A stretch of DNA of 53,296 nt, taken from positions 1 to 53,296 of IMG/VR virus record IMGVR_UViG_3300049484_000358. The stretch is one strand, 5' to 3'. Both the position numbers and the translations under genes were made by a program. The notes beneath the pieces are model-generated. The model worked only from the letters and a program-made list of their open reading frames with translations, was not told where the DNA came from and ran no database searches. Each line of letters opens with the position of its first letter. Positions within the stretch are counted from its first letter, which is position 1. The stretch is from a virus (Duplodnaviria; Caudoviricetes). This document shows, piece after piece, positions 1 to 53,296 of this stretch.

Positions 1-7
1 ACCCACA

Positions 8-38
8 CCCCCCCCCCCCCCCCCGGGGGGGGGGGGGG
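8..38. repeat. Homopolymer tracts C17 (8-24) and G14 (25-38) at the contig start; probable assembly break
   Basis: Read directly. A G13 tract also lies at 53265-53277, followed by a degraded version of the sequence that follows the G tract at the start. Confidence 0.8.
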
Positions 39-65
39 CCGGAAGATGTTTTTCAATCTAGATAT

Positions 66-110
66 ATCATACTCCTTTTTTGTAATGAAGAACATCAGCT
101 ATTCTGTCAC
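66..110 (-). promoter_or_regulatory. Putative leftward early promoter (TGACA box, -10 TATGAT) reading across the genome junction into ORF 53241..52927
   Basis: On - strand: GTGACA-33 nt-TATGAT, close to the 31-32 nt spacing of five other early promoters. Confidence 0.45.
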
Positions 111-142
111 TTTTTGTAATGAAAGATTTTCAATGTTTTTAT

Positions 143-322
143 ATGACATTCATTACATTTGTCATGCCAAGTAGTATGACATTTGTAATATTTTGTCATA
201 TTTTATGACATTTGATGTGATTGTAATGGTGTTTCATATGATTGTCATGCTGAAAAGCTGATGAAAGTAATTAAAATGTGTAACATTATACAAGAATGAA
301 TGTCACATTATACAACCTGACA
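143..322. repeat. AT-rich array of TGTCA/TGACA boxes (operator- or iteron-like)
   Basis: About 8 copies, including palindromes TGTCATG-N8-TATGACA (160-181) and TGTCATA-N3-TATGACA (194-210). Confidence 0.7.
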
Positions 323-549
323 TTTGACTCTTTTTATCATGATTTTTATTTCCAGCAGTGGACAAAGCCCGAAAATAATTTTTGGGGAAAATTTGAAAAT
401 CATTTTCGGCGGCTCCCAGCTCTCCGGTTCCCTGTGCACAATTCACACCGATTACGTTAATTGTCTACAAACTGAAAATCTAAAAGTTTAACAATTAACA
501 CCTGTTATCTGCACAACTGCACACCTGACCACCACCAAGAAACTGCTAG

Positions 550-589
550 AAACTGGGCTATTCTCCTCTCAGACAAAACATGTTATAAT
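550..589 (+). promoter_or_regulatory. Late promoter 1 (upstream of terS)
   Basis: AAACTGGGCTATTCTCCTCT-N14-TATAAT with extended TG; the 20-mer and spacing are identical at 6499-6538. Confidence 0.75.
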
Positions 590-679
590 TAAACAGGCAG
601 CCGGTCTGCAGTTCTACTCGCACCTTTGCCTCTCCACGCTTTCGCGTGAAAACCCTGCTGGCAATGACCAAGGAGCACC

Positions 680-1414
680 ATGCCCTCTTACGATTTACTT
701 CACCACACTGCCCAAGAGCAACATTTGACCGACCTTGAGCTGCGTTTTGTTATGCAATACTTAATTCATTTCAATGCAAAACGAGCCGCCGCAGAGGCGG
801 GGTACAATAGTGATCGACCTGGCGGCATAGCCGCTGAACTACTGCATAAACCCTATATCGTCAACGTCATCAAACAACGAATGAAAGACATGGTGATGGA
901 CGCCGACGAGGCCCTCGCCCGCTTAGCAGCCATTGCCCGGGCGGACATAACCGACTTTTACACTCTAAACCCTGCTACTGGTTTTTGGGAACCCGACATC
1001 CAGAGAATCAAAGACTCTGGAATGGGCTTCCTCGTTCGCAAAATTGAGCAAAACCGCTTCGGGACGTTAAACGTGGAATTCTACTCCGCCACAGAAGCTA
1101 TCCAATTAATCGCTAAGAATTTGGGCCTGCTTAAAGACGTGCCGCAGATCAACTTGAACGTGGCCCTTGGTGAATGGGCCCAATTCGTCAAGAAAGCCCG
1201 TGAACTGCCCCAGCCGGTTTCCAAGCTGCCGCCCGGTGCGGAAGAGGCTTACGCAAAACTCCGCCGTGACGTGGCGAACGCCGACATCGACCCCATGTCC
1301 ATCGGCCACTCCATCGATTCCATCGGAGATCCCACGCAACCCCTGCCAGACTCCACTTTGGCGGACATCATCGATGGCACCTTCACCGACAAACCCACCA
1401 CCGAAACCGACTAA
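680..1414 (+). CDS. terS: Terminase small subunit
   Basis: RFV..YL..FNA.RAA..AGY HTH motif; RBS AAGGAG; directly upstream of terL. Confidence 0.9.
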   Translation: MPSYDLLHHTAQEQHLTDLELRFVMQYLIHFNAKRAAAEAGYNSDRPGGIAAELLHKPYIVNVIKQRMKDMVMDADEALARLAAIARADITDFYTLNPATGFWEPDIQRIKDSGMGFLVRKIEQNRFGTLNVEFYSATEAIQLIAKNLGLLKDVPQINLNVALGEWAQFVKKARELPQPVSKLPPGAEEAYAKLRRDVANADIDPMSIGHSIDSIGDPTQPLPDSTLADIIDGTFTDKPTTETD

Positions 1415-2880
1415 TGCAGCAGTCCCAAACCCTCACGGACTCCGACATCGACGCCTCTCTCCGCGAGGCGGAAATCTCACCCGCTGACGTGCTCTTCGAT
1501 CCCGAAGAATTCGCTGCCCATTTCCTGTGGATTCTCAACAAACAAAAGCAATCCACCCTGCTCCGCTACAACGCCGCCCAACGCCACTTCATGGCCCACC
1601 GAACTGGGCGTGACTTAATACTTAAAGCTCGCCAACTGGGTTTCTCCACCGCTGTGCAAGGCGAGATGTTCCGCCGCGCCATCACCAGTACTCGTACCAC
1701 GATGACAATGGCGCATGACGATCAAACCACCCAAAAACTCCGCCGCATCCAGGAACGGTTCTGGGAACACTGCCGCATCGCCACCGTCCAACCCGCCCGG
1801 GCCATCTCTAATGCGGTGTTGGTAACCTATCCGGACTTCGACTCCACTTGCGTAATTGCCACTGCTGGTTCGAAGGAAGCGGGTCGTGGTGACACATACA
1901 CTGACTTCCACGGCAGTGAAGTGGCATTCTGGCCCGATGCCGAACGCATCCTCGCAGGCGCGATGCAGGGTGGTGATCCCGACGTCGTACTCGAGTCCAC
2001 ACCAAATGGTTCCGTTGGTTGGTTCTATGAACGATGTATGGATGCCATGCGCGGTGATCCCACGTGGAAACTCCATTTTTATCCGTGGTGGTGGGACGTA
2101 GACTACAAACTGCCGCTCGCCGAAAATGAAAAGTTGGAATTCGACGATGAGGAAAAATATCTAATCGGTGAATACAACCTAACGGCAGAACAGATAAAGT
2201 GGCGCCGAAAAAAGAAAAGTGAACTCAAACGCCTCTTCCCACAAGAATATCCCGAATCACCCGAACTCTGTTTCCTCGGCAGTGGCGATTCCTACTTCGG
2301 TGACATCGAACGCTCCTTCGCCGCTCCCGCTTACGCGGAACCCAAACTGCTGTCGGAAGTTCGTGAATCAGGATTGGAAATTCCGCCTCACAAATACTCC
2401 GCCGGCCTCGACTGGGGCCAAGAAAATGATTACACTGTACTGTCAATACTTGACATCACTACAAAACAACAAGTGGATTTGTATCGAGTTAATCGACTCA
2501 GCTGGGGTGAAATTCGCAAACGCGTCGCCACCCGTCTCCATCACTGGGGTATCAAAACAGTCGTGGCGGAAGCCAACAGCATCGGCAGTGTAAACATCGA
2601 AGAACTTCGCAAACTCGAAATTTCCGTCGTCCCCTTCAACACCACCAACACCACCAAGTCCGACTTAATGTCCGACTTGTACAACGCTCTCCACGAAGAA
2701 AATTTAACCCTGCTGTCGCAACCTGACATCAAACACCAATTCAATTCATTTGTATCCACAAAACTTGCATCTGGTGCATGGCGCATCGCTGCCTCTGGCC
2801 ACGGCCACGACGACATCGTAATCGCCACCGGCCTTTCGTGGTTTGCGCGCAAATACATAAAGGTGCAAGTATGGCCGTAA
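1414..2880 (+). CDS. terL: Terminase large subunit
   Basis: LKARQLGFST Walker A, SEVAFW Walker B, ESTPNG coupling motif, GLDWG and HDDIVIA nuclease motifs. Confidence 0.95.
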   Translation: MQQSQTLTDSDIDASLREAEISPADVLFDPEEFAAHFLWILNKQKQSTLLRYNAAQRHFMAHRTGRDLILKARQLGFSTAVQGEMFRRAITSTRTTMTMAHDDQTTQKLRRIQERFWEHCRIATVQPARAISNAVLVTYPDFDSTCVIATAGSKEAGRGDTYTDFHGSEVAFWPDAERILAGAMQGGDPDVVLESTPNGSVGWFYERCMDAMRGDPTWKLHFYPWWWDVDYKLPLAENEKLEFDDEEKYLIGEYNLTAEQIKWRRKKKSELKRLFPQEYPESPELCFLGSGDSYFGDIERSFAAPAYAEPKLLSEVRESGLEIPPHKYSAGLDWGQENDYTVLSILDITTKQQVDLYRVNRLSWGEIRKRVATRLHHWGIKTVVAEANSIGSVNIEELRKLEISVVPFNTTNTTKSDLMSDLYNALHEENLTLLSQPDIKHQFNSFVSTKLASGAWRIAASGHGHDDIVIATGLSWFARKYIKVQVWP

Positions 2881-3197
2881 AAGTCGAACCCCAATTAAAA
2901 CCCACTGCTGGCATGATCACCATTCCAATTACCTATGGTATTTGGATTATTGGTCAAGGATGGCTTCGTGACACCAACGGCCGTTACTTCGCAGACCCCC
3001 GACTCGACTACGCCAAAACTGCACTGAAAATGTGGGTGGTAAACAAAAACACTGCGCGCATTGAACTGATCGACGATAGTATGATCGGTTTACAATCATT
3101 GTTTATTGAACGAGAACGGTATAAAATTGAACAGCGTGCAAGTAACAAGTCGTTGTTGTCCCGATTACGGAGATACTTATATGGCTTACTGGGATGA
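2871..3197 (+). CDS. Hypothetical protein (108 aa)
   Basis: ATG at 2871 overlaps the terL end; fills the gap to the portal gene. Confidence 0.6.
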   Translation: MAVKVEPQLKPTAGMITIPITYGIWIIGQGWLRDTNGRYFADPRLDYAKTALKMWVVNKNTARIELIDDSMIGLQSLFIERERYKIEQRASNKSLLSRLRRYLYGLLG

Positions 3198-4737
3198 ATT
3201 ACGCCAATCAGATGCATACAAACCGTATACGGGAGAAAAAACCCACTCTACGGCTTTCGCCGCTCAATATCCACTTTATGAGCAGCAAACACCACAATAC
3301 ACTTCGCCCTCACCTTATTCACTAGCGCAGCAGGGTTATCGTACCAACACCCTAATTTACGCATGCATTGAAAAACGCCTGCGTGCTGTCGGTGGTGCAC
3401 CGATGCTCATTTACGATACCACATCATCTTTGCCAACAGTTGTGAATGGGCTTAAAGAGCACGGGGTTCTAAAGAATCCCAATGATCGTTTAAGTGAGCG
3501 GCAGTTCTGGCAGATCACCCAATTATATCTCGACATCTCAGGCTTTTCCGCCTGGGAAATCGAATTTAACAATGCTGGTGAACCAATTCGTTTATGGCCG
3601 ATGCGCTCCGATTGGTGTTCGTTTATGCGAGGCGACGGCCGTCCACTGCGTGCCGTCCGCTACCAGCCATACGGACTTCCATACCAAGACATACCGATCG
3701 AAAACGTCCTACTCTTCCAGTACTTTGATCCGCTCTTCCCACTGCTGAAAGGCTATAGTCCGACTATGGCCGCCCTGCGGGATATTTCTGTCGATAGCGG
3801 TATGACCCAATTCCTGTACAAATTCATTAGTGAAGGTGCGAGATTTTCCGGGTTGCTCACCACCGAACAAGACTTAGATGACATTGAAGCGGAACGCATT
3901 AGACAACGGTGGACCACCCAGCATGGTGGTGTTGAAAATTGGAATAACATCGCCGTACTTGGTCGTGGTGCTTCGTACCAAAACACCAGCATGAGTTTTA
4001 ATGATATGGCTTTTCCAGAACTCGATGGACGTACTGAAGCGCGCATTTGTATGGCATTCGGAATTTCACCAATTCTTATTGGTACCAAAATTGGTCTTGA
4101 TGCTTCAACATACTCCAACTACGCGCAAGCTCGTCGGGCGTGGTATGAAGAGTGGGTTACACCGCAGTGGGAATTCTTAGCCGAACAGTTTGGGTCACAA
4201 ATGCTTCGAACAGAAAAACCTGGTGGCGTGTATGTTGCAAATACCGCATACTCCTGTGCATTCAATACCAGAAATGTAGCCGCCCTGCAAGAGAATAGGG
4301 ACTTAGCATTTCGCCGTGCAGTATCCGCCGTGCGCGCGAACCTGCTCACTCGCGATCAAGGCCTGCAGGAAATTGGTCTCGATCCCGTGGATAACAAACG
4401 TGTTTACATCGGCGCCGCAATCCGTGTCGGCGAAGATACCACCGGAACGTTACTATCAAATATCGAGGGAGTGGATATCGACGATATAACTCCAGATGGT
4501 GAAGATTCACAAGGAGACTTTGCAGTTACCAATAGTGTATTTGGTACCGGTAAAGAACAGCAGTTTCCAAATGACCTGCAAACGGCAGATCCAGCGCAAG
4601 CGTTGGAAGAACGGCAGTTTAAAGCTTTCGCCCACAAACGCATTCGTGAAGGTAAACCCGAAGAGCTTCACAACTTCAGTTGGAAAAACACGCCTCCAGC
4701 GCAAATACCCCTGCTGATTGAAAAATATTCAAAATGA
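3181..4737 (+). CDS. Portal protein (HK97-like)
   Basis: RBS GGAGA before ATG 3181; NPN..LS..QFW, P.RLWP, GYSP, ICMAFGISP.LIG..STYSNY motifs. Confidence 0.93.
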   Translation: MAYWDELRQSDAYKPYTGEKTHSTAFAAQYPLYEQQTPQYTSPSPYSLAQQGYRTNTLIYACIEKRLRAVGGAPMLIYDTTSSLPTVVNGLKEHGVLKNPNDRLSERQFWQITQLYLDISGFSAWEIEFNNAGEPIRLWPMRSDWCSFMRGDGRPLRAVRYQPYGLPYQDIPIENVLLFQYFDPLFPLLKGYSPTMAALRDISVDSGMTQFLYKFISEGARFSGLLTTEQDLDDIEAERIRQRWTTQHGGVENWNNIAVLGRGASYQNTSMSFNDMAFPELDGRTEARICMAFGISPILIGTKIGLDASTYSNYAQARRAWYEEWVTPQWEFLAEQFGSQMLRTEKPGGVYVANTAYSCAFNTRNVAALQENRDLAFRRAVSAVRANLLTRDQGLQEIGLDPVDNKRVYIGAAIRVGEDTTGTLLSNIEGVDIDDITPDGEDSQGDFAVTNSVFGTGKEQQFPNDLQTADPAQALEERQFKAFAHKRIREGKPEELHNFSWKNTPPAQIPLLIEKYSK

Positions 4738-5270
4738 TAACCATTGAGATAGACGTTCAAGACGTTAAAGAATTGTACGAGGATTTAACCCCTCGTCGAA
4801 TTGCTATTGCTTTACGACGAGCCGTAAAACGTTTATCACCATTAGCCATAGAATATGCAAGCCAACCTACTGAAGGTTGGGATCATGATGTATCCTTTTT
4901 AGTTCGTCCAAATGTTCATGCTGGATCCGATGAAGCTAGTCTTGAAATATCCACTGATGATGAAATATATAATTGGATAGATAAAGGAACTCCTCCACAC
5001 AAGATTGTTGCTAAACGTGGAAAATCACTGAAATTTTTGGGCGAACCTAATAAAATGTATCAACCAAAAACGATGCCGTACAGTTTAGCATCGCAAGAGT
5101 TGATATACGAAGGTACTGAAATACAACCAGCTTATGTAATGCATCCTGGAGTTGAAGCTCGTGAATTTGGACCTGAAATTCTAATGTATCTATATCCAGA
5201 TATGGTACCAATAGTGCGTGAAGAATTATCGGCTGCATGGTCACGCCAGCAAAACTATAGACCGAGATAG
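4734..5270 (+). CDS. HK97 gp10-like / tail-completion-type virion protein
   Basis: GTPPHKI..K.GK.LKF...V.HPG motif. Confidence 0.6.
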   Translation: MITIEIDVQDVKELYEDLTPRRIAIALRRAVKRLSPLAIEYASQPTEGWDHDVSFLVRPNVHAGSDEASLEISTDDEIYNWIDKGTPPHKIVAKRGKSLKFLGEPNKMYQPKTMPYSLASQELIYEGTEIQPAYVMHPGVEAREFGPEILMYLYPDMVPIVREELSAAWSRQQNYRPR

Positions 5271-5280
5271 TGGAGGTTAG

Positions 5281-5784
5281 ATGTTACTCAAACCTGAAAT
5301 TCGAAATATGTTGAAAGAACAAATTACCGTAGAACTAACTAATATGGCGTTCTATAGGCAGTGCGGCCTGGTTTTGGACAATGCGGGCTGGTTTGGATCA
5401 GCCAAATGGTTCTTAAAACAGTCATCGGAAGAGCAAGAACACTCCGATACTATCGCCAAGTACTTCTTGGACCGTTCAAGGGACGCTGACCTTGGGGTGA
5501 CTTTTTATAGCCATGTTATAGTACCTGATCTGCCAGAAACTGTCCTGTTATCCATGTTTCAAGCTGTTTATGTAGCTGAATTGGCTAATACGGAACGCCT
5601 CTTAGGCATTTATGAAGCCGCTATGATGACTATGGACTTCCAAACAACCTCATTCCTACATAGTTTTATTATTGAGCAATCAAATTCTGAAGCGGAAATA
5701 ACAACCCTGCTGGCCAGGTTGGAAACAATGACCGGTGACCGTGCTGCCTTAGAGGCATTTGATCAAAGTCTAGTGATAGACTAA
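5281..5784 (+). CDS. Ferritin-like protein
   Basis: EQI..EL.N..FY, WF.KQS.EE.EH, E, FL..FI.EQ ferroxidase-centre pattern; RBS GGAGG. Confidence 0.88.
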   Translation: MLLKPEIRNMLKEQITVELTNMAFYRQCGLVLDNAGWFGSAKWFLKQSSEEQEHSDTIAKYFLDRSRDADLGVTFYSHVIVPDLPETVLLSMFQAVYVAELANTERLLGIYEAAMMTMDFQTTSFLHSFIIEQSNSEAEITTLLARLETMTGDRAALEAFDQSLVID

Positions 5785-5811
5785 TTATTCGGCAATGTAC
5801 CGGAGGTACCA

Positions 5812-6498
5812 ATGAGTAAGTTAGCGCAAGATCTTAAAACGCATATCCTGCAAGGTGATCCATACGAGAAGTTTGACTGGAGAAAATATCCAGATGATAT
5901 ATCTGGAGGTGAAATTTATCCAGACATGAAAGAAATTCTCGACTTGGTGAAACCTAATTTTGTAATTGAAGTTGGAACCTGGAAAGGTGCATCAGCTATA
6001 CATATGGCAGATGTACTTGCAATGCAGGGTAACAAAGATTTTACGATTCTTTGTATTGATACGTGGTTAGGTTCAATTGAACATTATATCATAGATCCAA
6101 GTAATCCCACTTGGGGGTTATCTGAACGAGTGTTCGGTGTTCCAACTACATATTATCAATTTCTTTCAAACGTTTGTCGTCGGGGCCTGCAGGAAAATAT
6201 CGTTCCATTTCCTAACACATCAGCAATCGCATATCAATGGTTTGTAATGCAGGAATCGCTGCAAGCTGATTTCATTTTCATTGATGCCGATCACAGTGAA
6301 GATGAGTGTTATCTCGATATTAAACGATGGTACGAAATGCTAGCTCCTGGTGGTGTTATGGCTGGTGATGATTTTGATCCGGCTTTTCATGGCGTCATTG
6401 CTGCTGTAAATAAATTCAGTCGTGAAATGCATCTTAAGTTCATTCGAACAGAATACCGACATTGGATGATTCAAAAACCTCCAATTAAAAACTCATGA
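5812..6498 (+). CDS. Class I SAM-dependent methyltransferase (Methyltransf_24-like)
   Basis: IEVGTWKGAS, CIDTWLGS, FIFIDADH, LAPGG..AGDD. Confidence 0.88.
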   Translation: MSKLAQDLKTHILQGDPYEKFDWRKYPDDISGGEIYPDMKEILDLVKPNFVIEVGTWKGASAIHMADVLAMQGNKDFTILCIDTWLGSIEHYIIDPSNPTWGLSERVFGVPTTYYQFLSNVCRRGLQENIVPFPNTSAIAYQWFVMQESLQADFIFIDADHSEDECYLDIKRWYEMLAPGGVMAGDDFDPAFHGVIAAVNKFSREMHLKFIRTEYRHWMIQKPPIKNS

Positions 6499-6538
6499 AA
6501 ACTGGGCTATTCTCCTCTTGGGGTTTTCATGATATAAT
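6499..6538 (+). promoter_or_regulatory. Late promoter 2 (upstream of protease/capsid)
   Basis: Same 20-mer + N14 + TATAAT as 550-589. Confidence 0.75.
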
Positions 6539-6580
6539 TAGTTAGTAAGGACACAGCGTCCGGTTTACGGAGAAATACGC

Positions 6581-7366
6581 ATGAATGATACAGTTAAAAA
6601 CGCAATGCAAGCAGCCGCCAAAGTAATGTCGGCTACTGGTGACGAATCTGGTGGAAACTGGATCCTGTCCGATGATAAAAAATCCAAAGTTTGCAAAGAC
6701 TGCGGCGTGTCATTTGGATTAAATGAAAAACACGAATGCAAACCTGCTGGAAAATCTTTGGATGTCACTTACGCCAAATCCATGGGACTTGGTATTCCGG
6801 ATGACCAGCTTTCAAAACTTCTGGCGGTTAAAACTGTTGGGACAAATCGTATTTTTCATTATGCGTTTTTATGGGGTAACCCAAACGTCACTGACATTGA
6901 ACAAGAATACTTCACCAAATCCACAGATTTGTGGGATAAGGTTATGAAGGGTGTAACCCGCCCGCTGACCTGGGACCACGCAATGGATCTGTCCATGAAA
7001 GCCGATCCAGTCATCGGTAAAACTTTGGAATATGGCGATGATGATCTTGGCCGTTGGGCTATTTCACAGTTGGATACCGCCCATGCATATCGGGCTGCGA
7101 TCGACATGCTGATTGAGGCGGGTGTGCTCGGTAGTTCGAGTGATTCAGCTCCACAGTATGTTGAAAAAGTGCAAACAGGTAAATCATACTGGCTTAAGAC
7201 GTGGCCGTGGTTTGCTACTGCTTTGACGGTAACACCCTGCGAACCTCGCATGGTTGAGACCGTCGATTATTTTAAATCGATCGGGATTGAAATTCCAAAC
7301 CCAGAGGCGCCTGTGTCGCAGACGCGGGAAATGGTTCTAAAAGCCCGTCGTATTTTCACTCTTTAA
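6581..7366 (+). CDS. Prohead protease with N-terminal CxxC..HxC segment
   Basis: D..EYF, W.H, G.W, LG.SS, LT.TP.EPR pattern; lies just before the capsid gene. Confidence 0.75.
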   Translation: MNDTVKNAMQAAAKVMSATGDESGGNWILSDDKKSKVCKDCGVSFGLNEKHECKPAGKSLDVTYAKSMGLGIPDDQLSKLLAVKTVGTNRIFHYAFLWGNPNVTDIEQEYFTKSTDLWDKVMKGVTRPLTWDHAMDLSMKADPVIGKTLEYGDDDLGRWAISQLDTAHAYRAAIDMLIEAGVLGSSSDSAPQYVEKVQTGKSYWLKTWPWFATALTVTPCEPRMVETVDYFKSIGIEIPNPEAPVSQTREMVLKARRIFTL

Positions 7367-7379
7367 TTGGAGAAAAGGT

Positions 7380-8780
7380 ATGACTACTAAGTTGCAAGTT
7401 GAACTCAAAAACCTCCGGGATCAAGCGCTCCAGATCGAAAAAGATCAGGGCGAAGCCTCGTGGACGGAGGATGCTCTCAAAACCTATACTGGCATCGTTG
7501 ATCGTGCCGAGGTTATTCGCTCTCAGATTGATGCTCAGACCCGCATGGATGCGGTGAAGAAATGGTCTGAGGAATCTGATGGTCGTTCATTTGTCAATGC
7601 AGGGTTTAACCGCGTTGCCGGTCCTGGTGAAGGCATCATCCCTGGCGTTGGTGATGACAATGGTGAGATGGTTGCGTACAGTGAAGTTGGCGAGCAGAAC
7701 CTCGCCATTCTCAAGTCCGCCGCTTACCGTGATGCTTATGCCCAGCACATCCGCGCCAAATCCAAATACGGTCCCGATTGGCGGGCTGGTTTAAAAGCCG
7801 GCGCTATGAAGGTTCTTTCCGCGGGTACTGATGAGTCCGGCGGCTTTTGGATGCCTCCAGATTACCGCAGTGAACTGATCAAGAAAATGGCCGCCGGCGC
7901 GACTGTTCGCCCAAATGCCACCGTTATCACTACCGGTACTGACCTGGTCACCTTCCCGACGGTTAAGTACACCACCGATCAGAAGTATACCTCTGGTGTT
8001 CGTTTTGCTTGGAATGGTGACGCCCCTGCCGCAAACATTTCAGAATCGACGAACCCAGTTGCTGGACGCGATTTGATTCCAGTCCATGTAGCTACCGCCG
8101 CGATCTTCCTGGCCCGTTCAATGATGGAAGACAACAGCTTCGACGTTCTCGGATACATTTCCGAGCTCATGTCCGAAGCCTTCACCTTGGGTGAAGAAGA
8201 CACTTTCTGGACCGGCGATGGTGCAGGTAAACCAGAGGGTATTATGTCTCATGCACAGGCCGCCGTTGCTAATGGAACTGGCGACGGTATGCTGATCAAT
8301 TCTGGCCATGCCACGGGTATTGTGTGGGGTGCAACAAATGCTCCTACGACTTACGTTACCAAGGGTGTTCTCGGCCTGGAAAATGCACTGCCTCCGCAGT
8401 ACGAAAACAACGCCAAGTGGTTCGCCAACAAGAATACCTATTCCACGATTCGTGGATTGGTTGACAGTCAGGCTCGCCCGCTGTGGCAGCAGACCGACGC
8501 TCCAGGTCTCACCAACTACGTTAGGGGTCTCCCCTCCACCTTGCTTGGTTATGACGTTGTAAAGAGTCAGTTCCTCGCCGATCTCGGTGTAGGCGGCAAC
8601 AAGGCTATGGCCTTCGGCGATCTTCGCGGTTACTACATCGCCGATCGTGTTGGTATCTCTATCGAGGTCTTCCGTGAAGTTCTCGGCCTGCGTGACCTGG
8701 TTGCCGTGTATGCCCGCAAACGCGTTGGTGGACAACTGCTCCACCCCTGGCGCGTCAAGGTCATGCAGTGCGCTGCGTAA
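7380..8780 (+). CDS. Major capsid protein (HK97 fold)
   Basis: GGFWMP, GDGAGKPEGI, LLGY.V, FGDL.GY.I.DR, R.GG motifs; N-terminal coiled-coil delta domain. Confidence 0.95.
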   Translation: MTTKLQVELKNLRDQALQIEKDQGEASWTEDALKTYTGIVDRAEVIRSQIDAQTRMDAVKKWSEESDGRSFVNAGFNRVAGPGEGIIPGVGDDNGEMVAYSEVGEQNLAILKSAAYRDAYAQHIRAKSKYGPDWRAGLKAGAMKVLSAGTDESGGFWMPPDYRSELIKKMAAGATVRPNATVITTGTDLVTFPTVKYTTDQKYTSGVRFAWNGDAPAANISESTNPVAGRDLIPVHVATAAIFLARSMMEDNSFDVLGYISELMSEAFTLGEEDTFWTGDGAGKPEGIMSHAQAAVANGTGDGMLINSGHATGIVWGATNAPTTYVTKGVLGLENALPPQYENNAKWFANKNTYSTIRGLVDSQARPLWQQTDAPGLTNYVRGLPSTLLGYDVVKSQFLADLGVGGNKAMAFGDLRGYYIADRVGISIEVFREVLGLRDLVAVYARKRVGGQLLHPWRVKVMQCAA

Positions 8781-8839
8781 CCTCCTAAGGTTAACGTCCA
8801 ACTCATTGAAAACAAGACGAACCAAAAAGGAATTAACAA

Positions 8840-9220
8840 ATGAACTCCAAACAGTACGAAGTAAAAACCCTGCTGAACTCCGCAGGAGCCACCCAAGCGG
8901 CGGCTGGTACCACTCAGGATCTTGGATCTTCACCGTCGATTCAACGGCGTGAGGTGAAGGTTATCGTTGGGTCCCAGGTTTTGACAGCCGGAACTTTCCC
9001 GCTGACCTTAACCGAATGTGACACGACCAACGGGACGTTCTCCGCCGTCGATGGTGATTCTATTGTCAGTGTTACGGCGACTCAGGCCGCTGTGGCTGTG
9101 GCCGAATACCACGTCAAACCCGCCAAGCGGTACATTAAGGCCTCGATCGGAACCGTCTCCGGTACCGGTGCCGCCGCAAACCTGCTTGTTTTGATGCTGC
9201 CGCTTAAACGGCACGCTTAG
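8840..9220 (+). CDS. Probable head decoration / virion protein
   Basis: Small beta-rich protein after the capsid gene (L.ECDT..G.F, KRYIK). Confidence 0.55.
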   Translation: MNSKQYEVKTLLNSAGATQAAAGTTQDLGSSPSIQRREVKVIVGSQVLTAGTFPLTLTECDTTNGTFSAVDGDSIVSVTATQAAVAVAEYHVKPAKRYIKASIGTVSGTGAAANLLVLMLPLKRHA

Positions 9221-9242
9221 TCCAGTCTCCCTCATTCTGGGC

Positions 9243-9272
9243 GTCCCGGCGGTTAGCAATAACCGCCGGGAC
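9243..9272. terminator. Strong hairpin after capsid/decoration genes (13 bp stem, GCAA loop)
   Basis: GTCCCGGCGGTTA-GCAA-TAACCGCCGGGAC followed by an A-run rather than a U-run, so it may stabilise the transcript rather than terminate it. Confidence 0.6.
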
Positions 9273-9282
9273 AAAAAAGAAA

Positions 9283-9450
9283 ATGAAAAAAGTAATAACC
9301 CTGCTGAATGATGCACTAGATGAATTGCGAAAAACGAAACCTGGCGACAGGTCTGATCGTGATCGTAAGTATGCTATTTGCATAACTCAGACAGAAATTT
9401 TAATTGCTATCATATCCGGTTTATTTTCAAAAGAGGTTATCAATGAATAA
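9283..9450 (+). CDS. Small helical protein (55 aa), not in ORF track
   Basis: MKKVITLLNDALDELRKTKPGDRSDRDRKYAICITQTEILIAIISGLFSKEVINE; overlaps the next start. Confidence 0.55.
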   Translation: MKKVITLLNDALDELRKTKPGDRSDRDRKYAICITQTEILIAIISGLFSKEVINE

Positions 9451-10135
9451 CACGATTTATTATGCATTTTTATGTGAACGTGCTGGAGCCGCCAATGACC
9501 AGTGTTTCAATGCAGCATTGGATGTCGCAGACCATTGCGGTTTAAATGGTTACAAACACATGCGGCTTGGGTACTCCAGAACTGATTATGCTCGCAATCA
9601 GTTTATGGCGTCATTTTTACAAAATTCAACTCGTGATAACGATTTATTAGTTATGCTTGATGGCGATCACAAACACCCTGCCGATATTGTAAGCAGGTTT
9701 GCGGCGCATGATCCACAAAAAGGTGTTGTTGGGGCATTGGCATATCGTCGCAGTGAACCTTACGATCCACTGTTTTTCTTACGTGTTAGCGGTGGTTTAC
9801 ATTCTTTAAGTGAATTCGAATTAGGCATTGTATATGCTTGTGCCATTGTTTCTACGTCAGCTATTTCTATTCGGCGGTGGGTTTTACTTGAACTGCTTCA
9901 AAAAGGTTGCACGCCACCGTGGTTTAGATACGAATATCCAGTGGATAAGTCTGAACCGTCGGAAGATATGTACTTTGGCCGAATCTGTGAACAATCTGGA
10001 ATTTGGCATTACTGTGACACATCCATTGTTATTCCACATTCAACACTTACAATGGTTGATAGTAGCGTCAATCAAGCATTTTTGCAGAGTCACCCAGAAC
10101 TTGTTTCTACAAAATCAATCGAGGTCACTGCATGA
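9443..10135 (+). CDS. GT-A fold (GT2-like) glycosyltransferase
   Basis: ARNQ, LVMLDGD (DxD), VVGAL, SEDMYF; RBS AAGAGG before ATG 9443. Confidence 0.8.
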   Translation: MNNTIYYAFLCERAGAANDQCFNAALDVADHCGLNGYKHMRLGYSRTDYARNQFMASFLQNSTRDNDLLVMLDGDHKHPADIVSRFAAHDPQKGVVGALAYRRSEPYDPLFFLRVSGGLHSLSEFELGIVYACAIVSTSAISIRRWVLLELLQKGCTPPWFRYEYPVDKSEPSEDMYFGRICEQSGIWHYCDTSIVIPHSTLTMVDSSVNQAFLQSHPELVSTKSIEVTA

Positions 10136-10977
10136 CAACGATATACGGAGATTATTCAAATTTACGTGACACTCGTGAAATATACTTGGATAGTGCACAA
10201 ATAGGTGATGATACCCTGCTGCTTTCTATGATTCAACAGGCATCTGTTGACATCGACAGCATTTCACATCGCCGATTTTATCCGGTACTCGAAACTCGAA
10301 AATTTGATGCTCCATATTATTCGTATGATCTGCAGTTAAATGATGAAATTTTAGATGTTGACTCTGTTATTAATGGTAACGGTGATTCTTTAACTGTTTC
10401 AGATTTGGTACTCGTACCATACAATACTCTAACGCACCGTGTAATACGTTTATTACCAACAATATCTACATGGATAAACGGTCCATCAGGATTTCCATAT
10501 GCGGCCATATCAGTTACTGGTACGTGGGTTCATGCAGCGGATTACACAACTGGTTGGATGAGTATAGATACTTTGGATGCAGGTTTATTGGTTGGTGCTG
10601 CATCATTTACTGCGTCTCCTGGCGTGTTTTTTGCTGGAATGATTTTAAAAATCGACAGCGAATTTATGTATGTGTCATCCGTGACGGTGGCAGTTCCTCC
10701 TGGGACTACCGTTGATACCGTTTATATTACTCGAGGTATCAACGGTAGTGTCGCCGCCGGTCACTTAATAACTACAGCGGTGTATAAATGGAACCCAGGC
10801 CGTGATATAACCCTGCTGGCCGCTTCTGCGGCGGTGGCCTATTATCACTTAAAATCCAACCCTTCTGGAAATTCATACACTCTTGACGGTGTAACTTTTG
10901 AAACACCAAAAGATGTAACAGAATTTATTCGTACTCGACTTGTTCAATTAAATCTTATTCGGTTAGGTGTAGGATGA
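10132..10977 (+). CDS. Head-tail adaptor
   Basis: DD.LL..I..AS..ID....R.FYP..ETR.FD, I.VTG.W; position. Confidence 0.7.
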   Translation: MTTIYGDYSNLRDTREIYLDSAQIGDDTLLLSMIQQASVDIDSISHRRFYPVLETRKFDAPYYSYDLQLNDEILDVDSVINGNGDSLTVSDLVLVPYNTLTHRVIRLLPTISTWINGPSGFPYAAISVTGTWVHAADYTTGWMSIDTLDAGLLVGAASFTASPGVFFAGMILKIDSEFMYVSSVTVAVPPGTTVDTVYITRGINGSVAAGHLITTAVYKWNPGRDITLLAASAAVAYYHLKSNPSGNSYTLDGVTFETPKDVTEFIRTRLVQLNLIRLGVG

Positions 10978-11447
10978 CAATTGCGACTATTCGATTACGA
11001 TTAGCTAGTCTTCAAGCCTCCATACCTGGTGTTATAAAAGCATATCCTCAGCTACCTCGTGGTATTGTAAAAACAAACGAAATGCCGTTATTTATGACGT
11101 TTGTTAGAGAAGCCGATTACGATTTGGACACTGTTGGTGATGGTGATTTTATTACCAATAGAACATATCTTATGTGGCTTTTAGTAAAACCTGTGGCTGA
11201 AGGTGAGGAGGGTGAAGGTGAATCATTAGCAGAACCTTGGGTTGAAACTGTGGCTAATTTCTTTTTAGCACGTCCATCGTTGGGAAATCTTACTGGAATA
11301 ATGAATTCCTATATGATAAAAGATTCGGGTCCCAAAAAATTAGTATGGCCCGGAACGCCAGCAAACCCAACTGGAGTATATTGGGGAGTTGAATTTCAGC
11401 TCCGTGTAGCTGAATTTACAAAACGCATTTATGCGAATAATGAGTGA
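10974..11447 (+). CDS. Tail terminator / neck protein
   Basis: Size and position immediately before the tail tube gene. Confidence 0.55.
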   Translation: MTIATIRLRLASLQASIPGVIKAYPQLPRGIVKTNEMPLFMTFVREADYDLDTVGDGDFITNRTYLMWLLVKPVAEGEEGEGESLAEPWVETVANFFLARPSLGNLTGIMNSYMIKDSGPKKLVWPGTPANPTGVYWGVEFQLRVAEFTKRIYANNE

Positions 11448-11455
11448 GGTAAAAC

Positions 11456-12286
11456 ATGGCCAATCCGTCTAGCATTAATTCAGGTGTTGGTTTTCGACAC
11501 TCTCAGATTCTTCGGCTCGATGCCAACGGCATTATTTATGCTACTGGTACAACGGCCTATGAGGGTATCGAAGTTACTGGTGGCAAGACTCTAACGATCA
11601 ATGATCCAGAGCCTCGCCAAATCGTCCACGTCGGTGATGATAGCATTTTCGCTCTCGACGTCCTACCTCCGGTTGAACCGATCTCCGGTGAACTCAGCGC
11701 AGGAAAAACGGCTAACGCTTTAGATGCCCTGCTGTCCAACGTGAATGAAGTAACCGTTGGTGAATCCCTGCTGTTCCCAATCGGTACTAACCGCCGTGGT
11801 GATGAAGCTACGGTGGCAATGCTCGCTTTCCGCCAAGCTCTTGACACAGATCCAGCCAGCGGTAATTACGGCAAACGTGTATGGCAGCTTCGGTTATTCC
11901 CCCGCTGCTATGTCATTCCCCGTGAGTCTGGTTTTGAAGACAACGCCGAGGAACGAATGTACACCATCCGGCCTCAGTTTGTCACCAAGTATCCTTGGGG
12001 CGTAACTCTTGCTCTGGCGACTGAAGGTGCTGTTCGCATTCAGGGCGCTCGTGGCATATCGGAATACAAACCGAAATTATTAGCGTGGGTTACAAACAAC
12101 ACCCAAACCCAGTTCACGTTCCCAACCAACTTCGCAGCGGCAACCACCGGAAAGATTAAAACCTGGTTGGTTAATACCACTGGTGTTGGTGCTGTAAGCA
12201 CTGCAACTACGTTGACAACCACGACTATTTCCTATTCCACGGCTCCGACAACCGGAACTTTGGTGGCCTGGTACGAAACGAACTAA
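11456..12286 (+). CDS. Major tail (tube) protein
   Basis: Position before chaperone and tape measure; codon style like the capsid gene; Thr-rich C-terminal extension. Confidence 0.7.
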   Translation: MANPSSINSGVGFRHSQILRLDANGIIYATGTTAYEGIEVTGGKTLTINDPEPRQIVHVGDDSIFALDVLPPVEPISGELSAGKTANALDALLSNVNEVTVGESLLFPIGTNRRGDEATVAMLAFRQALDTDPASGNYGKRVWQLRLFPRCYVIPRESGFEDNAEERMYTIRPQFVTKYPWGVTLALATEGAVRIQGARGISEYKPKLLAWVTNNTQTQFTFPTNFAAATTGKIKTWLVNTTGVGAVSTATTLTTTTISYSTAPTTGTLVAWYETN

Positions 12287-12312
12287 TTCAGATTGAGGGA
12301 GATTGGATAATT

Positions 12313-12690
12313 ATGGAGACCAAAGTTGTCTCATACAGAAAGAATGGCGAAGAAATCTATCGCCTGATTATTTCAGAAGAGACTGCAATATCTCGTTTGC
12401 GCCGCGGCAGTTTAAAACTCGATGCCGTAAAAAACGAGAGTACCGATCCTGATTTGCGTATTATGCATTTGGTATTTTATCCAGATTGCATTGCAGGTGT
12501 AATTGACTGGGGTTCAATGATAAAACCCACATTCGAAGAATTTGCACTGCTGCCTGGACAATTCGTCGATGATTGGGCCACTGCTGTTTGGGAATTAAAT
12601 CCTGATTGGCAACCACAGATTGATGCTGATGCAGTTAAAGAGGCTCTCGAAGAAGACGAAAAAAAACCATCGAACTCAACCAGCGATTAA
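12313..12690 (+). CDS. Tail assembly chaperone (gpG-like)
   Basis: Between tube and tape measure; ends with an A8 slippery run. Confidence 0.75.
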   Translation: METKVVSYRKNGEEIYRLIISEETAISRLRRGSLKLDAVKNESTDPDLRIMHLVFYPDCIAGVIDWGSMIKPTFEEFALLPGQFVDDWATAVWELNPDWQPQIDADAVKEALEEDEKKPSNSTSD

Positions 12691-12917
12691 TTAAAGTAGT
12701 AAAACCTGATGATACAATAGATGAAGAACGTAAACCTCTTCATATTAAAAATTTAGATGCTTCGTGGAGTAATTGGATAACATGGAGATTTTTTAATAAA
12801 TCGGTTTTACCTTTTAGCGGTGGTTTTATGGAACAGCCAACATGGATTATCGAAGATATGATGGTCATAGAAGCTGAGTACATTCGAGTTGAAAAGGAAT
12901 TAAATGCCAGAGAATGA
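12660..12917 (+). CDS. -1 frameshift extension of the tail chaperone (gpGT-like)
   Basis: A_AAA_AAA at 12660-12666; the -1 frame stays open to TGA 12915-12917 and encodes LPFSGGFMEQPTW. Confidence 0.75.
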   Translation, partial: KKTIELNQRLIKVVKPDDTIDEERKPLHIKNLDASWSNWITWRFFNKSVLPFSGGFMEQPTWIIEDMMVIEAEYIRVEKELNARE

Positions 12918-15786
12918 TGCAATCAGAGATTTAATAGCTCGATTGAAACTTATCGTTGATAAGGGATCAATCGACAATGCTTCAAAAGCATTTAACAATC
13001 TCGAAAATAACATCAATAATAACGCAAAAAATGCGTCTAAAGCATATGAAGTTTTATATCAGCAGTTAAAATTAATCCGAAGTGAAATTGAAGCTATTCA
13101 ACGACTGTCGAGGTCTTCGGCTGGTTTGGGTTCTGGATCGTCATCTCTTGCTTTAGGTTCTGGAAAAGGTTTAGTTGCACTATCAACATCGGTATCCGTA
13201 GTTCGACAATTATCCGCCGGACTATCTGATGCAAATGGAAAAGCTCTTGCACTATATTCAACATTAAGCAAGTATAGTAGTTTTGGTGGAAGAAATCAAC
13301 AGCAGCCTAAGCTTTTGGGTGGATTAGATCCAAATATAATTGAAGGTCAATTTAGAGATGTTACACCGTCCAAACAGTTGGGTAGTGGTCCAATGCAATC
13401 AGCAGCGGGATATAACGCGGCAGCGGCAGCGGCAACCAACGCTTCTCAAGCTTTTCAACAAGCTGCTGCGGCAGAGGCTCAGGCTTTCGATGTAGTTGGA
13501 CAGCATGCCGATTATGTTAGACAAATAGCGGAACAGCTGGGTATTTCGTTAGAAGAAGCATTAAATCACTGGCAAGAAATTACATCTATAAATGGTAGAA
13601 TAGGATACCAGTCGTCGACGGTTGCTCGTAACCAAGTCGCTGAGAGACTTGGCATACCAATGACTGGTGGATTTGGCGGCGCTGGTGACGGTGGTAATAT
13701 TCCTCGAGCAGCTAATGAAGTATCCGATTTAAATAGCGTACTCGGTAAAAATGCTACTACCACTAGAAAAGCTAATAAAGAATGGGCGTCATTTAGTGCG
13801 GCGTTTGCAGGTTTTCAATTGCGCTTTGTTGGTGAACAAATCAATCGATTCGGTTTACAAATTCTTACACCAATAGAACAATATGTAAAATATGCTGGAG
13901 CTGCTGAAAGTGAAAGCGCTAAGTGGGCAGATTCGCAAAAAGACATTGAAAAGTCTATGATGCGAATTGGTCGTTCATTGATTGATGAAGCTTTACCTGC
14001 AATCGAATTAGCAGCTAAATTTGTTGGAAACATAGCAGAAACTTTAGAAAAGAATCCGATTCTTGCGAAAGCTTTAGTTGGTTTAGCCGGTGGTTCTATT
14101 GCAATAGGCAGTTTATTGTCATTAGCCGGTACAGTTTTAACTGGTGTAGCTGCTCTAAAATATGTGTTACCCGCTTTATTTGGTGGTGGCGGTGCAGCTG
14201 CAGGTGGTGCAACGGCTATTGGTGCAACAGCAGCTACAACTGCAGCGGCTACCGCAGGTGGTGCCACTGCCACTAGTGCTATAGTCGGTATATTATTGCC
14301 AGTGTTAGCCGTTGCAGGTGTAACGGCCGCTATTGTCGGAATTGCTATTCTTGCATACAAAGGTTTAGCGGCAACTGATTTTGGTAAAAGTCGCAATATG
14401 AACGATGCTCCTGGACAAATCGCATCTATGGCAGCGGGTGGAGCAGGTGCAATATATGCAAAGATAACTGGTCAAGATCCCTATAAAGAGTCTGTAAAGT
14501 GGTTCTACGCCGTTGGTAGACTTACTGGTGTTGTTAAAGGATTAGGTACCGCAGCTGAAAAAACAACGGGTCAATTGGGTCCTTCGGAAGAAGCCGTTGG
14601 TTCCTACATCGAATATTTAAAAAGTGTTGCTGATGTAGAAAAACAGTACGAAAAACAACGGACCGATATTATAAAGGACTATGGAAAACAACGAGCAGAT
14701 CTCGAAGAACAGTACGCCGCTGATAGTGCAAAAATAAAAAATGATATTGCAAAAGAGCAACAAAGCATTACCGACGACGATAAAGATGCTCGTAAACAAC
14801 AACTTGATCGATTAGCGGAATTCCAGAAAAGTGAACGTCGAGCGTGGGAAGATTACTACAATGATCGTAGTAAATTAGCTCGTGATTATGGCATAGATAT
14901 ACAACGCGCTGAAGAAGATCATCAGCGTGAAATGCGTAATATGCTCATTGACCACAACTTTAAAGTTGAAGGTTTACTCGGTGAACAAGATGCTTTTGGC
15001 ATTCTCAGTGAAATGCAGTCATATGAAAAAGAACGTTCACGCGCCGAAGAAGAATACGCAGTAGAGTCATCTCGCAGATCCGAAGATTTTACCCTGCGGA
15101 TGAGTGATATGGAACGCGAGTTTGCATTAGAACGGGCTCGTAGGTTAGAAGACTTTTCCCAGCAGCAACAAGAAGCCGAAGTTCAACGCGTTGAAGCCAA
15201 AAAGAAACGGCTAGCAGAACTTGTTGATAAACAAAAAGAACTCGATGAACAGCATGCCGAAGATCTTAAAAAATTAAATGAAGATAAAGCGGAGCGGTTA
15301 GCCGAACTCGATAAAACACATGCCGAAGAAAAGCAGAAAATGTACGCCGATTATATGGATAAATTGCGTATGTTAGATGCAAGTTTATTGAATGAGAAAC
15401 AATTGCGTAATCAATATTATCAACAAATGTCCAAAGACTTGCAGTCATGGTTAGCTAGTATGGGTGGACAGTTTGCAACAAACCTGCCGGGTTACCCTGG
15501 AAAAGCTCTCGGTGGTTATGCTGATAATGGATTATACAATCTCGGTGAAAAAGGTTATGAATTTGTTCTTAATCACCAAACGACCAGAGCATTAGAAAAT
15601 TCACTTAGTGGTAACCTTACACAAGATCGAGTAATGGCTGCAATGTCCGGCGGTTCAGGTTCAATAACACTAAACCAAAACTTCCGATTCCATGGTTCTT
15701 TATCAGACAGCGAGCGGCAGTGGTTCCGTAATACCGCGTATTCTGAAGCTATGTCTGGATTGTCTAGCATATTGAGGGATCAATGA
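12904..15786 (+). CDS. Tape measure protein
   Basis: 960 aa; Ala/Gly-rich hydrophobic middle, long coiled coil, ALGG...LGEKG.E.VL near the C-terminus. Confidence 0.9.
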   Translation: MPENDAIRDLIARLKLIVDKGSIDNASKAFNNLENNINNNAKNASKAYEVLYQQLKLIRSEIEAIQRLSRSSAGLGSGSSSLALGSGKGLVALSTSVSVVRQLSAGLSDANGKALALYSTLSKYSSFGGRNQQQPKLLGGLDPNIIEGQFRDVTPSKQLGSGPMQSAAGYNAAAAAATNASQAFQQAAAAEAQAFDVVGQHADYVRQIAEQLGISLEEALNHWQEITSINGRIGYQSSTVARNQVAERLGIPMTGGFGGAGDGGNIPRAANEVSDLNSVLGKNATTTRKANKEWASFSAAFAGFQLRFVGEQINRFGLQILTPIEQYVKYAGAAESESAKWADSQKDIEKSMMRIGRSLIDEALPAIELAAKFVGNIAETLEKNPILAKALVGLAGGSIAIGSLLSLAGTVLTGVAALKYVLPALFGGGGAAAGGATAIGATAATTAAATAGGATATSAIVGILLPVLAVAGVTAAIVGIAILAYKGLAATDFGKSRNMNDAPGQIASMAAGGAGAIYAKITGQDPYKESVKWFYAVGRLTGVVKGLGTAAEKTTGQLGPSEEAVGSYIEYLKSVADVEKQYEKQRTDIIKDYGKQRADLEEQYAADSAKIKNDIAKEQQSITDDDKDARKQQLDRLAEFQKSERRAWEDYYNDRSKLARDYGIDIQRAEEDHQREMRNMLIDHNFKVEGLLGEQDAFGILSEMQSYEKERSRAEEEYAVESSRRSEDFTLRMSDMEREFALERARRLEDFSQQQQEAEVQRVEAKKKRLAELVDKQKELDEQHAEDLKKLNEDKAERLAELDKTHAEEKQKMYADYMDKLRMLDASLLNEKQLRNQYYQQMSKDLQSWLASMGGQFATNLPGYPGKALGGYADNGLYNLGEKGYEFVLNHQTTRALENSLSGNLTQDRVMAAMSGGSGSITLNQNFRFHGSLSDSERQWFRNTAYSEAMSGLSSILRDQ

Positions 15787-16169
15787 CAGCTGCATACGAA
15801 TATAAAATCGGAACTACATATGGTGGGTTGACAAATCTTGAAGATATGGCAACTCCAATACCTGCGCCAAAACATTCGTTAATCGAGTATTCTAAACCTA
15901 CTATACTTGGCGATACAACAGTTAGAGGACTTGGTTGGCGAAGAACTACCTGGCATTGGGACTTTTTAACTCAAGCGCAGTACACTGCACTTCGCGTATT
16001 ATGTGCGGCGCTAAGTTCATTTGTTTACATAAACACCCGTAAAAATGATGGATCATATCAAGTGTACACTGCAACTATGATATGGCCAGCCAATGAACCG
16101 GAATTTGTAAACAACAAGTTGCTCGACATTGATGTAGAGTTTAGAGCTCTGTTGGAGTACACTCCATGA
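15783..16169 (+). CDS. Distal tail-like protein
   Basis: Small gene coupled after the tape measure. Confidence 0.55.
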   Translation: MTAAYEYKIGTTYGGLTNLEDMATPIPAPKHSLIEYSKPTILGDTTVRGLGWRRTTWHWDFLTQAQYTALRVLCAALSSFVYINTRKNDGSYQVYTATMIWPANEPEFVNNKLLDIDVEFRALLEYTP

Positions 16170-19078
16170 GTCTTGTACGCGCTGCAACTGCTGGTGAATT
16201 AGTAAAACTTCGATCAAACGATCAGTGGTCAAAGTTATACGTTGCTATCCACAAACCAGCAGTTGTAATGTCCGCCAGAGTAAACCAGTCATTTACCACT
16301 ACAGATGATGTAACACAAATAATCTTTGATACCTCTTCTCCATTAAATTCGTATTTAAACGTTATTGGAGGAATGACTCTCTACGTAGGTACAACTGCTG
16401 GGGCATATGATTTGGGCATGGTTCGAATTCGCAAGGCAGCAACATCCACCGTTCTGTATATCGGTAGAACTAGTGATATTAAATGGTCAGATGATTTATA
16501 TTTAACTGTTGTTGATGAATTTTCTCTTTGGCAAAAACATTGGTTGGTTGATAGCGAAACAGCAGTGTATATGGATTATGATATTCCATATGGAAACCAA
16601 AATATTTTATTTGATCCGATTCCGGTTTTGGGTCCCGATGCCGTATTATGGTTGACTGGTGCAACAGTGGTGTTTAGTCCAACTGCTGCAGACAGTTGGG
16701 TATTCGATTCAACAATAACCGGGTATTCTTGGGCGGCGCCTGGTGCAAGTGCTACTGCAAATTTAACTACTGCAACACCAACTATAACCTACAATACCAC
16801 AGGTCAATATCGTATTTCATGTACAGTAACCGCTGCTAATGGTAAAACATTTACTGGTTATCGAACGGTATTTGTTTTTAGCACGAGTTCTATGCCACTA
16901 TTAGCAGTTGTTGATAACTGCACTGGAGACTATGATGCAGGTGGTTGGGCATTCACGCTGTCGGCCTATGAAAATTCCGCCTTATCTGACATCAGAGACG
17001 GTACAAAAGTTATACTCTTTGCAAGAGATTTTTATAACGCTGCTGAGGGATCGATTGGCCCGCAGACGGGATACGAAAATATCATTTGCAGTGGTTGGAT
17101 CGACGGCGAATCTATCGATTATAACGCTGAACAAGGACGAATTCGATTCACTGCAAAAGGTCCACAATCTAGATTAAATACAGAGATGACTTTTCCAGGT
17201 GGTTTACGGCAGTCTAGTGAGTTCAGTTGGTTATACACCGCTGCATTAACAGCGGATAAAGCCATAATGAATATACTGCACTGGCACAGTACATTTACCG
17301 CTATTGCAGATTATTATAAATCTGGTGATACACGACAAGCTGCAGGGTTTACGCCACCTCTCGGTACCTTATGGAATCAAATAACATACATTGCGAATAG
17401 ACTAGTTGCTAAACCTGTTTGCAATCGATACGGTCAATTCATTATGCAACCAGACCTGCAGGTATTACCGATTGCTAGCAGGTCAACTATTCCAATAGTT
17501 ATGTCCGTGGCAAAAGGCGATTGGGATAATAATGGTATAAACATCGAACGTCGAATAATTCCACAAACCTCAATGATTGAAATTAGTGGAACAGGGGACA
17601 CTGAAGCCGAAATATATTTCAGTCGAGCTCCTGGTAAAATATTCAAACGTTTTGGAAAACAAGAAACTCGCGATCAATTACTGCTGGCCGATCAAACAGA
17701 CGCCAATTTAACAGCAAAACTGCTGTATGCACAATCCAATAACGTGTATCCAAATGTAAATATTGATCTGGCTATGAACAACAGATTGATCGACATTTGT
17801 CCATATCAATATATTGATTTATCGATTGCATCTACTGATACAGTGCGTGGCATTACGTGGACGAATAAAAAACTTATTCCACGAAAAGTTACATACAAAT
17901 TTTCACCGGTTGATAATTCAATAATTACTGCTGTTGAATGCGAAGCAGAAACCACCGGCGATATGGATCCCGAAGGTCAAACTGTGATACCACCGACTTT
18001 GGGTAGAATAAATGTACCGAGCACTCCACCATTACCTGATTTTCCAACTACTCCATATGGAAGTCCATGGTATCCTGTTCCACCACCCGTAATTCCTCAA
18101 GATCCTGGTGTTCCGGATACTGGAGCATGTCCACTAGACACTCCACCTAATGGTCCATTTGGAATGTACATGAGTGGTGTTTTAGTCAATAACCGAACGA
18201 TGAGTTTATTTGGAATGATGGGGCGTCCGGTATATATTTCAAGATCTGCATCTGCCGATTATTTAACTACCGTCGTTCTCAACTGCTTGTTTGAAGAATT
18301 AACCGACAAATGGAATGAGGTTAGTGGCAGCGGTTGGGTTGAAGCGTATTTAATAAACCCCGCTGGTACACGAGTTGTTCAAGGTACAATTACTGGTAGT
18401 GGAAGACAACGGACAATTGAATTTGCGCCAATAACAAATATTCAATTTAGTGCATTTGAATTGATATTTAACAGTTCATATTACCCCGCTGCATTAACTG
18501 CTTCTAGTGTAGTTAACGATGCAGCATTTACATTCCATAATCCATTTGAAAACCCTACAGTTGTATCTGATGTTCGTACACTAGTAAACGATAGTGATGG
18601 TGCTCTACATTGGACGGCTGATGTTTCATGGACATCCGCGTATCCGTTTGATGGATACTATTATAAAACATCATTCAATCCACCGGCAGGATTTTTTACG
18701 CAGAATGGCGGTAATAATCAACCTGTCGAGGTATATGGAAGAATTACAACGCAAGCAGGCCAAGTTAATGCAGTTGGTATAGGTGTGTATGGTGGATTAT
18801 ATTATAATGATTCTGGCATACTCGTAGATTTTACACCAGGAATTAAAGGTGCTAGCGCGTATTTTCCAGGTTATGCCGCTGATACAACTGTAGATTTAAC
18901 CAGAGCTCCATATACCTCCCATAAGGGTGTTGGTTACTCATTAGGATTTGAGGTTGCTGTCGGTACAACGCACTCAGTACAAACGTTAACAACCCATACA
19001 GAAATGTGGATTAGACAGGTTTCAAGCAAACGAGTAACTGTTACATCTGCTGCAATATACAATTTGTGCACGGTATAA
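16166..19078 (+). CDS. Tail tip/hub protein with PKD/Ig-like domain and Pro-rich linker
   Basis: TITGYSW...PTITY.T.G.Y.I.CTVT PKD-like motif; 970 aa. Confidence 0.7.
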   Translation: MSLVRAATAGELVKLRSNDQWSKLYVAIHKPAVVMSARVNQSFTTTDDVTQIIFDTSSPLNSYLNVIGGMTLYVGTTAGAYDLGMVRIRKAATSTVLYIGRTSDIKWSDDLYLTVVDEFSLWQKHWLVDSETAVYMDYDIPYGNQNILFDPIPVLGPDAVLWLTGATVVFSPTAADSWVFDSTITGYSWAAPGASATANLTTATPTITYNTTGQYRISCTVTAANGKTFTGYRTVFVFSTSSMPLLAVVDNCTGDYDAGGWAFTLSAYENSALSDIRDGTKVILFARDFYNAAEGSIGPQTGYENIICSGWIDGESIDYNAEQGRIRFTAKGPQSRLNTEMTFPGGLRQSSEFSWLYTAALTADKAIMNILHWHSTFTAIADYYKSGDTRQAAGFTPPLGTLWNQITYIANRLVAKPVCNRYGQFIMQPDLQVLPIASRSTIPIVMSVAKGDWDNNGINIERRIIPQTSMIEISGTGDTEAEIYFSRAPGKIFKRFGKQETRDQLLLADQTDANLTAKLLYAQSNNVYPNVNIDLAMNNRLIDICPYQYIDLSIASTDTVRGITWTNKKLIPRKVTYKFSPVDNSIITAVECEAETTGDMDPEGQTVIPPTLGRINVPSTPPLPDFPTTPYGSPWYPVPPPVIPQDPGVPDTGACPLDTPPNGPFGMYMSGVLVNNRTMSLFGMMGRPVYISRSASADYLTTVVLNCLFEELTDKWNEVSGSGWVEAYLINPAGTRVVQGTITGSGRQRTIEFAPITNIQFSAFELIFNSSYYPAALTASSVVNDAAFTFHNPFENPTVVSDVRTLVNDSDGALHWTADVSWTSAYPFDGYYYKTSFNPPAGFFTQNGGNNQPVEVYGRITTQAGQVNAVGIGVYGGLYYNDSGILVDFTPGIKGASAYFPGYAADTTVDLTRAPYTSHKGVGYSLGFEVAVGTTHSVQTLTTHTEMWIRQVSSKRVTVTSAAIYNLCTV

Positions 19079-19079
19079 T

Positions 19080-20399
19080 ATGAACACACCACAAGTACGC
19101 CGCAAACTACAAAAATCATTTGATCGTAAGCAGGATAAATATCCCGCTATTCCTGGTGTTCTTGGAAATGCCGACGGTATAGTCGAAGTTCCTGGTATTC
19201 CGACAAATGTTTACGTTACAATATCGGATAACGTAATTATTGTTTATGCTAGATCATCAATTCAACGAATACCAGGTTTACCGGTTTTGGTGGGTTATGA
19301 CCAAGATCAACCGACGTTTATGCAGGTTTTAACTGTTCGTCAAACGGATGTTGAATTGGTTTATTATGATAACAACGTTAGTAATCACCATACCCAACAT
19401 GAATGGCCGGAATACGATACGGTATATACAAATATTCGGCAGATATTACCACTGCGTATAAGCACGTCATCGGCATTTAATGTTTCAATTTATCCGGGCG
19501 TTGTTTGGTGCGACAACACATTGCTAATCATTGCCACAGCTACTTTTGATCTATCGGCACAAGTACCAATAACCACCAACAAAGCGCGTCTTGTGTGGTT
19601 TACAATAAACACCGCTGGTACAATTGTGCAAACAAATGGTGCCGAAGTAGATACCGAAGATTTAGATAATACTGTATTACCAACTTTTCCAACTGATACG
19701 CAGTTTATAATTGGAGCCGTAAGGCTTTTTTACGGACAGCAGGTGTTGAGCGACGCAATTACTGGTACCGATATACTTGATCTGCGGATGCCTATGTGGC
19801 ACACCCATAACTTGGCTCTTATTGGAATACACAGCAATGGTTTTCGTTTAACTAGTAGTGGTACATCATGGGATGACATGCGTATTGCAGGTTCATCAAT
19901 ACGCTCAGGTGTAACAGCCCCTACTCTTGGAACCTTTGGACCCAGCGGTAGTTTACGGGTATGGCGTTTTGAAAGTGGTAAACATCAAGAGTGCGAATTT
20001 GAAATTCAAATGCCTCACAATTGGAAAGAGGGTAGTCGTATATACCCGCATGTTCATTGGACACCTGTAAGTGCAACAGCAGGTAATGTTGTGTGGGAAT
20101 TGGAATACTCGTGGGCAAACATTGGTGGTACATTTGGTGCACCTGGTAACATGGCAAATACGGCACAAGCCGCGGGTGGAACAGCATGGGTACATAAACT
20201 TGCACCCCTGCTGGAGGGCGGTAATGACTACATCGACGGAACAGGCAAAACAATTTCGTCAATGTTAGTAATGCGGTTACATCGTAATGCCGGTAGTGGT
20301 GGTGATACTCTTGCAGCGGATGTCGCGCTGCTGGAGTTTGACATTCATTACGAAATTGATTCATTTGGTAGTGATTTGCCGACACAAAAAACAGCCTAG
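19080..20399 (+). CDS. Minor tail protein
   Basis: C-terminal WDD.R...QMPH.WKEGS.I.PHVHW beta-sandwich typical of virion proteins. Confidence 0.6.
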   Translation: MNTPQVRRKLQKSFDRKQDKYPAIPGVLGNADGIVEVPGIPTNVYVTISDNVIIVYARSSIQRIPGLPVLVGYDQDQPTFMQVLTVRQTDVELVYYDNNVSNHHTQHEWPEYDTVYTNIRQILPLRISTSSAFNVSIYPGVVWCDNTLLIIATATFDLSAQVPITTNKARLVWFTINTAGTIVQTNGAEVDTEDLDNTVLPTFPTDTQFIIGAVRLFYGQQVLSDAITGTDILDLRMPMWHTHNLALIGIHSNGFRLTSSGTSWDDMRIAGSSIRSGVTAPTLGTFGPSGSLRVWRFESGKHQECEFEIQMPHNWKEGSRIYPHVHWTPVSATAGNVVWELEYSWANIGGTFGAPGNMANTAQAAGGTAWVHKLAPLLEGGNDYIDGTGKTISSMLVMRLHRNAGSGGDTLAADVALLEFDIHYEIDSFGSDLPTQKTA

Positions 20400-20435
20400 C
20401 AAACAACCAATTTGTAAAAGTGGAGAGTTCAACCA

Positions 20436-21761
20436 ATGACCATTTATGAAGGACCAATTCCGCAGGAACTATTGCTAAAGCAACGGGAGAACTACGAAAA
20501 AACGCCGGGTCCCGTGCGCGCAATGGTTTTGAATGTAATAAGTGGAACCGGTTATTACAGAACCACTCCTACACTCTTTGATATCAGCCATTGGAATGCC
20601 GAAATTGTAAACGGTGTTGCAATACCAACCACTGACTTTGCATATTGGGCGAAGTTCAAAGAATACTTCGGCGTCTACATAAAATGCGGTGAAGCTTATG
20701 GCACTGCTACCTGGCGTGATAAAACCTCCGATGGCTGGTACGATAAATTGTATGACCAACATCTCGACATGGCGTACAAAGTCGGCAGCTGGATTGCGCC
20801 GTACATTATGTATGAACCAGCCTGGTTCATAAATCGTGGCATTAGTCGCGATGGTGTAAGCAATATGTTCAAGGGTGCAACAAATGACATCATTGCATTA
20901 CAACTGCTGGATGATCCTAACATCGCCATCATCGTCAGACAAACAGTAATGGGCATTGGCCGTGCTATAACCGCTGCAAAAATGCGTAGCTATCCAAAAT
21001 CCATTGTTGATGCGTTAGTCATCGACTTAGAAAAATGGTATACAACGACTGGTGCAGTAGTGGCTGACAACCAAATGGCATTTGCTTTACGCAATACCAT
21101 AGACGGACTGCGATGGTTAATGGTTCATGGGTACTTAAAATACGTACCGATTATCATCTACACGTCTAATTGGTTCCTCACTACTTATGGTAATAAAGAA
21201 ACCCGGCAGGTGTGTGACGAAAACATTTGCATATGCGCAGGCTACTATTGGAACCCCGCCGTGCTCGGTACAAAACCTGTAACATTCGAACAACTACTGG
21301 CTGATTTGGGAACCATTCCAAATAACTGGCACCCCACTTACATCGGTAAAGAAGTATTTGCACTGCAGGTATCCGGTGATTATTTCAAAATGTTTAACAC
21401 AGCGCAAGACATCAACTGCGTAAAGAAAACGTGGGCGGAACTTGAAGCTATGTTCCCAATGTGGAAAGCACGTCGTGACGCCTATAACAATGGAACAGTA
21501 CCAGAACCACCAGCACCAGTCCCAACTAAAACAGTGGCTCGCGCTAAAAATACTGCAGTGAATATGCGCCGCGGCGTGGGTGCCACACTCACAAACCCCG
21601 CTATCGGACAATTGTTCAAAGGTGTTCCTGCCGATGTAATCAAAACGGAAACCCTGCTGAACGGCGACGTGTGGGGATTAATGGTGCCGCAGCAGCCGAT
21701 CTGGATGTGCATCAAACAAGGAAACACGGTAATAATGACCATTACTGAGGAACCCAAATAA
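20436..21761 (+). CDS. Endolysin, GH25-like catalytic domain plus SH3b-like C-terminus
   Basis: DISHWN, YIK.GE, IDLE, PIIIYT motifs; VNMRRG...IG.L..G..W C-terminal domain. Confidence 0.75.
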   Translation: MTIYEGPIPQELLLKQRENYEKTPGPVRAMVLNVISGTGYYRTTPTLFDISHWNAEIVNGVAIPTTDFAYWAKFKEYFGVYIKCGEAYGTATWRDKTSDGWYDKLYDQHLDMAYKVGSWIAPYIMYEPAWFINRGISRDGVSNMFKGATNDIIALQLLDDPNIAIIVRQTVMGIGRAITAAKMRSYPKSIVDALVIDLEKWYTTTGAVVADNQMAFALRNTIDGLRWLMVHGYLKYVPIIIYTSNWFLTTYGNKETRQVCDENICICAGYYWNPAVLGTKPVTFEQLLADLGTIPNNWHPTYIGKEVFALQVSGDYFKMFNTAQDINCVKKTWAELEAMFPMWKARRDAYNNGTVPEPPAPVPTKTVARAKNTAVNMRRGVGATLTNPAIGQLFKGVPADVIKTETLLNGDVWGLMVPQQPIWMCIKQGNTVIMTITEEPK

Positions 21762-22150
21762 TGCCGACATTTTTTGTTTCAAGATCAATAACACCACAAG
21801 ACGTCGTGCAATTAATAACATTGATACTCGCTTGCGTAGTACTATTTTATGAATACAAATGGCGAAGACTGCACCCAGACAAGTTGTACTATTCAGAACC
21901 AACTGTATGGGTGCTGATACATCACATCGTATACTATGTGTGCGTGCTATTCCTATACAACATCACGGTGATACACGAATTTAAAGATATGTCTGTGCCA
22001 CTTTTGTTTTCATACTGGAGTGCTATTTTAAGACTGCACACAGTGATATTTTTCGGGATCATGGTATATGGTAGATTAAAATACGATCAAAAACCTTTAT
22101 CCATAACAAAACCGTTGCAAATACTTAAAGATAAGGTTGATCAACAATGA
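21761..22150 (+). CDS. Membrane protein (3 TM), holin candidate
   Basis: Hydrophobic segments; coupled to the endolysin gene. Confidence 0.5.
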   Translation: MPTFFVSRSITPQDVVQLITLILACVVLFYEYKWRRLHPDKLYYSEPTVWVLIHHIVYYVCVLFLYNITVIHEFKDMSVPLLFSYWSAILRLHTVIFFGIMVYGRLKYDQKPLSITKPLQILKDKVDQQ

Positions 22151-22563
22151 CATTCTGGCAGACTATTTTAATAACACTTGTGGCAGGGGTACTTGCATCT
22201 ATTCCAAGCGCTATGATGTTTATTGGCGGAAAGAAAAGAGAAGCTGCAACTGCTAAAAAGACAGAAGCCGATTACGCCGATCAGATCATCAAGACGGCTA
22301 TGGTATTAATTACACCTCTAGAAGCACGAATTGCAGTACTAGAGAAAGAACTAAAAATGGAACAAGAATACCGGAAAATGCTGGTTAAAAGTTATGAAAA
22401 TCATGTTGCTTATCTTTTGGATGGCATATCTAAATTGATACAGCAGTTGGTTGATAACGGCATAGCACCTGTATGGAGACCTGAGAAAATGGCACTTACA
22501 CCAATGCCAGATTTTCCACTGGAGAACGATATCGACAATAGTGCAAAAAATGTTAAACCATAA
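22147..22563 (+). CDS. N-anchored coiled-coil membrane protein (lysis accessory)
   Basis: One TM segment followed by coiled coil. Confidence 0.5.
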   Translation: MTFWQTILITLVAGVLASIPSAMMFIGGKKREAATAKKTEADYADQIIKTAMVLITPLEARIAVLEKELKMEQEYRKMLVKSYENHVAYLLDGISKLIQQLVDNGIAPVWRPEKMALTPMPDFPLENDIDNSAKNVKP

Positions 22564-22625
22564 TGCGCATTAAATAAAACGGCGCTGTTTAATAACAGTT
22601 CCAAAATGACCAACAGGAGAATGAA

Positions 22626-23093
22626 ATGATACGAAGACTTTCGAATTCAATTACTCGTCCAAATGACACCGCCCAGTACACAGCAGGGGATGTCATCGGC
22701 ACTGCCGCTACCCACATCATCGCTCTTCAAAATAACATTGAAGGTGTTGGTGTTGAGAAAGCGGTATACCGCGCCACTCTCACCTGCAGTGCTGCACCTG
22801 CAACCCTGCCGTCGTTGGAAGTATGGTTGTTTCACACTGCACCTGCTGCACAAGCTGATAATGAAGCTTTTGCGGTAACCGACGCCGAAATTTTGAACGT
22901 AATTGGTGTCATGCCGCTTACTACTACTTATGTCGGTCTTGCCTCTGGCAACCACATTCAGCAGTCTGATAATTCCATTCTTACATGGAAATCACCTACT
23001 GGTTTCCAAAACCTATTTGCTGTTTTGGTTGTACGGAATGCCTATACACCGACAGCTCTTGAAGTGTACAACCTTTCGATAGATTTTGAATAG
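22626..23093 (+). CDS. Putative virion structural protein
   Basis: ITRPNDT..YTAGDVIG motif; RBS AGGAG. Confidence 0.5.
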   Translation: MIRRLSNSITRPNDTAQYTAGDVIGTAATHIIALQNNIEGVGVEKAVYRATLTCSAAPATLPSLEVWLFHTAPAAQADNEAFAVTDAEILNVIGVMPLTTTYVGLASGNHIQQSDNSILTWKSPTGFQNLFAVLVVRNAYTPTALEVYNLSIDFE

Positions 23094-23152
23094 TGCGTAA
23101 AGCACTAATAACTAAACTTGGAGAAATTCGAGTACCGTTCACGGAGGACTAA

Positions 23153-23509
23153 ATGATTGAAGTAAATTTGACTGCTGCATTGGTGATCTCCATTGTAAGT
23201 TCATTGCTCTCGGTGGCATTCACCTGGTTCCCCAAACTCAATACCTGGTATGCCGCCAAAGAGAAAGATGCCAAATCCAGCCTTATGCTGGGTCTAATTG
23301 TTACCACCACCGTGATCATCATTGGTCTTGGTTGTTTCAACATCATCAACGTCTCGGGGTTGACATGCAACTCCCAGGGTCTAACCAACATCGCCATAAA
23401 CATTATTGTTGGTCTCGTCGGTGGAATGCAATCTAACCAAGGCGTATACGGTTTGACCAAGAACCTGGCGCCACAAAGTGTCAAAGCGCTGAAATCACCA
23501 GTGGGTTAA
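23153..23509 (+). CDS. Holin-like membrane protein (3 TM)
   Basis: Three hydrophobic helices, basic C-terminus; RBS GGAGG. Confidence 0.55.
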   Translation: MIEVNLTAALVISIVSSLLSVAFTWFPKLNTWYAAKEKDAKSSLMLGLIVTTTVIIIGLGCFNIINVSGLTCNSQGLTNIAINIIVGLVGGMQSNQGVYGLTKNLAPQSVKALKSPVG

Positions 23510-23516
23510 ACTAATA

Positions 23517-23546
23517 AACCCGCCGTTCAAATTTTAACGGCGGGTT
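23517..23546 (+). terminator. Stem-loop after the holin-like gene
   Basis: AACCCGCCGTT...AACGGCGGGTT. Confidence 0.55.
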
Positions 23547-23600
23547 AAACTGTTTTGAAATTTGGATTGTAATTGATTAAAAATATGGTAAGGTTATAAA

Positions 23601-23771
23601 ATGAAACGATCTATAATGGTGGTACTTATGAATGAAATCTTGTTTATCGTTCTTCTTACGCAAACAGTAGGAATCACCACCACCAAAACGTTAGGGCGAA
23701 ATGTTACTGCTACAATCCAGAGTGGTGAAACTGTAACCATTTCAGATGGTGTAACCCTCACGATCACATAA
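23601..23771 (+). CDS. Small tail-fibre-module protein (56 aa), not in ORF track
   Basis: Ends TIQSGETVTISDGVTLTIT, directly before a MSTLKVNTI protein. Confidence 0.45.
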   Translation: MKRSIMVVLMNEILFIVLLTQTVGITTTKTLGRNVTATIQSGETVTISDGVTLTIT

Positions 23772-23783
23772 AGGAATAAAACA

Positions 23784-24695
23784 ATGTCAACACTAAAAGT
23801 AAACACAATCACAGAGACAACATCTGGCGCGGGGGTGACGGTTGAGGGGGTGCTGCTGAAAGACGGCATCATCTCCGCCGATACGATCAACGAAAAAACG
23901 TCCAACGCGGGGGTGACGGCTGAGGGGGTGCTGCTCAAAGATAATTACATAGATTTACCAGCAACGGGGGGACTTCGCCTAAAAGGAAATGTAGCCGATT
24001 ATATATTTTGTCAGGCTCCAGCGACGTTCAACGGGGTGCAAGACGATGTGAGTATGTGGGCATACAATATGGTTGGCGGTGGAGATATTGGACGGGTTGA
24101 TGCAAGCAAGCAACAGCTAAAACTTCAGTTTGAATCAGACTATTTCGATGGATCTATCCATTGGGCAGAATTTCTGTTAGATAGATTTGACGTAACAACA
24201 CAACGATTTACGCGCTACATGGGTTTAGGTGTTCATCATGGAGATGAAAGTAATGATTGGTGGTTCCGGGTTATTGACAATCCATTGGGGACGGAAGGTG
24301 TTTTTTCGATAACCAATATAGATACGTCATCATCGTATATTTTTAAGCCCGCCAAAACACATCGACGTTTTATGAATTTTCGTTTTGCGGGTGGTGATGA
24401 AGATAATTTTCAGATGGGATATTTTGGCGACGACATCCCGTATAGATTTGTAATCGGCCCGCGTGCTATGACAGATGCGCCGCTCATCATAAACCAAAAC
24501 AATAATGTAGTGGTTGGCTCCTATACTGACGGGATGACTGATGGTGGAAGTCTAGCGGTTACACAGGACTTCGCCCACCGGGGCAGCAAGGCGGGATTTT
24601 TCAACACAGCGCCGCAAAACAAGCCGACTGGAGTAGCGGTTAGCGCGGCGGGCATCCACGCGGCGCTGGTAACGTTGGGATTGATTGCGGCATAG
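23784..24695 (+). CDS. Tail fibre / receptor-binding protein
   Basis: MSTLKVNTI start; two 26-aa repeats (AGVT.EGVLLKD); GFF..P...L..LGLI end. Confidence 0.6.
   Translation: MSTLKVNTITETTSGAGVTVEGVLLKDGIISADTINEKTSNAGVTAEGVLLKDNYIDLPATGGLRLKGNVADYIFCQAPATFNGVQDDVSMWAYNMVGGGDIGRVDASKQQLKLQFESDYFDGSIHWAEFLLDRFDVTTQRFTRYMGLGVHHGDESNDWWFRVIDNPLGTEGVFSITNIDTSSSYIFKPAKTHRRFMNFRFAGGDEDNFQMGYFGDDIPYRFVIGPRAMTDAPLIINQNNNVVVGSYTDGMTDGGSLAVTQDFAHRGSKAGFFNTAPQNKPTGVAVSAAGIHAALVTLGLIAA
23828..23941 (+). repeat. 78-nt-period tandem duplication inside the fibre gene
   Basis: cgcgggggtgacggNtgagggggtgctgctNaaaga at 23828 and 23906. Confidence 0.85.
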
Positions 24696-24723
24696 TACTG
24701 GACGGGCCAGCATGGGAGATCAC

Positions 24724-24921
24724 ATGATAGACGAAAAAATTGTAACGACGCTGCGCAAAAAATACAGGCTGTTCGTTGAGAAATCCAACGAGGCGCGGAT
24801 GGTAATGGCACAAATCCAGGCAATTTGTGAAGTGGCGGAGTTGACGCCGGAGCAGGCTAACGAGATATTGGGGGTGGAGTTGTTTACCAACGCGAAAGAG
24901 GATCGAGATGAACAAAAATAA
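24724..24921 (+). CDS. Hypothetical protein (65 aa)
   Basis: RBS GGAGA, ATG 24724, overlaps the next gene. Confidence 0.55.
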   Translation: MIDEKIVTTLRKKYRLFVEKSNEARMVMAQIQAICEVAELTPEQANEILGVELFTNAKEDRDEQK

Positions 24922-26245
24922 AATCGTCGCTCTTTTTGGTTCTGCACCAACAGCACCAGCACCTCCGGAAATCCCCTGGTATCTTGCCGGAGGTGTTCCG
25001 GAAGAGAATTGCTTGGCGGCATTCAATGGCATTGGTGCCAGAGACATCACGGAAGCTCTTACAAATCTGACTGGAAAATCTGGTGCAATTGTTACTGGTG
25101 ATTGGAATAACACGAATTACCTGGGTGCACTTGTTACCAATATTCCATTTACTCAAGAAATGTCTTTGCTTCTACGCTGTCATTGGAATAGAAGTTGGTT
25201 TCCGGTCCTTCTAAGGGGAGACATTCCTGTAGAACCTGATTCTGTATATCTAATGCTGGCGGTGGATTATAAAGCAGGATTTTCTACTATCAGATATGGT
25301 TCTGAATATCAGTATATTCCGGGAACCACCTGGACAAGTGCCAACATATTCACTTTGACTAGTTCTTTATTTAGAGTAGACTCCGTGCTTCAAACAGATA
25401 CGTTAGGTGCTCCTATTGCGTATACAAATATCTATCCAAATTTAGCGATAGGTTATTCTGCCTATGTAGACAACGAACAAGCAACCAGCTACACTATTCT
25501 TCCTTTAGATCAGCTTTCGATAGAAGCATTCGCGGTATACGATATTGATATAGCTCCTTATGCTCTCGATCTGGAAACTGCGATTTCAGAACTAACTGTT
25601 CCTGATCCCACAAGTTTTTGGTTTTATACACCTAGTGCAACTTGCATAGGAGCATATAAAGCTATTGGAGCTGATCCTACATATTCTATATACAACCTAG
25701 TCAATTATTATGAATATACACTAGCTGCCGCTGGAGAAAATGGATTTGACGTAGACCCAATCAACGGCTTTAGGCCTCTAGTGGACGGAATGTTAGCTGT
25801 AACTGGCATGCGATTTACAGATAATATGTCTTTGTTACTCCGAATTGGTGCCTCTGGTGAATGGGGGCAATATCTGTATCTTGCAAATTCTGGGCAGTAT
25901 TCCATCTTAAGTAATTTAAAATTTGATACTACATCAGCGAAGTATGGGAATATGGATGGTGCTATATTCGCTGGACGAATTCAGTCAAACGACATTATAG
26001 TATATACACCATCAGGGTTCATGATAAATGGAGTTTTAAAAGTAGATGGGTACGGGACACTTGTTCCATCTTCTCCCAATCCATTCCTTGCGTTTTTCGG
26101 ATATAGCGCCGTTACCAGTGAGGACATTTCAACGCTCACTCCTAATATGTACATGAACTTCAATATTCTAGCGTTCGCTGTGTATGAAGGTGATATTCTT
26201 TCTGACGGAGTAGCATTGAGTAATGCAATAGGAGCTTTAACATGA
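24908..26245 (+). CDS. Protein with two repeated LamG/ConA-like domains (putative adhesin/RBP)
   Basis: Duplicated C..A(F/Y)..IGA...NL, FT..MSLLLR and I.AFAVY..DI segments. Confidence 0.55.
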   Translation: MNKNKIVALFGSAPTAPAPPEIPWYLAGGVPEENCLAAFNGIGARDITEALTNLTGKSGAIVTGDWNNTNYLGALVTNIPFTQEMSLLLRCHWNRSWFPVLLRGDIPVEPDSVYLMLAVDYKAGFSTIRYGSEYQYIPGTTWTSANIFTLTSSLFRVDSVLQTDTLGAPIAYTNIYPNLAIGYSAYVDNEQATSYTILPLDQLSIEAFAVYDIDIAPYALDLETAISELTVPDPTSFWFYTPSATCIGAYKAIGADPTYSIYNLVNYYEYTLAAAGENGFDVDPINGFRPLVDGMLAVTGMRFTDNMSLLLRIGASGEWGQYLYLANSGQYSILSNLKFDTTSAKYGNMDGAIFAGRIQSNDIIVYTPSGFMINGVLKVDGYGTLVPSSPNPFLAFFGYSAVTSEDISTLTPNMYMNFNILAFAVYEGDILSDGVALSNAIGALT

Positions 26246-26907
26246 TTTATGCAATTTGTTCTACCAATAGAACTGGATCATCGCTACTGTGCGAAATCCT
26301 GATGAATTCTGGCATTGCTGGCTATCCTGCGGATTTCACCAGCAGCCTCCACCTGGATCATTTCCTTCCAGAGTGCAAGCCTGTTAAACCTCTTACAAAA
26401 CAGGTTGTGATCGAATTGATGCAGAAATATTCGACAAATGGAGTGTTTGGCATAAAGGTGCCATTTGTGGCCTATCAAGATGAGATAAAGTCAAACACCC
26501 TGCTGGACATCTTTCCAGAGAAGCCGAAATTCATATACACCCATAGGAAAGATAAGCTGGATCAGGCAATATCTTCCCTGATTGCAGTTCAAAGTGGTAA
26601 ATACTACTCGTTTCAAAGTGCGCCGCTTCCTTCTTTTCAGTCGTATTCAAAAAAGAATATTGACACATTCCTGAACATTATCAATACTCAAGAGGAAGTA
26701 TGGGAGAAATGGTTCAACGCAAATGACATAAAGCCATTGCGAATATCGTATGAGGAACTTGAAGCTGATCCCTCCAAAACAGTGGGCAAAGTGCTTCAAT
26801 ACCTTGATATTGACGTTGCGGATTTTGCCATGCCTTCTACCAAACTTAGGAAGCAAGCGAATGAAGTCAACAACGAGTGGAAGCACAGATATGAGAGTGG
26901 TGAATGA
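26242..26907 (+). CDS. Stf0-family sulfotransferase
   Basis: YAICST.RTGSSLLC.IL..SG.AG.P, TNGVFGIK, R.D.L.QAIS, W..WF....I.PL.I.YEEL, L.KQA. Confidence 0.9.
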   Translation: MIYAICSTNRTGSSLLCEILMNSGIAGYPADFTSSLHLDHFLPECKPVKPLTKQVVIELMQKYSTNGVFGIKVPFVAYQDEIKSNTLLDIFPEKPKFIYTHRKDKLDQAISSLIAVQSGKYYSFQSAPLPSFQSYSKKNIDTFLNIINTQEEVWEKWFNANDIKPLRISYEELEADPSKTVGKVLQYLDIDVADFAMPSTKLRKQANEVNNEWKHRYESGE

Positions 26908-27074
26908 GATCGTGGTTGATTGTGGTTATGGTGGCATTGTGTGGATGTACTTCGGCATTAGCATCTACACCGACTCCACTGCCAACTCGATGGTGCGAAC
27001 CAGTGGGATGCCACATACCCACAGAATACCCTAGGTACCATATATATTTTCCGCTGATATTAAAAAACCATTAA
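26904..27074 (+). CDS. Small lipoprotein with PT linker and Chloroflexi-type YLPLI tail (56 aa), not in ORF track
   Basis: MRSWLIVVMVALCGCTSALASTPTPLPT...YHIYFPLILKNH; ATGA overlap with the Stf0 stop. Confidence 0.7.
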   Translation: MRSWLIVVMVALCGCTSALASTPTPLPTRWCEPVGCHIPTEYPRYHIYFPLILKNH

Positions 27075-27095
27075 ACTTATCGCCTAATGGTTTTT
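27063..27095. terminator. Putative bidirectional terminator at the convergence of the arms
   Basis: AAAAACCATTA...TAATGGTTTTT. Confidence 0.5.
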
Positions 27096-27119
27096 ACTCC
27101 GACAAAACAAACCCCCTGC

Positions 27120-27746
27120 CTATGTCGTTGAGAGCAGTTCGTTAACCTGACGTACCCATTCATATGTATTAAATGATACGTCATTTGGATAAGCTGCTGT
27201 GGTTGATGGAGTCATTCGAACTATATGACTAACCATTGCAGCCAGCAGGTTTTCCATGGCCATGGTCTTAGACTGATCTTCATAAATTCGCTGGCGCAAA
27301 TACACTGCTAAGTCGAGAACTTCTTGGTATGCATCCACCAAAGCATTGCGTCCATTAAAACCCTGTGGGGGTGATCCATATTTCTTGGTACCCATTTCAT
27401 CGCGGGCTTTCATGTCATTGATAACCAATTCCCAAATGGGAGTGTTACCATTGTGCACCGGTTTTGGTTCGCTTTTATTTGGATCAAAAAAATTATCACC
27501 TTGTGGATATGTTGGCATGTCAATCTCCATTGTTGTTTGTATCATTTCTGCAGTCACGCGGGCGCATTGTGGGATAAGCTCATCGATGCGGGCAGTCAAC
27601 AGGTCCGCGCGTGTTCGTTCTGCCAATATAGTGTTGAGCAACAATTCGACATCGTTTGGCGAGAGCTTCATGAAGTTCTGGTCAGCTTCACGGGCCTTCT
27701 TCTGGCGGTTCCAAAACTTTTGTTCGGTGTAAAGTAGTTCGCTCAC
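27120..27746 (-). CDS. Protein with all-alpha NTP-pyrophosphatase (MazG-like) C-terminal domain; internal RBS/ATG at 27518
   Basis: R...G.KKYG....NGR.AL.DAYQE.LD.AVYL. Confidence 0.55.
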   Translation of the reverse strand: MSELLYTEQKFWNRQKKAREADQNFMKLSPNDVELLLNTILAERTRADLLTARIDELIPQCARVTAEMIQTTMEIDMPTYPQGDNFFDPNKSEPKPVHNGNTPIWELVINDMKARDEMGTKKYGSPPQGFNGRNALVDAYQEVLDLAVYLRQRIYEDQSKTMAMENLLAAMVSHIVRMTPSTTAAYPNDVSFNTYEWVRQVNELLSTT

Positions 27747-28147
27747 AGATCACCTCCCTCTACTGCCTGGCCGTCCTGGGGCGGTTCGGGTAATGGCCGC
27801 CAGTGGGTAATATCACAACTTACGTCGTCTACCCAATCTAACCATTCTCCATTTTGATAGTATGCTTCACCATCAAACCACGGTCCTAATGCCAAAGTTC
27901 TAATTTCATTTTCAGGCAACCTTTCCCCTACGGGTATCCACCTGTTCGCCTCCCTCAGCGCATCCCTCTCCGCTTTGACGGTGGCGAGTTGTATGGTGAA
28001 CCTGTCGATGGTTGAGTTCAGGCTGGATACAACCTTGATGTATGCGTCTCGCTCATTGGTTATGGTGGCAAGTTCGGCGCGGAGGGCATCATAAGCGGTT
28101 CGACTCATACTCACGAAACTTGCTGTCAATTTGTACTCGTCGCTCAT
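27743..28147 (-). CDS. DUF551-domain protein
   Basis: WIPV.ERLPE ... ITHW.PLPEPP. Confidence 0.8.
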   Translation of the reverse strand: MSDEYKLTASFVSMSRTAYDALRAELATITNERDAYIKVVSSLNSTIDRFTIQLATVKAERDALREANRWIPVGERLPENEIRTLALGPWFDGEAYYQNGEWLDWVDDVSCDITHWRPLPEPPQDGQAVEGGDL

Positions 28148-28156
28148 TTTTTGCTC

Positions 28157-28363
28157 CTATGTATGATATGTAACCAATCGAAAAATTTCTTCCCAGTGTT
28201 TACCACATACACCGCAGGTACATTTGCGGTACAGCAGTGGTTTCGTTTCATCTTCCCTAAAAATGCGTGACCACACTAGTTGAATACCTTTGCAATAAGG
28301 ACAGCACTGTCCTTGCCGTTGTACGTATTCTCTTGGAGTCAATAAAATTTCATCTTTATCCAT
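28157..28363 (-). CDS. Small Zn-ribbon protein
   Basis: CPYC ... C..CG..W. Confidence 0.6.
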   Translation of the reverse strand: MDKDEILLTPREYVQRQGQCCPYCKGIQLVWSRIFREDETKPLLYRKCTCGVCGKHWEEIFRLVTYHT

Positions 28364-28483
28364 GATACGGTTATCCTTTTGTGTTCTTTGAACTGTTCAG
28401 GTACTGACCAAGGTTACAGGCTAGGAACCAAGGTTATTGTTTATAAACTGTATTTTTAATAAGGCCTAACCTGAGCTGTTCTG

Positions 28484-28738
28484 TTAACGCTTAAGCGGCG
28501 TGTAACCTGAATACTGATGTAATTCGGCTTCATACCCTGCCGATCCTGGTTGATTGTTCATGATATGGTAATTCATTCTATTACCATTGTCTAACAACTG
28601 TATCAATATCTGACGTTTTGGATACCGTTTGGCAAGAAAAATAATTTCCCGTCTAATGCCTTTTGGTAATTCCATGTCACACCAGTGCCTTTGCATTTTT
28701 AGCTTTATGCCGTTTACGGATTCTTTTATCCCGGGCAA
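28484..28738 (-). CDS. Hypothetical protein (start uncertain)
   Basis: ORF in the gene chain. Confidence 0.35.
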   Translation of the reverse strand: MPGIKESVNGIKLKMQRHWCDMELPKGIRREIIFLAKRYPKRQILIQLLDNGNRMNYHIMNNQPGSAGYEAELHQYSGYTPLKR

Positions 28739-28922
28739 ATAAGAAGGGCCGATTTTCTTTGAGATTTATGGTAAGATACCCAGCTGCAGTGGTTCTAGTC
28801 TTTAGTACCACGGTATGTGTAGCAGGTTCATAATCCACGATATCAAACGTTTTAGCGGTGTCTTCCGGTTTAAATTTTATGCGGACTACATCACCGATTG
28901 TTGGTGTATATACACTCATCAT
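28677..28922 (-). CDS. Hypothetical protein
   Basis: RBS GAGGA; overlaps the upstream stop. Confidence 0.55.
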   Translation of the reverse strand: MMSVYTPTIGDVVRIKFKPEDTAKTFDIVDYEPATHTVVLKTRTTAAGYLTINLKENRPFLFARDKRIRKRHKAKNAKALV

Positions 28923-29134
28923 TTGTTAATCCTCATTTTATCTTGCAGCATTTTGATAACACCTGCTTGGTTTTCAATTCGTTCGAGTGCATCTTTCAAT
29001 TCAGTAACGGCATCTTCTGCAATTTGTTTATATATTCGTTGTCCATGTTCGGCGCGCACAAGGCGGATGACCAGCAGGGTAACAATGATGATTATAACTA
29101 CATCCGTTATTTTCATTGCCGTTTGCCTGCGCAC
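28919..29134 (-). CDS. Membrane-anchored coiled-coil protein
   Basis: One TM segment plus coiled coil. Confidence 0.5.
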   Translation of the reverse strand: MRRQTAMKITDVVIIIIVTLLVIRLVRAEHGQRIYKQIAEDAVTELKDALERIENQAGVIKMLQDKMRINK

Positions 29135-29868
29135 TCAGAATAAATCGGACACTCTGCCCCGCAGTACATAGACAGTGGATTTGCACGGAACCGTGCCTCA
29201 GCGATATCCTGCCAAACTCCACGTACGATCTCTTCTATAAAGAGTAGTTCAGCGGGATCTCGTTTTGTTTCGAAAATTTCAAACCTGGGGTTCTTTGTTT
29301 TGGTTATGACCAAATGACGGAACGTCATATTATGATTAGTCATACCAAGCTGGTTCAACGCCGATAGATAAACCAAAGGTTGTAGTTCTTTAGCGGCTTT
29401 ATCAGCATACCACATCTTACCTGCAGTTTTGAAATCCCATGGTATGCCGTCATCCGCTAAGCAGTCAATAAATCCGATGACACCTGGAACATCATCAAGT
29501 TTCCACTCAAACTTAAACTCAATTGCAGGTGTATCATTTACCACTGCTGGTGTGATTTGGTCTACGGTGGACTGCAGGTCTGTTTCAAATATTCGTACTC
29601 CCGTTTCAAAACAAACTTCTGGAGTTTCCTCCCAAATGGTTTGCTTCCACGCTGAATTCTTTTCGGCTTCTTTCCAAGCAATCGGCCACAGTTCCGCCAT
29701 GTCTCTTGACTTGTCACGAATCCGCTGTTCAAGTACCGAGTGAACAGCGGAACCAAAAATAAGGGCTTCGCCCAAAGGACCCTGCAGGTTTCGTCTATAC
29801 TTAGCCTGCCATCGTTTACTGCAGTCCAAAAATAAGGTGATCTGAGAATAACTTAAATGGATTGACAT
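29113..29868 (-). CDS. Cas4/AddB-like PD-(D/E)XK exonuclease with 4-Cys Fe-S motif
   Basis: LSYSQI..F.DC, FGSAVH, G.ID, DFKT, Q...Y, C...CP...C. Confidence 0.85.
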   Translation of the reverse strand: MSIHLSYSQITLFLDCSKRWQAKYRRNLQGPLGEALIFGSAVHSVLEQRIRDKSRDMAELWPIAWKEAEKNSAWKQTIWEETPEVCFETGVRIFETDLQSTVDQITPAVVNDTPAIEFKFEWKLDDVPGVIGFIDCLADDGIPWDFKTAGKMWYADKAAKELQPLVYLSALNQLGMTNHNMTFRHLVITKTKNPRFEIFETKRDPAELLFIEEIVRGVWQDIAEARFRANPLSMYCGAECPIYSECAGKRQ

Positions 29869-29876
29869 TATACCTC

Positions 29877-32015
29877 TTATGTTACATACATGTTGGCTTG
29901 TTGATTGAGTTTGAACCCAATGATGTAGGTATGTCCACCAGAACGATTTAGTGGTTGACCAGTAAGCGCTGAACATCTCTGAGTGAATTTGGTACGCGTC
30001 ATTATGTACCGTTCACCTGCATCTCTAGACCAACCAACAAATGCTTGGTAAGCATCAGATGATTTTACTTTGGACGCTGAATGTTCTTCGGTGCATTCTT
30101 CCATAAACATCCGGACTATATCACTATCAGTTCGATAGCCTTGCACCGCAGCAGTAACTTCAGTCGGTTCACCGAGTCCCTGCTTTATCCACGCCTGCGA
30201 ACCACGAACTAACCACGCCAAAATACCCTGCTGTTCGGCTGCCAGCAGTGCATCTACTTCACTGCGTGGTTTTCTCAAGTCTTTTGGAATTGATCGTTCA
30301 AATGGGATCAGTCTAATGCGATCCCAAATCGAGTTGGTCTGCGATCTGATAATCGGTTTCTCATTTGTTCTAACCCATAATTTAAATACGGGTTTATATT
30401 CAAACGGGTTTTTGTACTTAAAACAAGCCTGGACGGTATCACCGCCAGTCAACTGCTTCACCAAAGCTTCGGATAACTTTTGGTGTTCTTCCGCTTCATT
30501 CATCGAAACAAACCTGGCGCCTTGAAGTTTCGCTAAACTGCTGGACACTCGGTTATCCACGGTAGTTGAAGTAATGACTACCATGTCACTCATCTGCGAG
30601 TAACCCGTTCCCAGTATGTCTTGAACTGTTTCAAGAATAGTTGATTTACCGTTGGCTCCAGATTCTCCCCAACAAATGAAAAAACACCGTTCATCCACGG
30701 CGCCTGTTATGGAGTATCCCAAAGACTTTTGCATGAAGTCAATCAGTCCAAGGTGCCCATCAAAAATTAGTTCAAATGTTTTCTCCCAAAATGGACACGT
30801 CGCAGCGGGGTCATAATCTAATGGAACCATTTTCGAAATCATATCTTCTTTACGGTGTTTGTATAACTCACCGGTTTTAAGATCAATGGTTCCATTATTA
30901 CAGTTCAACAGCCACAATGTTCTGAATGCGTCGATGTCTTCGGTTGTTTTACGTATCTGCGGAAATGTTGTTGCCAATGAAATGGCCGCTGAAATTGAAC
31001 CTGCTGACAGGGATTTTATAGTCCACTGAATTGTTGCCGCTAACTCTTTTGCTTCATTTCTATTTGAAGCTTGCATCAATCGCTTAGCGGCATCATCTCT
31101 AAGCGCTTTCATGCAGGACATAAACAACTGCGATACTACGGCATCATCAGGATCGGGTTCCCATACTTTACCATTCCAGTGAAACCACCCCATACCTGTT
31201 ACATAAATGAGATCCGCTCCATAAGTGTCAATCAACATCTCTGCATTGAACGTGTCTGAACGCTCGGAGACATCGATAACTTTCTTAGCTGCTGCCCTGT
31301 ATGCACTATCTATAGTGGCGACTATTTCTGTTTCTGGTATATCACCATGTCCCTGATCATTTATCCATTTGGTAATCGCTGATACTGCAAATTCTTGCGT
31401 TGTACCCTGCTTTGCAAGCGCAAGTGCAGCATGGTATATGCTATTATTGCGATTACCTTTATCCATTTTTGCACCAACACTGCTGTAGTCTGAATCGTCT
31501 TGCGATAAAACCAAACTAAGCAACCATCCAGGTATTGGTAGTATTTCATAATCAAATGGACTATTTATCCATTCGTATTCCGTGCCATTTGGATGTACGC
31601 TGCCTGGTGCAACTACCTGACCATCGTTACCACGGATGTCAATACCTTTACCAACTTTACCGGGACTATTTCCAATCTCTTCTCCTTGTGGATACTGAAA
31701 ATAGTAATGAGTACCACCAGTACCAGTACGAACGGACACGGTAGCAAATTTACCATGTCGTTCAATTAATTTGTTCCATGATATATCGCCACCGTTTTTA
31801 GGGTCTATATCAACTACTATGATACCAGACTCTTTACCGGTGGCTATACCCCAGTTACAATCTTTGTATTGGGCGGCCCATAAGCGTATCGTTGATTCGG
31901 TTACAGTTGCGCGTTCTTGCCATTTACCTATAATAGGAATTTTATTGCGCACCTGCAGTGGATGCATACGAAAGCCCAGCCGTGCCAATGTCAGTACGGC
32001 GTCTAATGAGGTCAT
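29877..32015 (-). CDS. Bifunctional primase-polymerase + PriCT + D5-like SF3 helicase
   Basis: NWGIATG, VVDID, T.TGG.H, DIRG.....VAPGS.H, RNN, G.NGKST, K.LTGGD. Confidence 0.93.
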   Translation of the reverse strand: MTSLDAVLTLARLGFRMHPLQVRNKIPIIGKWQERATVTESTIRLWAAQYKDCNWGIATGKESGIIVVDIDPKNGGDISWNKLIERHGKFATVSVRTGTGGTHYYFQYPQGEEIGNSPGKVGKGIDIRGNDGQVVAPGSVHPNGTEYEWINSPFDYEILPIPGWLLSLVLSQDDSDYSSVGAKMDKGNRNNSIYHAALALAKQGTTQEFAVSAITKWINDQGHGDIPETEIVATIDSAYRAAAKKVIDVSERSDTFNAEMLIDTYGADLIYVTGMGWFHWNGKVWEPDPDDAVVSQLFMSCMKALRDDAAKRLMQASNRNEAKELAATIQWTIKSLSAGSISAAISLATTFPQIRKTTEDIDAFRTLWLLNCNNGTIDLKTGELYKHRKEDMISKMVPLDYDPAATCPFWEKTFELIFDGHLGLIDFMQKSLGYSITGAVDERCFFICWGESGANGKSTILETVQDILGTGYSQMSDMVVITSTTVDNRVSSSLAKLQGARFVSMNEAEEHQKLSEALVKQLTGGDTVQACFKYKNPFEYKPVFKLWVRTNEKPIIRSQTNSIWDRIRLIPFERSIPKDLRKPRSEVDALLAAEQQGILAWLVRGSQAWIKQGLGEPTEVTAAVQGYRTDSDIVRMFMEECTEEHSASKVKSSDAYQAFVGWSRDAGERYIMTRTKFTQRCSALTGQPLNRSGGHTYIIGFKLNQQANMYVT

Positions 32016-32023
32016 TTAAACCT

Positions 32024-32803
32024 CTAGTCGCGAGTGCAAATAAACAGTGCATTGTTAGACTCAGCTGGAAATGGTACAGCAGCGAATACACGAAAAAATG
32101 CATTTGGCATAACCTCTTTGATTTGCTCCGTATACTCGTTCATAAATACTGCTGGCAGGTGATCCATGCGAATGAACGTACCCATTGCATGAACAATACG
32201 AAATCCAGCCTGCTCCAGCAGTTTTACTTTTCCGTTGTACGTCCACTCACGTGGCTTGCCGTCTGCATCCAGATGGTTATCGGCAACAGTGTCTGATCCA
32301 CCGAGGTTCGGTGAACTCAAGAACATATACCCTCCAGGTTTCGTCCACGAGTATAACCTGCGGACTAACTCTGGAGCTAGAGACTTATCGATGTGCTCTA
32401 ACATTTCCGTGCAGACTACAACAGACTTTGGTCTGATTGTAGACGGATCATCCACAACGATGTTCATCTGGATGAGTTCAACATCAGCACCATCAGGCAG
32501 GCGTCCTTCTTCGATCCATGAAGATTTTGCACGCAGGTCAATTCCAGTGTAATCAAACCCATCCATACCAGCGCGATTGCGCCATAAATACGTAAGCAAT
32601 GGAAACCGACCACAGCCAACGTCCAGCAAGTCTGTAACTTGTTTGCGTTTTACGTGTTTCATAACAACGGCGTAACGGAAGACGTGTGCCATCCAGTCGG
32701 CGTGATCCATGAAACCATTATGAACGGCGTCGGTGGCATTTAGTTCGGTTAAATTTGAACCATTGTTTGTATTACCGATTACTCGAAAATTTTTAGTACC
32801 CAT
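32024..32803 (-). CDS. Class I SAM-dependent methyltransferase
   Basis: LLDVGCG, YTGID, EMLEH, KPGG..FLSSPN; RBS GGAG before ATG 32803. Confidence 0.85.
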   Translation of the reverse strand: MGTKNFRVIGNTNNGSNLTELNATDAVHNGFMDHADWMAHVFRYAVVMKHVKRKQVTDLLDVGCGRFPLLTYLWRNRAGMDGFDYTGIDLRAKSSWIEEGRLPDGADVELIQMNIVVDDPSTIRPKSVVVCTEMLEHIDKSLAPELVRRLYSWTKPGGYMFLSSPNLGGSDTVADNHLDADGKPREWTYNGKVKLLEQAGFRIVHAMGTFIRMDHLPAVFMNEYTEQIKEVMPNAFFRVFAAVPFPAESNNALFICTRD

Positions 32804-32822
32804 TGAAAGCTCCTTTGATGAA

Positions 32823-33860
32823 TTACGCTTGTTGTAACGCAGCGAATGCCATGCGCTTCTCATTTGCTCTATGGCCAAGTAAAGCGTCTTTATCTACTTC
32901 ACCGACTCCTTTTCTCCAATCTGCATTTTCAACAAATGCATTATATAATGCCCATGATGTATTTGCCAGATGCGGGGTTTCATCATTGAAAGCCCCAAAC
33001 AATTCACGAACATTCACCTGCATAGTTTCTGATCGCTGTACGTAATAATCATAAGCTGCCGCGGCGGCAACGCCCTGCTGACGTATGTCGGCTAAGTCCG
33101 AATTACCTTCTGGTATTAGATCTACTAAACCCGCTTTAGCTGGAGTCTTTGGTTGCGGATAAACATAATCCAAAATTCTCGTAACCTGTTCGGCGGTGAT
33201 TTTGTACTTAGCCATCATTTCAAACGCGCTGATGGTTGCAACCTGCGACGTTACCATTTTACCGATAATGTTCAGATTGAATTCAAAGTTACGGCCAACG
33301 CCACTGCGGTGGTTCATTGAAATGTTGACAGCTGAGGTTTTAAGCGCGGTCATCAGTGCATTGGTACACCGCAATCGTAGAGTAGTAAAAATGCTTTTGA
33401 GTGATGTACCACCATCCAAAGTATCAACCAATAAATAGTACATTTCAACGGGATCTTTATGAATCTCTATTCTACCGGCGTTGAGTAGAAAGAAAACTGT
33501 TTGACCGCCGTCTATTTCACCGATTACTTCTAATGGCCAGCGTCCAGTGATAGCATCTAGTTTCGCTGCTAACTCCGAACGTTGAATAATCTCGAACTCT
33601 TTTCCACACCTACCAAACGGCGTATAAACACCGCTGGTGTGATCCGGTACCCGCATAAGTTCGTACTTGCCAAGCGGTACAGCGGTGGGTTTGCCTTCGG
33701 CATTTCTTACTGCTGCGTACGTCGGTGCTTTTATAACTTTGAAGTCGGCACCAATCTCACGTAGTGCAAGTGAAGCGGGTATGGCCGTGTCGAACTTTGT
33801 ACCCATACCTTCCCATATAGGACGACGAAAACCATCATTACGAAAATCGATTAGTGACAT
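32823..33860 (-). CDS. DUF932-family protein
   Basis: R.P.W.G.G, DG.TS, T..R..C.N.L, H, WALYNA.VE..DW. Confidence 0.8.
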   Translation of the reverse strand: MSLIDFRNDGFRRPIWEGMGTKFDTAIPASLALREIGADFKVIKAPTYAAVRNAEGKPTAVPLGKYELMRVPDHTSGVYTPFGRCGKEFEIIQRSELAAKLDAITGRWPLEVIGEIDGGQTVFFLLNAGRIEIHKDPVEMYYLLVDTLDGGTSLKSIFTTLRLRCTNALMTALKTSAVNISMNHRSGVGRNFEFNLNIIGKMVTSQVATISAFEMMAKYKITAEQVTRILDYVYPQPKTPAKAGLVDLIPEGNSDLADIRQQGVAAAAAYDYYVQRSETMQVNVRELFGAFNDETPHLANTSWALYNAFVENADWRKGVGEVDKDALLGHRANEKRMAFAALQQA

Positions 33861-33861
33861 G

Positions 33862-34596
33862 TTAGTCTCCTTCGATATTGTGAAGCATAAACATACTTTC
33901 AAGTGCTGTTCGTGTTGGACAACCTTTAACAATCTCGCGCGCCCACTCTTTATATTCAGACCACGAGTGTAATTTGGGCATGAAAAACACTTCTTCGCGC
34001 CAATTTATACCACCATCATGATCTGCGTATATGTGAGCATTCGTCATGTTTACTTTAGCTGTTCCAGGAAGCAACCCCAAGCAGCTGGCCATGGCTTGTA
34101 TAACCATGCCAAACTGAATCATGTCGTAGGGCAGTCCCCAAACAGCATCAGATGACCGCATTGTAATAGTGCAGTCTAATTCATTCGAATCCTGTTTGAT
34201 ATAAAACTGCATCTGTTGAGTACAGGGAATGGTATCTGGCGTATCATCATGATGCGCAATTAAAACAACTGCACGCCTGCTTGCGGGATCATTCTTCAAC
34301 TCGTTGATTGCCTGTTCAAATTGGTTTACAGTTCGCGGTCCATAAAACGACGTTGGACCAAATAAACCAAGATTAACTTTTGGCGCCGCTGCTGATATTG
34401 CTAGTGGTTCAGCGATACCTCCAATAAATTGGAGGCCTTCAATAAAACCGATAGCAGGGTTATCGTATGGCCTGCGCCACGTCGTTCCGGGTTTGAAGTC
34501 GAAAGATGCATTGTAATTGACCCATGTTTGTTTCCCACGCGGACTTAGCCGCGACCCCTTAAGTATCGATCTTCGATATCTTTGATAATAGTTCAT
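33862..34596 (-). CDS. Thymidylate-synthase homolog, Asp-type (probable dCMP hydroxymethylase/methylase)
   Basis: PRG, E, YGPR, L..DP.SRRAV, PC, MRSSD..WGLPYD, HIY. Confidence 0.85.
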   Translation of the reverse strand: MNYYQRYRRSILKGSRLSPRGKQTWVNYNASFDFKPGTTWRRPYDNPAIGFIEGLQFIGGIAEPLAISAAAPKVNLGLFGPTSFYGPRTVNQFEQAINELKNDPASRRAVVLIAHHDDTPDTIPCTQQMQFYIKQDSNELDCTITMRSSDAVWGLPYDMIQFGMVIQAMASCLGLLPGTAKVNMTNAHIYADHDGGINWREEVFFMPKLHSWSEYKEWAREIVKGCPTRTALESMFMLHNIEGD

Positions 34597-35041
34597 TGTT
34601 ACTTCTCCATCCAGTATATTGTTCGATAGGTATGCCGAATCCGTGAAGCACTGTAATAGTCTCTTTAACTTTACTTCCGTATTCTTGCATATAAGTTACG
34701 CGTTTTACGCCGGCTTGAATGAGCCGTAAAGTACAACGCCAGCAGGGTATGTGCGTAGTGAACACCATTAACCCTTGAGTTGAACGGCCGATATATGCAC
34801 ACTGCAGTAGTGCATTTTCTTCCGCGTGGATTGCATTTATACAATGATGATCTGCATCTAAATTGCAGCCAACGGCGTCACAATGAGGAAATCCCCGCGG
34901 AGCACCATTAAAACCTGACGCGATCACACGATCATTGTCATCGTACAGCAGGGCACCAACTGCTGCTCGTGATGAGCAAGTACTGCGTCCCGCCCATGCG
35001 GCAGCAATCACTGCAAATGTACTATATATTAGTGGTCTCAT
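34559..35041 (-). CDS. dCMP deaminase
   Basis: RSTC..VGA, GFNG.P.G..HC, HAEENA, PCWRC. Confidence 0.92.
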   Translation of the reverse strand: MRPLIYSTFAVIAAAWAGRSTCSSRAAVGALLYDDNDRVIASGFNGAPRGFPHCDAVGCNLDADHHCINAIHAEENALLQCAYIGRSTQGLMVFTTHIPCWRCTLRLIQAGVKRVTYMQEYGSKVKETITVLHGFGIPIEQYTGWRSNNELLSKISKIDT

Positions 35042-35936
35042 TCCAAGTCTCCTCCAACCAATAAAGAACTTGACGAAGTTCATGCTGTATAAGTTCTCTG
35101 GACGCGAAAACAGCTTCTTCCATACGTAAACCATTTTTAAATGGAAGAGTAAAAACCTGTTGCATAGAATCAAATGAACTGGACTCCAAAAAGTTTTTGG
35201 TTTCGTTTCCAAAACCAACAATGTATTTACTCGCTTCTAACATGTAGTCGGATACATTGTCCAGCAGTGTCCAGTGTGCTACTAATGCACTGTCACCGAT
35301 TTGACGCGCAAATGCAATACCGCTTTTTGTAGTAAACGGTAATAGATGTCCGGGTACCGCCGGTTTCTCTTCCAAATTATCTCCGATAAAAAGCACTCTA
35401 GAAAACGCTGGAACTCTACCGGGAAATTTTGACAGGATAGTTGCAGCCATCGTTGATACCGTTTTATTCATCCACTCTTCAGTATAATCATTCATAAGAG
35501 TTGTCCAACGAAAGCGATTAGCATACGCAGAATACGCCGTACGTTCGGCGTATACGTCAACAGGCAGATCAGTCTCATCATGCATGCCAATATTTAACCC
35601 TGCTAATGCGGGTAACATTATAATACCCATGCCATTGCCGATCAAAGCACGACGGTGTAACCATTCACCTAACCACGGATCGTTCGATAACCGACGATCA
35701 CGGCCAAGCAGGTTTCCATATACGTGTTCTGATGGCCATGCACGATCCCAAATTGTAATACGTTGTCGCGCCTGCAGGTCTTCTTTCAAAGCCGGTGTAT
35801 ATTCACGATCGTCGGTCTCGAGTCTTCCCCACTTACGCAGTCTAACGTCGTACGTTAATGACTGAAGATACGAAGTTAACTTACCGATGAACGTCGTTTT
35901 GCCGGATTTTTCGGGTCCATCAATTACAATAATCAT
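35022..35936 (-). CDS. dNMP (thymidylate-like) kinase with C-terminal UDG-like domain
   Basis: IDGPEKSGKTT P-loop, DR...SE.VYG; tail VLFIGD...LPF...SG...IVGFG. Confidence 0.75.
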   Translation of the reverse strand: MIIVIDGPEKSGKTTFIGKLTSYLQSLTYDVRLRKWGRLETDDREYTPALKEDLQARQRITIWDRAWPSEHVYGNLLGRDRRLSNDPWLGEWLHRRALIGNGMGIIMLPALAGLNIGMHDETDLPVDVYAERTAYSAYANRFRWTTLMNDYTEEWMNKTVSTMAATILSKFPGRVPAFSRVLFIGDNLEEKPAVPGHLLPFTTKSGIAFARQIGDSALVAHWTLLDNVSDYMLEASKYIVGFGNETKNFLESSSFDSMQQVFTLPFKNGLRMEEAVFASRELIQHELRQVLYWLEETWNETTNI

Positions 35937-35938
35937 TG

Positions 35939-36394
35939 TTACACCTGTTTGTATTCGTCGCCATGTTCGCCGAGGAACCGCTCAATGTTGGTGATGCTTT
36001 TCTTTGCATAGGCTTCGGCCAACTCACCTGGTGTAATCCCTAAACAGAACAGATAATGAATGATAATTCCCTGAAAAGCGAGGATGTCAGCGAACTCATC
36101 GACAACACGATCTTTGTCGAGGTTCTTCATATCCTTCCAGGGCTTCCAATTCAGAGTCTGTAGGAATTCGGATGTCTCAACAATCATTGCCAAGGTATAC
36201 GTTCTTATTGCATCTTTCGTTGGTAACATACCGTCTGCTGGAATTGCTCCAGAAACTGGAGATGACACGACTTTCTGCACTCGTTGCAAAAACGACAATC
36301 CCATAGCAAGATCATCTACAATAAGCTTGTTTTTCAAATTGGCTTTCATTTTAGCCATTGCTTCAATAACCGTTTCACGATGTGATACTGCCAT
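35939..36394 (-). CDS. Dimeric dUTPase/dCTPase (all-alpha)
   Basis: E..E....WKPWK, E.AD...F, Y..K...N..R. Confidence 0.85.
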   Translation of the reverse strand: MAVSHRETVIEAMAKMKANLKNKLIVDDLAMGLSFLQRVQKVVSSPVSGAIPADGMLPTKDAIRTYTLAMIVETSEFLQTLNWKPWKDMKNLDKDRVVDEFADILAFQGIIIHYLFCLGITPGELAEAYAKKSITNIERFLGEHGDEYKQV

Positions 36395-36403
36395 TGTTTT
36401 CCT

Positions 36404-38173
36404 CTACGCTAACCAAAAATCTGGAAGTGAACCATCTTTATTGCGAGCAATTTCTGCTCGTACTGGACATTTACGAACAACCTTACTCATCCCGTCAATA
36501 AGAGCTTTTTGCAAATCGTTGGCGAAATCTTCAGCGATGTCATCAGGTACACAACACACTGCTTCGTCATGCACAACAGCGCCCATATAATCATCAAGAC
36601 CTTTTTTACCAGCTTCGATCAAACCAAGTTTCATTCCAACTGCTGCAGTACCTTGCACTGTTGTATTAAGGATTACAGCAGGTGTAAACTTCCGTCCAAC
36701 CAAAACCCTGCGGGCTTTGTTCGGCAGGGTTATTACCGCCACTTTGCGGTTCCTAGTTATGGCGTATGCTTTTTGTCGCATACCCCATAGACCTTGGAAG
36801 GTGTCGAAAAACGCTTTGAATAACATGGCGGCTTCTTCAAGTGTCATGTCACTGCCGTTGATGCGAGCGTACTCATAGAACCGACGGTAACTACCGCCGA
36901 ACAGCAGGGTGAATACCATGGCTTTAGCCAATTTACGTTGCTTAGGTTTCACGTCGGACTTTTCACATTTGAAAACCTGCGACGCAATGGATGTATGGAC
37001 GTCTTCGTCTTCCAGCAGGGTTATTAGTACATCATCATTAGATACATCCGCTGATATGCGAACTTCTATTTGTGAATAGTCGACTGATACAATTTTATGA
37101 CCAGGAATGTGACCGAATACCCAACGTCCGTCTTTTGGAACCTGCTGCAAGTTTGGATCTGATGATGATACACGAGTAGTGTCAGCACCGATCTGCCAGA
37201 ACCTGGCATGAATACGTCCATCCGCTTCAATGTGTTCCGCTTGCCAAACTTCAGATCCATACATCTCTGTACGTTTGTGTGGAGCACGCCAATCTAAAAT
37301 GGCTTGTAGTAGTCTAGCGTTATCCGATTCAGGATCGAACAGTATCTGGTCCACAAGTATGTCATGTGCTGTGGAGTCCAGCTCAATTCCAATCGAATTT
37401 AACGCTTTGCGTAATTGAATTGGTGAACCGTAGTTGAACGTACCAAGCCGCTCCTTCATAAGAACTTCGGCATCAACTACACGTACTTCCATTTGACGCA
37501 TGTATTCTTGAAGACTTGCATCGTCGATGGGTAAACCATTTAATGACATTTGTGAAAAGACGGGAAGCACTGCCATTTCCATGTCTAAGGCTGGAGTTTG
37601 TCCGCTGTCTTCGGCTTTTTGAATCTGTTCTTCAACCAATCCCGGCAGGACTAACACGTCAATCGCGGCGTACTTAATCTGATCAGGGCGCAACTGAGAG
37701 TTACGCCATCCACCGTGTTCTATGTTTTTGTCTACTTCGTAACCGGTACGACGACGTACCGACGCACGTAGTGATTTTGATACGTCACTACGGCCAGAAG
37801 TGGTAATGAGAGTTTCAGCAATAAGAGAATCATAATAAGAAGCTTTCTTCCACGGTATTCCAGCCAGTGCCAAATAATGAAGATCAAATGCCGCGATGTT
37901 ATGACCAATAAACGTCCTGCTGGGTTTGAATAAATCGGTTAACCATGGTTGCGGATGCCAATCTTCATGCACACGACCAAGGAATAAAGTCTTTGACTCG
38001 GGTTCGTACATCTGCAGCAATGCAATTTCACTGCGAAACGGACTTAACCCAGTTGTTTCCAAATCAAAAAAGATCCTGTCCGCTTTGTGGAATGCATCAA
38101 TAGCCTGTTGAGGAATTTCATCAACAGGCGTAAGCACTACGTTAGCGGCGTCGTAAAGCTTATCTGCATCCAT
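36404..38173 (-). CDS. polA: DNA polymerase family A with 3'-5' exonuclease
   Basis: DLETTGL, GHN..FD, YAA.D; motif A DYSQIE.R, motif B R..AK...F, motif C VHDE. Confidence 0.95.
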   Translation of the reverse strand: MDADKLYDAANVVLTPVDEIPQQAIDAFHKADRIFFDLETTGLSPFRSEIALLQMYEPESKTLFLGRVHEDWHPQPWLTDLFKPSRTFIGHNIAAFDLHYLALAGIPWKKASYYDSLIAETLITTSGRSDVSKSLRASVRRRTGYEVDKNIEHGGWRNSQLRPDQIKYAAIDVLVLPGLVEEQIQKAEDSGQTPALDMEMAVLPVFSQMSLNGLPIDDASLQEYMRQMEVRVVDAEVLMKERLGTFNYGSPIQLRKALNSIGIELDSTAHDILVDQILFDPESDNARLLQAILDWRAPHKRTEMYGSEVWQAEHIEADGRIHARFWQIGADTTRVSSSDPNLQQVPKDGRWVFGHIPGHKIVSVDYSQIEVRISADVSNDDVLITLLEDEDVHTSIASQVFKCEKSDVKPKQRKLAKAMVFTLLFGGSYRRFYEYARINGSDMTLEEAAMLFKAFFDTFQGLWGMRQKAYAITRNRKVAVITLPNKARRVLVGRKFTPAVILNTTVQGTAAVGMKLGLIEAGKKGLDDYMGAVVHDEAVCCVPDDIAEDFANDLQKALIDGMSKVVRKCPVRAEIARNKDGSLPDFWLA

Positions 38174-38394
38174 TAATACACCGTAACCCAATCGGTAACT
38201 GTAGCCAACAGGTGGTCATAATCACTTTTCATAGCAGAGGCACGAAAAGTAGAAATTTCCACTTCAGCGATACTGGCTTTACGCATAGCGGCAATAACTG
38301 CTCCAAGTATGAAAAAAGCATTACTGTCCTTGCCGATCAATTTCACTTTAACATTTGGATATTTGGGTCCATTACTTATGGTTTGTTCTGACAC
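38173..38394 (-). CDS. Small conserved phage protein
   Basis: L.G.D.NAF.ILG...A...SDYD.LL pattern. Confidence 0.65.
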   Translation of the reverse strand: MSEQTISNGPKYPNVKVKLIGKDSNAFFILGAVIAAMRKASIAEVEISTFRASAMKSDYDHLLATVTDWVTVY

Positions 38395-38479
38395 GTTATC
38401 CTCTTTTTAGTTTCCGGATTACAGATCCCGGAACCCTCTAGTGTAAGCTTACGCCTTGTTCAGGTCTGAATTATCCGAT

Positions 38480-39208
38480 TTACATACCCACTGCTGCGCG
38501 AGCGCGAGCGAGCAGGTCTGCATCCGCCTGAGTCGGCTGAACGACGATCTGATAGAATGTGCCGCGCTTGCCGGACTGTTTGCTGCTTCGCAGTTTAACC
38601 ATGAAGTTACCAAGTCCACGCTGCGCTGCCATCGTATTGAGTGTCTTGCCAGCTTGAATACTGGTCCGACGGAATTCAACCAGAGCCATAGTTTCAAACT
38701 CAGAGACGTACGTGATGTACACATACGAAAATACGCACTTAGGAGGAATACGTTCCCCCTTAGCACCATCGCTCCACTGATTCATCGGACACTTGGAGCA
38801 GTCTCCGCCTGGTTCGCCGATACCAGCAGTGGCATCTTCTGATTTGCAGAGTACCATGCCTTCATCATCGCGCAGTGCTCGGTTACGAGCGAACAGCAGT
38901 GGGACAATCGTGAGTTCAGGAACGGACTCGAAGCCGGTCATGAGCCACTCACCAGGTTTGGCGGTACCGTCTTGGACTTCACCAGTCAGGCCTTGTGCCA
39001 GGCGCAAGCGCGGAATGGTCATGTCTTCAGAGGACATGTCCAACACATTGCTGAAGTTGGCCAGTTGAATAACGCCGTGGGAACCACCTTCAATCACGTC
39101 AAGTTCCGCACCGGGAGTAACCATGGCATCAAAGCCAGTCGGTTCCTCTTTGGCCGGTTCAACGATTGTCGGTTTAGTGGGCTCGTTAGTCTGATTAATA
39201 TCTTCCAT
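38480..39208 (-). CDS. Putative ssDNA-binding protein
   Basis: D..IPRL.L.Q..T.EV..G.AKPG motif; lies between helicase and polymerase. Confidence 0.5.
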   Translation of the reverse strand: MEDINQTNEPTKPTIVEPAKEEPTGFDAMVTPGAELDVIEGGSHGVIQLANFSNVLDMSSEDMTIPRLRLAQGLTGEVQDGTAKPGEWLMTGFESVPELTIVPLLFARNRALRDDEGMVLCKSEDATAGIGEPGGDCSKCPMNQWSDGAKGERIPPKCVFSYVYITYVSEFETMALVEFRRTSIQAGKTLNTMAAQRGLGNFMVKLRSSKQSGKRGTFYQIVVQPTQADADLLARARAAVGM

Positions 39209-39321
39209 TTTTACCTCTTTTGTTTTGATTTATTTGATCTCGATTTGTTATTATCGTATCCCAACAAAGTACACAAATATCATTCCATAATCCCTCCTTG
39301 CTATATGCCATAAGTACGTTA

Positions 39322-40761
39322 TCACCGTATAAAAGTAAGGCGATGTTTGGCTCGGGTAATGGCCACGTACTTAAGATTTTTCTCTTGTTCACGCGCCCAC
39401 GGTGTTTTAGCCATTGGGTGCGGTATCAAGTCAGGCCGTAGCAGGAACACATGATCCGCTTCCGTTCCCTTTGCTTTGTGGATTGATGAGCATGTAATGC
39501 CGCTACTCTCATCTGCGAAAATATTCTGAATGCGGAACAGCAGTGCATCAACGGTGTTGAGTCCTTCAACCAAAGCGATGATGGTATCCCGTTGATCTTG
39601 CAATGCCGATGCCGGACCCGGTTTTTCAGCGGCTAAAAATTTCATAACTTCTTCATCGACGAAAGTATTCATTGACTTTAGAAAATCGTTCAATGTTGAC
39701 ACCAAAAATTTCCGGCGTATCCGCTCAATTAATGCCTGCAGTGATTTTCCAATGTCGCGCCCACGTACATAGGCTTTTTTGCCATCGGCGATAAGCATGA
39801 GTGCAAATTTAACTAGCGGTGCATTCGTTCGGCACAACACCAAATCATCATATCTTATGATTTCGGATACTTTTGTATCACGTATATCGTCGACTATACC
39901 ATCAGGTGCACCGTCGCGGCATTCGATTTCGGGTACAATGGACTGGGCTAGTTCAATTATTTTACGATCGCAACGGTAGCAAATACTGAGCGGCAGTTCA
40001 AAGGACCCGATCTCTTTGGAGAAGTCATCCATAGCATCTACACCAGCGCCACGAAAAGCATAGATAGATTGGTTGCGATCGCCTACGGCGAAAATCCTGC
40101 CGCCATTTGAAATAGACCGTCGGACTAACGATACCTGAGCAGGGTTCATGTCCTGCCGCTCATCAACGAACAGGGCATCCAACTTATAAATACTGCAGTG
40201 GCCAATAGCCGGCAGATAAACCATATCATCGAAGTCAACGACGTTATCCTGCTCGTTGGACTTGTTGAGCACTACCTGTGCATTATGCACTACCTCATCG
40301 ACTTGTTCTGCATCGACGAGTATTTCAAAACGAGTCATCAGGTAATTGAAATCGGGATACTTGGTATCTGTAGTCTTCGCCAAGCTGACTAGCCGTAGCG
40401 TAGGTGATTCCAAGTCAGGATTCATATTAGGAATACTGCGATAGATGTCGCGGCATTTAGTCTGCACAATCGGTAAACCCGCACTGCCCGGGTGTGCTTG
40501 ACGATACTGCCAGTTCAGATTACGCAACCCGTGCGCATGAAATGTCTTGGCAGGTACATTCGACGGAAGTCTGGTTTCCAATTCAGTTTGAATGATTTTA
40601 TTGAAAGCCATAAACATAGACTTCATGTTGGGGTCAAGTATGCCCGCGCCTTCGATTATGGTAGTAGTCTTTCCTGACCCCGCTTTGGCTTCCAATGTTA
40701 TATTGTCCGAAGTATCTCGGACAGCATCGAAAAAATCCTGTTGATATTTGCTGAATTTCAT
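39322..40761 (-). CDS. UvrD/Rep-like SF1 helicase
   Basis: A.AGSGKTT, AFN, TFHA, VDE.QD, VGD..QSIY.FRGA, S.HK.KG.E, YVA.TRA. Confidence 0.93.
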   Translation of the reverse strand: MKFSKYQQDFFDAVRDTSDNITLEAKAGSGKTTTIIEGAGILDPNMKSMFMAFNKIIQTELETRLPSNVPAKTFHAHGLRNLNWQYRQAHPGSAGLPIVQTKCRDIYRSIPNMNPDLESPTLRLVSLAKTTDTKYPDFNYLMTRFEILVDAEQVDEVVHNAQVVLNKSNEQDNVVDFDDMVYLPAIGHCSIYKLDALFVDERQDMNPAQVSLVRRSISNGGRIFAVGDRNQSIYAFRGAGVDAMDDFSKEIGSFELPLSICYRCDRKIIELAQSIVPEIECRDGAPDGIVDDIRDTKVSEIIRYDDLVLCRTNAPLVKFALMLIADGKKAYVRGRDIGKSLQALIERIRRKFLVSTLNDFLKSMNTFVDEEVMKFLAAEKPGPASALQDQRDTIIALVEGLNTVDALLFRIQNIFADESSGITCSSIHKAKGTEADHVFLLRPDLIPHPMAKTPWAREQEKNLKYVAITRAKHRLTFIR

Positions 40762-40808
40762 ATGATCTCCATTTGTTCTCAATTCGATCTAAACTTTATC
40801 ATAGTAGT

Positions 40809-40870
40809 ATTATACTACATCGGACTAACGTTGGGACACTGTCCATTGTCATGTATTTGACATGACCATT
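40809..40870 (-). promoter_or_regulatory. Early promoter with GTCATG-N7-CATGACA box
   Basis: TGACA-32 nt-TATAAT on - strand. Confidence 0.75.
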
Positions 40871-40879
40871 ATCCTCCGT

Positions 40880-41203
40880 TTATATTCGAGCAATGCTAAC
40901 GACACCAGCGTCGATAGATTGATTCAGTACTTGCTCGCCTTTGTTGAATGCCAGCACTTTGTAAGTTGACAATTCTTTCGGCGTAAGTATTACGTCTATC
41001 GACGCCCAGCCTTCCACGTGATTGAAGATGTTCAGACGCATCAGCAGGGTTCCATCTGGTGCGAGCACGTCAATTGACTCGGCGTGATCCGGTGTAACCA
41101 CAATTCCAAGCCGATGGAAGAAGCTGTCATGCGTTGATATTACTAATTGCGGCACGACATTCTGCGGATTCTCTGGTAGGTTACATACGCAGGGGTTTAT
41201 CAT
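40880..41203 (-). CDS. Hypothetical protein
   Basis: ATGA overlap with the upstream gene. Confidence 0.6.
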   Translation of the reverse strand: MINPCVCNLPENPQNVVPQLVISTHDSFFHRLGIVVTPDHAESIDVLAPDGTLLMRLNIFNHVEGWASIDVILTPKELSTYKVLAFNKGEQVLNQSIDAGVVSIARI

Positions 41204-41727
41204 TTGTGCATCCTCAACGCATAAGTTACTAGAGCCATACCAGCACCAAAAATTACAACGAATAGCAGCATAATTACAACTGCTGATGTTAATGGATGAA
41301 CATCGGAACCAGTGGCTGGAAGTAACATATCAGATGTAGACGTAGGGTCACGATGGACATAAACCTGGGTGACTGTTGCCGTGGCCTGTGGATCGGGTTC
41401 GCCGTCTGTTGGTGCCACTGTGGGATCATCACCACCTGGCGGTATAGCAGTAACAGGTGGGATCAATATAACGGCAGTTTCAGTTGGAGTTATCTGAGTT
41501 TCTGTTGGAGCCGAAGTCTCAGTCTCTTTAGGTACTTCCGTTGGAGCAGCGGTTGGTAACTCTGGTGTATCGGTGAAATCTGGCGCCGGAGAAGGAAGTT
41601 CCATTGTAGCCGTAGGCGGAGGAGGTGGTACACAATTCAAATCACCAGCCTGACATCCGGTATCTGGGATCTGCGCCATTACAGCGAATGCGCATATCAA
41701 CAAGAAAACGACTAGCAGTTTTTTCAT
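41200..41727 (-). CDS. Secreted Pro/Thr-rich surface protein with LPxTG sorting signal
   Basis: Signal peptide MKKLLVVFLLICAFAVMA; PT repeats; LPATG + TM + RMHK; RBS GGAGG. Confidence 0.75.
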   Translation of the reverse strand: MKKLLVVFLLICAFAVMAQIPDTGCQAGDLNCVPPPPPTATMELPSPAPDFTDTPELPTAAPTEVPKETETSAPTETQITPTETAVILIPPVTAIPPGGDDPTVAPTDGEPDPQATATVTQVYVHRDPTSTSDMLLPATGSDVHPLTSAVVIMLLFVVIFGAGMALVTYALRMHK

Positions 41728-41876
41728 AAACGTCCTCCAAAAGCGAAATATGTGCAAAGCCCGAGAAGCCCTAGTAGTAGCAAAAAACCAAAGCTAAGTA
41801 CTATTGCAATGCAAGTACCACCCGCGGGTTGCAAGCGTATCGGAAACCACTGATCACTATACTTTCTGTCTTTCAT
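41724..41876 (-). CDS. Small membrane protein (50 aa), not in ORF track
   Basis: ATGA overlaps at both ends; hydrophobic C-terminal half. Confidence 0.5.
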   Translation of the reverse strand: MKDRKYSDQWFPIRLQPAGGTCIAIVLSFGFLLLLGLLGLCTYFAFGGRL

Positions 41877-42091
41877 TTTTTGCGATTCAACTTTCGTGAT
41901 TTACGCGCTTGTTTTCGCGCCTTCTTGGACTGCTCATGCGATGCCCGAGTAATGCCAACAGGCGATGACGGTTCGGCAAAGACTCGACGGCCTCGTTGTA
42001 TGGCCATCATAATACGAAGCTTTTCGATTTCGTCGTCTGTGGTATCGACAGCAGGGTCTTCAACCACAGGTATTTTATATTCCTCATCCAT
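41873..42091 (-). CDS. Small protein with acidic N-terminus and basic C-terminus
   Basis: RBS AAAGGAG; ends KKARKQARKSRKLNRKK. Confidence 0.55.
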   Translation of the reverse strand: MDEEYKIPVVEDPAVDTTDDEIEKLRIMMAIQRGRRVFAEPSSPVGITRASHEQSKKARKQARKSRKLNRKK

Positions 42092-42101
42092 ATGAACTCC
42101 T

Positions 42102-42500
42102 TTATCTAATTGCACCGTTGTATCGAGTGGCCCAAGCACCTAGGTACTTTAGGGTTTCGTTTAACGTACCATTACCTGGTGAGAAAGCGGTTTTGCCAAT
42201 TAAACTACCACCAGATACGACAACCGGAATAATTCCGTATTGATCACCAATTTTGCATACCCAGTAAAACTTGCCTTTTTCGCGCAAGTCTTTCCATGTT
42301 TGCCACGGTCCGTTTTTATTGCAAGACTCTTCAATGTCCTTCGCTTCCGGATGCTTCTTAATACCGTGGTCAGAGATCTGAACCTGACGACTTGCGGCAG
42401 CTGGTAATGCCGGAGCATTGCGCACAACAACGCTAAACAAAAAAGTCAGACAAGCGACTATCAGCAGTAGAAACATTTTCGGTGAAAGTATTGCGGTCAT
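42102..42500 (-). CDS. Exported/membrane-anchored protein
   Basis: N-terminal TM or signal peptide; RBS GGAGG. Confidence 0.6.
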   Translation of the reverse strand: MTAILSPKMFLLLIVACLTFLFSVVVRNAPALPAAASRQVQISDHGIKKHPEAKDIEESCNKNGPWQTWKDLREKGKFYWVCKIGDQYGIIPVVVSGGSLIGKTAFSPGNGTLNETLKYLGAWATRYNGAIR

Positions 42501-42820
42501 TGCAAACCTCCATCAAAACCATCATCAAGATTGTCCCAACCCATATCAAACATTCCGAGACGAACAACTTCGTCGCAGTCCAGCAGGGGTTGACAGTAGG
42601 GAACCTTAACCTGCATGCCTGCGATGGTGTTAGTTTTGTTTGGATCGTCGATGTTGATGGCAGCGACGAGGCGGACTACACTGCTTTTCTGTTCCCATAA
42701 GTACGCTTCGCGGGCGTGGACTACATCGGAGATCGATAGCGTTTTTCTCCAAGCCGCTGTGAACAGGTCTGCGGCGAGCGAACCCCACTTGAGTTCAATT
42801 TCTTTCTTGGTGTGAACCAT
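42497..42820 (-). CDS. Hypothetical protein
   Basis: RBS AAGGAG. Confidence 0.6.
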   Translation of the reverse strand: MVHTKKEIELKWGSLAADLFTAAWRKTLSISDVVHAREAYLWEQKSSVVRLVAAINIDDPNKTNTIAGMQVKVPYCQPLLDCDEVVRLGMFDMGWDNLDDGFDGGLQ

Positions 42821-42830
42821 TGCAAACTCC

Positions 42831-43022
42831 TTATATTGGATTTTTTACAATACATATTACAATAGATACACCAATAACAATTGAAACCAATAAAAATATT
42901 AATTGTGGATTAGCCCACAATAATTTGAACAACAGCGCAGGCGACCACCGAAAGTATAATGATAATGATAACAACTGCTGAACGAGTAGCGTTCGTAATC
43001 GACGTACGTACAAATGGATCAT
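42831..43022 (-). CDS. Small membrane protein
   Basis: Hydrophobic C-terminus; in the gene chain. Confidence 0.45.
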   Translation of the reverse strand: MIHLYVRRLRTLLVQQLLSLSLYFRWSPALLFKLLWANPQLIFLLVSIVIGVSIVICIVKNPI

Positions 43023-43196
43023 TCACTTCATCATCTCAACAAATAAAAGAACAACGGCAATGAGTCCACAAGCTAGCGCAACCATTATCATAGTTGCGGT
43101 GAGTTTTAAATTGCGAAATGGTAGGCATATAAATGCTACCAACAGGAAAAATAATGTGGCCATAAGCCAATATATATCAGGAGTAATGGTGTTCAT
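43023..43196 (-). CDS. Small 2-TM membrane protein (57 aa), not in ORF track
   Basis: MNTITPDIYWLMATLFFLLVAFICLPF...; ATGA overlap with the HTH gene stop. Confidence 0.5.
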   Translation of the reverse strand: MNTITPDIYWLMATLFFLLVAFICLPFRNLKLTATMIMVALACGLIAVVLLFVEMMK

Positions 43197-43627
43197 TGTA
43201 CCTTTGGTATCGGAAACATTACGTATGAACCATGTAATGGCAGTTTATTTAATAATTGTAGTTTTTCATATTCGTACGGATAGCCACCGTATTCAATGGC
43301 ACGTAAACGCTGCAGTGGCATGTAATGAGCAGCGGCTTGTTGCTTTTGCGTTATACCTTTGTAGTATCGTATGCAACGGATTACGTTGCCAAAGTGTATT
43401 ACTGATAAGTCGATGTTGAATGTATCATCATGAACCAAATCATTTAATGTGTATATCGGATGTAGACATTTAACATACCGCGCAGCTAGTTCAATTCCAA
43501 CGTACTGCCGACGTTCTGTTCGAACTACATTTCTAGGATCAATGAAAATGAGTCCCGCTTTTGCTATATCCAACTGTGTGAGTCCTAACGATATTCTTGC
43601 CATTGCAAAAGAAAATCCAAAGTGCAT
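43193..43627 (-). CDS. Tandem XRE-type HTH regulator
   Basis: AR..LGLTQ.DIA...ER and FG..IR.IR..KGITQ.Q.A...IE.G. Confidence 0.7.
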   Translation of the reverse strand: MHFGFSFAMARISLGLTQLDIAKAGLIFIDPRNVVRTERRQYVGIELAARYVKCLHPIYTLNDLVHDDTFNIDLSVIHFGNVIRCIRYYKGITQKQQAAAHYMPLQRLRAIEYGGYPYEYEKLQLLNKLPLHGSYVMFPIPKVQ

Positions 43628-43647
43628 TGCAGTATTCCTTATTGACG

Positions 43648-43892
43648 AGCCGGTGTCCGTTTCTCTACGCAGGGGTGAAAGGAGTAAACATCCCCTGCTA
43701 TCCGAAACGGTACGATTTTATAGCGTTTACACCGGCTGTTTGAATAGGAGACTTCGGTACCAAAAGCATTGTCCACTGTACTTGTGGTTTGTCTGCAACT
43801 ACGCTTAGTACCCAGATCAGTTGCCAATTTTTCGTCTCCCTGCTGTCTCAGTCCACTGGGGGTAGTGGTATATTCCTAGTTTTAAGGTTCGG
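43648..43892 (-). ncRNA. Unnamed structured RNA (pseudoknotted domain plus long hairpin)
   Basis: Pairings GGAGAC/GUCUCC, GCAACUG/UAGUUGC, GGUACU/GGUACC, AAGCG/UGCUU, AGCCGGUGU/ACACCGGCU, CCGUUUC/GAAACGG, GCAGGGG/CCCCUGC; mismatches are G-U only on the - strand. Confidence 0.6.
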
Positions 43893-44262
43893 TTTCCGCT
43901 TTAGCGGCTTCAGCTTCATATTCTTCATTCAAATGCCGGACCAGTTTGTTGATGTCACCGGTGGTGTGGGTGATCATCCAATGATCGACATATGCCGGAA
44001 CGTCGGATTCATCGATGCGACCATCGGCCACCATACGATTGAGCATGTCAACCAATGTGTATAGTTGGCCGGCCAAAGCCGCCACTTGTCCAACCATTGA
44101 ATCGCATGAAGAATCATGATAGATCTGATTGTATTCCGTAAGAACCCATTCAGAACGATGCGTAGTAGTGTGTGGTTTACCACTAGGGTAAGCCTTTGCA
44201 CAGTGACCACCGCAGCATTCAGTGGTATCAATTTCATAAAGTAATGTTGGCATTGGTCCCAT
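43882..44262 (-). CDS. Hypothetical protein (Cys/His-rich N-terminus)
   Basis: ORF with RBS AAGGA. Confidence 0.5.
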   Translation of the reverse strand: MGPMPTLLYEIDTTECCGGHCAKAYPSGKPHTTTHRSEWVLTEYNQIYHDSSCDSMVGQVAALAGQLYTLVDMLNRMVADGRIDESDVPAYVDHWMITHTTGDINKLVRHLNEEYEAEAAKAETEP

Positions 44263-44278
44263 TCCTTGTGGGTGTAGA

Positions 44279-44317
44279 AGTCCGGCCGGAACAAGTGGAA
44301 ACCTGTCCGGCCGGACT
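44279..44317 (-). other. Long GC-rich hairpin 3' of paralog 1
   Basis: AGTCCGGCCGGA...TCCGGCCGGACT, 12 bp perfect. Confidence 0.7.
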
Positions 44318-44342
44318 CGACGCGGGAAGGATACCCGAAGTC

Positions 44343-44855
44343 TTAGGCGTGATCGACGATAACAGTCTCGTCAGCAGTCGCGGCCGCAACATCAGCGGTT
44401 GTTTTAGCGACTTTTTCTTTCTTCACTTTCGGGGTCTTGACCGGACGAGGATGGGTCTCGTCAAACCAGCGATCGTCGGCGGCGATGATGCGACCAACCT
44501 CACCAGCGGACCTGCCGGCCAGAGGGCGCAGGTATTCTTCGGACATAAAGTATGCAGTGTTAGCTGCACGATTCAGCGAGTAAGTCTCGCCGCGGGTGGA
44601 GCACTGCATATACTTACGCAGGTAAGAAGCGGTGATGATCACACCGCTATCGTTGTGGATACCCCACGGATTCGGACCTTCAGGAAGTTTCGGTGCTTTG
44701 ACCTTCGCTTCGCCGGCGGGTTTGGGGGCTTTCGCTTTCTTTACTTTGGCCGGGGCAGCTTCAGTCGCCGCTGCTTCTTCCGCCATGATGGCGTCCAGGC
44801 TCAGGCCGTCGTTGTTCAAGCTGTCTTCAATATTTTCCATAAAATCTTTCGCCAT
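44343..44855 (-). CDS. Early protein, paralog 1 of an unknown family; Lys/Ala/Pro-rich tails
   Basis: WGIHNDSGVIITASYLRKYMQC...NRAANTAYFMSEEYL; RBS AAGGAG. Confidence 0.8.
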   Translation of the reverse strand: MAKDFMENIEDSLNNDGLSLDAIMAEEAAATEAAPAKVKKAKAPKPAGEAKVKAPKLPEGPNPWGIHNDSGVIITASYLRKYMQCSTRGETYSLNRAANTAYFMSEEYLRPLAGRSAGEVGRIIAADDRWFDETHPRPVKTPKVKKEKVAKTTADVAAATADETVIVDHA

Positions 44856-44923
44856 TGTGAACTCCTTGGTTCGTAAAAAGGTTGGATACGATGCCTGCTC
44901 GGCAGGTTTTTGACTATAGAATA

Positions 44924-44990
44924 ATTATACTCCCATTTGACCTCCAGTGTAACTAACAAATGTCATGCAAGTAACATGACCATTGTCACG
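44924..44990 (-). promoter_or_regulatory. Early promoter with GTCATG-N7-CATGACA box
   Basis: TTACAC-17-TATAAT; TGACA 31 nt upstream of -10. Confidence 0.8.
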
Positions 44991-45336
44991 CGTTTTCCGC
45001 GGGGATCGGCGACAAAGGTTGCCAATGAGTTATCCACGAATACATATCACCGTGGTAAAACACACCGTCGGTAGTAGACCATTGTGGTATTGACGCAATG
45101 TGATACGCCACGTGACGACTGTTATTAGATCCGTCGAATACCAGTACCCGTTCATAATCCAGCGGCAGGGTTTTACTAACTGGAACCCATTCAACGAATT
45201 CTGCGCGGAGTGCAGTCACACACTTTTCGAGATATGATTCTTCTTGAACAAGGTCAGATCCCCATCGTCGATTTGCTTTAACGGTTTGGGCGGCTCGGAT
45301 TACTTTGTCGATTAGCAGGTCTATACCCGTTTTCAT
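44986..45336 (-). CDS. DUF551-domain protein
   Basis: WVPVS..LP...RVLV ... ITHWQPL. Confidence 0.75.
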   Translation of the reverse strand: MKTGIDLLIDKVIRAAQTVKANRRWGSDLVQEESYLEKCVTALRAEFVEWVPVSKTLPLDYERVLVFDGSNNSRHVAYHIASIPQWSTTDGVFYHGDMYSWITHWQPLSPIPAENA

Positions 45337-45489
45337 TTAACGGCCGTTCTTTTTCTTCTCGGCTTCACGACGTTCACGATTGGCGATCTGTACACGAATG
45401 TCTTCGCGTCCATCATCACGTTTGGTAGCCACATCGCGGGTGTCAGTCTTTGGTGCCTGCTGTGGCGGGGTCTGGGGTTTGGTTGGCAT
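45337..45489 (-). CDS. Small charged protein
   Basis: RBS AAGGAG before MPTKPQ. Confidence 0.5.
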   Translation of the reverse strand: MPTKPQTPPQQAPKTDTRDVATKRDDGREDIRVQIANRERREAEKKKNGR

Positions 45490-45766
45490 GTGTAATCTCC
45501 TTTGGAAGTTTGATTCGCATCTGGTCATGTCGGCGGATAATGAACCGCCGAGTCGGATCAGTTTTTAAATACGCGATACACGCCTGTTTGTAATGCACTG
45601 CTGGTGTTGGATTAGAAATTGCAATGCGTTTGTTGCAAATCCTACACTTATACACATCGGATGCGTACAAAGCACTGGGTATGCTACTGTTGTCCATCGT
45701 CAGCAGTTGTATGCCATTATATTCGACGATCATTTCTGCTTCACAGTCAATACATACTGGATACAT
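45443..45766 (-). CDS. Zn-ribbon protein
   Basis: C..C..EM ... D.Y.C..C; RBS GGAGG. Confidence 0.6.
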   Translation of the reverse strand: MYPVCIDCEAEMIVEYNGIQLLTMDNSSIPSALYASDVYKCRICNKRIAISNPTPAVHYKQACIAYLKTDPTRRFIIRRHDQMRIKLPKEITHANQTPDPATAGTKD

Positions 45767-45820
45767 TATTCCTCCACTTCTTCATCGGCTGGATTTTTTG
45801 CGTATTGTGCAGCGTATTCT

Positions 45821-46132
45821 TTAGCTTTCATTTTCAATCCTCCGGATGGCTTCGTGCAAGCAGTAGTTGAAGTGCCGGACTACATTCCTTGCCATAAGGA
45901 TAGAGTTGCCTGCAACCATTACCCAGCCGTCTGGCGTAGCGTCTGCAACCTGGGTAGCCGGAACAGTTTCTGACTCTGGCCAAGCCAAATCCCGAATCGT
46001 GACAGTTTTGTCTTGAATTATGACACGGCCTTTACAACCACCATTCTTCGCTTCCGAACACGTGCATTTGAAGGTGTGTGGTTTGTCATAACCATATGCA
46101 TAGTCGCCGATGTTTACTTTTCCAGTCGCCAT
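45821..46132 (-). CDS. Hypothetical protein
   Basis: RBS AAGGAG. Confidence 0.55.
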   Translation of the reverse strand: MATGKVNIGDYAYGYDKPHTFKCTCSEAKNGGCKGRVIIQDKTVTIRDLAWPESETVPATQVADATPDGWVMVAGNSILMARNVVRHFNYCLHEAIRRIENES

Positions 46133-46479
46133 GGTTCGTTGTCTCCTTCGTCATCATACTCGTACCCTGCTTTATCGTTACGTGCATTGCAGTATGCGCA
46201 AGTACCGAAGTCGTCTTCACCCTGCGGCGGCATAGGGCACGGATTACCGCAGTTGAAACACGGAATGTAGTAAACGCATGTCAATGCAACTTTGATGCAG
46301 GCATCTACATCGGCTACCAATTTCCAATACAGAGCAAACGGCAGCAGGGTTTCGTTGGGGGATCCCTCATTTATGCGGTAGCAGGGTGTTTGGATGAGTT
46401 CACCATCGGGCAAGGTGGCATCACGCATTTCGAGGGTGGCCGGTAGTAGGTCACTTGGGTTTTTATCAAGCGGGGTCAT
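46114..46479 (-). CDS. Hypothetical protein with C-terminal Zn finger
   Basis: CFNC ... CAYC; RBS GGGAGA. Confidence 0.55.
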   Translation of the reverse strand: MTPLDKNPSDLLPATLEMRDATLPDGELIQTPCYRINEGSPNETLLPFALYWKLVADVDACIKVALTCVYYIPCFNCGNPCPMPPQGEDDFGTCAYCNARNDKAGYEYDDEGDNEPWRLEK

Positions 46480-46798
46480 AGTCAATCTCCCAGATTGGAA
46501 CGTGTAAGTCACCATTGAAAATGGAAATTGTGGTGGTAGTGACTACTGATTTTACAGCATCCACACATTCAACCATACTGCCGGGCAGCAGGTTTTCGCA
46601 GGCTTCTACGATTATGGAAGCTTCCAAATAACTTTCAGTGAACCACGGGACACCGGCCATAGGTTCAATAAATTCTTTGACATATGCTATCCGTGGATTG
46701 ACATGCGATATGATTATCACATCTTTCACGAAGAATTCTACACCAGGACCTACGTCCACGTGTACCATATATCCGTCTTTGAGCAAGGTTTTTGGCAT
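46466..46798 (-). CDS. Hypothetical protein (tandem paralog A2)
   Basis: Y.V...PGV...V ... VVTTTT..F shared with the upstream gene. Confidence 0.6.
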   Translation of the reverse strand: MPKTLLKDGYMVHVDVGPGVEFFVKDVIIISHVNPRIAYVKEFIEPMAGVPWFTESYLEASIIVEACENLLPGSMVECVDAVKSVVTTTTISIFNGDLHVPIWEIDYDPA

Positions 46799-46799
46799 A

Positions 46800-47099
46800 T
46801 TACACCTCAAATGAATATTCAGTGGTGGTCGTAATCACACGGGAAATTGGTACGATTATAACTGTCGCCGACACAAACAGTTGATTTAAATGCGTCTCAA
46901 CTTCTTCTGCAGCTGAACGATTCGCAAAAACAAACGGCGGTTCTTCGCTTTCTAAGTGTATTGAAGACGCCACAAAGTCGTTGTTGCAGTCTTGTTCTAT
47001 TCCAGTGACAATTAAGTCTACGCCAGGAAAACCGATGCACACGACATATGCAGTAGAGTCGCGTCTATCGACTGGTGGATTAATCATTTTGGACCCCAA
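46800..47099 (-). CDS. Hypothetical protein (tandem paralog A1; start may be 47087)
   Basis: YVV..PGV..IV ... VITTTT..F. Confidence 0.6.
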   Translation of the reverse strand: MGSKMINPPVDRRDSTAYVVCIGFPGVDLIVTGIEQDCNNDFVASSIHLESEEPPFVFANRSAAEEVETHLNQLFVSATVIIVPISRVITTTTEYSFEV

Positions 47100-47554
47100 T
47101 TCATCAGGTGTTCGTCGTCCACCAAATCAGCGGGGTTGAATGGATCATCACTTAAGCGAGGATCGTCTGCATATTCGGATAAACGACAGGCGGAGTCATA
47201 ATCTGATTCCACGTTTAAGTCGATGCCTGCTGTGGCGAGTGCATCTTTGGCGAGCAGCAGGATTTGATCGCCGATAGGCAGTCCCAGTTCAATTAGTTGG
47301 ACCAGGTCAAATAGGTGGGTGGCGAGTAGTGGGGCTGCGGCAGCGAGGACAGCGTCGGTTTCCTTGCGGAAGGGAGCGGCGTGTTCGCGCCAGCAGGCTA
47401 CATCATAGTTGGGAGTGAAGATTTCCCATCCTTCATGGCGGATGATGCCGCCGGAAGGGTTGAGCTTGCGAGACTTCCACGGACCGGGTGTAGCGGTGGG
47501 TGGATAAGCGGGTGGTTGCAACATAGTACTCCTTTGCGGTTTATTCTGTGGCAT
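47084..47554 (-). CDS. Phage protein with TPGPW / A.L.AAAP motif
   Basis: TPGPW...DA.L.AAAP.L pattern common in phage early proteins. Confidence 0.65.
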   Translation of the reverse strand: MPQNKPQRSTMLQPPAYPPTATPGPWKSRKLNPSGGIIRHEGWEIFTPNYDVACWREHAAPFRKETDAVLAAAAPLLATHLFDLVQLIELGLPIGDQILLLAKDALATAGIDLNVESDYDSACRLSEYADDPRLSDDPFNPADLVDDEHLMNWGPK

Positions 47555-48017
47555 TCATTAGCTCCCAGATTTCGTACAGTTTGGGACAGCTGGTTTGGAA
47601 TACATCAGGCATTGGTGTTTCATCACCGACAATAGCATTCAACGCGTCTCGGAAGTTGGTTAACGCATTGAGGAAAATGTATCGATTGTGGTTGTACCGG
47701 GTAGCAACCAGTCGATCCTCGTCACCAAACTGCTCAGTGAATCGGATCATTTTGATTGGTACAATAGACACCGCATAAAACCAAAAATGTGCATTGTCAT
47801 CCAATGCACCACACGGTATGAATTCTCCTGGAACCCATGTACCGACGCCATCATTGTAATATCCCCCTTTGTATTCGGAGGAATATGCAGGAGTGAACCG
47901 CCCAACAGCATATGATAAGTGATGACTTTCATGCGCATCTCTAGGATGTACGGCAATAACAACGCCATCGAAGGATTTCAATTCTTTTGGGGTTTGTATA
48001 CCGGAGGGTGTTTGCAC
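47541..48017 (-). CDS. Hypothetical protein
   Basis: GTG 48017 with RBS AAAGGA, in frame with the 230 aa ORF. Confidence 0.5.
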   Translation of the reverse strand: MQTPSGIQTPKELKSFDGVVIAVHPRDAHESHHLSYAVGRFTPAYSSEYKGGYYNDGVGTWVPGEFIPCGALDDNAHFWFYAVSIVPIKMIRFTEQFGDEDRLVATRYNHNRYIFLNALTNFRDALNAIVGDETPMPDVFQTSCPKLYEIWELMNATE

Positions 48018-48088
48018 AGCAGGTTTTCCTTTCAGTTTGTATCGTTTTCGAACATTTCTCGCCAGCAGGCTTCGATGTCCGGGAAGCG

Positions 48089-48247
48089 TTAGAGTTGGCC
48101 GGTGCGATAGGCCCATAGGGTGAAGCATAGCGCGAGCATGAGCATCCACGCAATGACGCCGTAGATAATGACGATGCCATATTTGCGGTAGGCCAGGATG
48201 GCGGATACGGCGAACAAGACAGCGAGAACCCATGCAAATGTAGTCAT
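48089..48247 (-). CDS. Small 2-TM membrane protein (52 aa), not in ORF track
   Basis: MTTFAWVLAVLFAVSAILAYRKYGIVIIYG...; RBS GGAGA; first gene after a promoter. Confidence 0.7.
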   Translation of the reverse strand: MTTFAWVLAVLFAVSAILAYRKYGIVIIYGVIAWMLMLALCFTLWAYRTGQL

Positions 48248-48285
48248 TTCGAATCTCCCATTGGTTTATTCTTCATCATGTAATG

Positions 48286-48350
48286 ATTGTAACACATCGG
48301 GTGGTCGTTGGAGAACAGACCATTGTCATGTTTTTTATATGACCATTGTC
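48286..48350 (-). promoter_or_regulatory. Early promoter with GTCATA-N7-CATGACA box
   Basis: TGACA-32 nt-TACAAT. Confidence 0.75.
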
Positions 48351-48357
48351 CTCCATT

Positions 48358-48621
48358 TCATGATAGGAAAAACCACAGCAGGGTGTATACTATGATGATG
48401 ATTATGCCGATCCCGAGTAGTTTGCAGATGAGAGTGAAGAGGGTTGAGACTAAGTGATTGGTGAAGTCTTTCACGGGATCGCCAGCAGGTGTATTCGCGT
48501 GGGCGTGGGAGGGTCCTTCGAGAGAGGCGAGAGCGGCGGCCAACTGCTGGGCGGGTGGTATGTCGGGGTTGAAGCGATCGTAGAGGCCGGGTGCATCATT
48601 TGTGGGTGGTGTGTCAGTCAT
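48358..48621 (-). CDS. Membrane protein
   Basis: C-terminal TM segment. Confidence 0.55.
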   Translation of the reverse strand: MTDTPPTNDAPGLYDRFNPDIPPAQQLAAALASLEGPSHAHANTPAGDPVKDFTNHLVSTLFTLICKLLGIGIIIIIVYTLLWFFLS

Positions 48622-49075
48622 TGGAGTCCAACCCGTGGATGCCGGAGTTACCGTTGGAGTAGTTGCCGATTTCCCGTTCGTTGAAGATGACGGTGAAGTT
48701 GCCAGCGTAAACGAAAGTCACGAACCGGAGGGCGGGAACCGTTTCGATGAAAGCCAGGTGCAGTTCCAGGTCGTTTGTTGGGTGGTGTGCATTTATGCGA
48801 TTGACTTGCGCGTTGGTGAATGTGTAGGAGTAAGATTCTCGCTCCGCGAGGGATTGATGCAAGTCGTGCTCTGGTGCATTACACGCGTCACAGCAGTGCC
48901 AATTACATTTGCATTTTCCGTCCTGCGGACGGAAACCAGAGACTAGGTCTCCGATGCGGAGGAACCATTGGGGTGTACCACAGAAGCGGCAGTATTCTTT
49001 CAATGGAACATTGGCGCGGTGGTCGCCGTCCAGCAGGTTTATTGGGGAGAGTTGGGGAGAGGGAAGGGTGGTCAC
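48614..49075 (-). CDS. Cys-rich Zn-binding protein (paralog B2)
   Basis: CRFCG.P..F ... CC.AC...EH; GTGA overlap with the upstream stop. Confidence 0.6.
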   Translation of the reverse strand: MTTLPSPQLSPINLLDGDHRANVPLKEYCRFCGTPQWFLRIGDLVSGFRPQDGKCKCNWHCCDACNAPEHDLHQSLAERESYSYTFTNAQVNRINAHHPTNDLELHLAFIETVPALRFVTFVYAGNFTVIFNEREIGNYSNGNSGIHGLDSND

Positions 49076-49341
49076 GGGAGTGGGTCCTTTGTTGGGGTGG
49101 GTTGGGGCGGTGAAATTTTTCGGTTTACCGGAGGAGTGAGTAGTTGGAAGACGACGTACTGGTGGGGTTTGTAGTGGCGGGCGGTCATGCCGGTGGTGAC
49201 GTCGTCGAGAGTGTTCCACACGTGGATCTTCGGTCCATCTGTGATGGGATACCCCTCGATAGACACGCATACGAAGATGGGCATGTGGGCCGGGACGGCA
49301 GGTGTAGTGTTCGCGGGAGCGGGAGGGGGTGTATTAGTCAC
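49072..49341 (-). CDS. Hypothetical Pro/Thr-rich protein
   Basis: RBS GGAGG; coupled to both neighbours. Confidence 0.55.
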   Translation of the reverse strand: MTNTPPPAPANTTPAVPAHMPIFVCVSIEGYPITDGPKIHVWNTLDDVTTGMTARHYKPHQYVVFQLLTPPVNRKISPPQPTPTKDPLP

Positions 49342-49786
49342 GAGGCCTCCGGAAGGGGGTTGCGAATTGGGGTTGGTTGGGTTTGGTTATTGGGGTGATG
49401 TCGGCTTCATCGAAGTTGATGACGAGTTGAGTACCAAGTACATAGTGACGGACGAAGGCGAAGGCGGGTAGGATGCGTTGGACAGCAGTGGGTTCGTTTA
49501 CTTCGCCTTCGTTGAGGATGCGGGTGATGGCTGAGTATTGTTTTTCAGTCATTGCATACCAACCAGGTGTGCGGCTTACGACGACGGTGTGTTCGCAGTG
49601 CTCAAGGCGCCGGCAGGCCGGGCAGCAGGGTAGATGTGCGGTGCACATTCCCCACCGAGTGTTTTTGTAGACAGGGGTGCCTTGGGGAATGAAGCGACGT
49701 GGTTGGCCGCAGGTGCGGCACATGATCAGCAGGGGGATTTTAGCAATCATGCCTGGCCGATATTCTAGCAGTGTCATTGGTTCCAT
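49334..49786 (-). CDS. Cys-rich Zn-binding protein (paralog B1)
   Basis: CRTCG.P..F ... CC.AC...EH; RBS GGAGA. Confidence 0.65.
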   Translation of the reverse strand: MEPMTLLEYRPGMIAKIPLLIMCRTCGQPRRFIPQGTPVYKNTRWGMCTAHLPCCPACRRLEHCEHTVVVSRTPGWYAMTEKQYSAITRILNEGEVNEPTAVQRILPAFAFVRHYVLGTQLVINFDEADITPITKPNQPQFATPFRRPRD

Positions 49787-49809
49787 AGTAATTCTCCGGG
49801 TGTGAAATG

Positions 49810-50203
49810 TAGAACATTTGTCTTGGGCAGTTATTACTTTATAAGGCCTGATTCTATACTTAAAGGGTAAGAAAATTGATTTAGAAACTTAATAGAAACA
49901 GGCCTGCTATCAGAACAACTGCCCAGGACATTTGTTCTAATTGACTGCTATGCAGCAGTTTGGCTTGAAAAACCTGCCGTTGGTGTGTCATTTGACTCCA
50001 AAAAACCTGCGATCGGTACACAAATTTGGCAAAGTAGTTTTCTTGTAATAGAGATGCTCCTTCTAAAGTTATCGTTGTAATTTTCTGGTAGCCTTTACTG
50101 TTCATGGATTTGAGTTCAGGCCTTATTTCAGAAAACTTTTCTGTTTTTTACTGAATAACTGCACAACTGCCCAAGACAAATGTTCTAATAATCTTGGGCA
50201 GTC
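49810..50203. repeat. AT-rich non-coding region with nested inverted repeats (origin-like)
   Basis: Perfect 23-bp inverted pair 49810-49832/50165-50187, a third copy with 3 mismatches at 49917-49939, and an ATAAGGCCTGA/TCAGGCCTTAT pair. Confidence 0.8.
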
Positions 50204-50207
50204 GGTA

Positions 50208-50459
50208 TTATTTGGCCAAGTCGAGCTTCCAGATGAACAGCGCAACAAGTCCGAGTCCTAGCAATTGCCATACAACATCAGGCATTGGGTTATCCTCTCA
50301 ATCGTAGTAGTCCGAGTTTATCCAATAGTACGAACAATACGCAGACGGCGAGTAAGCTTGCGGCTTCGGTGCTCATTGCGGGATGTCATTCTTGTTCACG
50401 AAGCTGAATGCACCAAACAGTACGATGATTACGGCTACGGCAATGTATATTGCGATCAT
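50208..50459 (-). CDS. Three consecutive 25-28 aa hydrophobic peptides (50459-50373, 50376-50290, 50285-50208)
   Basis: RBS GAGAGGA before the first and third, ATGA coupling for the second. Confidence 0.6.
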
Positions 50460-50506
50460 GGTATTATCCTCTCGATTTGTTCTCAGTTTGTTCTCGGTGA
50501 AACGAC

Positions 50507-50545
50507 TATAGCCCGGCAGCTCAGTTCAGCAGATGCCGGGCTATA
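50507..50545 (-). other. 12-bp hairpin between early genes
   Basis: TATAGCCCGGCA...TGCCGGGCTATA. Confidence 0.7.
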
Positions 50546-50552
50546 TGGGTGA

Positions 50553-50768
50553 TTACTTTGATGCGTACTTGATCATGATGCGTCCGAGGCGTTTGTGGCC
50601 GCAGACGAGGTACCAGAACTTCCAGAAATTAGCGATAGTCTTCAGCACAACTAGCACTGCTGGGTCTTTCGCCAGTTCGGCAAGTTCGCTTTCCGCGAGT
50701 TGGGTGTTCAAATCCCACTCAGCATCGGTTACAGGGCGTTTGACAGCTTGATCACGAAAGTCAGACAT
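50553..50768 (-). CDS. Small phage protein with WY...GHKRLGR motif
   Basis: RBS AAGGAG, ATG 50768. Confidence 0.7.
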   Translation of the reverse strand: MSDFRDQAVKRPVTDAEWDLNTQLAESELAELAKDPAVLVVLKTIANFWKFWYLVCGHKRLGRIMIKYASK

Positions 50769-50802
50769 GTTGAGTCTCCTTTGTCGAAGTGCTTGAGTAT
50801 GG

Positions 50803-50916
50803 GTAGCATCTTCGCGCTCCCTCACTCCGTGGAATGAGGATGAGCAAAACTGCTACAGCGTTTGGGCCGCGGTCCCGGTGCCCGGATCCCTGCTGTCAGG
50901 TAATCCGGGTCACCGG
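50803..50916 (-). ncRNA. Two long hairpins 3' of paralog 2
   Basis: CCGGUG-a-CCCGGAU..CCUG-ACAG-CAGG..AUCCGGG-CACCGG; GUAGCA..UGCUC..CCUCA/UGAGG..GAGCG..UGCUAC. Confidence 0.6.
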
Positions 50917-50938
50917 TGGAACGACCGGGTGGAGCCGA

Positions 50939-51574
50939 TTATTCAGATATTCCCAGGGATTTCGCCAGAGCATCGATGGCATCGGTCTTGCTTGCCACGA
51001 TATCTTCCATCTCAGCCTCTGCCTGGGCTTTCTTCGATTTCCCCTTGGGGGCTTTCGCAATCGCAACCGGCTCGCCAGCGGGCCCGCTCACGATTTCAAT
51101 TTCCGCAACCTTCGCAACTTCGGCAGCCAGTTCAGCGTCGTCCACGACCACTTTCTTCGGGGTCCAGACACCGTCGATGAGTTCGAACTTGGTCATCAGT
51201 TCGGCCATCATCGCGGGAGTTACCCGGTCAACCGGTGAGCCGGCGGACTTGCGAGCGGCGGAGCGGCCAGCGGCCTTGTCGGCATCCGTCCGTCCCCACA
51301 GTTCGCTGAGCGACGCGGCCTTGCCAACCTGCGAAGCCGTCTTGCCGCGCTGGGTGGCGAGGAATTCGTCGGACATGAAGAACGCGAAGTTCGCGTCGCG
51401 GTTCTGGGTGAAGCCGTCACCCGAGCGGCACCAGCACTGGATGTACCGGCGGAGGTAAGCATCGGTCACGATCTCGCCCCGGCCGTTTTTGATCCCGTAC
51501 TTGTTGGCGTTGTCGTCGGTCTCGCTCGCTGCGAATTTGACGAAGGTCTTGGTGGTTCCAGCATTGTCGGTCAT
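50939..51574 (-). CDS. Early protein, paralog 2 of the unknown family
   Basis: YGIKNGRGEIVTDAYLRRYIQCWCRSGDGFTQNRDANFAFFMSDEFLA; RBS AAAGGAG. Confidence 0.85.
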   Translation of the reverse strand: MTDNAGTTKTFVKFAASETDDNANKYGIKNGRGEIVTDAYLRRYIQCWCRSGDGFTQNRDANFAFFMSDEFLATQRGKTASQVGKAASLSELWGRTDADKAAGRSAARKSAGSPVDRVTPAMMAELMTKFELIDGVWTPKKVVVDDAELAAEVAKVAEIEIVSGPAGEPVAIAKAPKGKSKKAQAEAEMEDIVASKTDAIDALAKSLGISE

Positions 51575-51589
51575 TTCAAATCTCCTTTG

Positions 51590-51745
51590 AAAGATTGGAC
51601 TGGGAGAATTCCCATTCACCTGCCCAGCAGTTGCACGGTGGGCCTTGCGGCAATTGGCACTGCTGAGCACGTGGGTGGGAACTCACCACCCAATTGTTAT
51701 TCGATTTTTAAGGTTCGGAAGCTGGGGAAAATCCCCGTTGCTTTA
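51590..51745 (-). ncRNA. Structured ~170-nt 5' leader of paralog 2
   Basis: UGCUCAGCAGU/ACUGCUGGGCA stem with GCC-GCAA-GGC; GAGUUCCCA/UGGGAAUUC competing with UGGGUGG/CCACCCA. Confidence 0.6.
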
Positions 51746-51758
51746 TTCTTACAAGATC

Positions 51759-51825
51759 ATTGTACCATATTGAGTGATCACTGGGGAACTAACATTTGTC
51801 ACGCAATGATCACTCAATTGTCACG
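51759..51825 (-). promoter_or_regulatory. Early promoter with TGACA boxes
   Basis: CGTGACA-32 nt-TACAAT with extended TG. Confidence 0.75.
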
Positions 51826-51829
51826 CAGT

Positions 51830-52042
51830 TTAGAACGCGGTATTGAACCAATCTTTGAACTCAGCCACGGTGTTGAAATACAACTGGACCAGTTCCAAAT
51901 TTCCTTCGAGACTCGCAAAATCTTCGAACTTATCAACGCAGTGTTTTGATTCGGATGCTTCGGTCACAAGTGAAACATTCTCAGTTTCGATAGTGAATTC
52001 GAATTTATTCCCGTTTTCCTCGGCAAGTATTTCGATTTTCAT
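51830..52042 (-). CDS. Small acidic protein (70 aa)
   Basis: MKIEILAEENG..., very E/D-rich. Confidence 0.6.
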   Translation of the reverse strand: MKIEILAEENGNKFEFTIETENVSLVTEASESKHCVDKFEDFASLEGNLELVQLYFNTVAEFKDWFNTAF

Positions 52043-52050
52043 TGGGTTCC

Positions 52051-52311
52051 CTATATGTTTCGCAGATTGTTTTTCTTTGCGCAATCGACGCAAACGTCGA
52101 TGTCGCGCATGTTGCGTACGCAGTGTTTTATGTACGTCATCGAGAAGCCATAGTTGCAGATTTCGCAGTAACCTCGACCTCCGTCCGAACTGTTCATTGT
52201 GTCTTGCCGGATTTTCTCCGGACTTGCATAGCCGCGACGCCCAGACTTACCTCGCGGTAAATCTACTATTCCATTCTGACTCGGATAAGATACTCGATTC
52301 CAATTATTCAT
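52051..52311 (-). CDS. Small Zn-finger protein
   Basis: CEIC ... CVDC; first gene after a promoter. Confidence 0.55.
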   Translation of the reverse strand: MNNWNRVSYPSQNGIVDLPRGKSGRRGYASPEKIRQDTMNSSDGGRGYCEICNYGFSMTYIKHCVRNMRDIDVCVDCAKKNNLRNI

Positions 52312-52364
52312 ACTCTACTCTCTTTCGCAATCTCGAATGTTCGATCATATTTCTTATTATACTC

Positions 52365-52410
52365 ATTATAACGCGCAATATGATTGAGTGTAACGTACTA
52401 AATGTCACTC
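52365..52410 (-). promoter_or_regulatory. Early promoter
   Basis: GTGACA-32 nt-TATAAT; TTACAC-17-TATAAT. Confidence 0.75.
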
Positions 52411-52475
52411 ATAAAGGCTTCCAATATCATGGTTTATTACGTGACAAATGTCAGGCATCGGGCCATGACGTCGGG

Positions 52476-52681
52476 CAGTGACTCACGTGACAAAGGTCAC
52501 TGCTGGGCCGACAGACTATGCGTCGGCGTGCGCCCCGACGCTTCGCTTCAAAAAGTATCGGGGCATCGGGCCCCCACGATCGAGTAACTCGCACGTCCGC
52601 CACGGGCGGAATACCCTCAAAATGAGGGTCCCGTAGCGGGACCGAACTATTCAATTGTCGGGTTAGTCACCTCCCCGATAT
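52476..52681. ncRNA. GC-rich string of hairpins (unnamed structured element)
   Basis: At least 7 hairpins, four with 3-nt loops (52581-91, 52596-610, 52613-29, 52627-43). Confidence 0.55.
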
Positions 52682-52685
52682 TCTG

Positions 52686-52841
52686 TTACCAACCCATAAC
52701 TTTGGCGAACAACTCGATACCATGGGCACTGGGCCCTCCCATCGTGGGGACGTGGAGCGAAGCACCAGCCGAACCGAACACAGTCACTAGGACTAGATAC
52801 GCAACGCCCAGCAGTAACATAACCAACAGTAGCTTTTTCAT
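52686..52841 (-). CDS. Small secreted/membrane peptide (51 aa), not in ORF track
   Basis: MKKLLLVMLLLGVAYLVLVTVFGSAGA...; RBS AAGGAG. Confidence 0.65.
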   Translation of the reverse strand: MKKLLLVMLLLGVAYLVLVTVFGSAGASLHVPTMGGPSAHGIELFAKVMGW

Positions 52842-52854
52842 TGGGAACTCCTTC

Positions 52855-52922
52855 AAAAGTATTGGGCCTCATCGGCACCCGCACTCACGGGTGGACCGGG
52901 GATCGCACCCCCGGTTTCGGCC
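52855..52922 (-). ncRNA. Type II hammerhead ribozyme (U4C core variant)
   Basis: GGCC-GAAA-CCGGGG-loop-CCCCGG-UC-CACCCG-loop-CGGGUG-CCGAUGA-GGCC; GUC cleavage triplet; possible pseudoknot between loop I and the 3' tail. Confidence 0.8.
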
Positions 52923-52926
52923 TGTA

Positions 52927-53241
52927 TTACTGGGCGTCAACCAAGCTGGCGTTCACGAAGTCCTTGCGGGCGTCGCGGGCGGGTTTCGCGGGAGCCGCGT
53001 TCCAGCGGGGGGACAGAGAGGCGAATTTCCCGATTTGCGAAGCCGTGGCACCCGGGTGGGCGGCAAGGAACTCGTCGGACATGAAGTACTCAATGTTGGC
53101 CTTGCGGTTGTGGGTGAACCCGTCGGACACCCGGCACCAGCAGTGGATGTAGCGGCGCAGATAATCTTCGGACACGACATCGCCATCACTGTTGACGATA
53201 CCAAACCGATTCAAACCAAACTTCTCGAATTTCGTAGCCAT
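52927..53241 (-). CDS. Early protein, paralog 3 (minimal domain) of the unknown family
   Basis: FGIVNSDGDVVSEDYLRRYIHCWCRVSDGFTHNRKANIEYFMSDEFLA; RBS AAAGGAG. Confidence 0.85.
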   Translation of the reverse strand: MATKFEKFGLNRFGIVNSDGDVVSEDYLRRYIHCWCRVSDGFTHNRKANIEYFMSDEFLAAHPGATASQIGKFASLSPRWNAAPAKPARDARKDFVNASLVDAQ

Positions 53242-53296
53242 GATGATCTCCTTTCAAGATCAGAGGGGGGGGGGGGGAGGTAGTTTTTTTTCAATA

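Follow-up and report, generated by a model that had tools for sequence, protein, structure and literature searches.

Does the operon beside PolA in this phage replace the cytosine of its genome and, if so, with which modified base and by what route? At 53,296 bp, the window comprises an entire IMG/VR virus record, with a CheckV completeness of 98%. Positions 32024-38191 form a single, tightly packed operon on the minus strand that runs from PolA through a class I SAM methyltransferase. A sequence-only reading had placed a thymidylate-synthase (TS) homolog, a dCTPase/dUTPase-type enzyme, a kinase, a deaminase and a SAM methyltransferase next to PolA; all of these are present, on the minus strand. 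The genes of the operon and its surroundings are:

29877..32015, minus strand, primase-polymerase / D5-type helicase (PF09250, 133 bits; PF08706, 99.7 bits)
32024..32803, minus strand, class I SAM methyltransferase of 259 aa (PF13489, 50 bits, cut-off 27)
32823..33860, minus strand, DUF932 / TIGR03299 phage-plasmid protein (PF06067, 69.5 bits)
33862..34596, minus strand, TS homolog of the dCMP type, 244 aa (PF00303, 79.8 bits, cut-off 24.3)
34559..35041, minus strand, dCMP-deaminase-family zinc deaminase, 160 aa from the ATG at 35041, a start inferred from relatives (PF00383, 61.3 bits, cut-off 25; phrog_174)
35022..35936, minus strand, fusion of a P-loop kinase with a UDG-superfamily-like domain, 304 aa (Foldseek, VIA, and PF03167 in relatives)
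35939..36394, minus strand, all-alpha NTP pyrophosphohydrolase of the dimeric dUTPase type, 151 aa (PF08761, 36.6 bits, cut-off 22.9; phrog_173)
36404..38191, minus strand, PolA, a family A DNA polymerase with 3'-5' exonuclease (PF00476, 174 bits; PF01612, 42.5 bits); the reading frame opens at a TTG (38191) and the likely start is the ATG at 38173
38480..39208, minus strand, Pam3_Gp34-like protein (PF23977, 35.6 bits)

We consider it probable that this operon is a pre-replicative cytosine-replacement module, in which 5-methyl or 5-hydroxymethyl cytosine most likely takes the place of every cytosine; phages are known to evade restriction in this way. Gene identities, active-site residues and synteny were observed directly, and from them we infer all substrates and the composition of the DNA. 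In the proposed pathway, the pyrophosphatase would convert dCTP (and dUTP) to the monophosphate, thereby removing canonical dCTP and feeding the next enzyme; the Asp-type TS homolog would then add a one-carbon unit, donated by methylene-tetrahydrofolate, at C5 of dCMP. The thymidylate-kinase-like domain would phosphorylate the modified dCMP, host NDP kinase would complete the triphosphate, and the phage PolA would build the C-replaced genome. As the phage itself encodes neither ThyA nor ThyX, the deaminase may supply thymidylate: it would either deaminate 5-methyl-dC nucleotides (the Xp12 / mSCD model) or provide host ThyA with dUMP (the T4 cd model). Two parts would be accessory, i.e., the UDG-like domain, which may be a glycosylase for U/T mismatches or a remnant that binds nucleotides, and the SAM methyltransferase, possibly responsible for a second methylation of the modified base. 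Among the defences of phages against restriction enzymes and some CRISPR systems, complete cytosine replacement is a major one, and its enzymes are now used as sequencing tools, e.g., 5mC-selective deaminases.

The translation of the TS homolog contains MRSSDAVWGLPYD, the last Asp of which aligns with Asn177 in comparisons with solved TS structures and with E. coli ThyA, as the sequence-only reading had noted; the same Asp (Asp158 in this protein) is kept in 59/59 aligned relatives, out of 97 found, and is shared by T4 gp42 in the alignment. The remaining equivalences are Cys125 to Cys146, Thr126 to His147, Asp150 to Asp169, and Thr122 to Leu143, three residues before the catalytic Cys and adjoined by Asp121. 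Membership of the PF00303 superfamily is clear: Cys125, RSSD and H188/Y190 are invariant in the 59 relatives, and all catalytic TS residues, specificity positions excepted, are kept. The N177D exchange is reported to be tied to dCMP preference and to modified-cytosine contigs (PMC8670742; PMC13326640), and the MetaGPA study (PMC8670742) ranks the His147 position, here Thr, second in discriminating power. By its Asp at the Asn177 position, the protein falls among dCMP-specific TS homologs. It is well supported that the TS homolog acts on dCMP and is teamed with the pyrophosphatase, kinase and deaminase to replace cytosine.

The earlier statement that the genome has no canonical ThyA or ThyX also held: the single PF00303 match is the Asp-type enzyme, which is the sole TS-family gene, and no match to ThyX (PF02511) occurs in the phage genome. 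We considered a 5-hydroxy-dCMP synthase of the RB69 gp48 type, for which the published rule requires Asn at the Asp169 position (PMC13326640), and rejected it. The RB69 and DLP3 synthases are described with Asp at 177, as here (PMC13326640), but their diagnostic D169N change is not found in this phage, which keeps Asp150 within RSSD.

Pre-replicative cytosine-replacement modules of this kind are already published, i.e., those of T4, Xp12 and the neighbourhoods of D177-TS, deaminase and PolA in Yang et al. 2024, and the main pathway is not new. According to that preprint, neighbourhoods of deaminase, D177 TS, PRA-PH and PolA are enriched on restriction-resistant contigs, and 5/7 tested TS homologs from them made 5mdC (Yang et al. 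2024, bioRxiv 10.1101/2024.12.05.627091). The sequence-only reading had offered two interpretations, namely genome-wide 5hmC/5mC or a cytosine-first thymidylate route in which modified dCMP is deaminated. Its core, cytosine replacement through a dCMP-type TS, stands, and the sequence fits both versions alike. The former follows the logic of T4 and the latter that of Xp12, which Yang et al. 2024 set out again and tested in part, with a model that makes dTTP from 5-methyl-dC nucleotides; since the latter route has been published, it cannot count as new.

Two known systems come close to the module. In the 5-methylcytosine modules of Xanthomonas phage Xp12 and Pseudomonas phage PaMx74, and in metavirome contigs of the mSCD-B5 type (Yang et al. 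2024), a gene of the dCMP-deaminase family and one for an all-alpha NTP pyrophosphatase likewise lie beside an Asp177-type TS, near PolA. However, their TS belongs to another clade (about 26% or less identical to that of this phage) with Asn/Pro/Leu rather than Thr/Thr/Met at positions 143/147/165, and DHFR is adjacent in both phages, whereas none was found here by Pfam; we therefore rejected membership of the Xp12-type dCMP methyltransferases. The pyrophosphatase is of the dUTPase_2 type here and PRA-PH plus HAD there, the kinase-UDG fusion contrasts with a separate HhH-GPD glycosylase-like gene (gp61) in Xp12, and the SAM methyltransferase is a further difference. T4 gp42/gp56/gp1/cd, the 5-hydroxymethylcytosine pathway, share the logic and the superfamilies of this phage, i.e., an Asp-type TS homolog, an all-alpha dCTPase/dUTPase, a family to which we take gp56 to belong, a dNMP kinase and a dCMP deaminase. 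Both gp42 and this TS have Thr at 147 and Met at 165, but gp42 has a water-activating Asp that this TS lacks, and T4 has td, frd and glucosyltransferases, none of which were found in this phage.

A third comparison is with the module of Stenotrophomonas phage AXL3, composed of methyltransferase, PRA-PH, kinase, TS and deaminase. The likeness lies in a homologous methyltransferase, an Asp177 TS, a deaminase and a kinase that is similar in length and weakly similar at its N-terminus. In contrast, TS enzymes of the AXL3 type carry Asp at the third position ahead of the catalytic Cys (Cys-minus-3), in AXL3 itself and in 18/18 loci with the gene, where this phage has Thr; gene order is fixed in the AXL3 type, but in the clade of this phage the methyltransferase shifts its position or is missing; and AXL3 is reported to have ThyX as well (PMC7504290), which this phage lacks.

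As the product of the TS homolog, we slightly favour 5-methyl-dCMP, to which we give about an even chance, over 5-hydroxymethyl-dCMP, which is somewhat less probable. An acidic residue at Cys-minus-3 is described as the hydroxymethylase signature (PMC6400193; PMC13326640), and the T4 D145N variant as inactive (PMC6400193). T4, Goe9 gp29 and AXL3 have Asp at this position in the alignment and the proven methylase of Xp12 has Asn; this phage has Thr122, with Asp121 one residue further upstream and neither Asp nor Glu at Cys-minus-3. The deaminase adjoins 11/12 TS genes of the non-acidic T/S/A type against 5/15 of the D/E type (raw counts that ignore shared ancestry and contain too few independent pairs for a paired comparison). 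The genome adds a distinct TS clade that varies at the residue thought to decide between methyl and hydroxymethyl, and because of this variation a single-residue swap makes the published rule directly testable.

The T4-like reading, in which the TS homolog is a dCMP hydroxymethylase, the genome contains 5hmC, whose hydroxyl may be derivatised, and an ordinary dCMP deaminase feeds dUMP to host ThyA, is nevertheless a serious contender that we rate a little below even. Many members of the family have Asp/Glu at Cys-minus-3, but the Thr of this phage counts against it. The phylogeny that had been suggested, a quickly built tree that has long branches and only one canonical ThyA, groups the family with T4 gp42, the SPO1-type dUMP hydroxymethylase (Goe9 gp29) and AXL3-type enzymes, and splits it from the Xp12/PaMx74 methylases and E. 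coli ThyA with an SH-aLRT of 98. The best solved match of the family profile is the CMP hydroxymethylase MilA (1.6e-30; best ThyA 1.1e-28), and the Trp80/Trp83/Leu143 wall of ThyA becomes Ala/Val/Thr, with Asp121 beside the Thr and with Val at the Trp83 position as in gp42. The lack of a DHFR match by Pfam/PHROGs, in contrast to Xp12 and PaMx74, and the best, though weak, family matches of the adjacent methyltransferase, the O-methyltransferases Hen1 and UbiG, also favour 5hmC. On the other hand, the phage itself lacks a way to make dTMP from dUMP, and no glycosyltransferase or carbamoyltransferase family was found by Pfam/PHROGs among the scanned ORFs, most of which match nothing. This agrees with the earlier observation that no DNA glucosyltransferase lies in the cluster.

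Two further readings seem improbable. The module might only shape dNTP pools, with canonical packaged DNA and an Asp-type enzyme that is a poor or inactive TS; the degenerate UDG-like domain does show that module parts can decay, but the catalytic residues of the TS are invariant in its 59 aligned relatives, modified contigs are reported to be strongly enriched in Asp177-type TS genes (Yang et al. 2024; PMC8670742), and the DNA of the related AXL3, with an Asp-type TS module, is said to resist 35/37 restriction enzymes (PMC7504290). Less probable still is a double substitution, in which the TS homolog makes 5hm-dCMP and the deaminase turns part of it into 5hm-dU nucleotides, so that C and T are both partly replaced. 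Seven metavirome deaminases of the same family are reported to give 5hmdU from 5hmdC nucleotides in vivo, although the TS homologs linked to them were in all seven cases predicted methylases (Yang et al. 2024). The genome's lack of both ThyA and ThyX would suit this reading; against it, no dTTP-excluding enzyme was recognised in the genome and the hydroxymethylase signature residue is absent from the TS homolog.

The deaminase, which would supply thymidylate in the cytosine-replacement module that we favour, has the HAEENA and PCWRC zinc motifs of its family, and its closest match among solved proteins is the dCMP deaminase of S. mutans (2hvv, E 2.2e-26). The trait of 5mC-selective deaminases (mSCD), a preference for nucleotides of 5mC/5hmC over those of C, is described as polyphyletic and as having no sequence signature (Yang et al. 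2024, bioRxiv 10.1101/2024.12.05.627091). Across 13 related viral loci, BLASTP detected the kinase and PolA each in 13/13 and the NTP pyrophosphatase in 11/13; the deaminase is missing from 9/13 and is therefore not essential to the module. The module also recurs in metagenome loci. The pyrophosphatase matches the dimeric dUTPase / all-alpha NTP pyrophosphohydrolase profile (PF08761) and, weakly, dimeric dUTPases of S. aureus phages; it is a candidate dCTPase/dUTPase, a substrate assignment made from its family.

The kinase proposed earlier is present, with a thymidylate-kinase fold, but as part of a fusion rather than as a plain dNMP kinase. Residues 1-175 form a thymidylate-kinase-like P-loop kinase (GPEKSGKT) and residues ~180-304 a putative UDG-superfamily-like domain. 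The kinase part scores 12.4 bits in Pfam, under the cut-off of 27, but Foldseek matches it to TMP kinases (E 3.6e-7) and VIA gives Z 15-16 (5x7j: Z 15.3, rmsd 3.1, 160 residues aligned), consistent with a thymidylate kinase-like dNMP kinase; T4 gp1 (1dek), which lacks the UDG-like tail, matches at Z 10.0 by VIA. PF03167 was matched in 7/12 relatives of the fusion (best E 6.5e-6), not in this phage's own copy. Using G-E/D-x-P-G ... P-F as motif A and H-P-S/A as motif B, we found Glu at the motif A position in 76 and His at the motif B position in 94 of 120 relatives, whereas this phage's domain is degenerate, with Asp in motif A and Phe-Lys in motif B. The fusion has at least 187 unannotated relatives, and the joining of a thymidylate-kinase fold to a UDG-superfamily-like domain appears to be new.

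The methyltransferase has the LDVGCG motif I of class I SAM enzymes and a generic Rossmann methyltransferase fold (pLDDT 86), and is 25% identical to AXL3 gp31 (E 7e-14). DNA methyltransferases of the C5-pyrimidine type have a conserved catalytic Cys and those of the amino type a (D/N/S)PP(Y/F/W) motif; the residues invariant across 18 members of this family show no DPPY-like motif and just one near-invariant Cys, which belongs to motif I, and both types were rejected. The family, with at least 602 members, adjoins a D177 TS (within about 3 kb) in 21/22 full-length viral loci. This synteny gives real support to the earlier proposal that the methyltransferase belongs to the pathway, and the association of its family with D177 TS appears to be new; a further alteration of the DNA, as then proposed, is a candidate role for it. 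Either of these two large unnamed families could hide a new base modification or modified-DNA-specific repair. It is conceivable, though unlikely, that the pathway makes real use of the methyltransferase and, in most relatives, of an active UDG-like glycosylase fused to the kinase, yielding DNA with an undescribed doubly modified cytosine, e.g., 5-methoxymethylcytosine or N4-methylated 5-substituted cytosine, the glycosylase policing U or T opposite G that arise from the fully 5-substituted-cytosine genome and the phage's own deaminase.

Elsewhere in the genome, a gene at 27120-27746 that had been read as MazG-like had no Pfam, NCBIfam or PDB match and hit only PHROGs of unknown function, so that this reading was not confirmed. 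Within the operon, a single nucleotide separates the TS stop from the DUF932 ATG, with GGAG just upstream, and the methyltransferase ATG is preceded by AAGGAG; the DUF932 gene is present in 10/13 related viral loci. The Pam3_Gp34-like gene, upstream of PolA here, lies between the kinase and the TS in most relatives. The primase-polymerase / D5-type helicase gene forms the downstream end of the replication block.

The window spans all 53,296 bp of an uncultured-virus record that is 98% complete. Its plus strand carries a structural block (both terminase subunits, small and large, with portal, capsid and tape measure) and its minus strand a replication block. Inside the latter, positions 32024–38191 form a run of closely packed genes; all the genes that the sequence-only reading had assigned to a cytosine-substitution cluster were located there, and its coordinates and gene list are correct. 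In order of transcription, the run comprises:

36404–38173/38191, minus strand, PolA with proofreading exonuclease, first
35939–36394, minus strand, all-alpha NTP pyrophosphatase of the dimeric dUTPase type, 151 aa (PF08761 above cut-off), second
35022–35936, minus strand, P-loop protein, 304 aa, third
34559–35041, minus strand, dCMP-deaminase-family protein, fourth
33862–34596, minus strand, thymidylate synthase (TS) homolog, 244 aa, fifth
32823–33860, minus strand, DUF932 protein, sixth
32024–32803, minus strand, class I SAM methyltransferase, seventh

A single nucleotide separates the TS stop from the DUF932 start, GGAG-type ribosome sites precede both the DUF932 and methyltransferase genes, and next after the methyltransferase come a primase-polymerase/D5 helicase gene and one for a PD-(D/E)XK nuclease. 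Across related loci, DUF932 and a Pam3_Gp34-like protein accompany the module, both without assigned function. Searching the cluster DNA against 50,697 phage records returned zero matches. Judged by its sequence, the cluster is a coherent and real cytosine-replacement operon of a known kind, with a divergent TS clade and two recurrent, uncharacterised accessory parts. Its main pathway is already known rather than novel; bench work is merited for the two accessory parts and for the TS signature residue, which varies.

Precedents are reported in a recent preprint (Yang et al., bioRxiv 10.1101/2024.12.05.627091), which searched IMG/VR for contigs that combine a deaminase with an Asp177 TS. It reports that, of 149 dCMP-deaminase genes on restriction-resistant metavirome contigs, 104 have a TS homolog no more than 3 kb away, against 17 of 277 in the comparison set, and that the leading co-located domains are TS, PRA-PH, PolA and the PolA exonuclease. 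Five of seven TS homologs assayed produced 5mdC, TS-linked deaminases favoured 5mC/5hmC substrates, and the model proposed is that phages derive dTTP from 5-methyl-dC nucleotides, a route to which early Xp12 labelling had pointed. The cytosine-first thymidylate route offered earlier for this cluster thus matches a published model; the other route offered, genome-wide 5hmC/5mC, is the classical T4/Xp12 strategy.

When aligned with solved TS structures and with E. coli ThyA, the TS homolog has the last Asp of MRSSDAVWGLPYD at the position of Asn177, bearing out the assignment made from sequence, and its Cys125 and Thr126 fall on the catalytic Cys146 and on His147, respectively. Asp occupies the Asn177 position in all 59 relatives aligned, out of 97 retrieved from a search of 5.8 billion proteins. 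Neither a second TS-family gene nor ThyX was present in the window genome, so the Asp-type homolog is its sole TS-family gene, in agreement with the earlier statement that canonical ThyA and ThyX are missing. PMC8670742 ties N177D to dCMP use and singles out positions 177 and 147 as the pair of sites that best separate modified-cytosine contigs from canonical ones. Because the window residues fit this literature, a role for the TS homolog as a putative C5-modifying enzyme acting on dCMP is well supported. A 5-hydroxy-dCMP synthase was also considered and excluded, since D169N marks such enzymes according to PMC6400193 and PMC13326640 and the window protein retains Asp169. One remote match, on metagenome contig L110, is of the canonical TS type (Asn177, ThyA loop MALAPCH), so the search pattern reaches ordinary TS genes too.

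On whether the product carries a methyl or a hydroxymethyl group, several lines of evidence point in different directions. According to the same two papers (PMC6400193; PMC13326640), water activation for hydroxymethylation falls to an Asp or Glu located three positions ahead of the catalytic Cys, T4 D145N lacks activity, and ThyA has Leu at this signature position. T4 gp42, an SPO1-type dUMP hydroxymethylase and AXL3 have Asp there and the proven Xp12 methylase has Asn, whereas the window has Thr122, with Asp121 adjoining. Within the window TS family the residue varies between T, D, E, N, L, K, Q, A, S and G (39 distinct TS sequences, drawn from 48 loci), and a deaminase lies beside 11 of 12 T/S/A-type genes versus 5 of 15 D/E-type genes (raw counts), a bias that the Xp12 model predicts if T-type enzymes are methylases. 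Against this, a quick tree with long branches groups the family with hydroxymethylases, apart from Xp12/PaMx74 and ThyA (SH-aLRT 98), the best match of the family profile among solved structures is the CMP hydroxymethylase MilA, the Trp80/Trp83/Leu143 hydrophobic wall is lost, and no DHFR was found in the window genome, in contrast to Xp12 and PaMx74. Weighing Thr122 and the deaminase counts against the tree, the MilA match, the lost wall and the missing DHFR, we give a methyl product roughly an even chance, regard a hydroxymethyl product as slightly less likely, and consider some other product quite improbable. Ser-x-Tyr was rejected as a hydroxymethylase signature, as it is non-discriminating and occurs in the methylase Xp12 too. 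One window-family lineage (loci L082, L013 and L014) shares with ThyA a Leu at the signature position, within the motif LALRPCT, and neighbouring lineages have Asp or Glu; this juxtaposition suggests that the product may switch within the family.

From its domains, the P-loop protein is predicted to be a fusion of a thymidylate-kinase-like and a UDG-superfamily-like domain. Residues 1–175 adopt a thymidylate kinase fold (Foldseek E 3.6e-7; model pLDDT 78), and VIA on the kinase fold gave Z 15–16 (rmsd about 3, about 160 residues). Over the last 125 residues, 7 of 12 close relatives are matched by the UDG superfamily profile (best E 6.5e-6); the same profile gave no match to the window copy. 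At least 187 proteins of 273–337 aa have this architecture, every named one being "hypothetical". Among 120 fusion relatives, 76 have Glu and 16 have Asp at the acidic position of motif A, and 94 have the His of motif B, so that most copies appear capable of glycosylase activity; in the window copy, motif A has Asp and motif B is without the His-Pro. At the corresponding site Xp12 has a stand-alone HhH-GPD glycosylase-like gene, whereas in the window the UDG-like domain is fused to the kinase. Given this gene and the motifs kept by most fusion copies, glycosylase activity seems to be a recurrent companion of cytosine-replacement modules. The domain may remove U or T opposite G, since a 5-substituted-cytosine genome with its own deaminase would create such mismatches. 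A literature search for kinase-UDG fusions in phages found nothing relevant. A 5hmU-type DNA kinase, and with it hypermodification, was set aside because the fold is that of mononucleotide TMP kinases and there is no such Pfam match. In Xp12 (L024), gp61 (5744–6226), annotated as hypothetical, scores against the HhH-GPD base-excision glycosylase family (E 5.1e-7) and immediately precedes the genes for NTP pyrophosphatase, TS, deaminase and DHFR; gp60 (6219–6992), a "HAD hydrolase", has an N-terminal PRA-PH domain.

It had been suggested that the methyltransferase possibly alters the base further, a possibility that gains support from synteny but none from chemistry. Its predicted fold is generic class I (pLDDT 86), as are its fold-search neighbours (ECA1738, FPP methyltransferases, Hen1 and CmoM), which are uninformative on substrate. 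Protein atlas matches are unnamed viral methyltransferase clusters, the family of at least 602 members bears only automatic, UbiE-like names, and neither a conserved catalytic Cys nor an amino-methyltransferase motif was found in it. In the literature searched, neither methoxymethyl- nor methoxy-cytosine was reported from phage DNA. The protein has a homolog in Stenotrophomonas phage AXL3, gp31 (E 7e-14), encoded at the head of a module that continues with PRA-PH, kinase, TS and deaminase; per PMC7504290, only AATT and TTAA cutters cleave AXL3 DNA, which is resistant to 35 of 37 restriction enzymes. Scanning IMG/VR with the family alignment gave 42 loci, several of them mutual duplicates: 21 of the 22 full-length relatives have an Asp177 TS within about 3 kb, the last stopping at a contig edge, and none of the 20 remote partial matches has such a neighbour. 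Gene order is invariable in 19 AXL3-type loci, and the TS of AXL3 and of all 18 such loci with a TS gene has Asp at the hydroxymethylase position. Within the window clade the methyltransferase is accessory, occurring in 3 of 13 viral loci. A raw Fisher association between a non-acidic signature residue and methyltransferase presence (p = 0.012; 0/6 versus 10/15) was not relied on, since the methyltransferase state changes at least five times on a 21-row tree and the independent pairs are too few for a test.

Among the AXL3-type loci (L028–L046), 17 of 19 encode a gp32-like protein of roughly 200 aa just ahead of the methyltransferase and 10 of 19 a gp34-like protein farther upstream, neither matching a Pfam family; in 3 of 19, a HAD-like gene occupies the kinase slot of the others. 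Elsewhere in the window, the gene at 27120–27746, thought to be MazG-like, found no support for that label in Pfam, NCBIfam, PDB or the protein atlas, and matches only PHROGs without assigned function. It adjoins the first of two genes for DUF551-domain proteins, at 27743–28147 and 44986–45336 (minus strand). A ferritin/Dps-like gene (5281–5784, plus strand; PF00210, E 6.3e-19) and a Methyltransf_24/CmcI-TylF-like O-methyltransferase gene (5812–6498, plus strand; E 4.5e-16) are unusually located between the portal and capsid genes, and a Stf0-type sulfotransferase gene (26242–26907, plus strand; PF09037, E 7.4e-35) stands at the end of the tail/structural block.

Follow-up and report, generated by a model that had tools for sequence, protein, structure and literature searches.

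In the window analyzed here, a 53,296-nt stretch of viral DNA (IMG/VR record IMGVR_UViG_3300049484_000358), three minus-strand open reading frames, p1, p2 and p3, carry the same protein motif and had been proposed to form a dedicated system in which each gene leads an early transcript and is followed by its own structured RNA. This raises the question whether the genes, their promoters and the RNA elements behind them belong together, and what the encoded proteins may do. The window is a near-complete genome (CheckV completeness 98%) of a siphovirus-like, probably lytic phage, with structural genes on the plus strand (PHROG matches to terS, terL, portal, capsid and tape measure) and early and replication genes on the minus strand (PHROG matches to helicase, PolA and primase). 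Our leading interpretation, which we hold with about even confidence, is that each paralog forms an early, high-dose expression cassette, with interchangeable RNA elements defining the ends of its mRNA.

The paralogs and their family

With p3 as the query against its own record, p2 was recovered at E=5.8e-30 (57% identity) and p1 at E=2.9e-14 (35% identity). The shared motif is seen in the alignment of all three, and p1, p2 and p3 are true paralogs of one domain of about 80 residues. Two independently built AF2 models of p3 (pLDDT 80.7 and 82.5) predict that this domain combines a beta-hairpin with four or five helices. Each protein consists of such a small globular core and disordered tails, which are Lys/Ala/Pro-rich, acidic, or carry a C-terminal amphipathic helix. 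Both the Lys/Ala/Pro-rich stretch of p1 and the acidic tail of p2 described earlier are real, the latter being C-terminal and net-acidic; across the family, just 8 of 71 members have a strict Lys/Ala/Pro-rich tail. The conserved core is mildly basic (median net charge +2, range −6 to +6 among family members) and strongly conserved, with a nearly invariant motif and up to 89% identity between contigs.

A profile search of 1.84 billion sequences returned 62 family representatives at E<=1e-3, all from metagenomes or viral contigs, and one search found 15 homologs for p3. The family was absent from the 185,579 prokaryote species genomes searched, and tblastn against phage GenBank records gave no family match. 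No sequence match to the domain of p1, p2 and p3 was found in Pfam, PHROG, NCBIfam or the PDB; the family profile retrieved nothing from the PDB at E<=10, and no Pfam family turned up repeatedly across the 71 members. Judged by these searches, the family is lineage-restricted and has no characterized relative, in agreement with the original prediction, which did not recognize it; the only resemblance is a weak but reproducible one to the ATP-cone fold (Z<=4.5).

In a quick tree, p1-type proteins form a clade of 12 rows (SH-aLRT 96) and p2-type proteins one of 39 rows (support 94), and the copies found in multi-copy loci always belong to different subfamilies. A p3-type gene is followed by a p2-type gene in L005, L008, L009 and L011, and a p2-type gene by a p1-type gene in L014. 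By tree and gene order, p1, p2 and p3 are members of three different old subfamilies that co-occur in the same order among related phage contigs, which bears out the view of the family as multi-copy and located in the early region.

Table 1. Features of the three paralogous units in the window.
Feature	Position	Strand	Details
Paralog p3, 104 aa	52927..53241	−	essentially bare conserved domain plus short tail; GC3 0.77
Paralog p2, 211 aa	50939..51574	−	domain, long Pro/Ala/Glu-rich linker, basic patch, C-terminal amphipathic helix; GC3 0.75
Paralog p1, 170 aa	44343..44855	−	N-terminal stretch acidic then Lys/Ala/Pro-rich, domain, basic/acidic tail
p1-unit promoter	44924..44989	−	GTGACA 44989-44984; TGACA 44965-44961; TTACAC-N17-TATAAT, −10 at 44929-44924
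p2-unit promoter	51759..51824	−	tandem GTGACA 51824-51819 and 51802-51797, 32 nt, TACAAT 51764-51759
Putative p3 promoter	109-66	−	TGACA 109-105, 33 nt, TATGAT 71-66; needs ends joined
Box-rich spacer between terS (start 680) and p3 if ends join	60..360	−	holds putative p3 promoter; L004 synteny
Shine-Dalgarno p3	53254-53248	−	AAAGGAG
Shine-Dalgarno p2	51588-51582	−	AAAGGAG
Shine-Dalgarno p1	44867-44862	−	AAGGAG
Structured part of ~175-nt p2 leader	51594..51694	−	−57.4 kcal/mol, z=−4.7, 0/200 shuffles as stable
p1 3' hairpin	44278..44318	−	18 pairs, 12 perfect, −40.8 kcal/mol, z=−5.4, no U-tract; rank 2/68
p2 3' structure	50843..50937	−	branched long hairpin 50937-50856 (main stem 50926-50865) plus small second hairpin; −47.8 kcal/mol, z=−3.1; rank 1/68
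Type II hammerhead ribozyme	52865..52922	−	5 nt past p3 stop; helix II GGCC/GGCC, helix III 7 bp, helix I 6 bp
51-aa small hydrophobic ORF	52686..52841	−	3' of predicted hammerhead cut; GAAGGAG 7 nt ahead of ATG
Two hairpin-plus-U terminators	52643-52627 and 52574-52560	−	after 51-aa ORF

Promoters, translation signals and genome ends

The pattern TGACA-N28-35-TAYAAT has six matches, compared with 0.72 expected, and none of 100 shuffles reached six. Two minus-strand copies, at 44965-44924 and 51801-51759, directly precede p1 and p2, and three others lead a CxxC ORF, a 52-aa membrane ORF and the helicase; the TGACA-box promoter is therefore not family-specific. The family promoter places a TGACA box about 32 nt 5' of a TAYAAT −10 element and has a weak −35. 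Of the relatives' 18 family genes with upstream sequence, 9 are preceded by its exact pattern; variant −10 boxes stand upstream of others, and the p2-promoter layout recurs in L005, L008, L009, L011, L016 and L017. The claim that each paralog is the first gene after such a promoter was thus confirmed for p1 and p2 and depends on end joining for p3, while a use of these promoters by the family alone is not supported.

There is similarity between the window's two ends. Support for their joining comes from L004, in which a p3-type gene and a terS ortholog (44% identity, E=2e-44) are divergently oriented on either side of a 726-nt box-rich spacer; the spacer between terS and p3 in the window would measure about 700 nt if the ends join.

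Strong ribosome-binding sites had been predicted, and consensus Shine-Dalgarno sequences are present 6-7 nt ahead of the ATG of all three paralogs (Table 1). The comparison of their GC-rich codons with those of the capsid gene (GC3 0.56) also holds, with p3 and p2 having the two highest GC3 values of 68 ORFs and p1 reaching 0.59. Relatives' p3-type genes show GC3 of 0.58-0.73 in all nine cases computed, against a locus GC of 0.40-0.47; GC3 is not raised in relatives' p1-type genes (0.34, 0.37). The structured p2 leader has no counterpart in L008, where the leader is AT-rich. The family genes are built for high output, and a conserved promoter, a consensus Shine-Dalgarno sequence and, in p3 and p2, the coding sequences with the highest GC3 in the genome would be the parts of the proposed cassettes. 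Such a high-dose design implies that the phage probably requires the proteins early, in stoichiometric and not in catalytic amounts.

RNA elements behind the stop codons

Each stop codon is directly followed by structure, as originally described: a hairpin after p1 (18 pairs, of which 12 are perfect), a branched hairpin and a second one after p2, and a hammerhead after p3. Ranked by the folding energy of the 90 nt past the stop, the three paralogs take places 1, 2 and 4 among 68 ORF 3' ends. By hand calculation, three given genes would occupy places within the top four with a chance of 4/50116; the high GC of the flanks (0.58-0.66), however, by itself lowers folding energies. All eight minus-strand 60-nt segments at or below −27 kcal/mol in the early/replication region (27-53 kb) lie inside the three cassettes. 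Transcription must read through the p1 hairpin because the RBS and ATG (44262) of the next gene lie within 16 nt of it. The long hairpins behind p1 and p2 would each be a plausible RNase III or 3'-exonuclease barrier site. In phage T7, stem-loops between early genes are cut by RNase III, and the mRNAs end in a stabilizing 3' hairpin while transcription continues. By analogy, the hairpins behind p1 and p2, which have 18 to ~25 pairs, lack a U-tract and are followed by the next RBS within 16 nt, fit this design, although T7 separates all of its early genes in this way and the window mainly the three paralogs.

The minimum free energy fold of the element behind p3 is a three-way junction. It carries the cleavage triplet GUC, with a predicted cut between 52894 and 52893, and the core CCGAUGA, in which C replaces U at core position 4. 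At the gathering threshold Rfam gave no match in the window, Hammerhead_II scoring 25.3 bits (E=0.12) against a gathering score of 37. The element is the sole strong match in the window to R1, a custom model of 104 phage hammerheads, at 58.8 bits, but the training set was chosen with a pattern copied from this very element, so that about 22 invariant positions match by construction and the E-value overstates independence. The same type II class, with a GGCC helix II and a conserved helix I loop, occurs at no fewer than 120 IMG/VR viral loci, and C at position 4 is found in 15 of 138 pattern matches, 13 of which have both stems intact as judged by eye. By its covariance-model identity we regard the element as a true hammerhead, whose C4 core variant could be slow or dead. 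The earlier identification of a hammerhead just past the p3 stop stands, with the corrections that the element scores below the Rfam cut-off and has the exchange at position 4. Cleavage would leave a p3 mRNA that ends in helix III with a 2',3'-cyclic phosphate, and would give the mini-cistron behind it a 5'-OH and helix I at its start.

Among ten folded flanks of relatives, z was −4.2 or lower in four and about −2.2 in three, and three had no significant structure; no hairpin was found in the p2-type flanks of L009 and L011 or the p3-type flank of L005 (z +0.4 to −1.1). Post-stop structure, in the form of hairpins or a terminator, thus recurs in most orthologs despite their unrelated sequences. 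In the L006 group, a 22-pair stem is common to six related loci (three distinct sequences) and shows four compensatory pairs. The only hammerhead in 15 related loci is that of L005, which lies upstream of the p2-type gene and not downstream of the p3-type gene. The window and these loci together hold two hammerheads, at non-equivalent positions, both exactly at a family-gene boundary. Where the window has its ribozyme, relatives have plain hairpins or a terminator; in the cassette reading the RNA element is interchangeable. The family is encoded at none of the 120 other hammerhead-bearing viral loci (~1.0 Mb), and its link to hammerheads is not general. Of the linkage that had been predicted, unusually strong RNA structure behind the family genes is supported, and a dedicated pairing with hammerheads is not.

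In the cassette interpretation, the RNA element right past the stop would fix and protect the 3' end of the cistron's mRNA while the polymerase continues into the downstream genes. In relatives this position is taken by the 22-pair stem conserved among them, by a different hairpin or by an intrinsic terminator, and in L005 the hammerhead instead lies between the p2-type gene and its upstream ORF. The accessible text of Perreault et al. (2011; PMC3088659) describes prophage hammerheads that flank one gene or a short block of genes, and proposes that they serve to process long phage transcripts; a 2019 paper, in the part available (PMC6765202), still calls their role unresolved. As in those prophages, a type II hammerhead here fills an intercistronic gap of a phage polycistron, and the role proposed is the same, the cutting of a long transcript into gene-length mRNAs. 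The window differs from what that text describes in having a single copy 3' of one gene instead of flanking pairs or triplets, a C instead of U at core position 4, and relatives with plain hairpins or a terminator at the orthologous position.

The strongest competitor, which we consider rather unlikely, is that there is no functional link, the genes being ordinary lineage-specific early ORFans, the hairpins partial terminators or GC-rich by-products and the hammerhead a sporadic insertion. The empty survey of 120 hammerhead loci, the non-equivalent positions of just two hammerheads, the three of ten orthologous flanks that lack structure and the promoters ahead of the CxxC ORF, membrane ORF and helicase all favor it, as does the observation that the genes flanked by hammerheads are not constant in identity, as far as the accessible text of Perreault et al. 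(PMC3088659) goes. Much the same counts, with a hammerhead in 1 of 15 relatives, contradict the proposal of a dedicated pairing of family and hammerhead. The absence of any link is harder to reconcile with the top ranks of the paralogs in 3' structure, a stem kept through compensatory changes in the L006 group, the recurrence of structure in most orthologs and the placement of both hammerheads exactly at a family-gene boundary.

Candidate functions of the proteins

Our best guess is that the proteins are binders of a macromolecule, which would be a nucleic acid or a protein of the host. High abundance, genome shielding, anti-defence and assembly into a hetero-oligomer, as originally suggested, are candidate properties. 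The phi29 protein p6 is an abundant early phage DNA-organizing protein. The family may be comparable in being small (~100 aa), early and expected at high copy, and the Lys/Ala/Pro-rich tails of some members resemble bacterial histone-like proteins. However, there is no homology, the family core is near neutral, and three conserved subfamilies stand against one gene.

It is improbable that the core is instead a degenerate ATP-cone-like domain, which would make the proteins small, early-made regulators or sponges that sense nucleotides or second messengers. ATP-cones (PF03477; NrdR and RNR allosteric domains) have a similar size (~80-90 aa) and, in the models, the same topology of a beta-hairpin with a conserved Gly turn and then a bundle of four helices, and they were the top structural neighbor with two aligners and two models. 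VIA-align placed them at ranks 1, 2, 3, 6 and 15 for the first AF2 model and 1, 2, 4, 7 and 15 for the second (Z 4.5-3.4, 67-72 residues, rmsd 3.4-5.8), and with Foldseek NrdR or RNR ATP-cones made up the top five and eight of the top nine, respectively. These scores are nevertheless below significance (Z<5, Foldseek E>1), whereas typical unrelated best matches reach Z 7-8. In the window, the Pfam ATP-cone HMM has no match even at E<=10, the Pfam and PDB searches with the family showed no sequence similarity to ATP-cones either, and the family proteins are free-standing, with disordered tails and no fused enzyme or zinc ribbon. The hairpin Lys-Arg of ATP-cones that contacts phosphates presumably corresponds here to a variable residue and an invariant Asn; we thus take the phosphate-binding hairpin residues not to be conserved in the family.

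About equally improbable is a role as transcription or RNA-polymerase-binding factors (sigma-2-like proteins or appropriators) that act on their own TGACA boxes in autoregulation or an early-to-middle switch. Every cassette has tandem TGACA boxes ~22 bp apart at a fixed distance from the −10 element, the spacer beside p3 is packed with boxes, and three subfamilies could serve three promoter classes. ECF sigma region-2 domains and chains of the T4 late-transcription complex do recur as weak fold matches (Z 3.0-3.8), but at noise level, and in sequence the proteins resemble no sigma or HTH family. Moreover, the promoters must fire before the proteins exist, and unrelated genes follow the boxes as well.

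Host-takeover or anti-defence effectors, that is, stoichiometric inhibitors or decoys with the disordered tails and C-terminal amphipathic helix as docking peptides, are the least probable reading, since a core this highly conserved is unusual for arms-race effectors, even though the genes stand at the start of early transcripts in a phage without prophage copies, subfamily diversification and rapidly changing tails are typical of arms-race proteins, and one family member carries a fused HExxH SprT-like protease motif (19.4 bits against a cut-off of 25.6).

Three paralogous genes and their promoters

The three ORFs of the original prediction, p1, p2 and p3, lie at the claimed positions, and a search of the record with p3 returned p2 (E=5.8e-30, 57% identity) and p1 (E=2.9e-14, 35% identity), confirming that they are homologous. 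All three contain the quoted family motif, and the strong ribosome-binding sites described for them are present as AAGGAG or AAAGGAG 6-7 nt before each ATG. The further claim of GC-rich codons resembling those of the capsid gene applies to different degrees: GC3 is 0.77 in p3 and 0.75 in p2, the top two values among 68 ORFs, and 0.59 in p1, compared with 0.56 in the capsid gene.

The record, a whole IMG/VR virus entry of 53,296 nt, is classed as linear, with a CheckV completeness of 98%. By PHROG matches, the plus strand (680-26907) carries terS, terL, portal, major head protein and tape measure, and the minus strand carries helicase, family-A DNA polymerase, primase and nucleotide-metabolism genes. 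From 53241 to about 40900 the minus strand forms a block of small ORFs in which family matches are nearly absent, a character typical of an early region. Four small hydrophobic ORFs with good Shine-Dalgarno (SD) sequences lie here on the minus strand, at 52686-52841 (51 aa, directly 3' of the hammerhead), 48089-48247 (52 aa), 50373-50459 (28 aa) and 50208-50285 (25 aa). A gene-poor stretch at 49830-50200 carries repeated CTGCCCAAGA / TCTTGGGCAG inverted repeats and contains an AT-rich palindrome of about 94 nt (49828-49921); the miRNA-model matches on both strands of such palindromes are at chance level and were dismissed. The window yielded no tRNAs and no Rfam match at the gathering threshold, and DNA and protein searches of phage GenBank found no similar phage.

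Each paralog had been described as the first ORF after a TGACA-box promoter. This holds for p1 and p2, and for p3 only across the joined record ends, but the same promoters also lead unrelated genes. Both TGACAWWTGT (7 found, 1.03 expected) and the composite TGACA-N28-35-TAYAAT (6 found, 0.72 expected) exceed expectation, and plain GTGACA shows no genome-wide enrichment (25 found, 30.8 expected). Five of the six composites are on the minus strand, before p2, p1, an 86-aa CxxC ORF, a 52-aa membrane ORF and the helicase gene. Since they precede the last three as well, the promoter class, real and conserved as judged from sequence, would be the early promoter of the phage and not a mark of the family. 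Its presence before the helicase gene suggests that the replication module shares a promoter class with the earliest genes. Both p1 and the CxxC ORF are preceded by predicted sigma-70-type promoters (GTTACA-18-TATAAT, 10/12), and the predicted promoter of p2 has a TACAAT -10 and a poor -35. The CxxC ORF recurs 3' of p3-type genes as a conserved neighbour, also in the related viral contigs L005 (3738-3976) and L008 (936-1247).

The window ends very probably join, to judge from gene order in the related contig L004, whose terS ortholog (44% identity to the window terS, E=2e-44) and a p3-type gene point away from each other on either side of a 726-nt box-rich spacer; joining the window ends gives a terS-to-p3 spacer of roughly 700 nt. 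Both ends have in common an imperfect stretch of about 32 nt around homopolymer runs, with a C-run followed by a G-run at 8-38 within window 1-60 and G13 near the 3' end within 53260-53296. The probable break point of the assembly is a G/C run in a genome that is circular or permuted, and an artefact may account for the palindromic C/G run at the window start. Between terS and the p3-type gene, the spacer (window 60-360, L004 2490-2800, L005 2700-2900) holds dense TGACA/TGTCA boxes in both orientations, many of them as inverted repeats, at a position kept across relatives; possible roles for these arrays are operators, an origin or a packaging region.

Coordinates of the paralogs, neighbouring ORFs, promoters and RNA elements in the window
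Feature	Position	Strand	Description
p1	44343-44855	-	
p2	50939-51574	-	
p3	52927-53241	-	
p1 3' hairpin	44318-44278	-	18 pairs, -40.8 kcal/mol, z=-5.4
p2 3' branched long hairpin	50937-50856	-	-47.8 kcal/mol, z=-3.1
Type II hammerhead	52865-52922	-	58 nt, starts 5 nt after p3 stop; helix II GGCC/GGCC 4 bp, helix III 7 bp, helix I 6 bp
Hairpin-plus-U terminators	52643-52627 and 52574-52560	-	after 51-aa ORF
CxxC ORF, 86 aa	52311-52051	-	CxxC...CxxC, no family match; own TGACA-box promoter 52407-52365
52-aa membrane ORF	48247-48089	-	first ORF after promoter 48328-48286
Helicase promoter	40809-40851	-	fifth minus-strand TGACA-box promoter, directly upstream of helicase gene
p3 promoter, putative	TGACA 109-105, 33 nt, TATGAT 71-66	-	spans record ends

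RNA elements after the stop codons

As predicted, structured RNA immediately follows each stop codon: a hairpin after p1, a branched hairpin after p2 and a hammerhead after p3. Ranked by folding energy within 90 nt past the stop, the paralogs occupy ranks 1, 2 and 4 among 68 ORF 3' ends. Between 27 and 53 kb on the minus strand, eight 60-nt windows fold at -27 kcal/mol or below, and all eight fall inside the three cassettes (paralog gene, promoter, SD and RNA element), with the reservation that high local GC favours low energies and that dinucleotide-shuffle z-scores control for GC only partly. Strong structure marks the p2 leader as well (z=-4.7); a weak Rfam 'DUF2815 RNA' match within it (E=4.9) was dismissed as chance. 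Rank 3 is held by a very stable 13-pair hairpin at 9216-9275 on the plus strand (-35.4 kcal/mol), after a small gene following the major head protein gene, and this resembles an element that terminates or stabilises the capsid message.

The p1 and p2 hairpins lack the immediate U-run that, together with a GC-rich hairpin, makes an intrinsic terminator, and neither was called by the terminator scan. Because there is no U-tract, and because the next RBS and ATG after p1 follow within 16 nt with the next promoter 3.4 kb further on, transcription must read through, and these hairpins are thus not simple terminators.

The hammerhead proposed downstream of p3 stood as to its type II helices, but it scores below the Rfam gathering threshold (RF02276, 25.3 bits against 37; E=0.12 in 9.5 kb) and has C at core position 4. 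It has three helices with the open ends in helix II, as in the type II permutation, the minimum free energy fold yields the junction, and the alignments to both RF02276 and R1, a covariance model that we built from viral hammerheads, cover the full models. The GAAA, the A15.1-U16.1 pair and the GUC triplet are present, and the CUGAUGA box reads CCGAUGA (U4 to C).

We derived a search pattern from the window element, allowing C or U at position 4, and ran it on IMG/VR, where at least 120 loci match. Among the 138 pattern matches listed, position 4 is U in 123 and C in 15, and both stems are intact by eye in 13 of the 15 C4 sequences. The 104 distinct U4 sequences of up to 75 nt align clearly as one type II class, in which the stems covary and the helix I loop is conserved. 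R1, trained on these 104 sequences, gives the window element 58.8 bits, a score that is partly circular since the training set was chosen by the element's own invariant positions; it is the sole strong match in the window, the next reaching 8.1 bits with filters off. From these comparisons we conclude that the element in all likelihood truly belongs to a type II class common in phages, with a recurrent natural core variant, C4.

Cleavage would occur between 52894 and 52893 on the minus strand and leave the p3 mRNA ending in helix III. The RNA 3' of the putative cut would start with helix I and carry the 51-aa membrane ORF (ATG at 52841, GAAGGAG upstream), and the two hairpin-plus-U terminators would close the unit. 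A hairpin-plus-U site also follows the L004 ortholog.

The protein family and its predicted fold

The original prediction did not recognise the family, and our searches bear this out: the three proteins have no relevant match in Pfam, PHROGs or NCBIfam, and the family, whose members share significant mutual similarity, is absent from these collections and from PDB sequences (no profile match at E<=10). We found no paper on it, a statement that rests on absence from Pfam, PHROGs, NCBIfam and the source annotations, as a nameless family is unsearchable by text. With p3 we found 15 homologs in a collection of 5.8 billion clusters, all metagenomic and unnamed. An 18-row profile retrieved 62 representatives at E<=1e-3 among 1.84 billion, and 55 of the 62 reach E<=1e-10. 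None of the 62 has an above-threshold Pfam domain, and no Pfam family recurs among all 71 members at E<=10. The family is absent from 185,579 prokaryote genomes, so nothing points to prophage copies. A Pfam scan of 41 long relatives produced only one sub-threshold match, SprT-like (19.4 bits, cut-off 25.6), in P0052, a 259-aa protein with a divergent family domain and a C-terminal HExxH that is the sole candidate domain fusion seen. P0074, a 1912-aa T9SS repeat protein, was judged a spurious member.

Contigs of sufficient length hold two family genes in the same orientation and order, with a p3-type gene followed by a p2-type gene in L005, L008, L009 and L011 and a p2-type followed by a p1-type gene in L014. 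In a quick maximum-likelihood tree the p1-type sequences form a clade of 12 rows (SH-aLRT 96), the p2-type sequences one of 39 rows (support 94) and the p3-type sequences a short-branched grade; co-resident copies belong to different subfamilies in every case. The tree thus indicates that the triplication is ancient and has been maintained, a pattern that speaks for non-redundant roles.

Two AF2 models, from 18 and 71 alignment rows, agree (mean pLDDT 80.7 and 82.5, core above 90). The predicted core consists of a beta-hairpin at about 8-23, and helices at 25-35, 46-53, 56-61 and 67-75, with the invariant Trp80 at a short turn; confidence is low in the tail. A helix-turn-helix reading of the GKTASQIGK segment was dropped because AF2 gives one continuous helix. 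Foldseek found no significant match to a characterised domain, with nothing at E<=1 in the PDB (both models) or BFVD, and two wide VIA-align runs gave no Z>=5. ESM Atlas matches (scaffold, protease, YonD) had low feature overlap and were dismissed as noise.

The proteins might be ATP-cone-like sensors, as ATP-cone domains are the best-ranked neighbours with both aligners and both models. The superpositions cover 69 residues with Z of 4.5 and 4.4 and rmsd of 3.6 and 3.5, which is below significance. At the sequence level, the PF03477 HMM matched none of the 71 family members and nothing in the whole record at E<=10, with 13 of 14 control genomes matched. These sequence tests of membership fail, and we keep the resemblance of the models to ATP-cones as a lead only. 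The proteins could also act as a TGACA-box or RNA-polymerase factor; ECF sigma region-2 domains rank after the ATP-cones, at Z of about 3-3.8.

The family core is near neutral to mildly basic, and the tails are of low complexity. The Lys/Ala/Pro or acidic tails ascribed to p1 and p2 are real. Lys/Ala/Pro-rich stretches occur in p1-type and some other members, 8 of 71 passing a strict filter that misses p1 itself. Members of the p2-type have Pro/Ala/Glu linkers with a basic patch, and their C-terminal helix is amphipathic and conserved. A p3 homodimer prediction scored 0.02, which counts neither for nor against an oligomer.

Cassettes in relatives and their meaning

We fetched 15 related loci and ran the family HMM over 138 loci, including window pieces and hammerhead loci. 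The expected linkage between family and hammerhead failed here: none of the 120 hammerhead loci listed (at least 120 exist) encodes the family, and the HMM matches only the window pieces and the 15 relatives. The only other hammerhead in related loci, in L005, has C at position 4, scores 41.7 bits with R1 and has a 71-aa ORF on one side and the SD of a p2-type gene on the other.

As a rival reading, the association of these genes with RNA structures might be coincidental. All relatives have a strong SD, and the exact promoter pattern precedes 9 of 18 family genes with upstream sequence, the others having -10 variants. GC3 is 0.58-0.73 in all nine p3-type genes computed, at a locus GC of 0.40-0.47; it varies from 0.45 to 0.70 in p2-type genes and is not raised in two p1-type genes. 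A 22-pair stem in the 3' flank is common to six loci (three distinct sequences), with compensatory changes at four pairs. When ten further 3' flanks were folded, four had z<=-4.2, three had z of about -2.2 (including the L004 intrinsic terminator) and three showed no structure. A search for a hidden ribozyme in the 3' element conserved within the L006 group gave no Rfam match at E<=1 and no hammerhead core by eye. Structure at family-gene boundaries is a strong tendency met by interchangeable solutions, with no fixed protein-ribozyme pairing.

Taken together, the observation behind the original prediction was confirmed, and its interpretation, abundant first-made nucleic-acid-binding proteins with dedicated RNA elements, was borne out in part. 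The best-supported account concerns gene architecture: these would be high-dose early cassettes in which modular RNA elements set the mRNA ends. The proteins may bind a macromolecular target stoichiometrically; an anti-defence effector is a further rival for their role. T7 has RNase III sites between its early genes, an arrangement analogous to the window cassettes. Hammerhead-flanked prophage genes (PMC3088659) are likewise analogous. The role of hammerheads in phages was still termed unresolved in a 2019 review (PMC6765202).

What emerges is a protein family, new and unannotated, set within a known kind of phage gene-expression design. It is rather unlikely that the three subfamilies amount to an undescribed class of high-dose early phage proteins with no significant PDB fold match, possibly a nucleotide-insensitive ATP-cone offshoot, combined with the first natural substitution of hammerhead, RNase III-type hairpin and terminator at one gene boundary. 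If this were true, the lineage would be a ready comparative system for the purpose of phage hammerheads, namely host-independent definition and stabilisation of mRNA ends. The presence of a ribozyme in one phage and of hairpins or a terminator in relatives at the same gene boundary suggests functional equivalence, and this ribozyme-versus-hairpin contrast is a useful natural one that experiments could take up directly. As for the family, it is conserved and unannotated and contributes three copies to the early genes of a metagenomic phage lineage; at present it is one among very many function-unknown phage families; its target, once known, would add a new early-infection function.

Type II hammerheads also cluster in an unrelated virus: a 67.6-kb IMG/VR contig (L020) has eight in about 4 kb (174-4009), two of them with C4.

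What the first reader, a model, noticed from the sequence alone, without database searches (positions are those of the whole stretch)
52855..52922. Type II hammerhead ribozyme 4 nt after the stop of paralog 3
Seen on - strand: GGCC-GAAA-CCGGGG(gugcgau)CCCCGG-UC-CACCCG(ugagug)CGGGUG-CCGAUGA-GGCC-caauacuuu. All three stems are perfect, with G10.1-C11.1, A15.1-U16.1 and a GUC site; predicted cut between 52894 and 52893. Loop I GAGUG can pair with 3' UACUU, the pseudoknot typical of type II hammerheads. The core is CCGAUGA instead of CUGAUGA (U4C), which may slow cleavage. Cleavage would separate the paralog-3 mRNA from the 51-aa peptide mRNA, whose RBS abuts the pseudoknot strand, suggesting cleavage-coupled translation control.
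Basis: partly seen in the sequence, partly recalled or inferred. Interest (0 to 1): 0.85.

Follow-up and report, generated by a model that had tools for sequence, protein, structure and literature searches.

The report
Phage hammerhead ribozyme, C4 core variant
A real self-cutting "hammerhead" RNA motif sits between the first early gene and a small membrane-peptide gene of this uncultured phage; it is an ordinary kind of phage element whose one odd core letter (C for U at position 4) recurs in many phage hammerheads, and whether this copy still cuts is untested.

Summary
The motif is in the sequence exactly as described, on the - strand at 52922-52865, with the predicted cut between 52894 and 52893. 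It is not chance. A covariance model built from 42 related phage hammerheads, without this one, scores it 58.7 bits (E 2e-14), and it is the only copy in the window.

It belongs to a large phage subfamily of type II hammerheads with a 7-bp stem I, a 3-4-nt loop and a 4-bp open stem II. Members sit between a stop codon and the next ribosome-binding site.

The U4-to-C change is neither an assembly error nor a one-off:
- Contigs from three studies keep C4 while flanking coding DNA diverges.
- IMG/VR holds 36 further distinct, fully paired C4 hammerheads of this subfamily.

The proposed loop I/3' tail pseudoknot is not supported. Complementarity across the subfamily equals shuffled controls, and one relative changes the loop with no matching change in the tail.

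Rfam RF02276 gives only 25.3 bits against a cut-off of 37, but consensus-core relatives mostly score below the cut-off too. Self-cleavage and any control of translation are untested.

This scan has already reported C4 phage hammerheads on other DNA. Verdict: a new member of a known kind, of modest interest.

The parts
52927..53241 (-). Upstream ORF ('paralog 3', 104 aa, function unknown), first ORF of the leftward arm; stop codon TAA at 52929-52927
   Evidence: paralogs at about 44466-44705 and 50939-51670. No Pfam or PHROG family. Atlas leads are weak.
52865..52922 (-). Type II hammerhead ribozyme motif, short-loop-I subfamily, C4 core variant
   Evidence: Subfamily model R1 58.7 bits, E 2e-14. 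Rfam RF02276 25.3 bits, below the cut-off of 37.
52919..52922 (-). Stem II, 5' strand (11.4-11.1); pairs with 52868-52865
   Evidence: covarying pairs in relatives.
52895..52918 (-). G12-A14 (52918-52916) and the stem III hairpin from A15.1 (52915) to U16.1 (52895)
   Evidence: G12, A13, A14, A15.1 and U16.1 are invariant in 128 of 128 distinct relatives.
52893..52894 (-). Predicted cleavage site: C17 (52894) then C1.1 (52893)
   Evidence: Position follows from the hammerhead consensus. Cleavage itself was not tested.
52876..52893 (-). Stem I hairpin (6 Watson-Crick pairs plus a U.G, 4-nt loop)
   Evidence: The same stem I sequence occurs in 28 IMG/VR hammerheads. Relative X5 changes the loop to 3 nt with a U-A closing pair.
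52869..52875 (-). Core box C3-A9, with C at position 4 (52874) instead of U
   Evidence: C4 is kept in contigs of runs X1, X2 and X5. 36 other distinct C4 hammerheads with all stems paired in IMG/VR.
52865..52868 (-). Stem II, 3' strand (10.1-10.4)
52848..52853 (-). Shine-Dalgarno AAGGAG of the 51-codon ORF, 11 nt after the end of stem II
   Evidence: In the family the next SD-preceded start lies a median 23 nt after the hammerhead.
52686..52841 (-). 51-aa ORF with a hydrophobic N-terminus (small membrane or secreted peptide)
   Evidence: The frame stays open and 45 of 51 residues are kept in the diverged X2 relative, despite 19 listed substitutions and two compensating indels.
52627..52643 (-). 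Terminator-like hairpin plus T-run after the peptide ORF (consensus match only)

Best explanation
This is a genuine hammerhead ribozyme of the phage type II short-loop-I subfamily, carried in the 85-nt spacer of a two-gene early transcript (unknown 104-aa protein, hammerhead, 51-aa membrane peptide). Shown: homology and structure, typical placement, and conservation of the C4 form. Inferred: the RNA folds as it is transcribed and cuts itself between C17 (52894) and C1.1 (52893), probably more slowly than U4 relatives. The upstream message would then end in the stem III hairpin with a 2',3'-cyclic phosphate. The downstream message would start with a 5'-OH and the stem I hairpin, about 40 nt ahead of the RBS. 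The two cistrons would so gain independent stability and translation, which is the processing role proposed for phage hammerheads in PMC3088659.
For: A model built from 42 relatives without the window scores this site 58.7 bits, E 2e-14. The next best site in the window scores 14.1 bits. The same stem I sequence and a 4-bp stem II occur in 28 IMG/VR hammerheads. The subfamily shows strong covariation: 13 of 17 pairs change on both sides, score 0.641 against 0.171 in shuffles. Context is typical: 104 of 128 distinct relatives start within 15 nt of an upstream ORF end, and 87 of 128 have an SD-preceded start within 30 nt downstream. Here the distances are 4 nt and 23 nt. C4 is conserved. The X2 contig has 19 listed differences in 52728-52826 but none listed in 52827-52907. 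The X5 contig changes only loop I, keeping the structure, while its other contig differs at 16 of 150 positions in the upstream gene. C4 recurs: 38 distinct pattern matches in IMG/VR, 36 with all three stems paired although the pattern did not require pairing. In the C4-only alignment 99.8% of cells are paired and the covariation score is 0.733 against 0.163. Among 128 distinct hammerheads found without regard to the core, the deviations at conserved core positions are 3 U4C, 2 A9C, 1 C3U and 1 U at position 17 (allowed by the consensus), and none at G5, A6, G8 or G12-A15.1. A second C4 copy with the same stems lies in an unrelated bacterial contig, L116. Passages of PMC3088659 report a U4C viroid hammerhead that is weak in vitro but sufficient in vivo.
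Against: No cleavage data exist, and no RNA holder was listed. Rfam RF02276 gives 25.3 bits, below its cut-off of 37; nothing reached the gathering score, and the whole-window all-family E-value is 0.66. The genome search on the window's own record with RF02276 returned no match. All 28 IMG/VR copies with the identical stem I have U4. PMC9901934 (passages) reports low activity for single mutants of the CUGA turn. None of the 16 loci encoding homologs of the upstream gene has a hammerhead; they carry other hairpins, so the element is not tied to that gene. In a 141-nt context the minimum-free-energy fold replaces stem II with a long-range helix, which could limit cleavage. Selection on stems shows that structure matters, not that catalysis does.
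Confidence: 0.68

Rival explanations
1. A hammerhead-derived structure that no longer cuts at a useful rate. U4C disabled catalysis, and the two GC-rich hairpins persist as an intergenic mRNA-stabilising or spacing element.
For: U4 lies in the uridine turn. Single mutants there have low activity (PMC9901934, passages), and U4C 'considerably decreases activity in vitro' (PMC3088659, passage). All 28 closest IMG/VR relatives keep U4. Homologs of the upstream gene are followed by plain hairpins, so a hairpin alone may serve at this position.
Against: C4 copies keep every other core position and all three stems through many compensatory changes. A mere hairpin spacer would not need GAAA, the rest of the 7-nt box or stem II. 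Deviations are absent at G5, A6, G8 and G12-A14, as expected if catalysis is still under selection. C4 has persisted in diverged relatives.
Confidence: 0.24
2. A chance resemblance to the hammerhead consensus in a GC-rich intergenic region.
For: The Rfam score is below the cut-off, and the whole-window all-family E-value is 0.66.
Against: 0 of 600 random windows gave a hit with comparable stems. The subfamily model gives E 2e-14. Stem I is identical to that of 28 phage hammerheads.
Confidence: 0.01
3. C4 is an assembly or sequencing error, and the real phage carries the consensus U4.
For: It is a single base in a metagenome assembly. The two relatives' contigs have low depth (2.2 and 4).
Against: Contigs from three different studies (X1, X2, X5) show no difference at 52874. 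36 other distinct C4 hammerheads exist in IMG/VR.
Confidence: 0.01

Closest known systems
Type II hammerhead ribozymes of bacteria, prophages and phages (Rfam RF02276; Perreault et al. 2011, PMC3088659; sections 6-8 and passages of the Discussion read)
   Same: [quoted passage not shown] The core is GAAA, A15.1-U16.1, a GUC site and the 7-nt box, with G10.1-C11.1. The motif is intergenic and co-oriented within a phage operon.
   Different: Loop I is short (4 nt) and there is no supported loop I/3' tail pseudoknot. Stem II has 4 bp. Position 4 of the core is C. The score is below the Rfam cut-off, as it is for 10 of 11 consensus-core relatives of the same architecture listed.
Short-loop-I phage type II hammerheads in IMG/VR
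   Same: Same architecture; for 28 of them the same stem I sequence. All sit tightly between a stop codon and the next RBS.
   Different: Those 28 have U4 and a 3-nt loop I. This copy has C4 and a 4-nt loop (27 of 229 distinct subfamily members have 4-nt loops).
Natural U4C hammerhead of a viroid (Ambros and Flores 1998, cited in PMC3088659; the paper itself is not held)
   Same: The same core substitution. It is reported there as strongly reduced in vitro but sufficient in vivo.
   Different: It is a viroid hammerhead in a replicating circular RNA, not a phage mRNA element.
Other natural core-variant phage hammerheads (A6C of phage Bcep176; PMC3088659 section 8; PMC7151607 abstract and introduction)
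   Same: A phage intergenic hammerhead with a single core deviation that lowers Mg2+-dependent activity.
   Different: A different position. A6C shifts metal preference towards Mn2+; nothing comparable is known for C4.

Membership tests
Hammerhead ribozyme, type II | Three-way junction with stems I and III closed by loops and stem II open | tested here: met
   stems of 4, 9 and 7 pairs, and the minimum-free-energy fold equals the junction.
Hammerhead ribozyme, type II | Conserved core: C3 U4 G5 A6 N7 G8 A9, G12 A13 A14, A15.1-U16.1, H17, G10.1-C11.1 | tested here: not met
   Every position matches except U4, which is C (52874). The same deviation occurs in 36 other distinct, fully paired natural copies and is reported for a viroid (PMC3088659 passage). 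I treat it as a known variant state, not as grounds for exclusion.
Hammerhead ribozyme, type II | Score at or above the curated Rfam cut-off (RF02276, 37 bits) | tested here: not met
   25.3 bits. However, only 1 of 11 consensus-core short-loop relatives listed reaches 37 bits, so the cut-off excludes this subfamily generally.
Hammerhead ribozyme, type II | Significant match to a covariance model of close relatives built without the candidate | tested here: met
   R1: 58.7 bits, E 2e-14, full length 1-66 of 66.
Hammerhead ribozyme, type II | Loop I/3' tail pseudoknot (found in a majority of type II copies according to PMC3088659; not universal) | tested here: not met
   In the subfamily, complementarity of at least 4 bp occurs in 21.4% of copies against 19.9% of shuffles. 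X5 changes the loop with no listed change in the tail.
Hammerhead ribozyme, type II | Site-specific self-cleavage 3' of H17 | not testable with these tools
   No RNA holder was listed. Needs an in vitro or in vivo assay.
Phage intergenic hammerheads | Co-oriented, between a stop codon and the next RBS of an operon | tested here: met
   4 nt after the stop and 23 nt before the ATG. Family: 104 of 128 within 15 nt of an ORF end, 87 of 128 within 30 nt of a start.

The most novel reading that the evidence does not exclude
C4 hammerheads form a functionally distinct, selected subclass of phage type II hammerheads. They would be slow or condition-dependent cutters (for example dependent on pH, Mn2+ or ribosome release) that phages use to tune how much of a transcript is split, rather than weakened copies. 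C4 copies keep all other core positions and all stems through many compensatory changes. They may also favour G-C pairs next to the core: the 1.1-2.1 pair is C-G in 21 of 36 C4 copies against 36 of 139 U4 copies (uncorrected p 0.002 over about 30 features).
Probability: 0.25. Interest if true: 0.55.

Novelty: new member of a known kind. Interest (0 to 1): 0.27.

Why it matters
For this phage, the motif marks a likely RNA-processing point that uncouples the first early gene from a small membrane-peptide gene. More generally, position 4 of the hammerhead core is treated as invariant, and Rfam's type II model misses most of this short-loop subfamily. A sizeable natural population of C4 copies with intact stems suggests that the core tolerates, or exploits, this change in a compact type II scaffold. 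That is cheap to test at the bench and is useful for ribozyme annotation and design. The point is not new to this scan, which had already recorded several C4 phage hammerheads.

Tried and rejected
**Rfam and genome searches.** The Rfam scan of the window at gathering threshold found nothing. The genome search on the window's own record with RF02276 returned 0 matches, with 5 candidates scored.

**Phage database.** blastn of 50800-53296 against 'phages' gave no match.

**Loose motif search.** A loose GAAA...TC...CNGATGA pattern gave 9 matches against 5.2 expected, which is uninformative.

**Synteny.** The upstream gene's homologs were found in 16 loci from 15 contigs. None has a hammerhead. The only descriptor hit was a spurious AT-rich one with 2/3/3-bp stems in L005. 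Conservation therefore had to be sought through the RNA itself.

**Function of the upstream protein.** Pfam and PHROGs gave nothing. The Atlas leads share only 102-120 of 256 features and are not trusted.

**Pseudoknot.** Rejected.

**A compensating change linked to C4.** Only weak associations, not significant after correction.

**C4:U4 ratio.** It cannot be given, because the U4 scan was truncated at 120 stretches.

**Genome-contig scan.** Of 18 matches, 13 are chance matches in GC-rich DNA without the GAAA/stem III part, judged by eye from the flanks printed. Five are hammerheads (L106 twice, L112, L114, L116). L116 is cut by its contig end, so only its 3' two-thirds is seen.

**RNA evidence.** No RNA holder was listed. 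All runs laid were contigs, so no ends or expression could be read. Differences within about 31 nt of a contig end are not listed, so X2 and X5 say nothing certain about 52908-52922.

**Literature.** 'hammerhead' with 'U4C' found only PMC3088659. 'hammerhead' with 'CCGAUGA' found only an unrelated therapeutic-ribozyme paper. So I found no description of a C4 population in phage hammerheads in the held library. Supplements (Dataset S1, Figures S6 and S7 of PMC3088659) were closed and may list such variants. Ambros and Flores 1998 is not held.

Full report
**What is there**

The window is a whole IMG/VR virus record of 53,296 nt, estimated 98% complete. Genes run rightward up to about 26.9 kb and leftward from 53,241 down to about 27.1 kb. 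On the - strand, the first leftward ORF is 53241-52927 (104 aa). It has two paralogs in the window. An 85-nt spacer follows, and then a 51-codon ORF (52841-52686) with an AAGGAG 6 nt before its ATG.

- a 4-bp open stem II;
- GAAA;
- a stem III hairpin that starts with A15.1-U16.1;
- a GUC site, with the cut predicted between 52894 and 52893;
- a stem I hairpin;
- the 7-nt core box with C instead of U at position 4 (52874);
- G10.1-C11.1.

The minimum-free-energy fold of the 81-nt stretch is exactly this junction.

**Is it more than chance?**

My descriptor finds this one site on both strands of the window. In random sequence with the window's dinucleotide statistics, 17 of 600 window-equivalents had any relaxed hit and 0 of 600 had one with stems of at least 4/6/6 bp. 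With the local GC-rich composition the figures were 4 of 600 and 0 of 600.

Rfam alone is not convincing. Nothing reached the gathering score. RF02276 gives 25.3 bits against a cut-off of 37, with E 0.0027 on 221 nt and E 0.66 for the whole window against all families. The genome search with RF02276 on the window's own record returned nothing.

**Relatives**

Synteny did not help. Sixteen loci (15 contigs) encode homologs of the upstream protein. None has a hammerhead after the gene; they carry assorted hairpins instead.

Searching IMG/VR with pieces of the RNA itself did help. The stem III pattern matched 57 stretches and the stem I-plus-core pattern matched 28. These loci hold 108 descriptor hits, often several per phage.

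Forty-two distinct copies share this copy's architecture: a 7-bp stem I with a 3-4-nt loop and a 4-bp stem II. Their stems covary strongly. 97.5% of cells are paired, 13 of 17 pairs change on both sides, and the covariation score is 0.641 against 0.171 in shuffles. These rows were chosen by a filter that required pairing, so the paired percentage is partly built in.

A covariance model built from these 42 without the window scores the window site 58.7 bits, E 2e-14, over its full length. The next best site scores 14.1 bits. This phage therefore has a single hammerhead, and it is a clear homolog of this subfamily.

Rfam's sub-threshold score reflects the subfamily, not this copy. Of 11 consensus-core relatives listed, only 1 reaches 37 bits; the rest score 30-35.

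**Context**

Among 128 distinct hammerheads in these loci, 104 begin within 15 nt of the end of an upstream ORF (median gap 1 nt), and 87 have an SD-preceded start within 30 nt downstream (median 23 nt). In the window the gaps are 4 nt and 23 nt to the ATG. The script itself picked an earlier TTG for the window, which I discount.

A terminator-like hairpin follows the peptide ORF (52643-52627). Promoter-like sites lie across the presumed circular junction. The hammerhead thus probably sits inside a two-gene transcript, but this rests on consensus matches only.

**The C4 letter**

All 28 IMG/VR copies with the identical stem I have U4. Even so, C4 here is neither an error nor a fresh lesion.

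Contigs of three studies were laid on the region:
- X1 is the probable source and is identical.
- X2 has 19 listed differences in 52728-52826, inside the peptide ORF. That ORF stays open, with 45 of 51 residues kept. X2 has no listed difference in 52827-52907, which covers the core with C4, stem I, the cut site and half of stem III.
- X5 differs only in loop I. Two substitutions and a 1-nt deletion turn the hairpin into the family's usual 7 bp with a 3-nt loop and a U-A closing pair. X5's other contig differs at 16 of 150 positions in the upstream gene.

A pattern for C4 copies of the subfamily found 44 IMG/VR stretches, with 49 matches and 38 distinct sequences. Of these, 36 have all three stems paired, although the pattern left 5 pairs of stem I, stem II and stem III free. 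The C4-only alignment (35 of these 36 plus the window copy) is 99.8% paired, with a covariation score of 0.733 against 0.163. Some copies in the same genomic position have wholly different stems but keep C4 (L135 and L137).

Among the 128 distinct hammerheads collected without regard to the core, the deviations at conserved core positions are 3 U4C (one being this copy), 2 A9C, 1 C3U and 1 U at position 17, which the consensus allows. There are none at G5, A6, G8 or G12-A15.1. A further C4 copy with the same stems I and II lies in a bacterial contig that shares nothing else with this phage (L116); it is cut by the contig end.

Passages of PMC3088659 say that a U4C viroid variant is much less active in vitro yet sufficient in vivo. 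PMC9901934 (passages) finds low activity for single mutants of the CUGA turn.

**The pseudoknot**

Across 229 distinct subfamily members, complementarity of at least 4 bp occurs in 21.4% against 19.9% of shuffled tails, and of at least 5 bp in 5.7% against 6.0%. Of the 229, 202 have 3-nt loops. X5 alters the loop with no listed change in the tail. I reject the pseudoknot for this copy.

**Mechanism**

Shown: homology, structure, placement and conservation of the C4 form.

Inferred: co-transcriptional self-cleavage at 52894/52893, probably slow. It would yield an upstream mRNA ending in the stem III hairpin and a downstream mRNA starting with a 5'-OH and the stem I hairpin ahead of the RBS. This matches the processing role proposed for phage hammerheads (PMC3088659, section 6).

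In a 141-nt context the minimum-free-energy fold keeps stems I and III but replaces stem II with an 11-bp long-range helix between the end of the upstream ORF and codons 10-13 of the peptide ORF. If real, that helix would narrow the time window for cleavage. I could not test its conservation.

The main rival is a structure that is retained but catalytically spent. The intact remainder of the core in all C4 copies argues against it.

**Comparison and verdict**

This is a new member of a known kind: the phage type II hammerheads of Perreault et al. 2011. It carries the recurrent C4 core variant and belongs to a short-loop architecture that Rfam's model scores poorly. Earlier reports of this scan reached the same view of C4 hammerheads on other phages, and I reproduced the key claim independently. 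Interest is modest.

Noticed in passing
window 52803-52813 with 52928-52938 (- strand): An 11-bp long-range helix (with G.U pairs) can form between the last codons and stop of the upstream ORF and codons 10-13 of the 51-aa ORF. It would enclose the hammerhead and the RBS. The 141-nt fold has z = -3.41, and 0 of 200 shuffles fold as well. In that fold stem II of the hammerhead is displaced.
   Followed up: partly
window 44343-44855, 50939-51670, 52927-53241 (- strand): Three paralogs of an unknown protein family with a conserved core motif; 25 columns are invariant in the 4-sequence alignment. No Pfam or PHROG hit. Homologs in 15 other viral or metagenome contigs are each followed by a different hairpin.
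   Followed up: partly
window 1-60 and 53255-53296: Both ends of the record carry long C/G homopolymer runs followed by a similar T-rich motif. The source run's contig overlaps itself there. The record is probably a circular or terminally redundant genome broken at a homopolymer.
   Followed up: partly
L071 and L052 (one 64.8-kb IMG/VR contig); L098; L119: Some phages carry very dense hammerhead arrays. R1 finds about 20 in 14.6 kb of L071, the descriptor finds 9 in 4 kb of L098, and L119 has 8 U4 plus 2 C4 copies. Nearly every small gene there is preceded by one. In L119 the two C4 copies are the most downstream of the array.
   Followed up: no
L074, L081, L090, L091, L095, L100 and L031: Several subfamily members have an extra U between A9 and G10.1.
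   Followed up: no
window 52559-52643 (- strand): Two terminator-like hairpins sit in tandem after the 51-aa ORF, followed by promoter-like sites at 52454-52303. This suggests the first two ORFs form their own short transcription unit.
   Followed up: no
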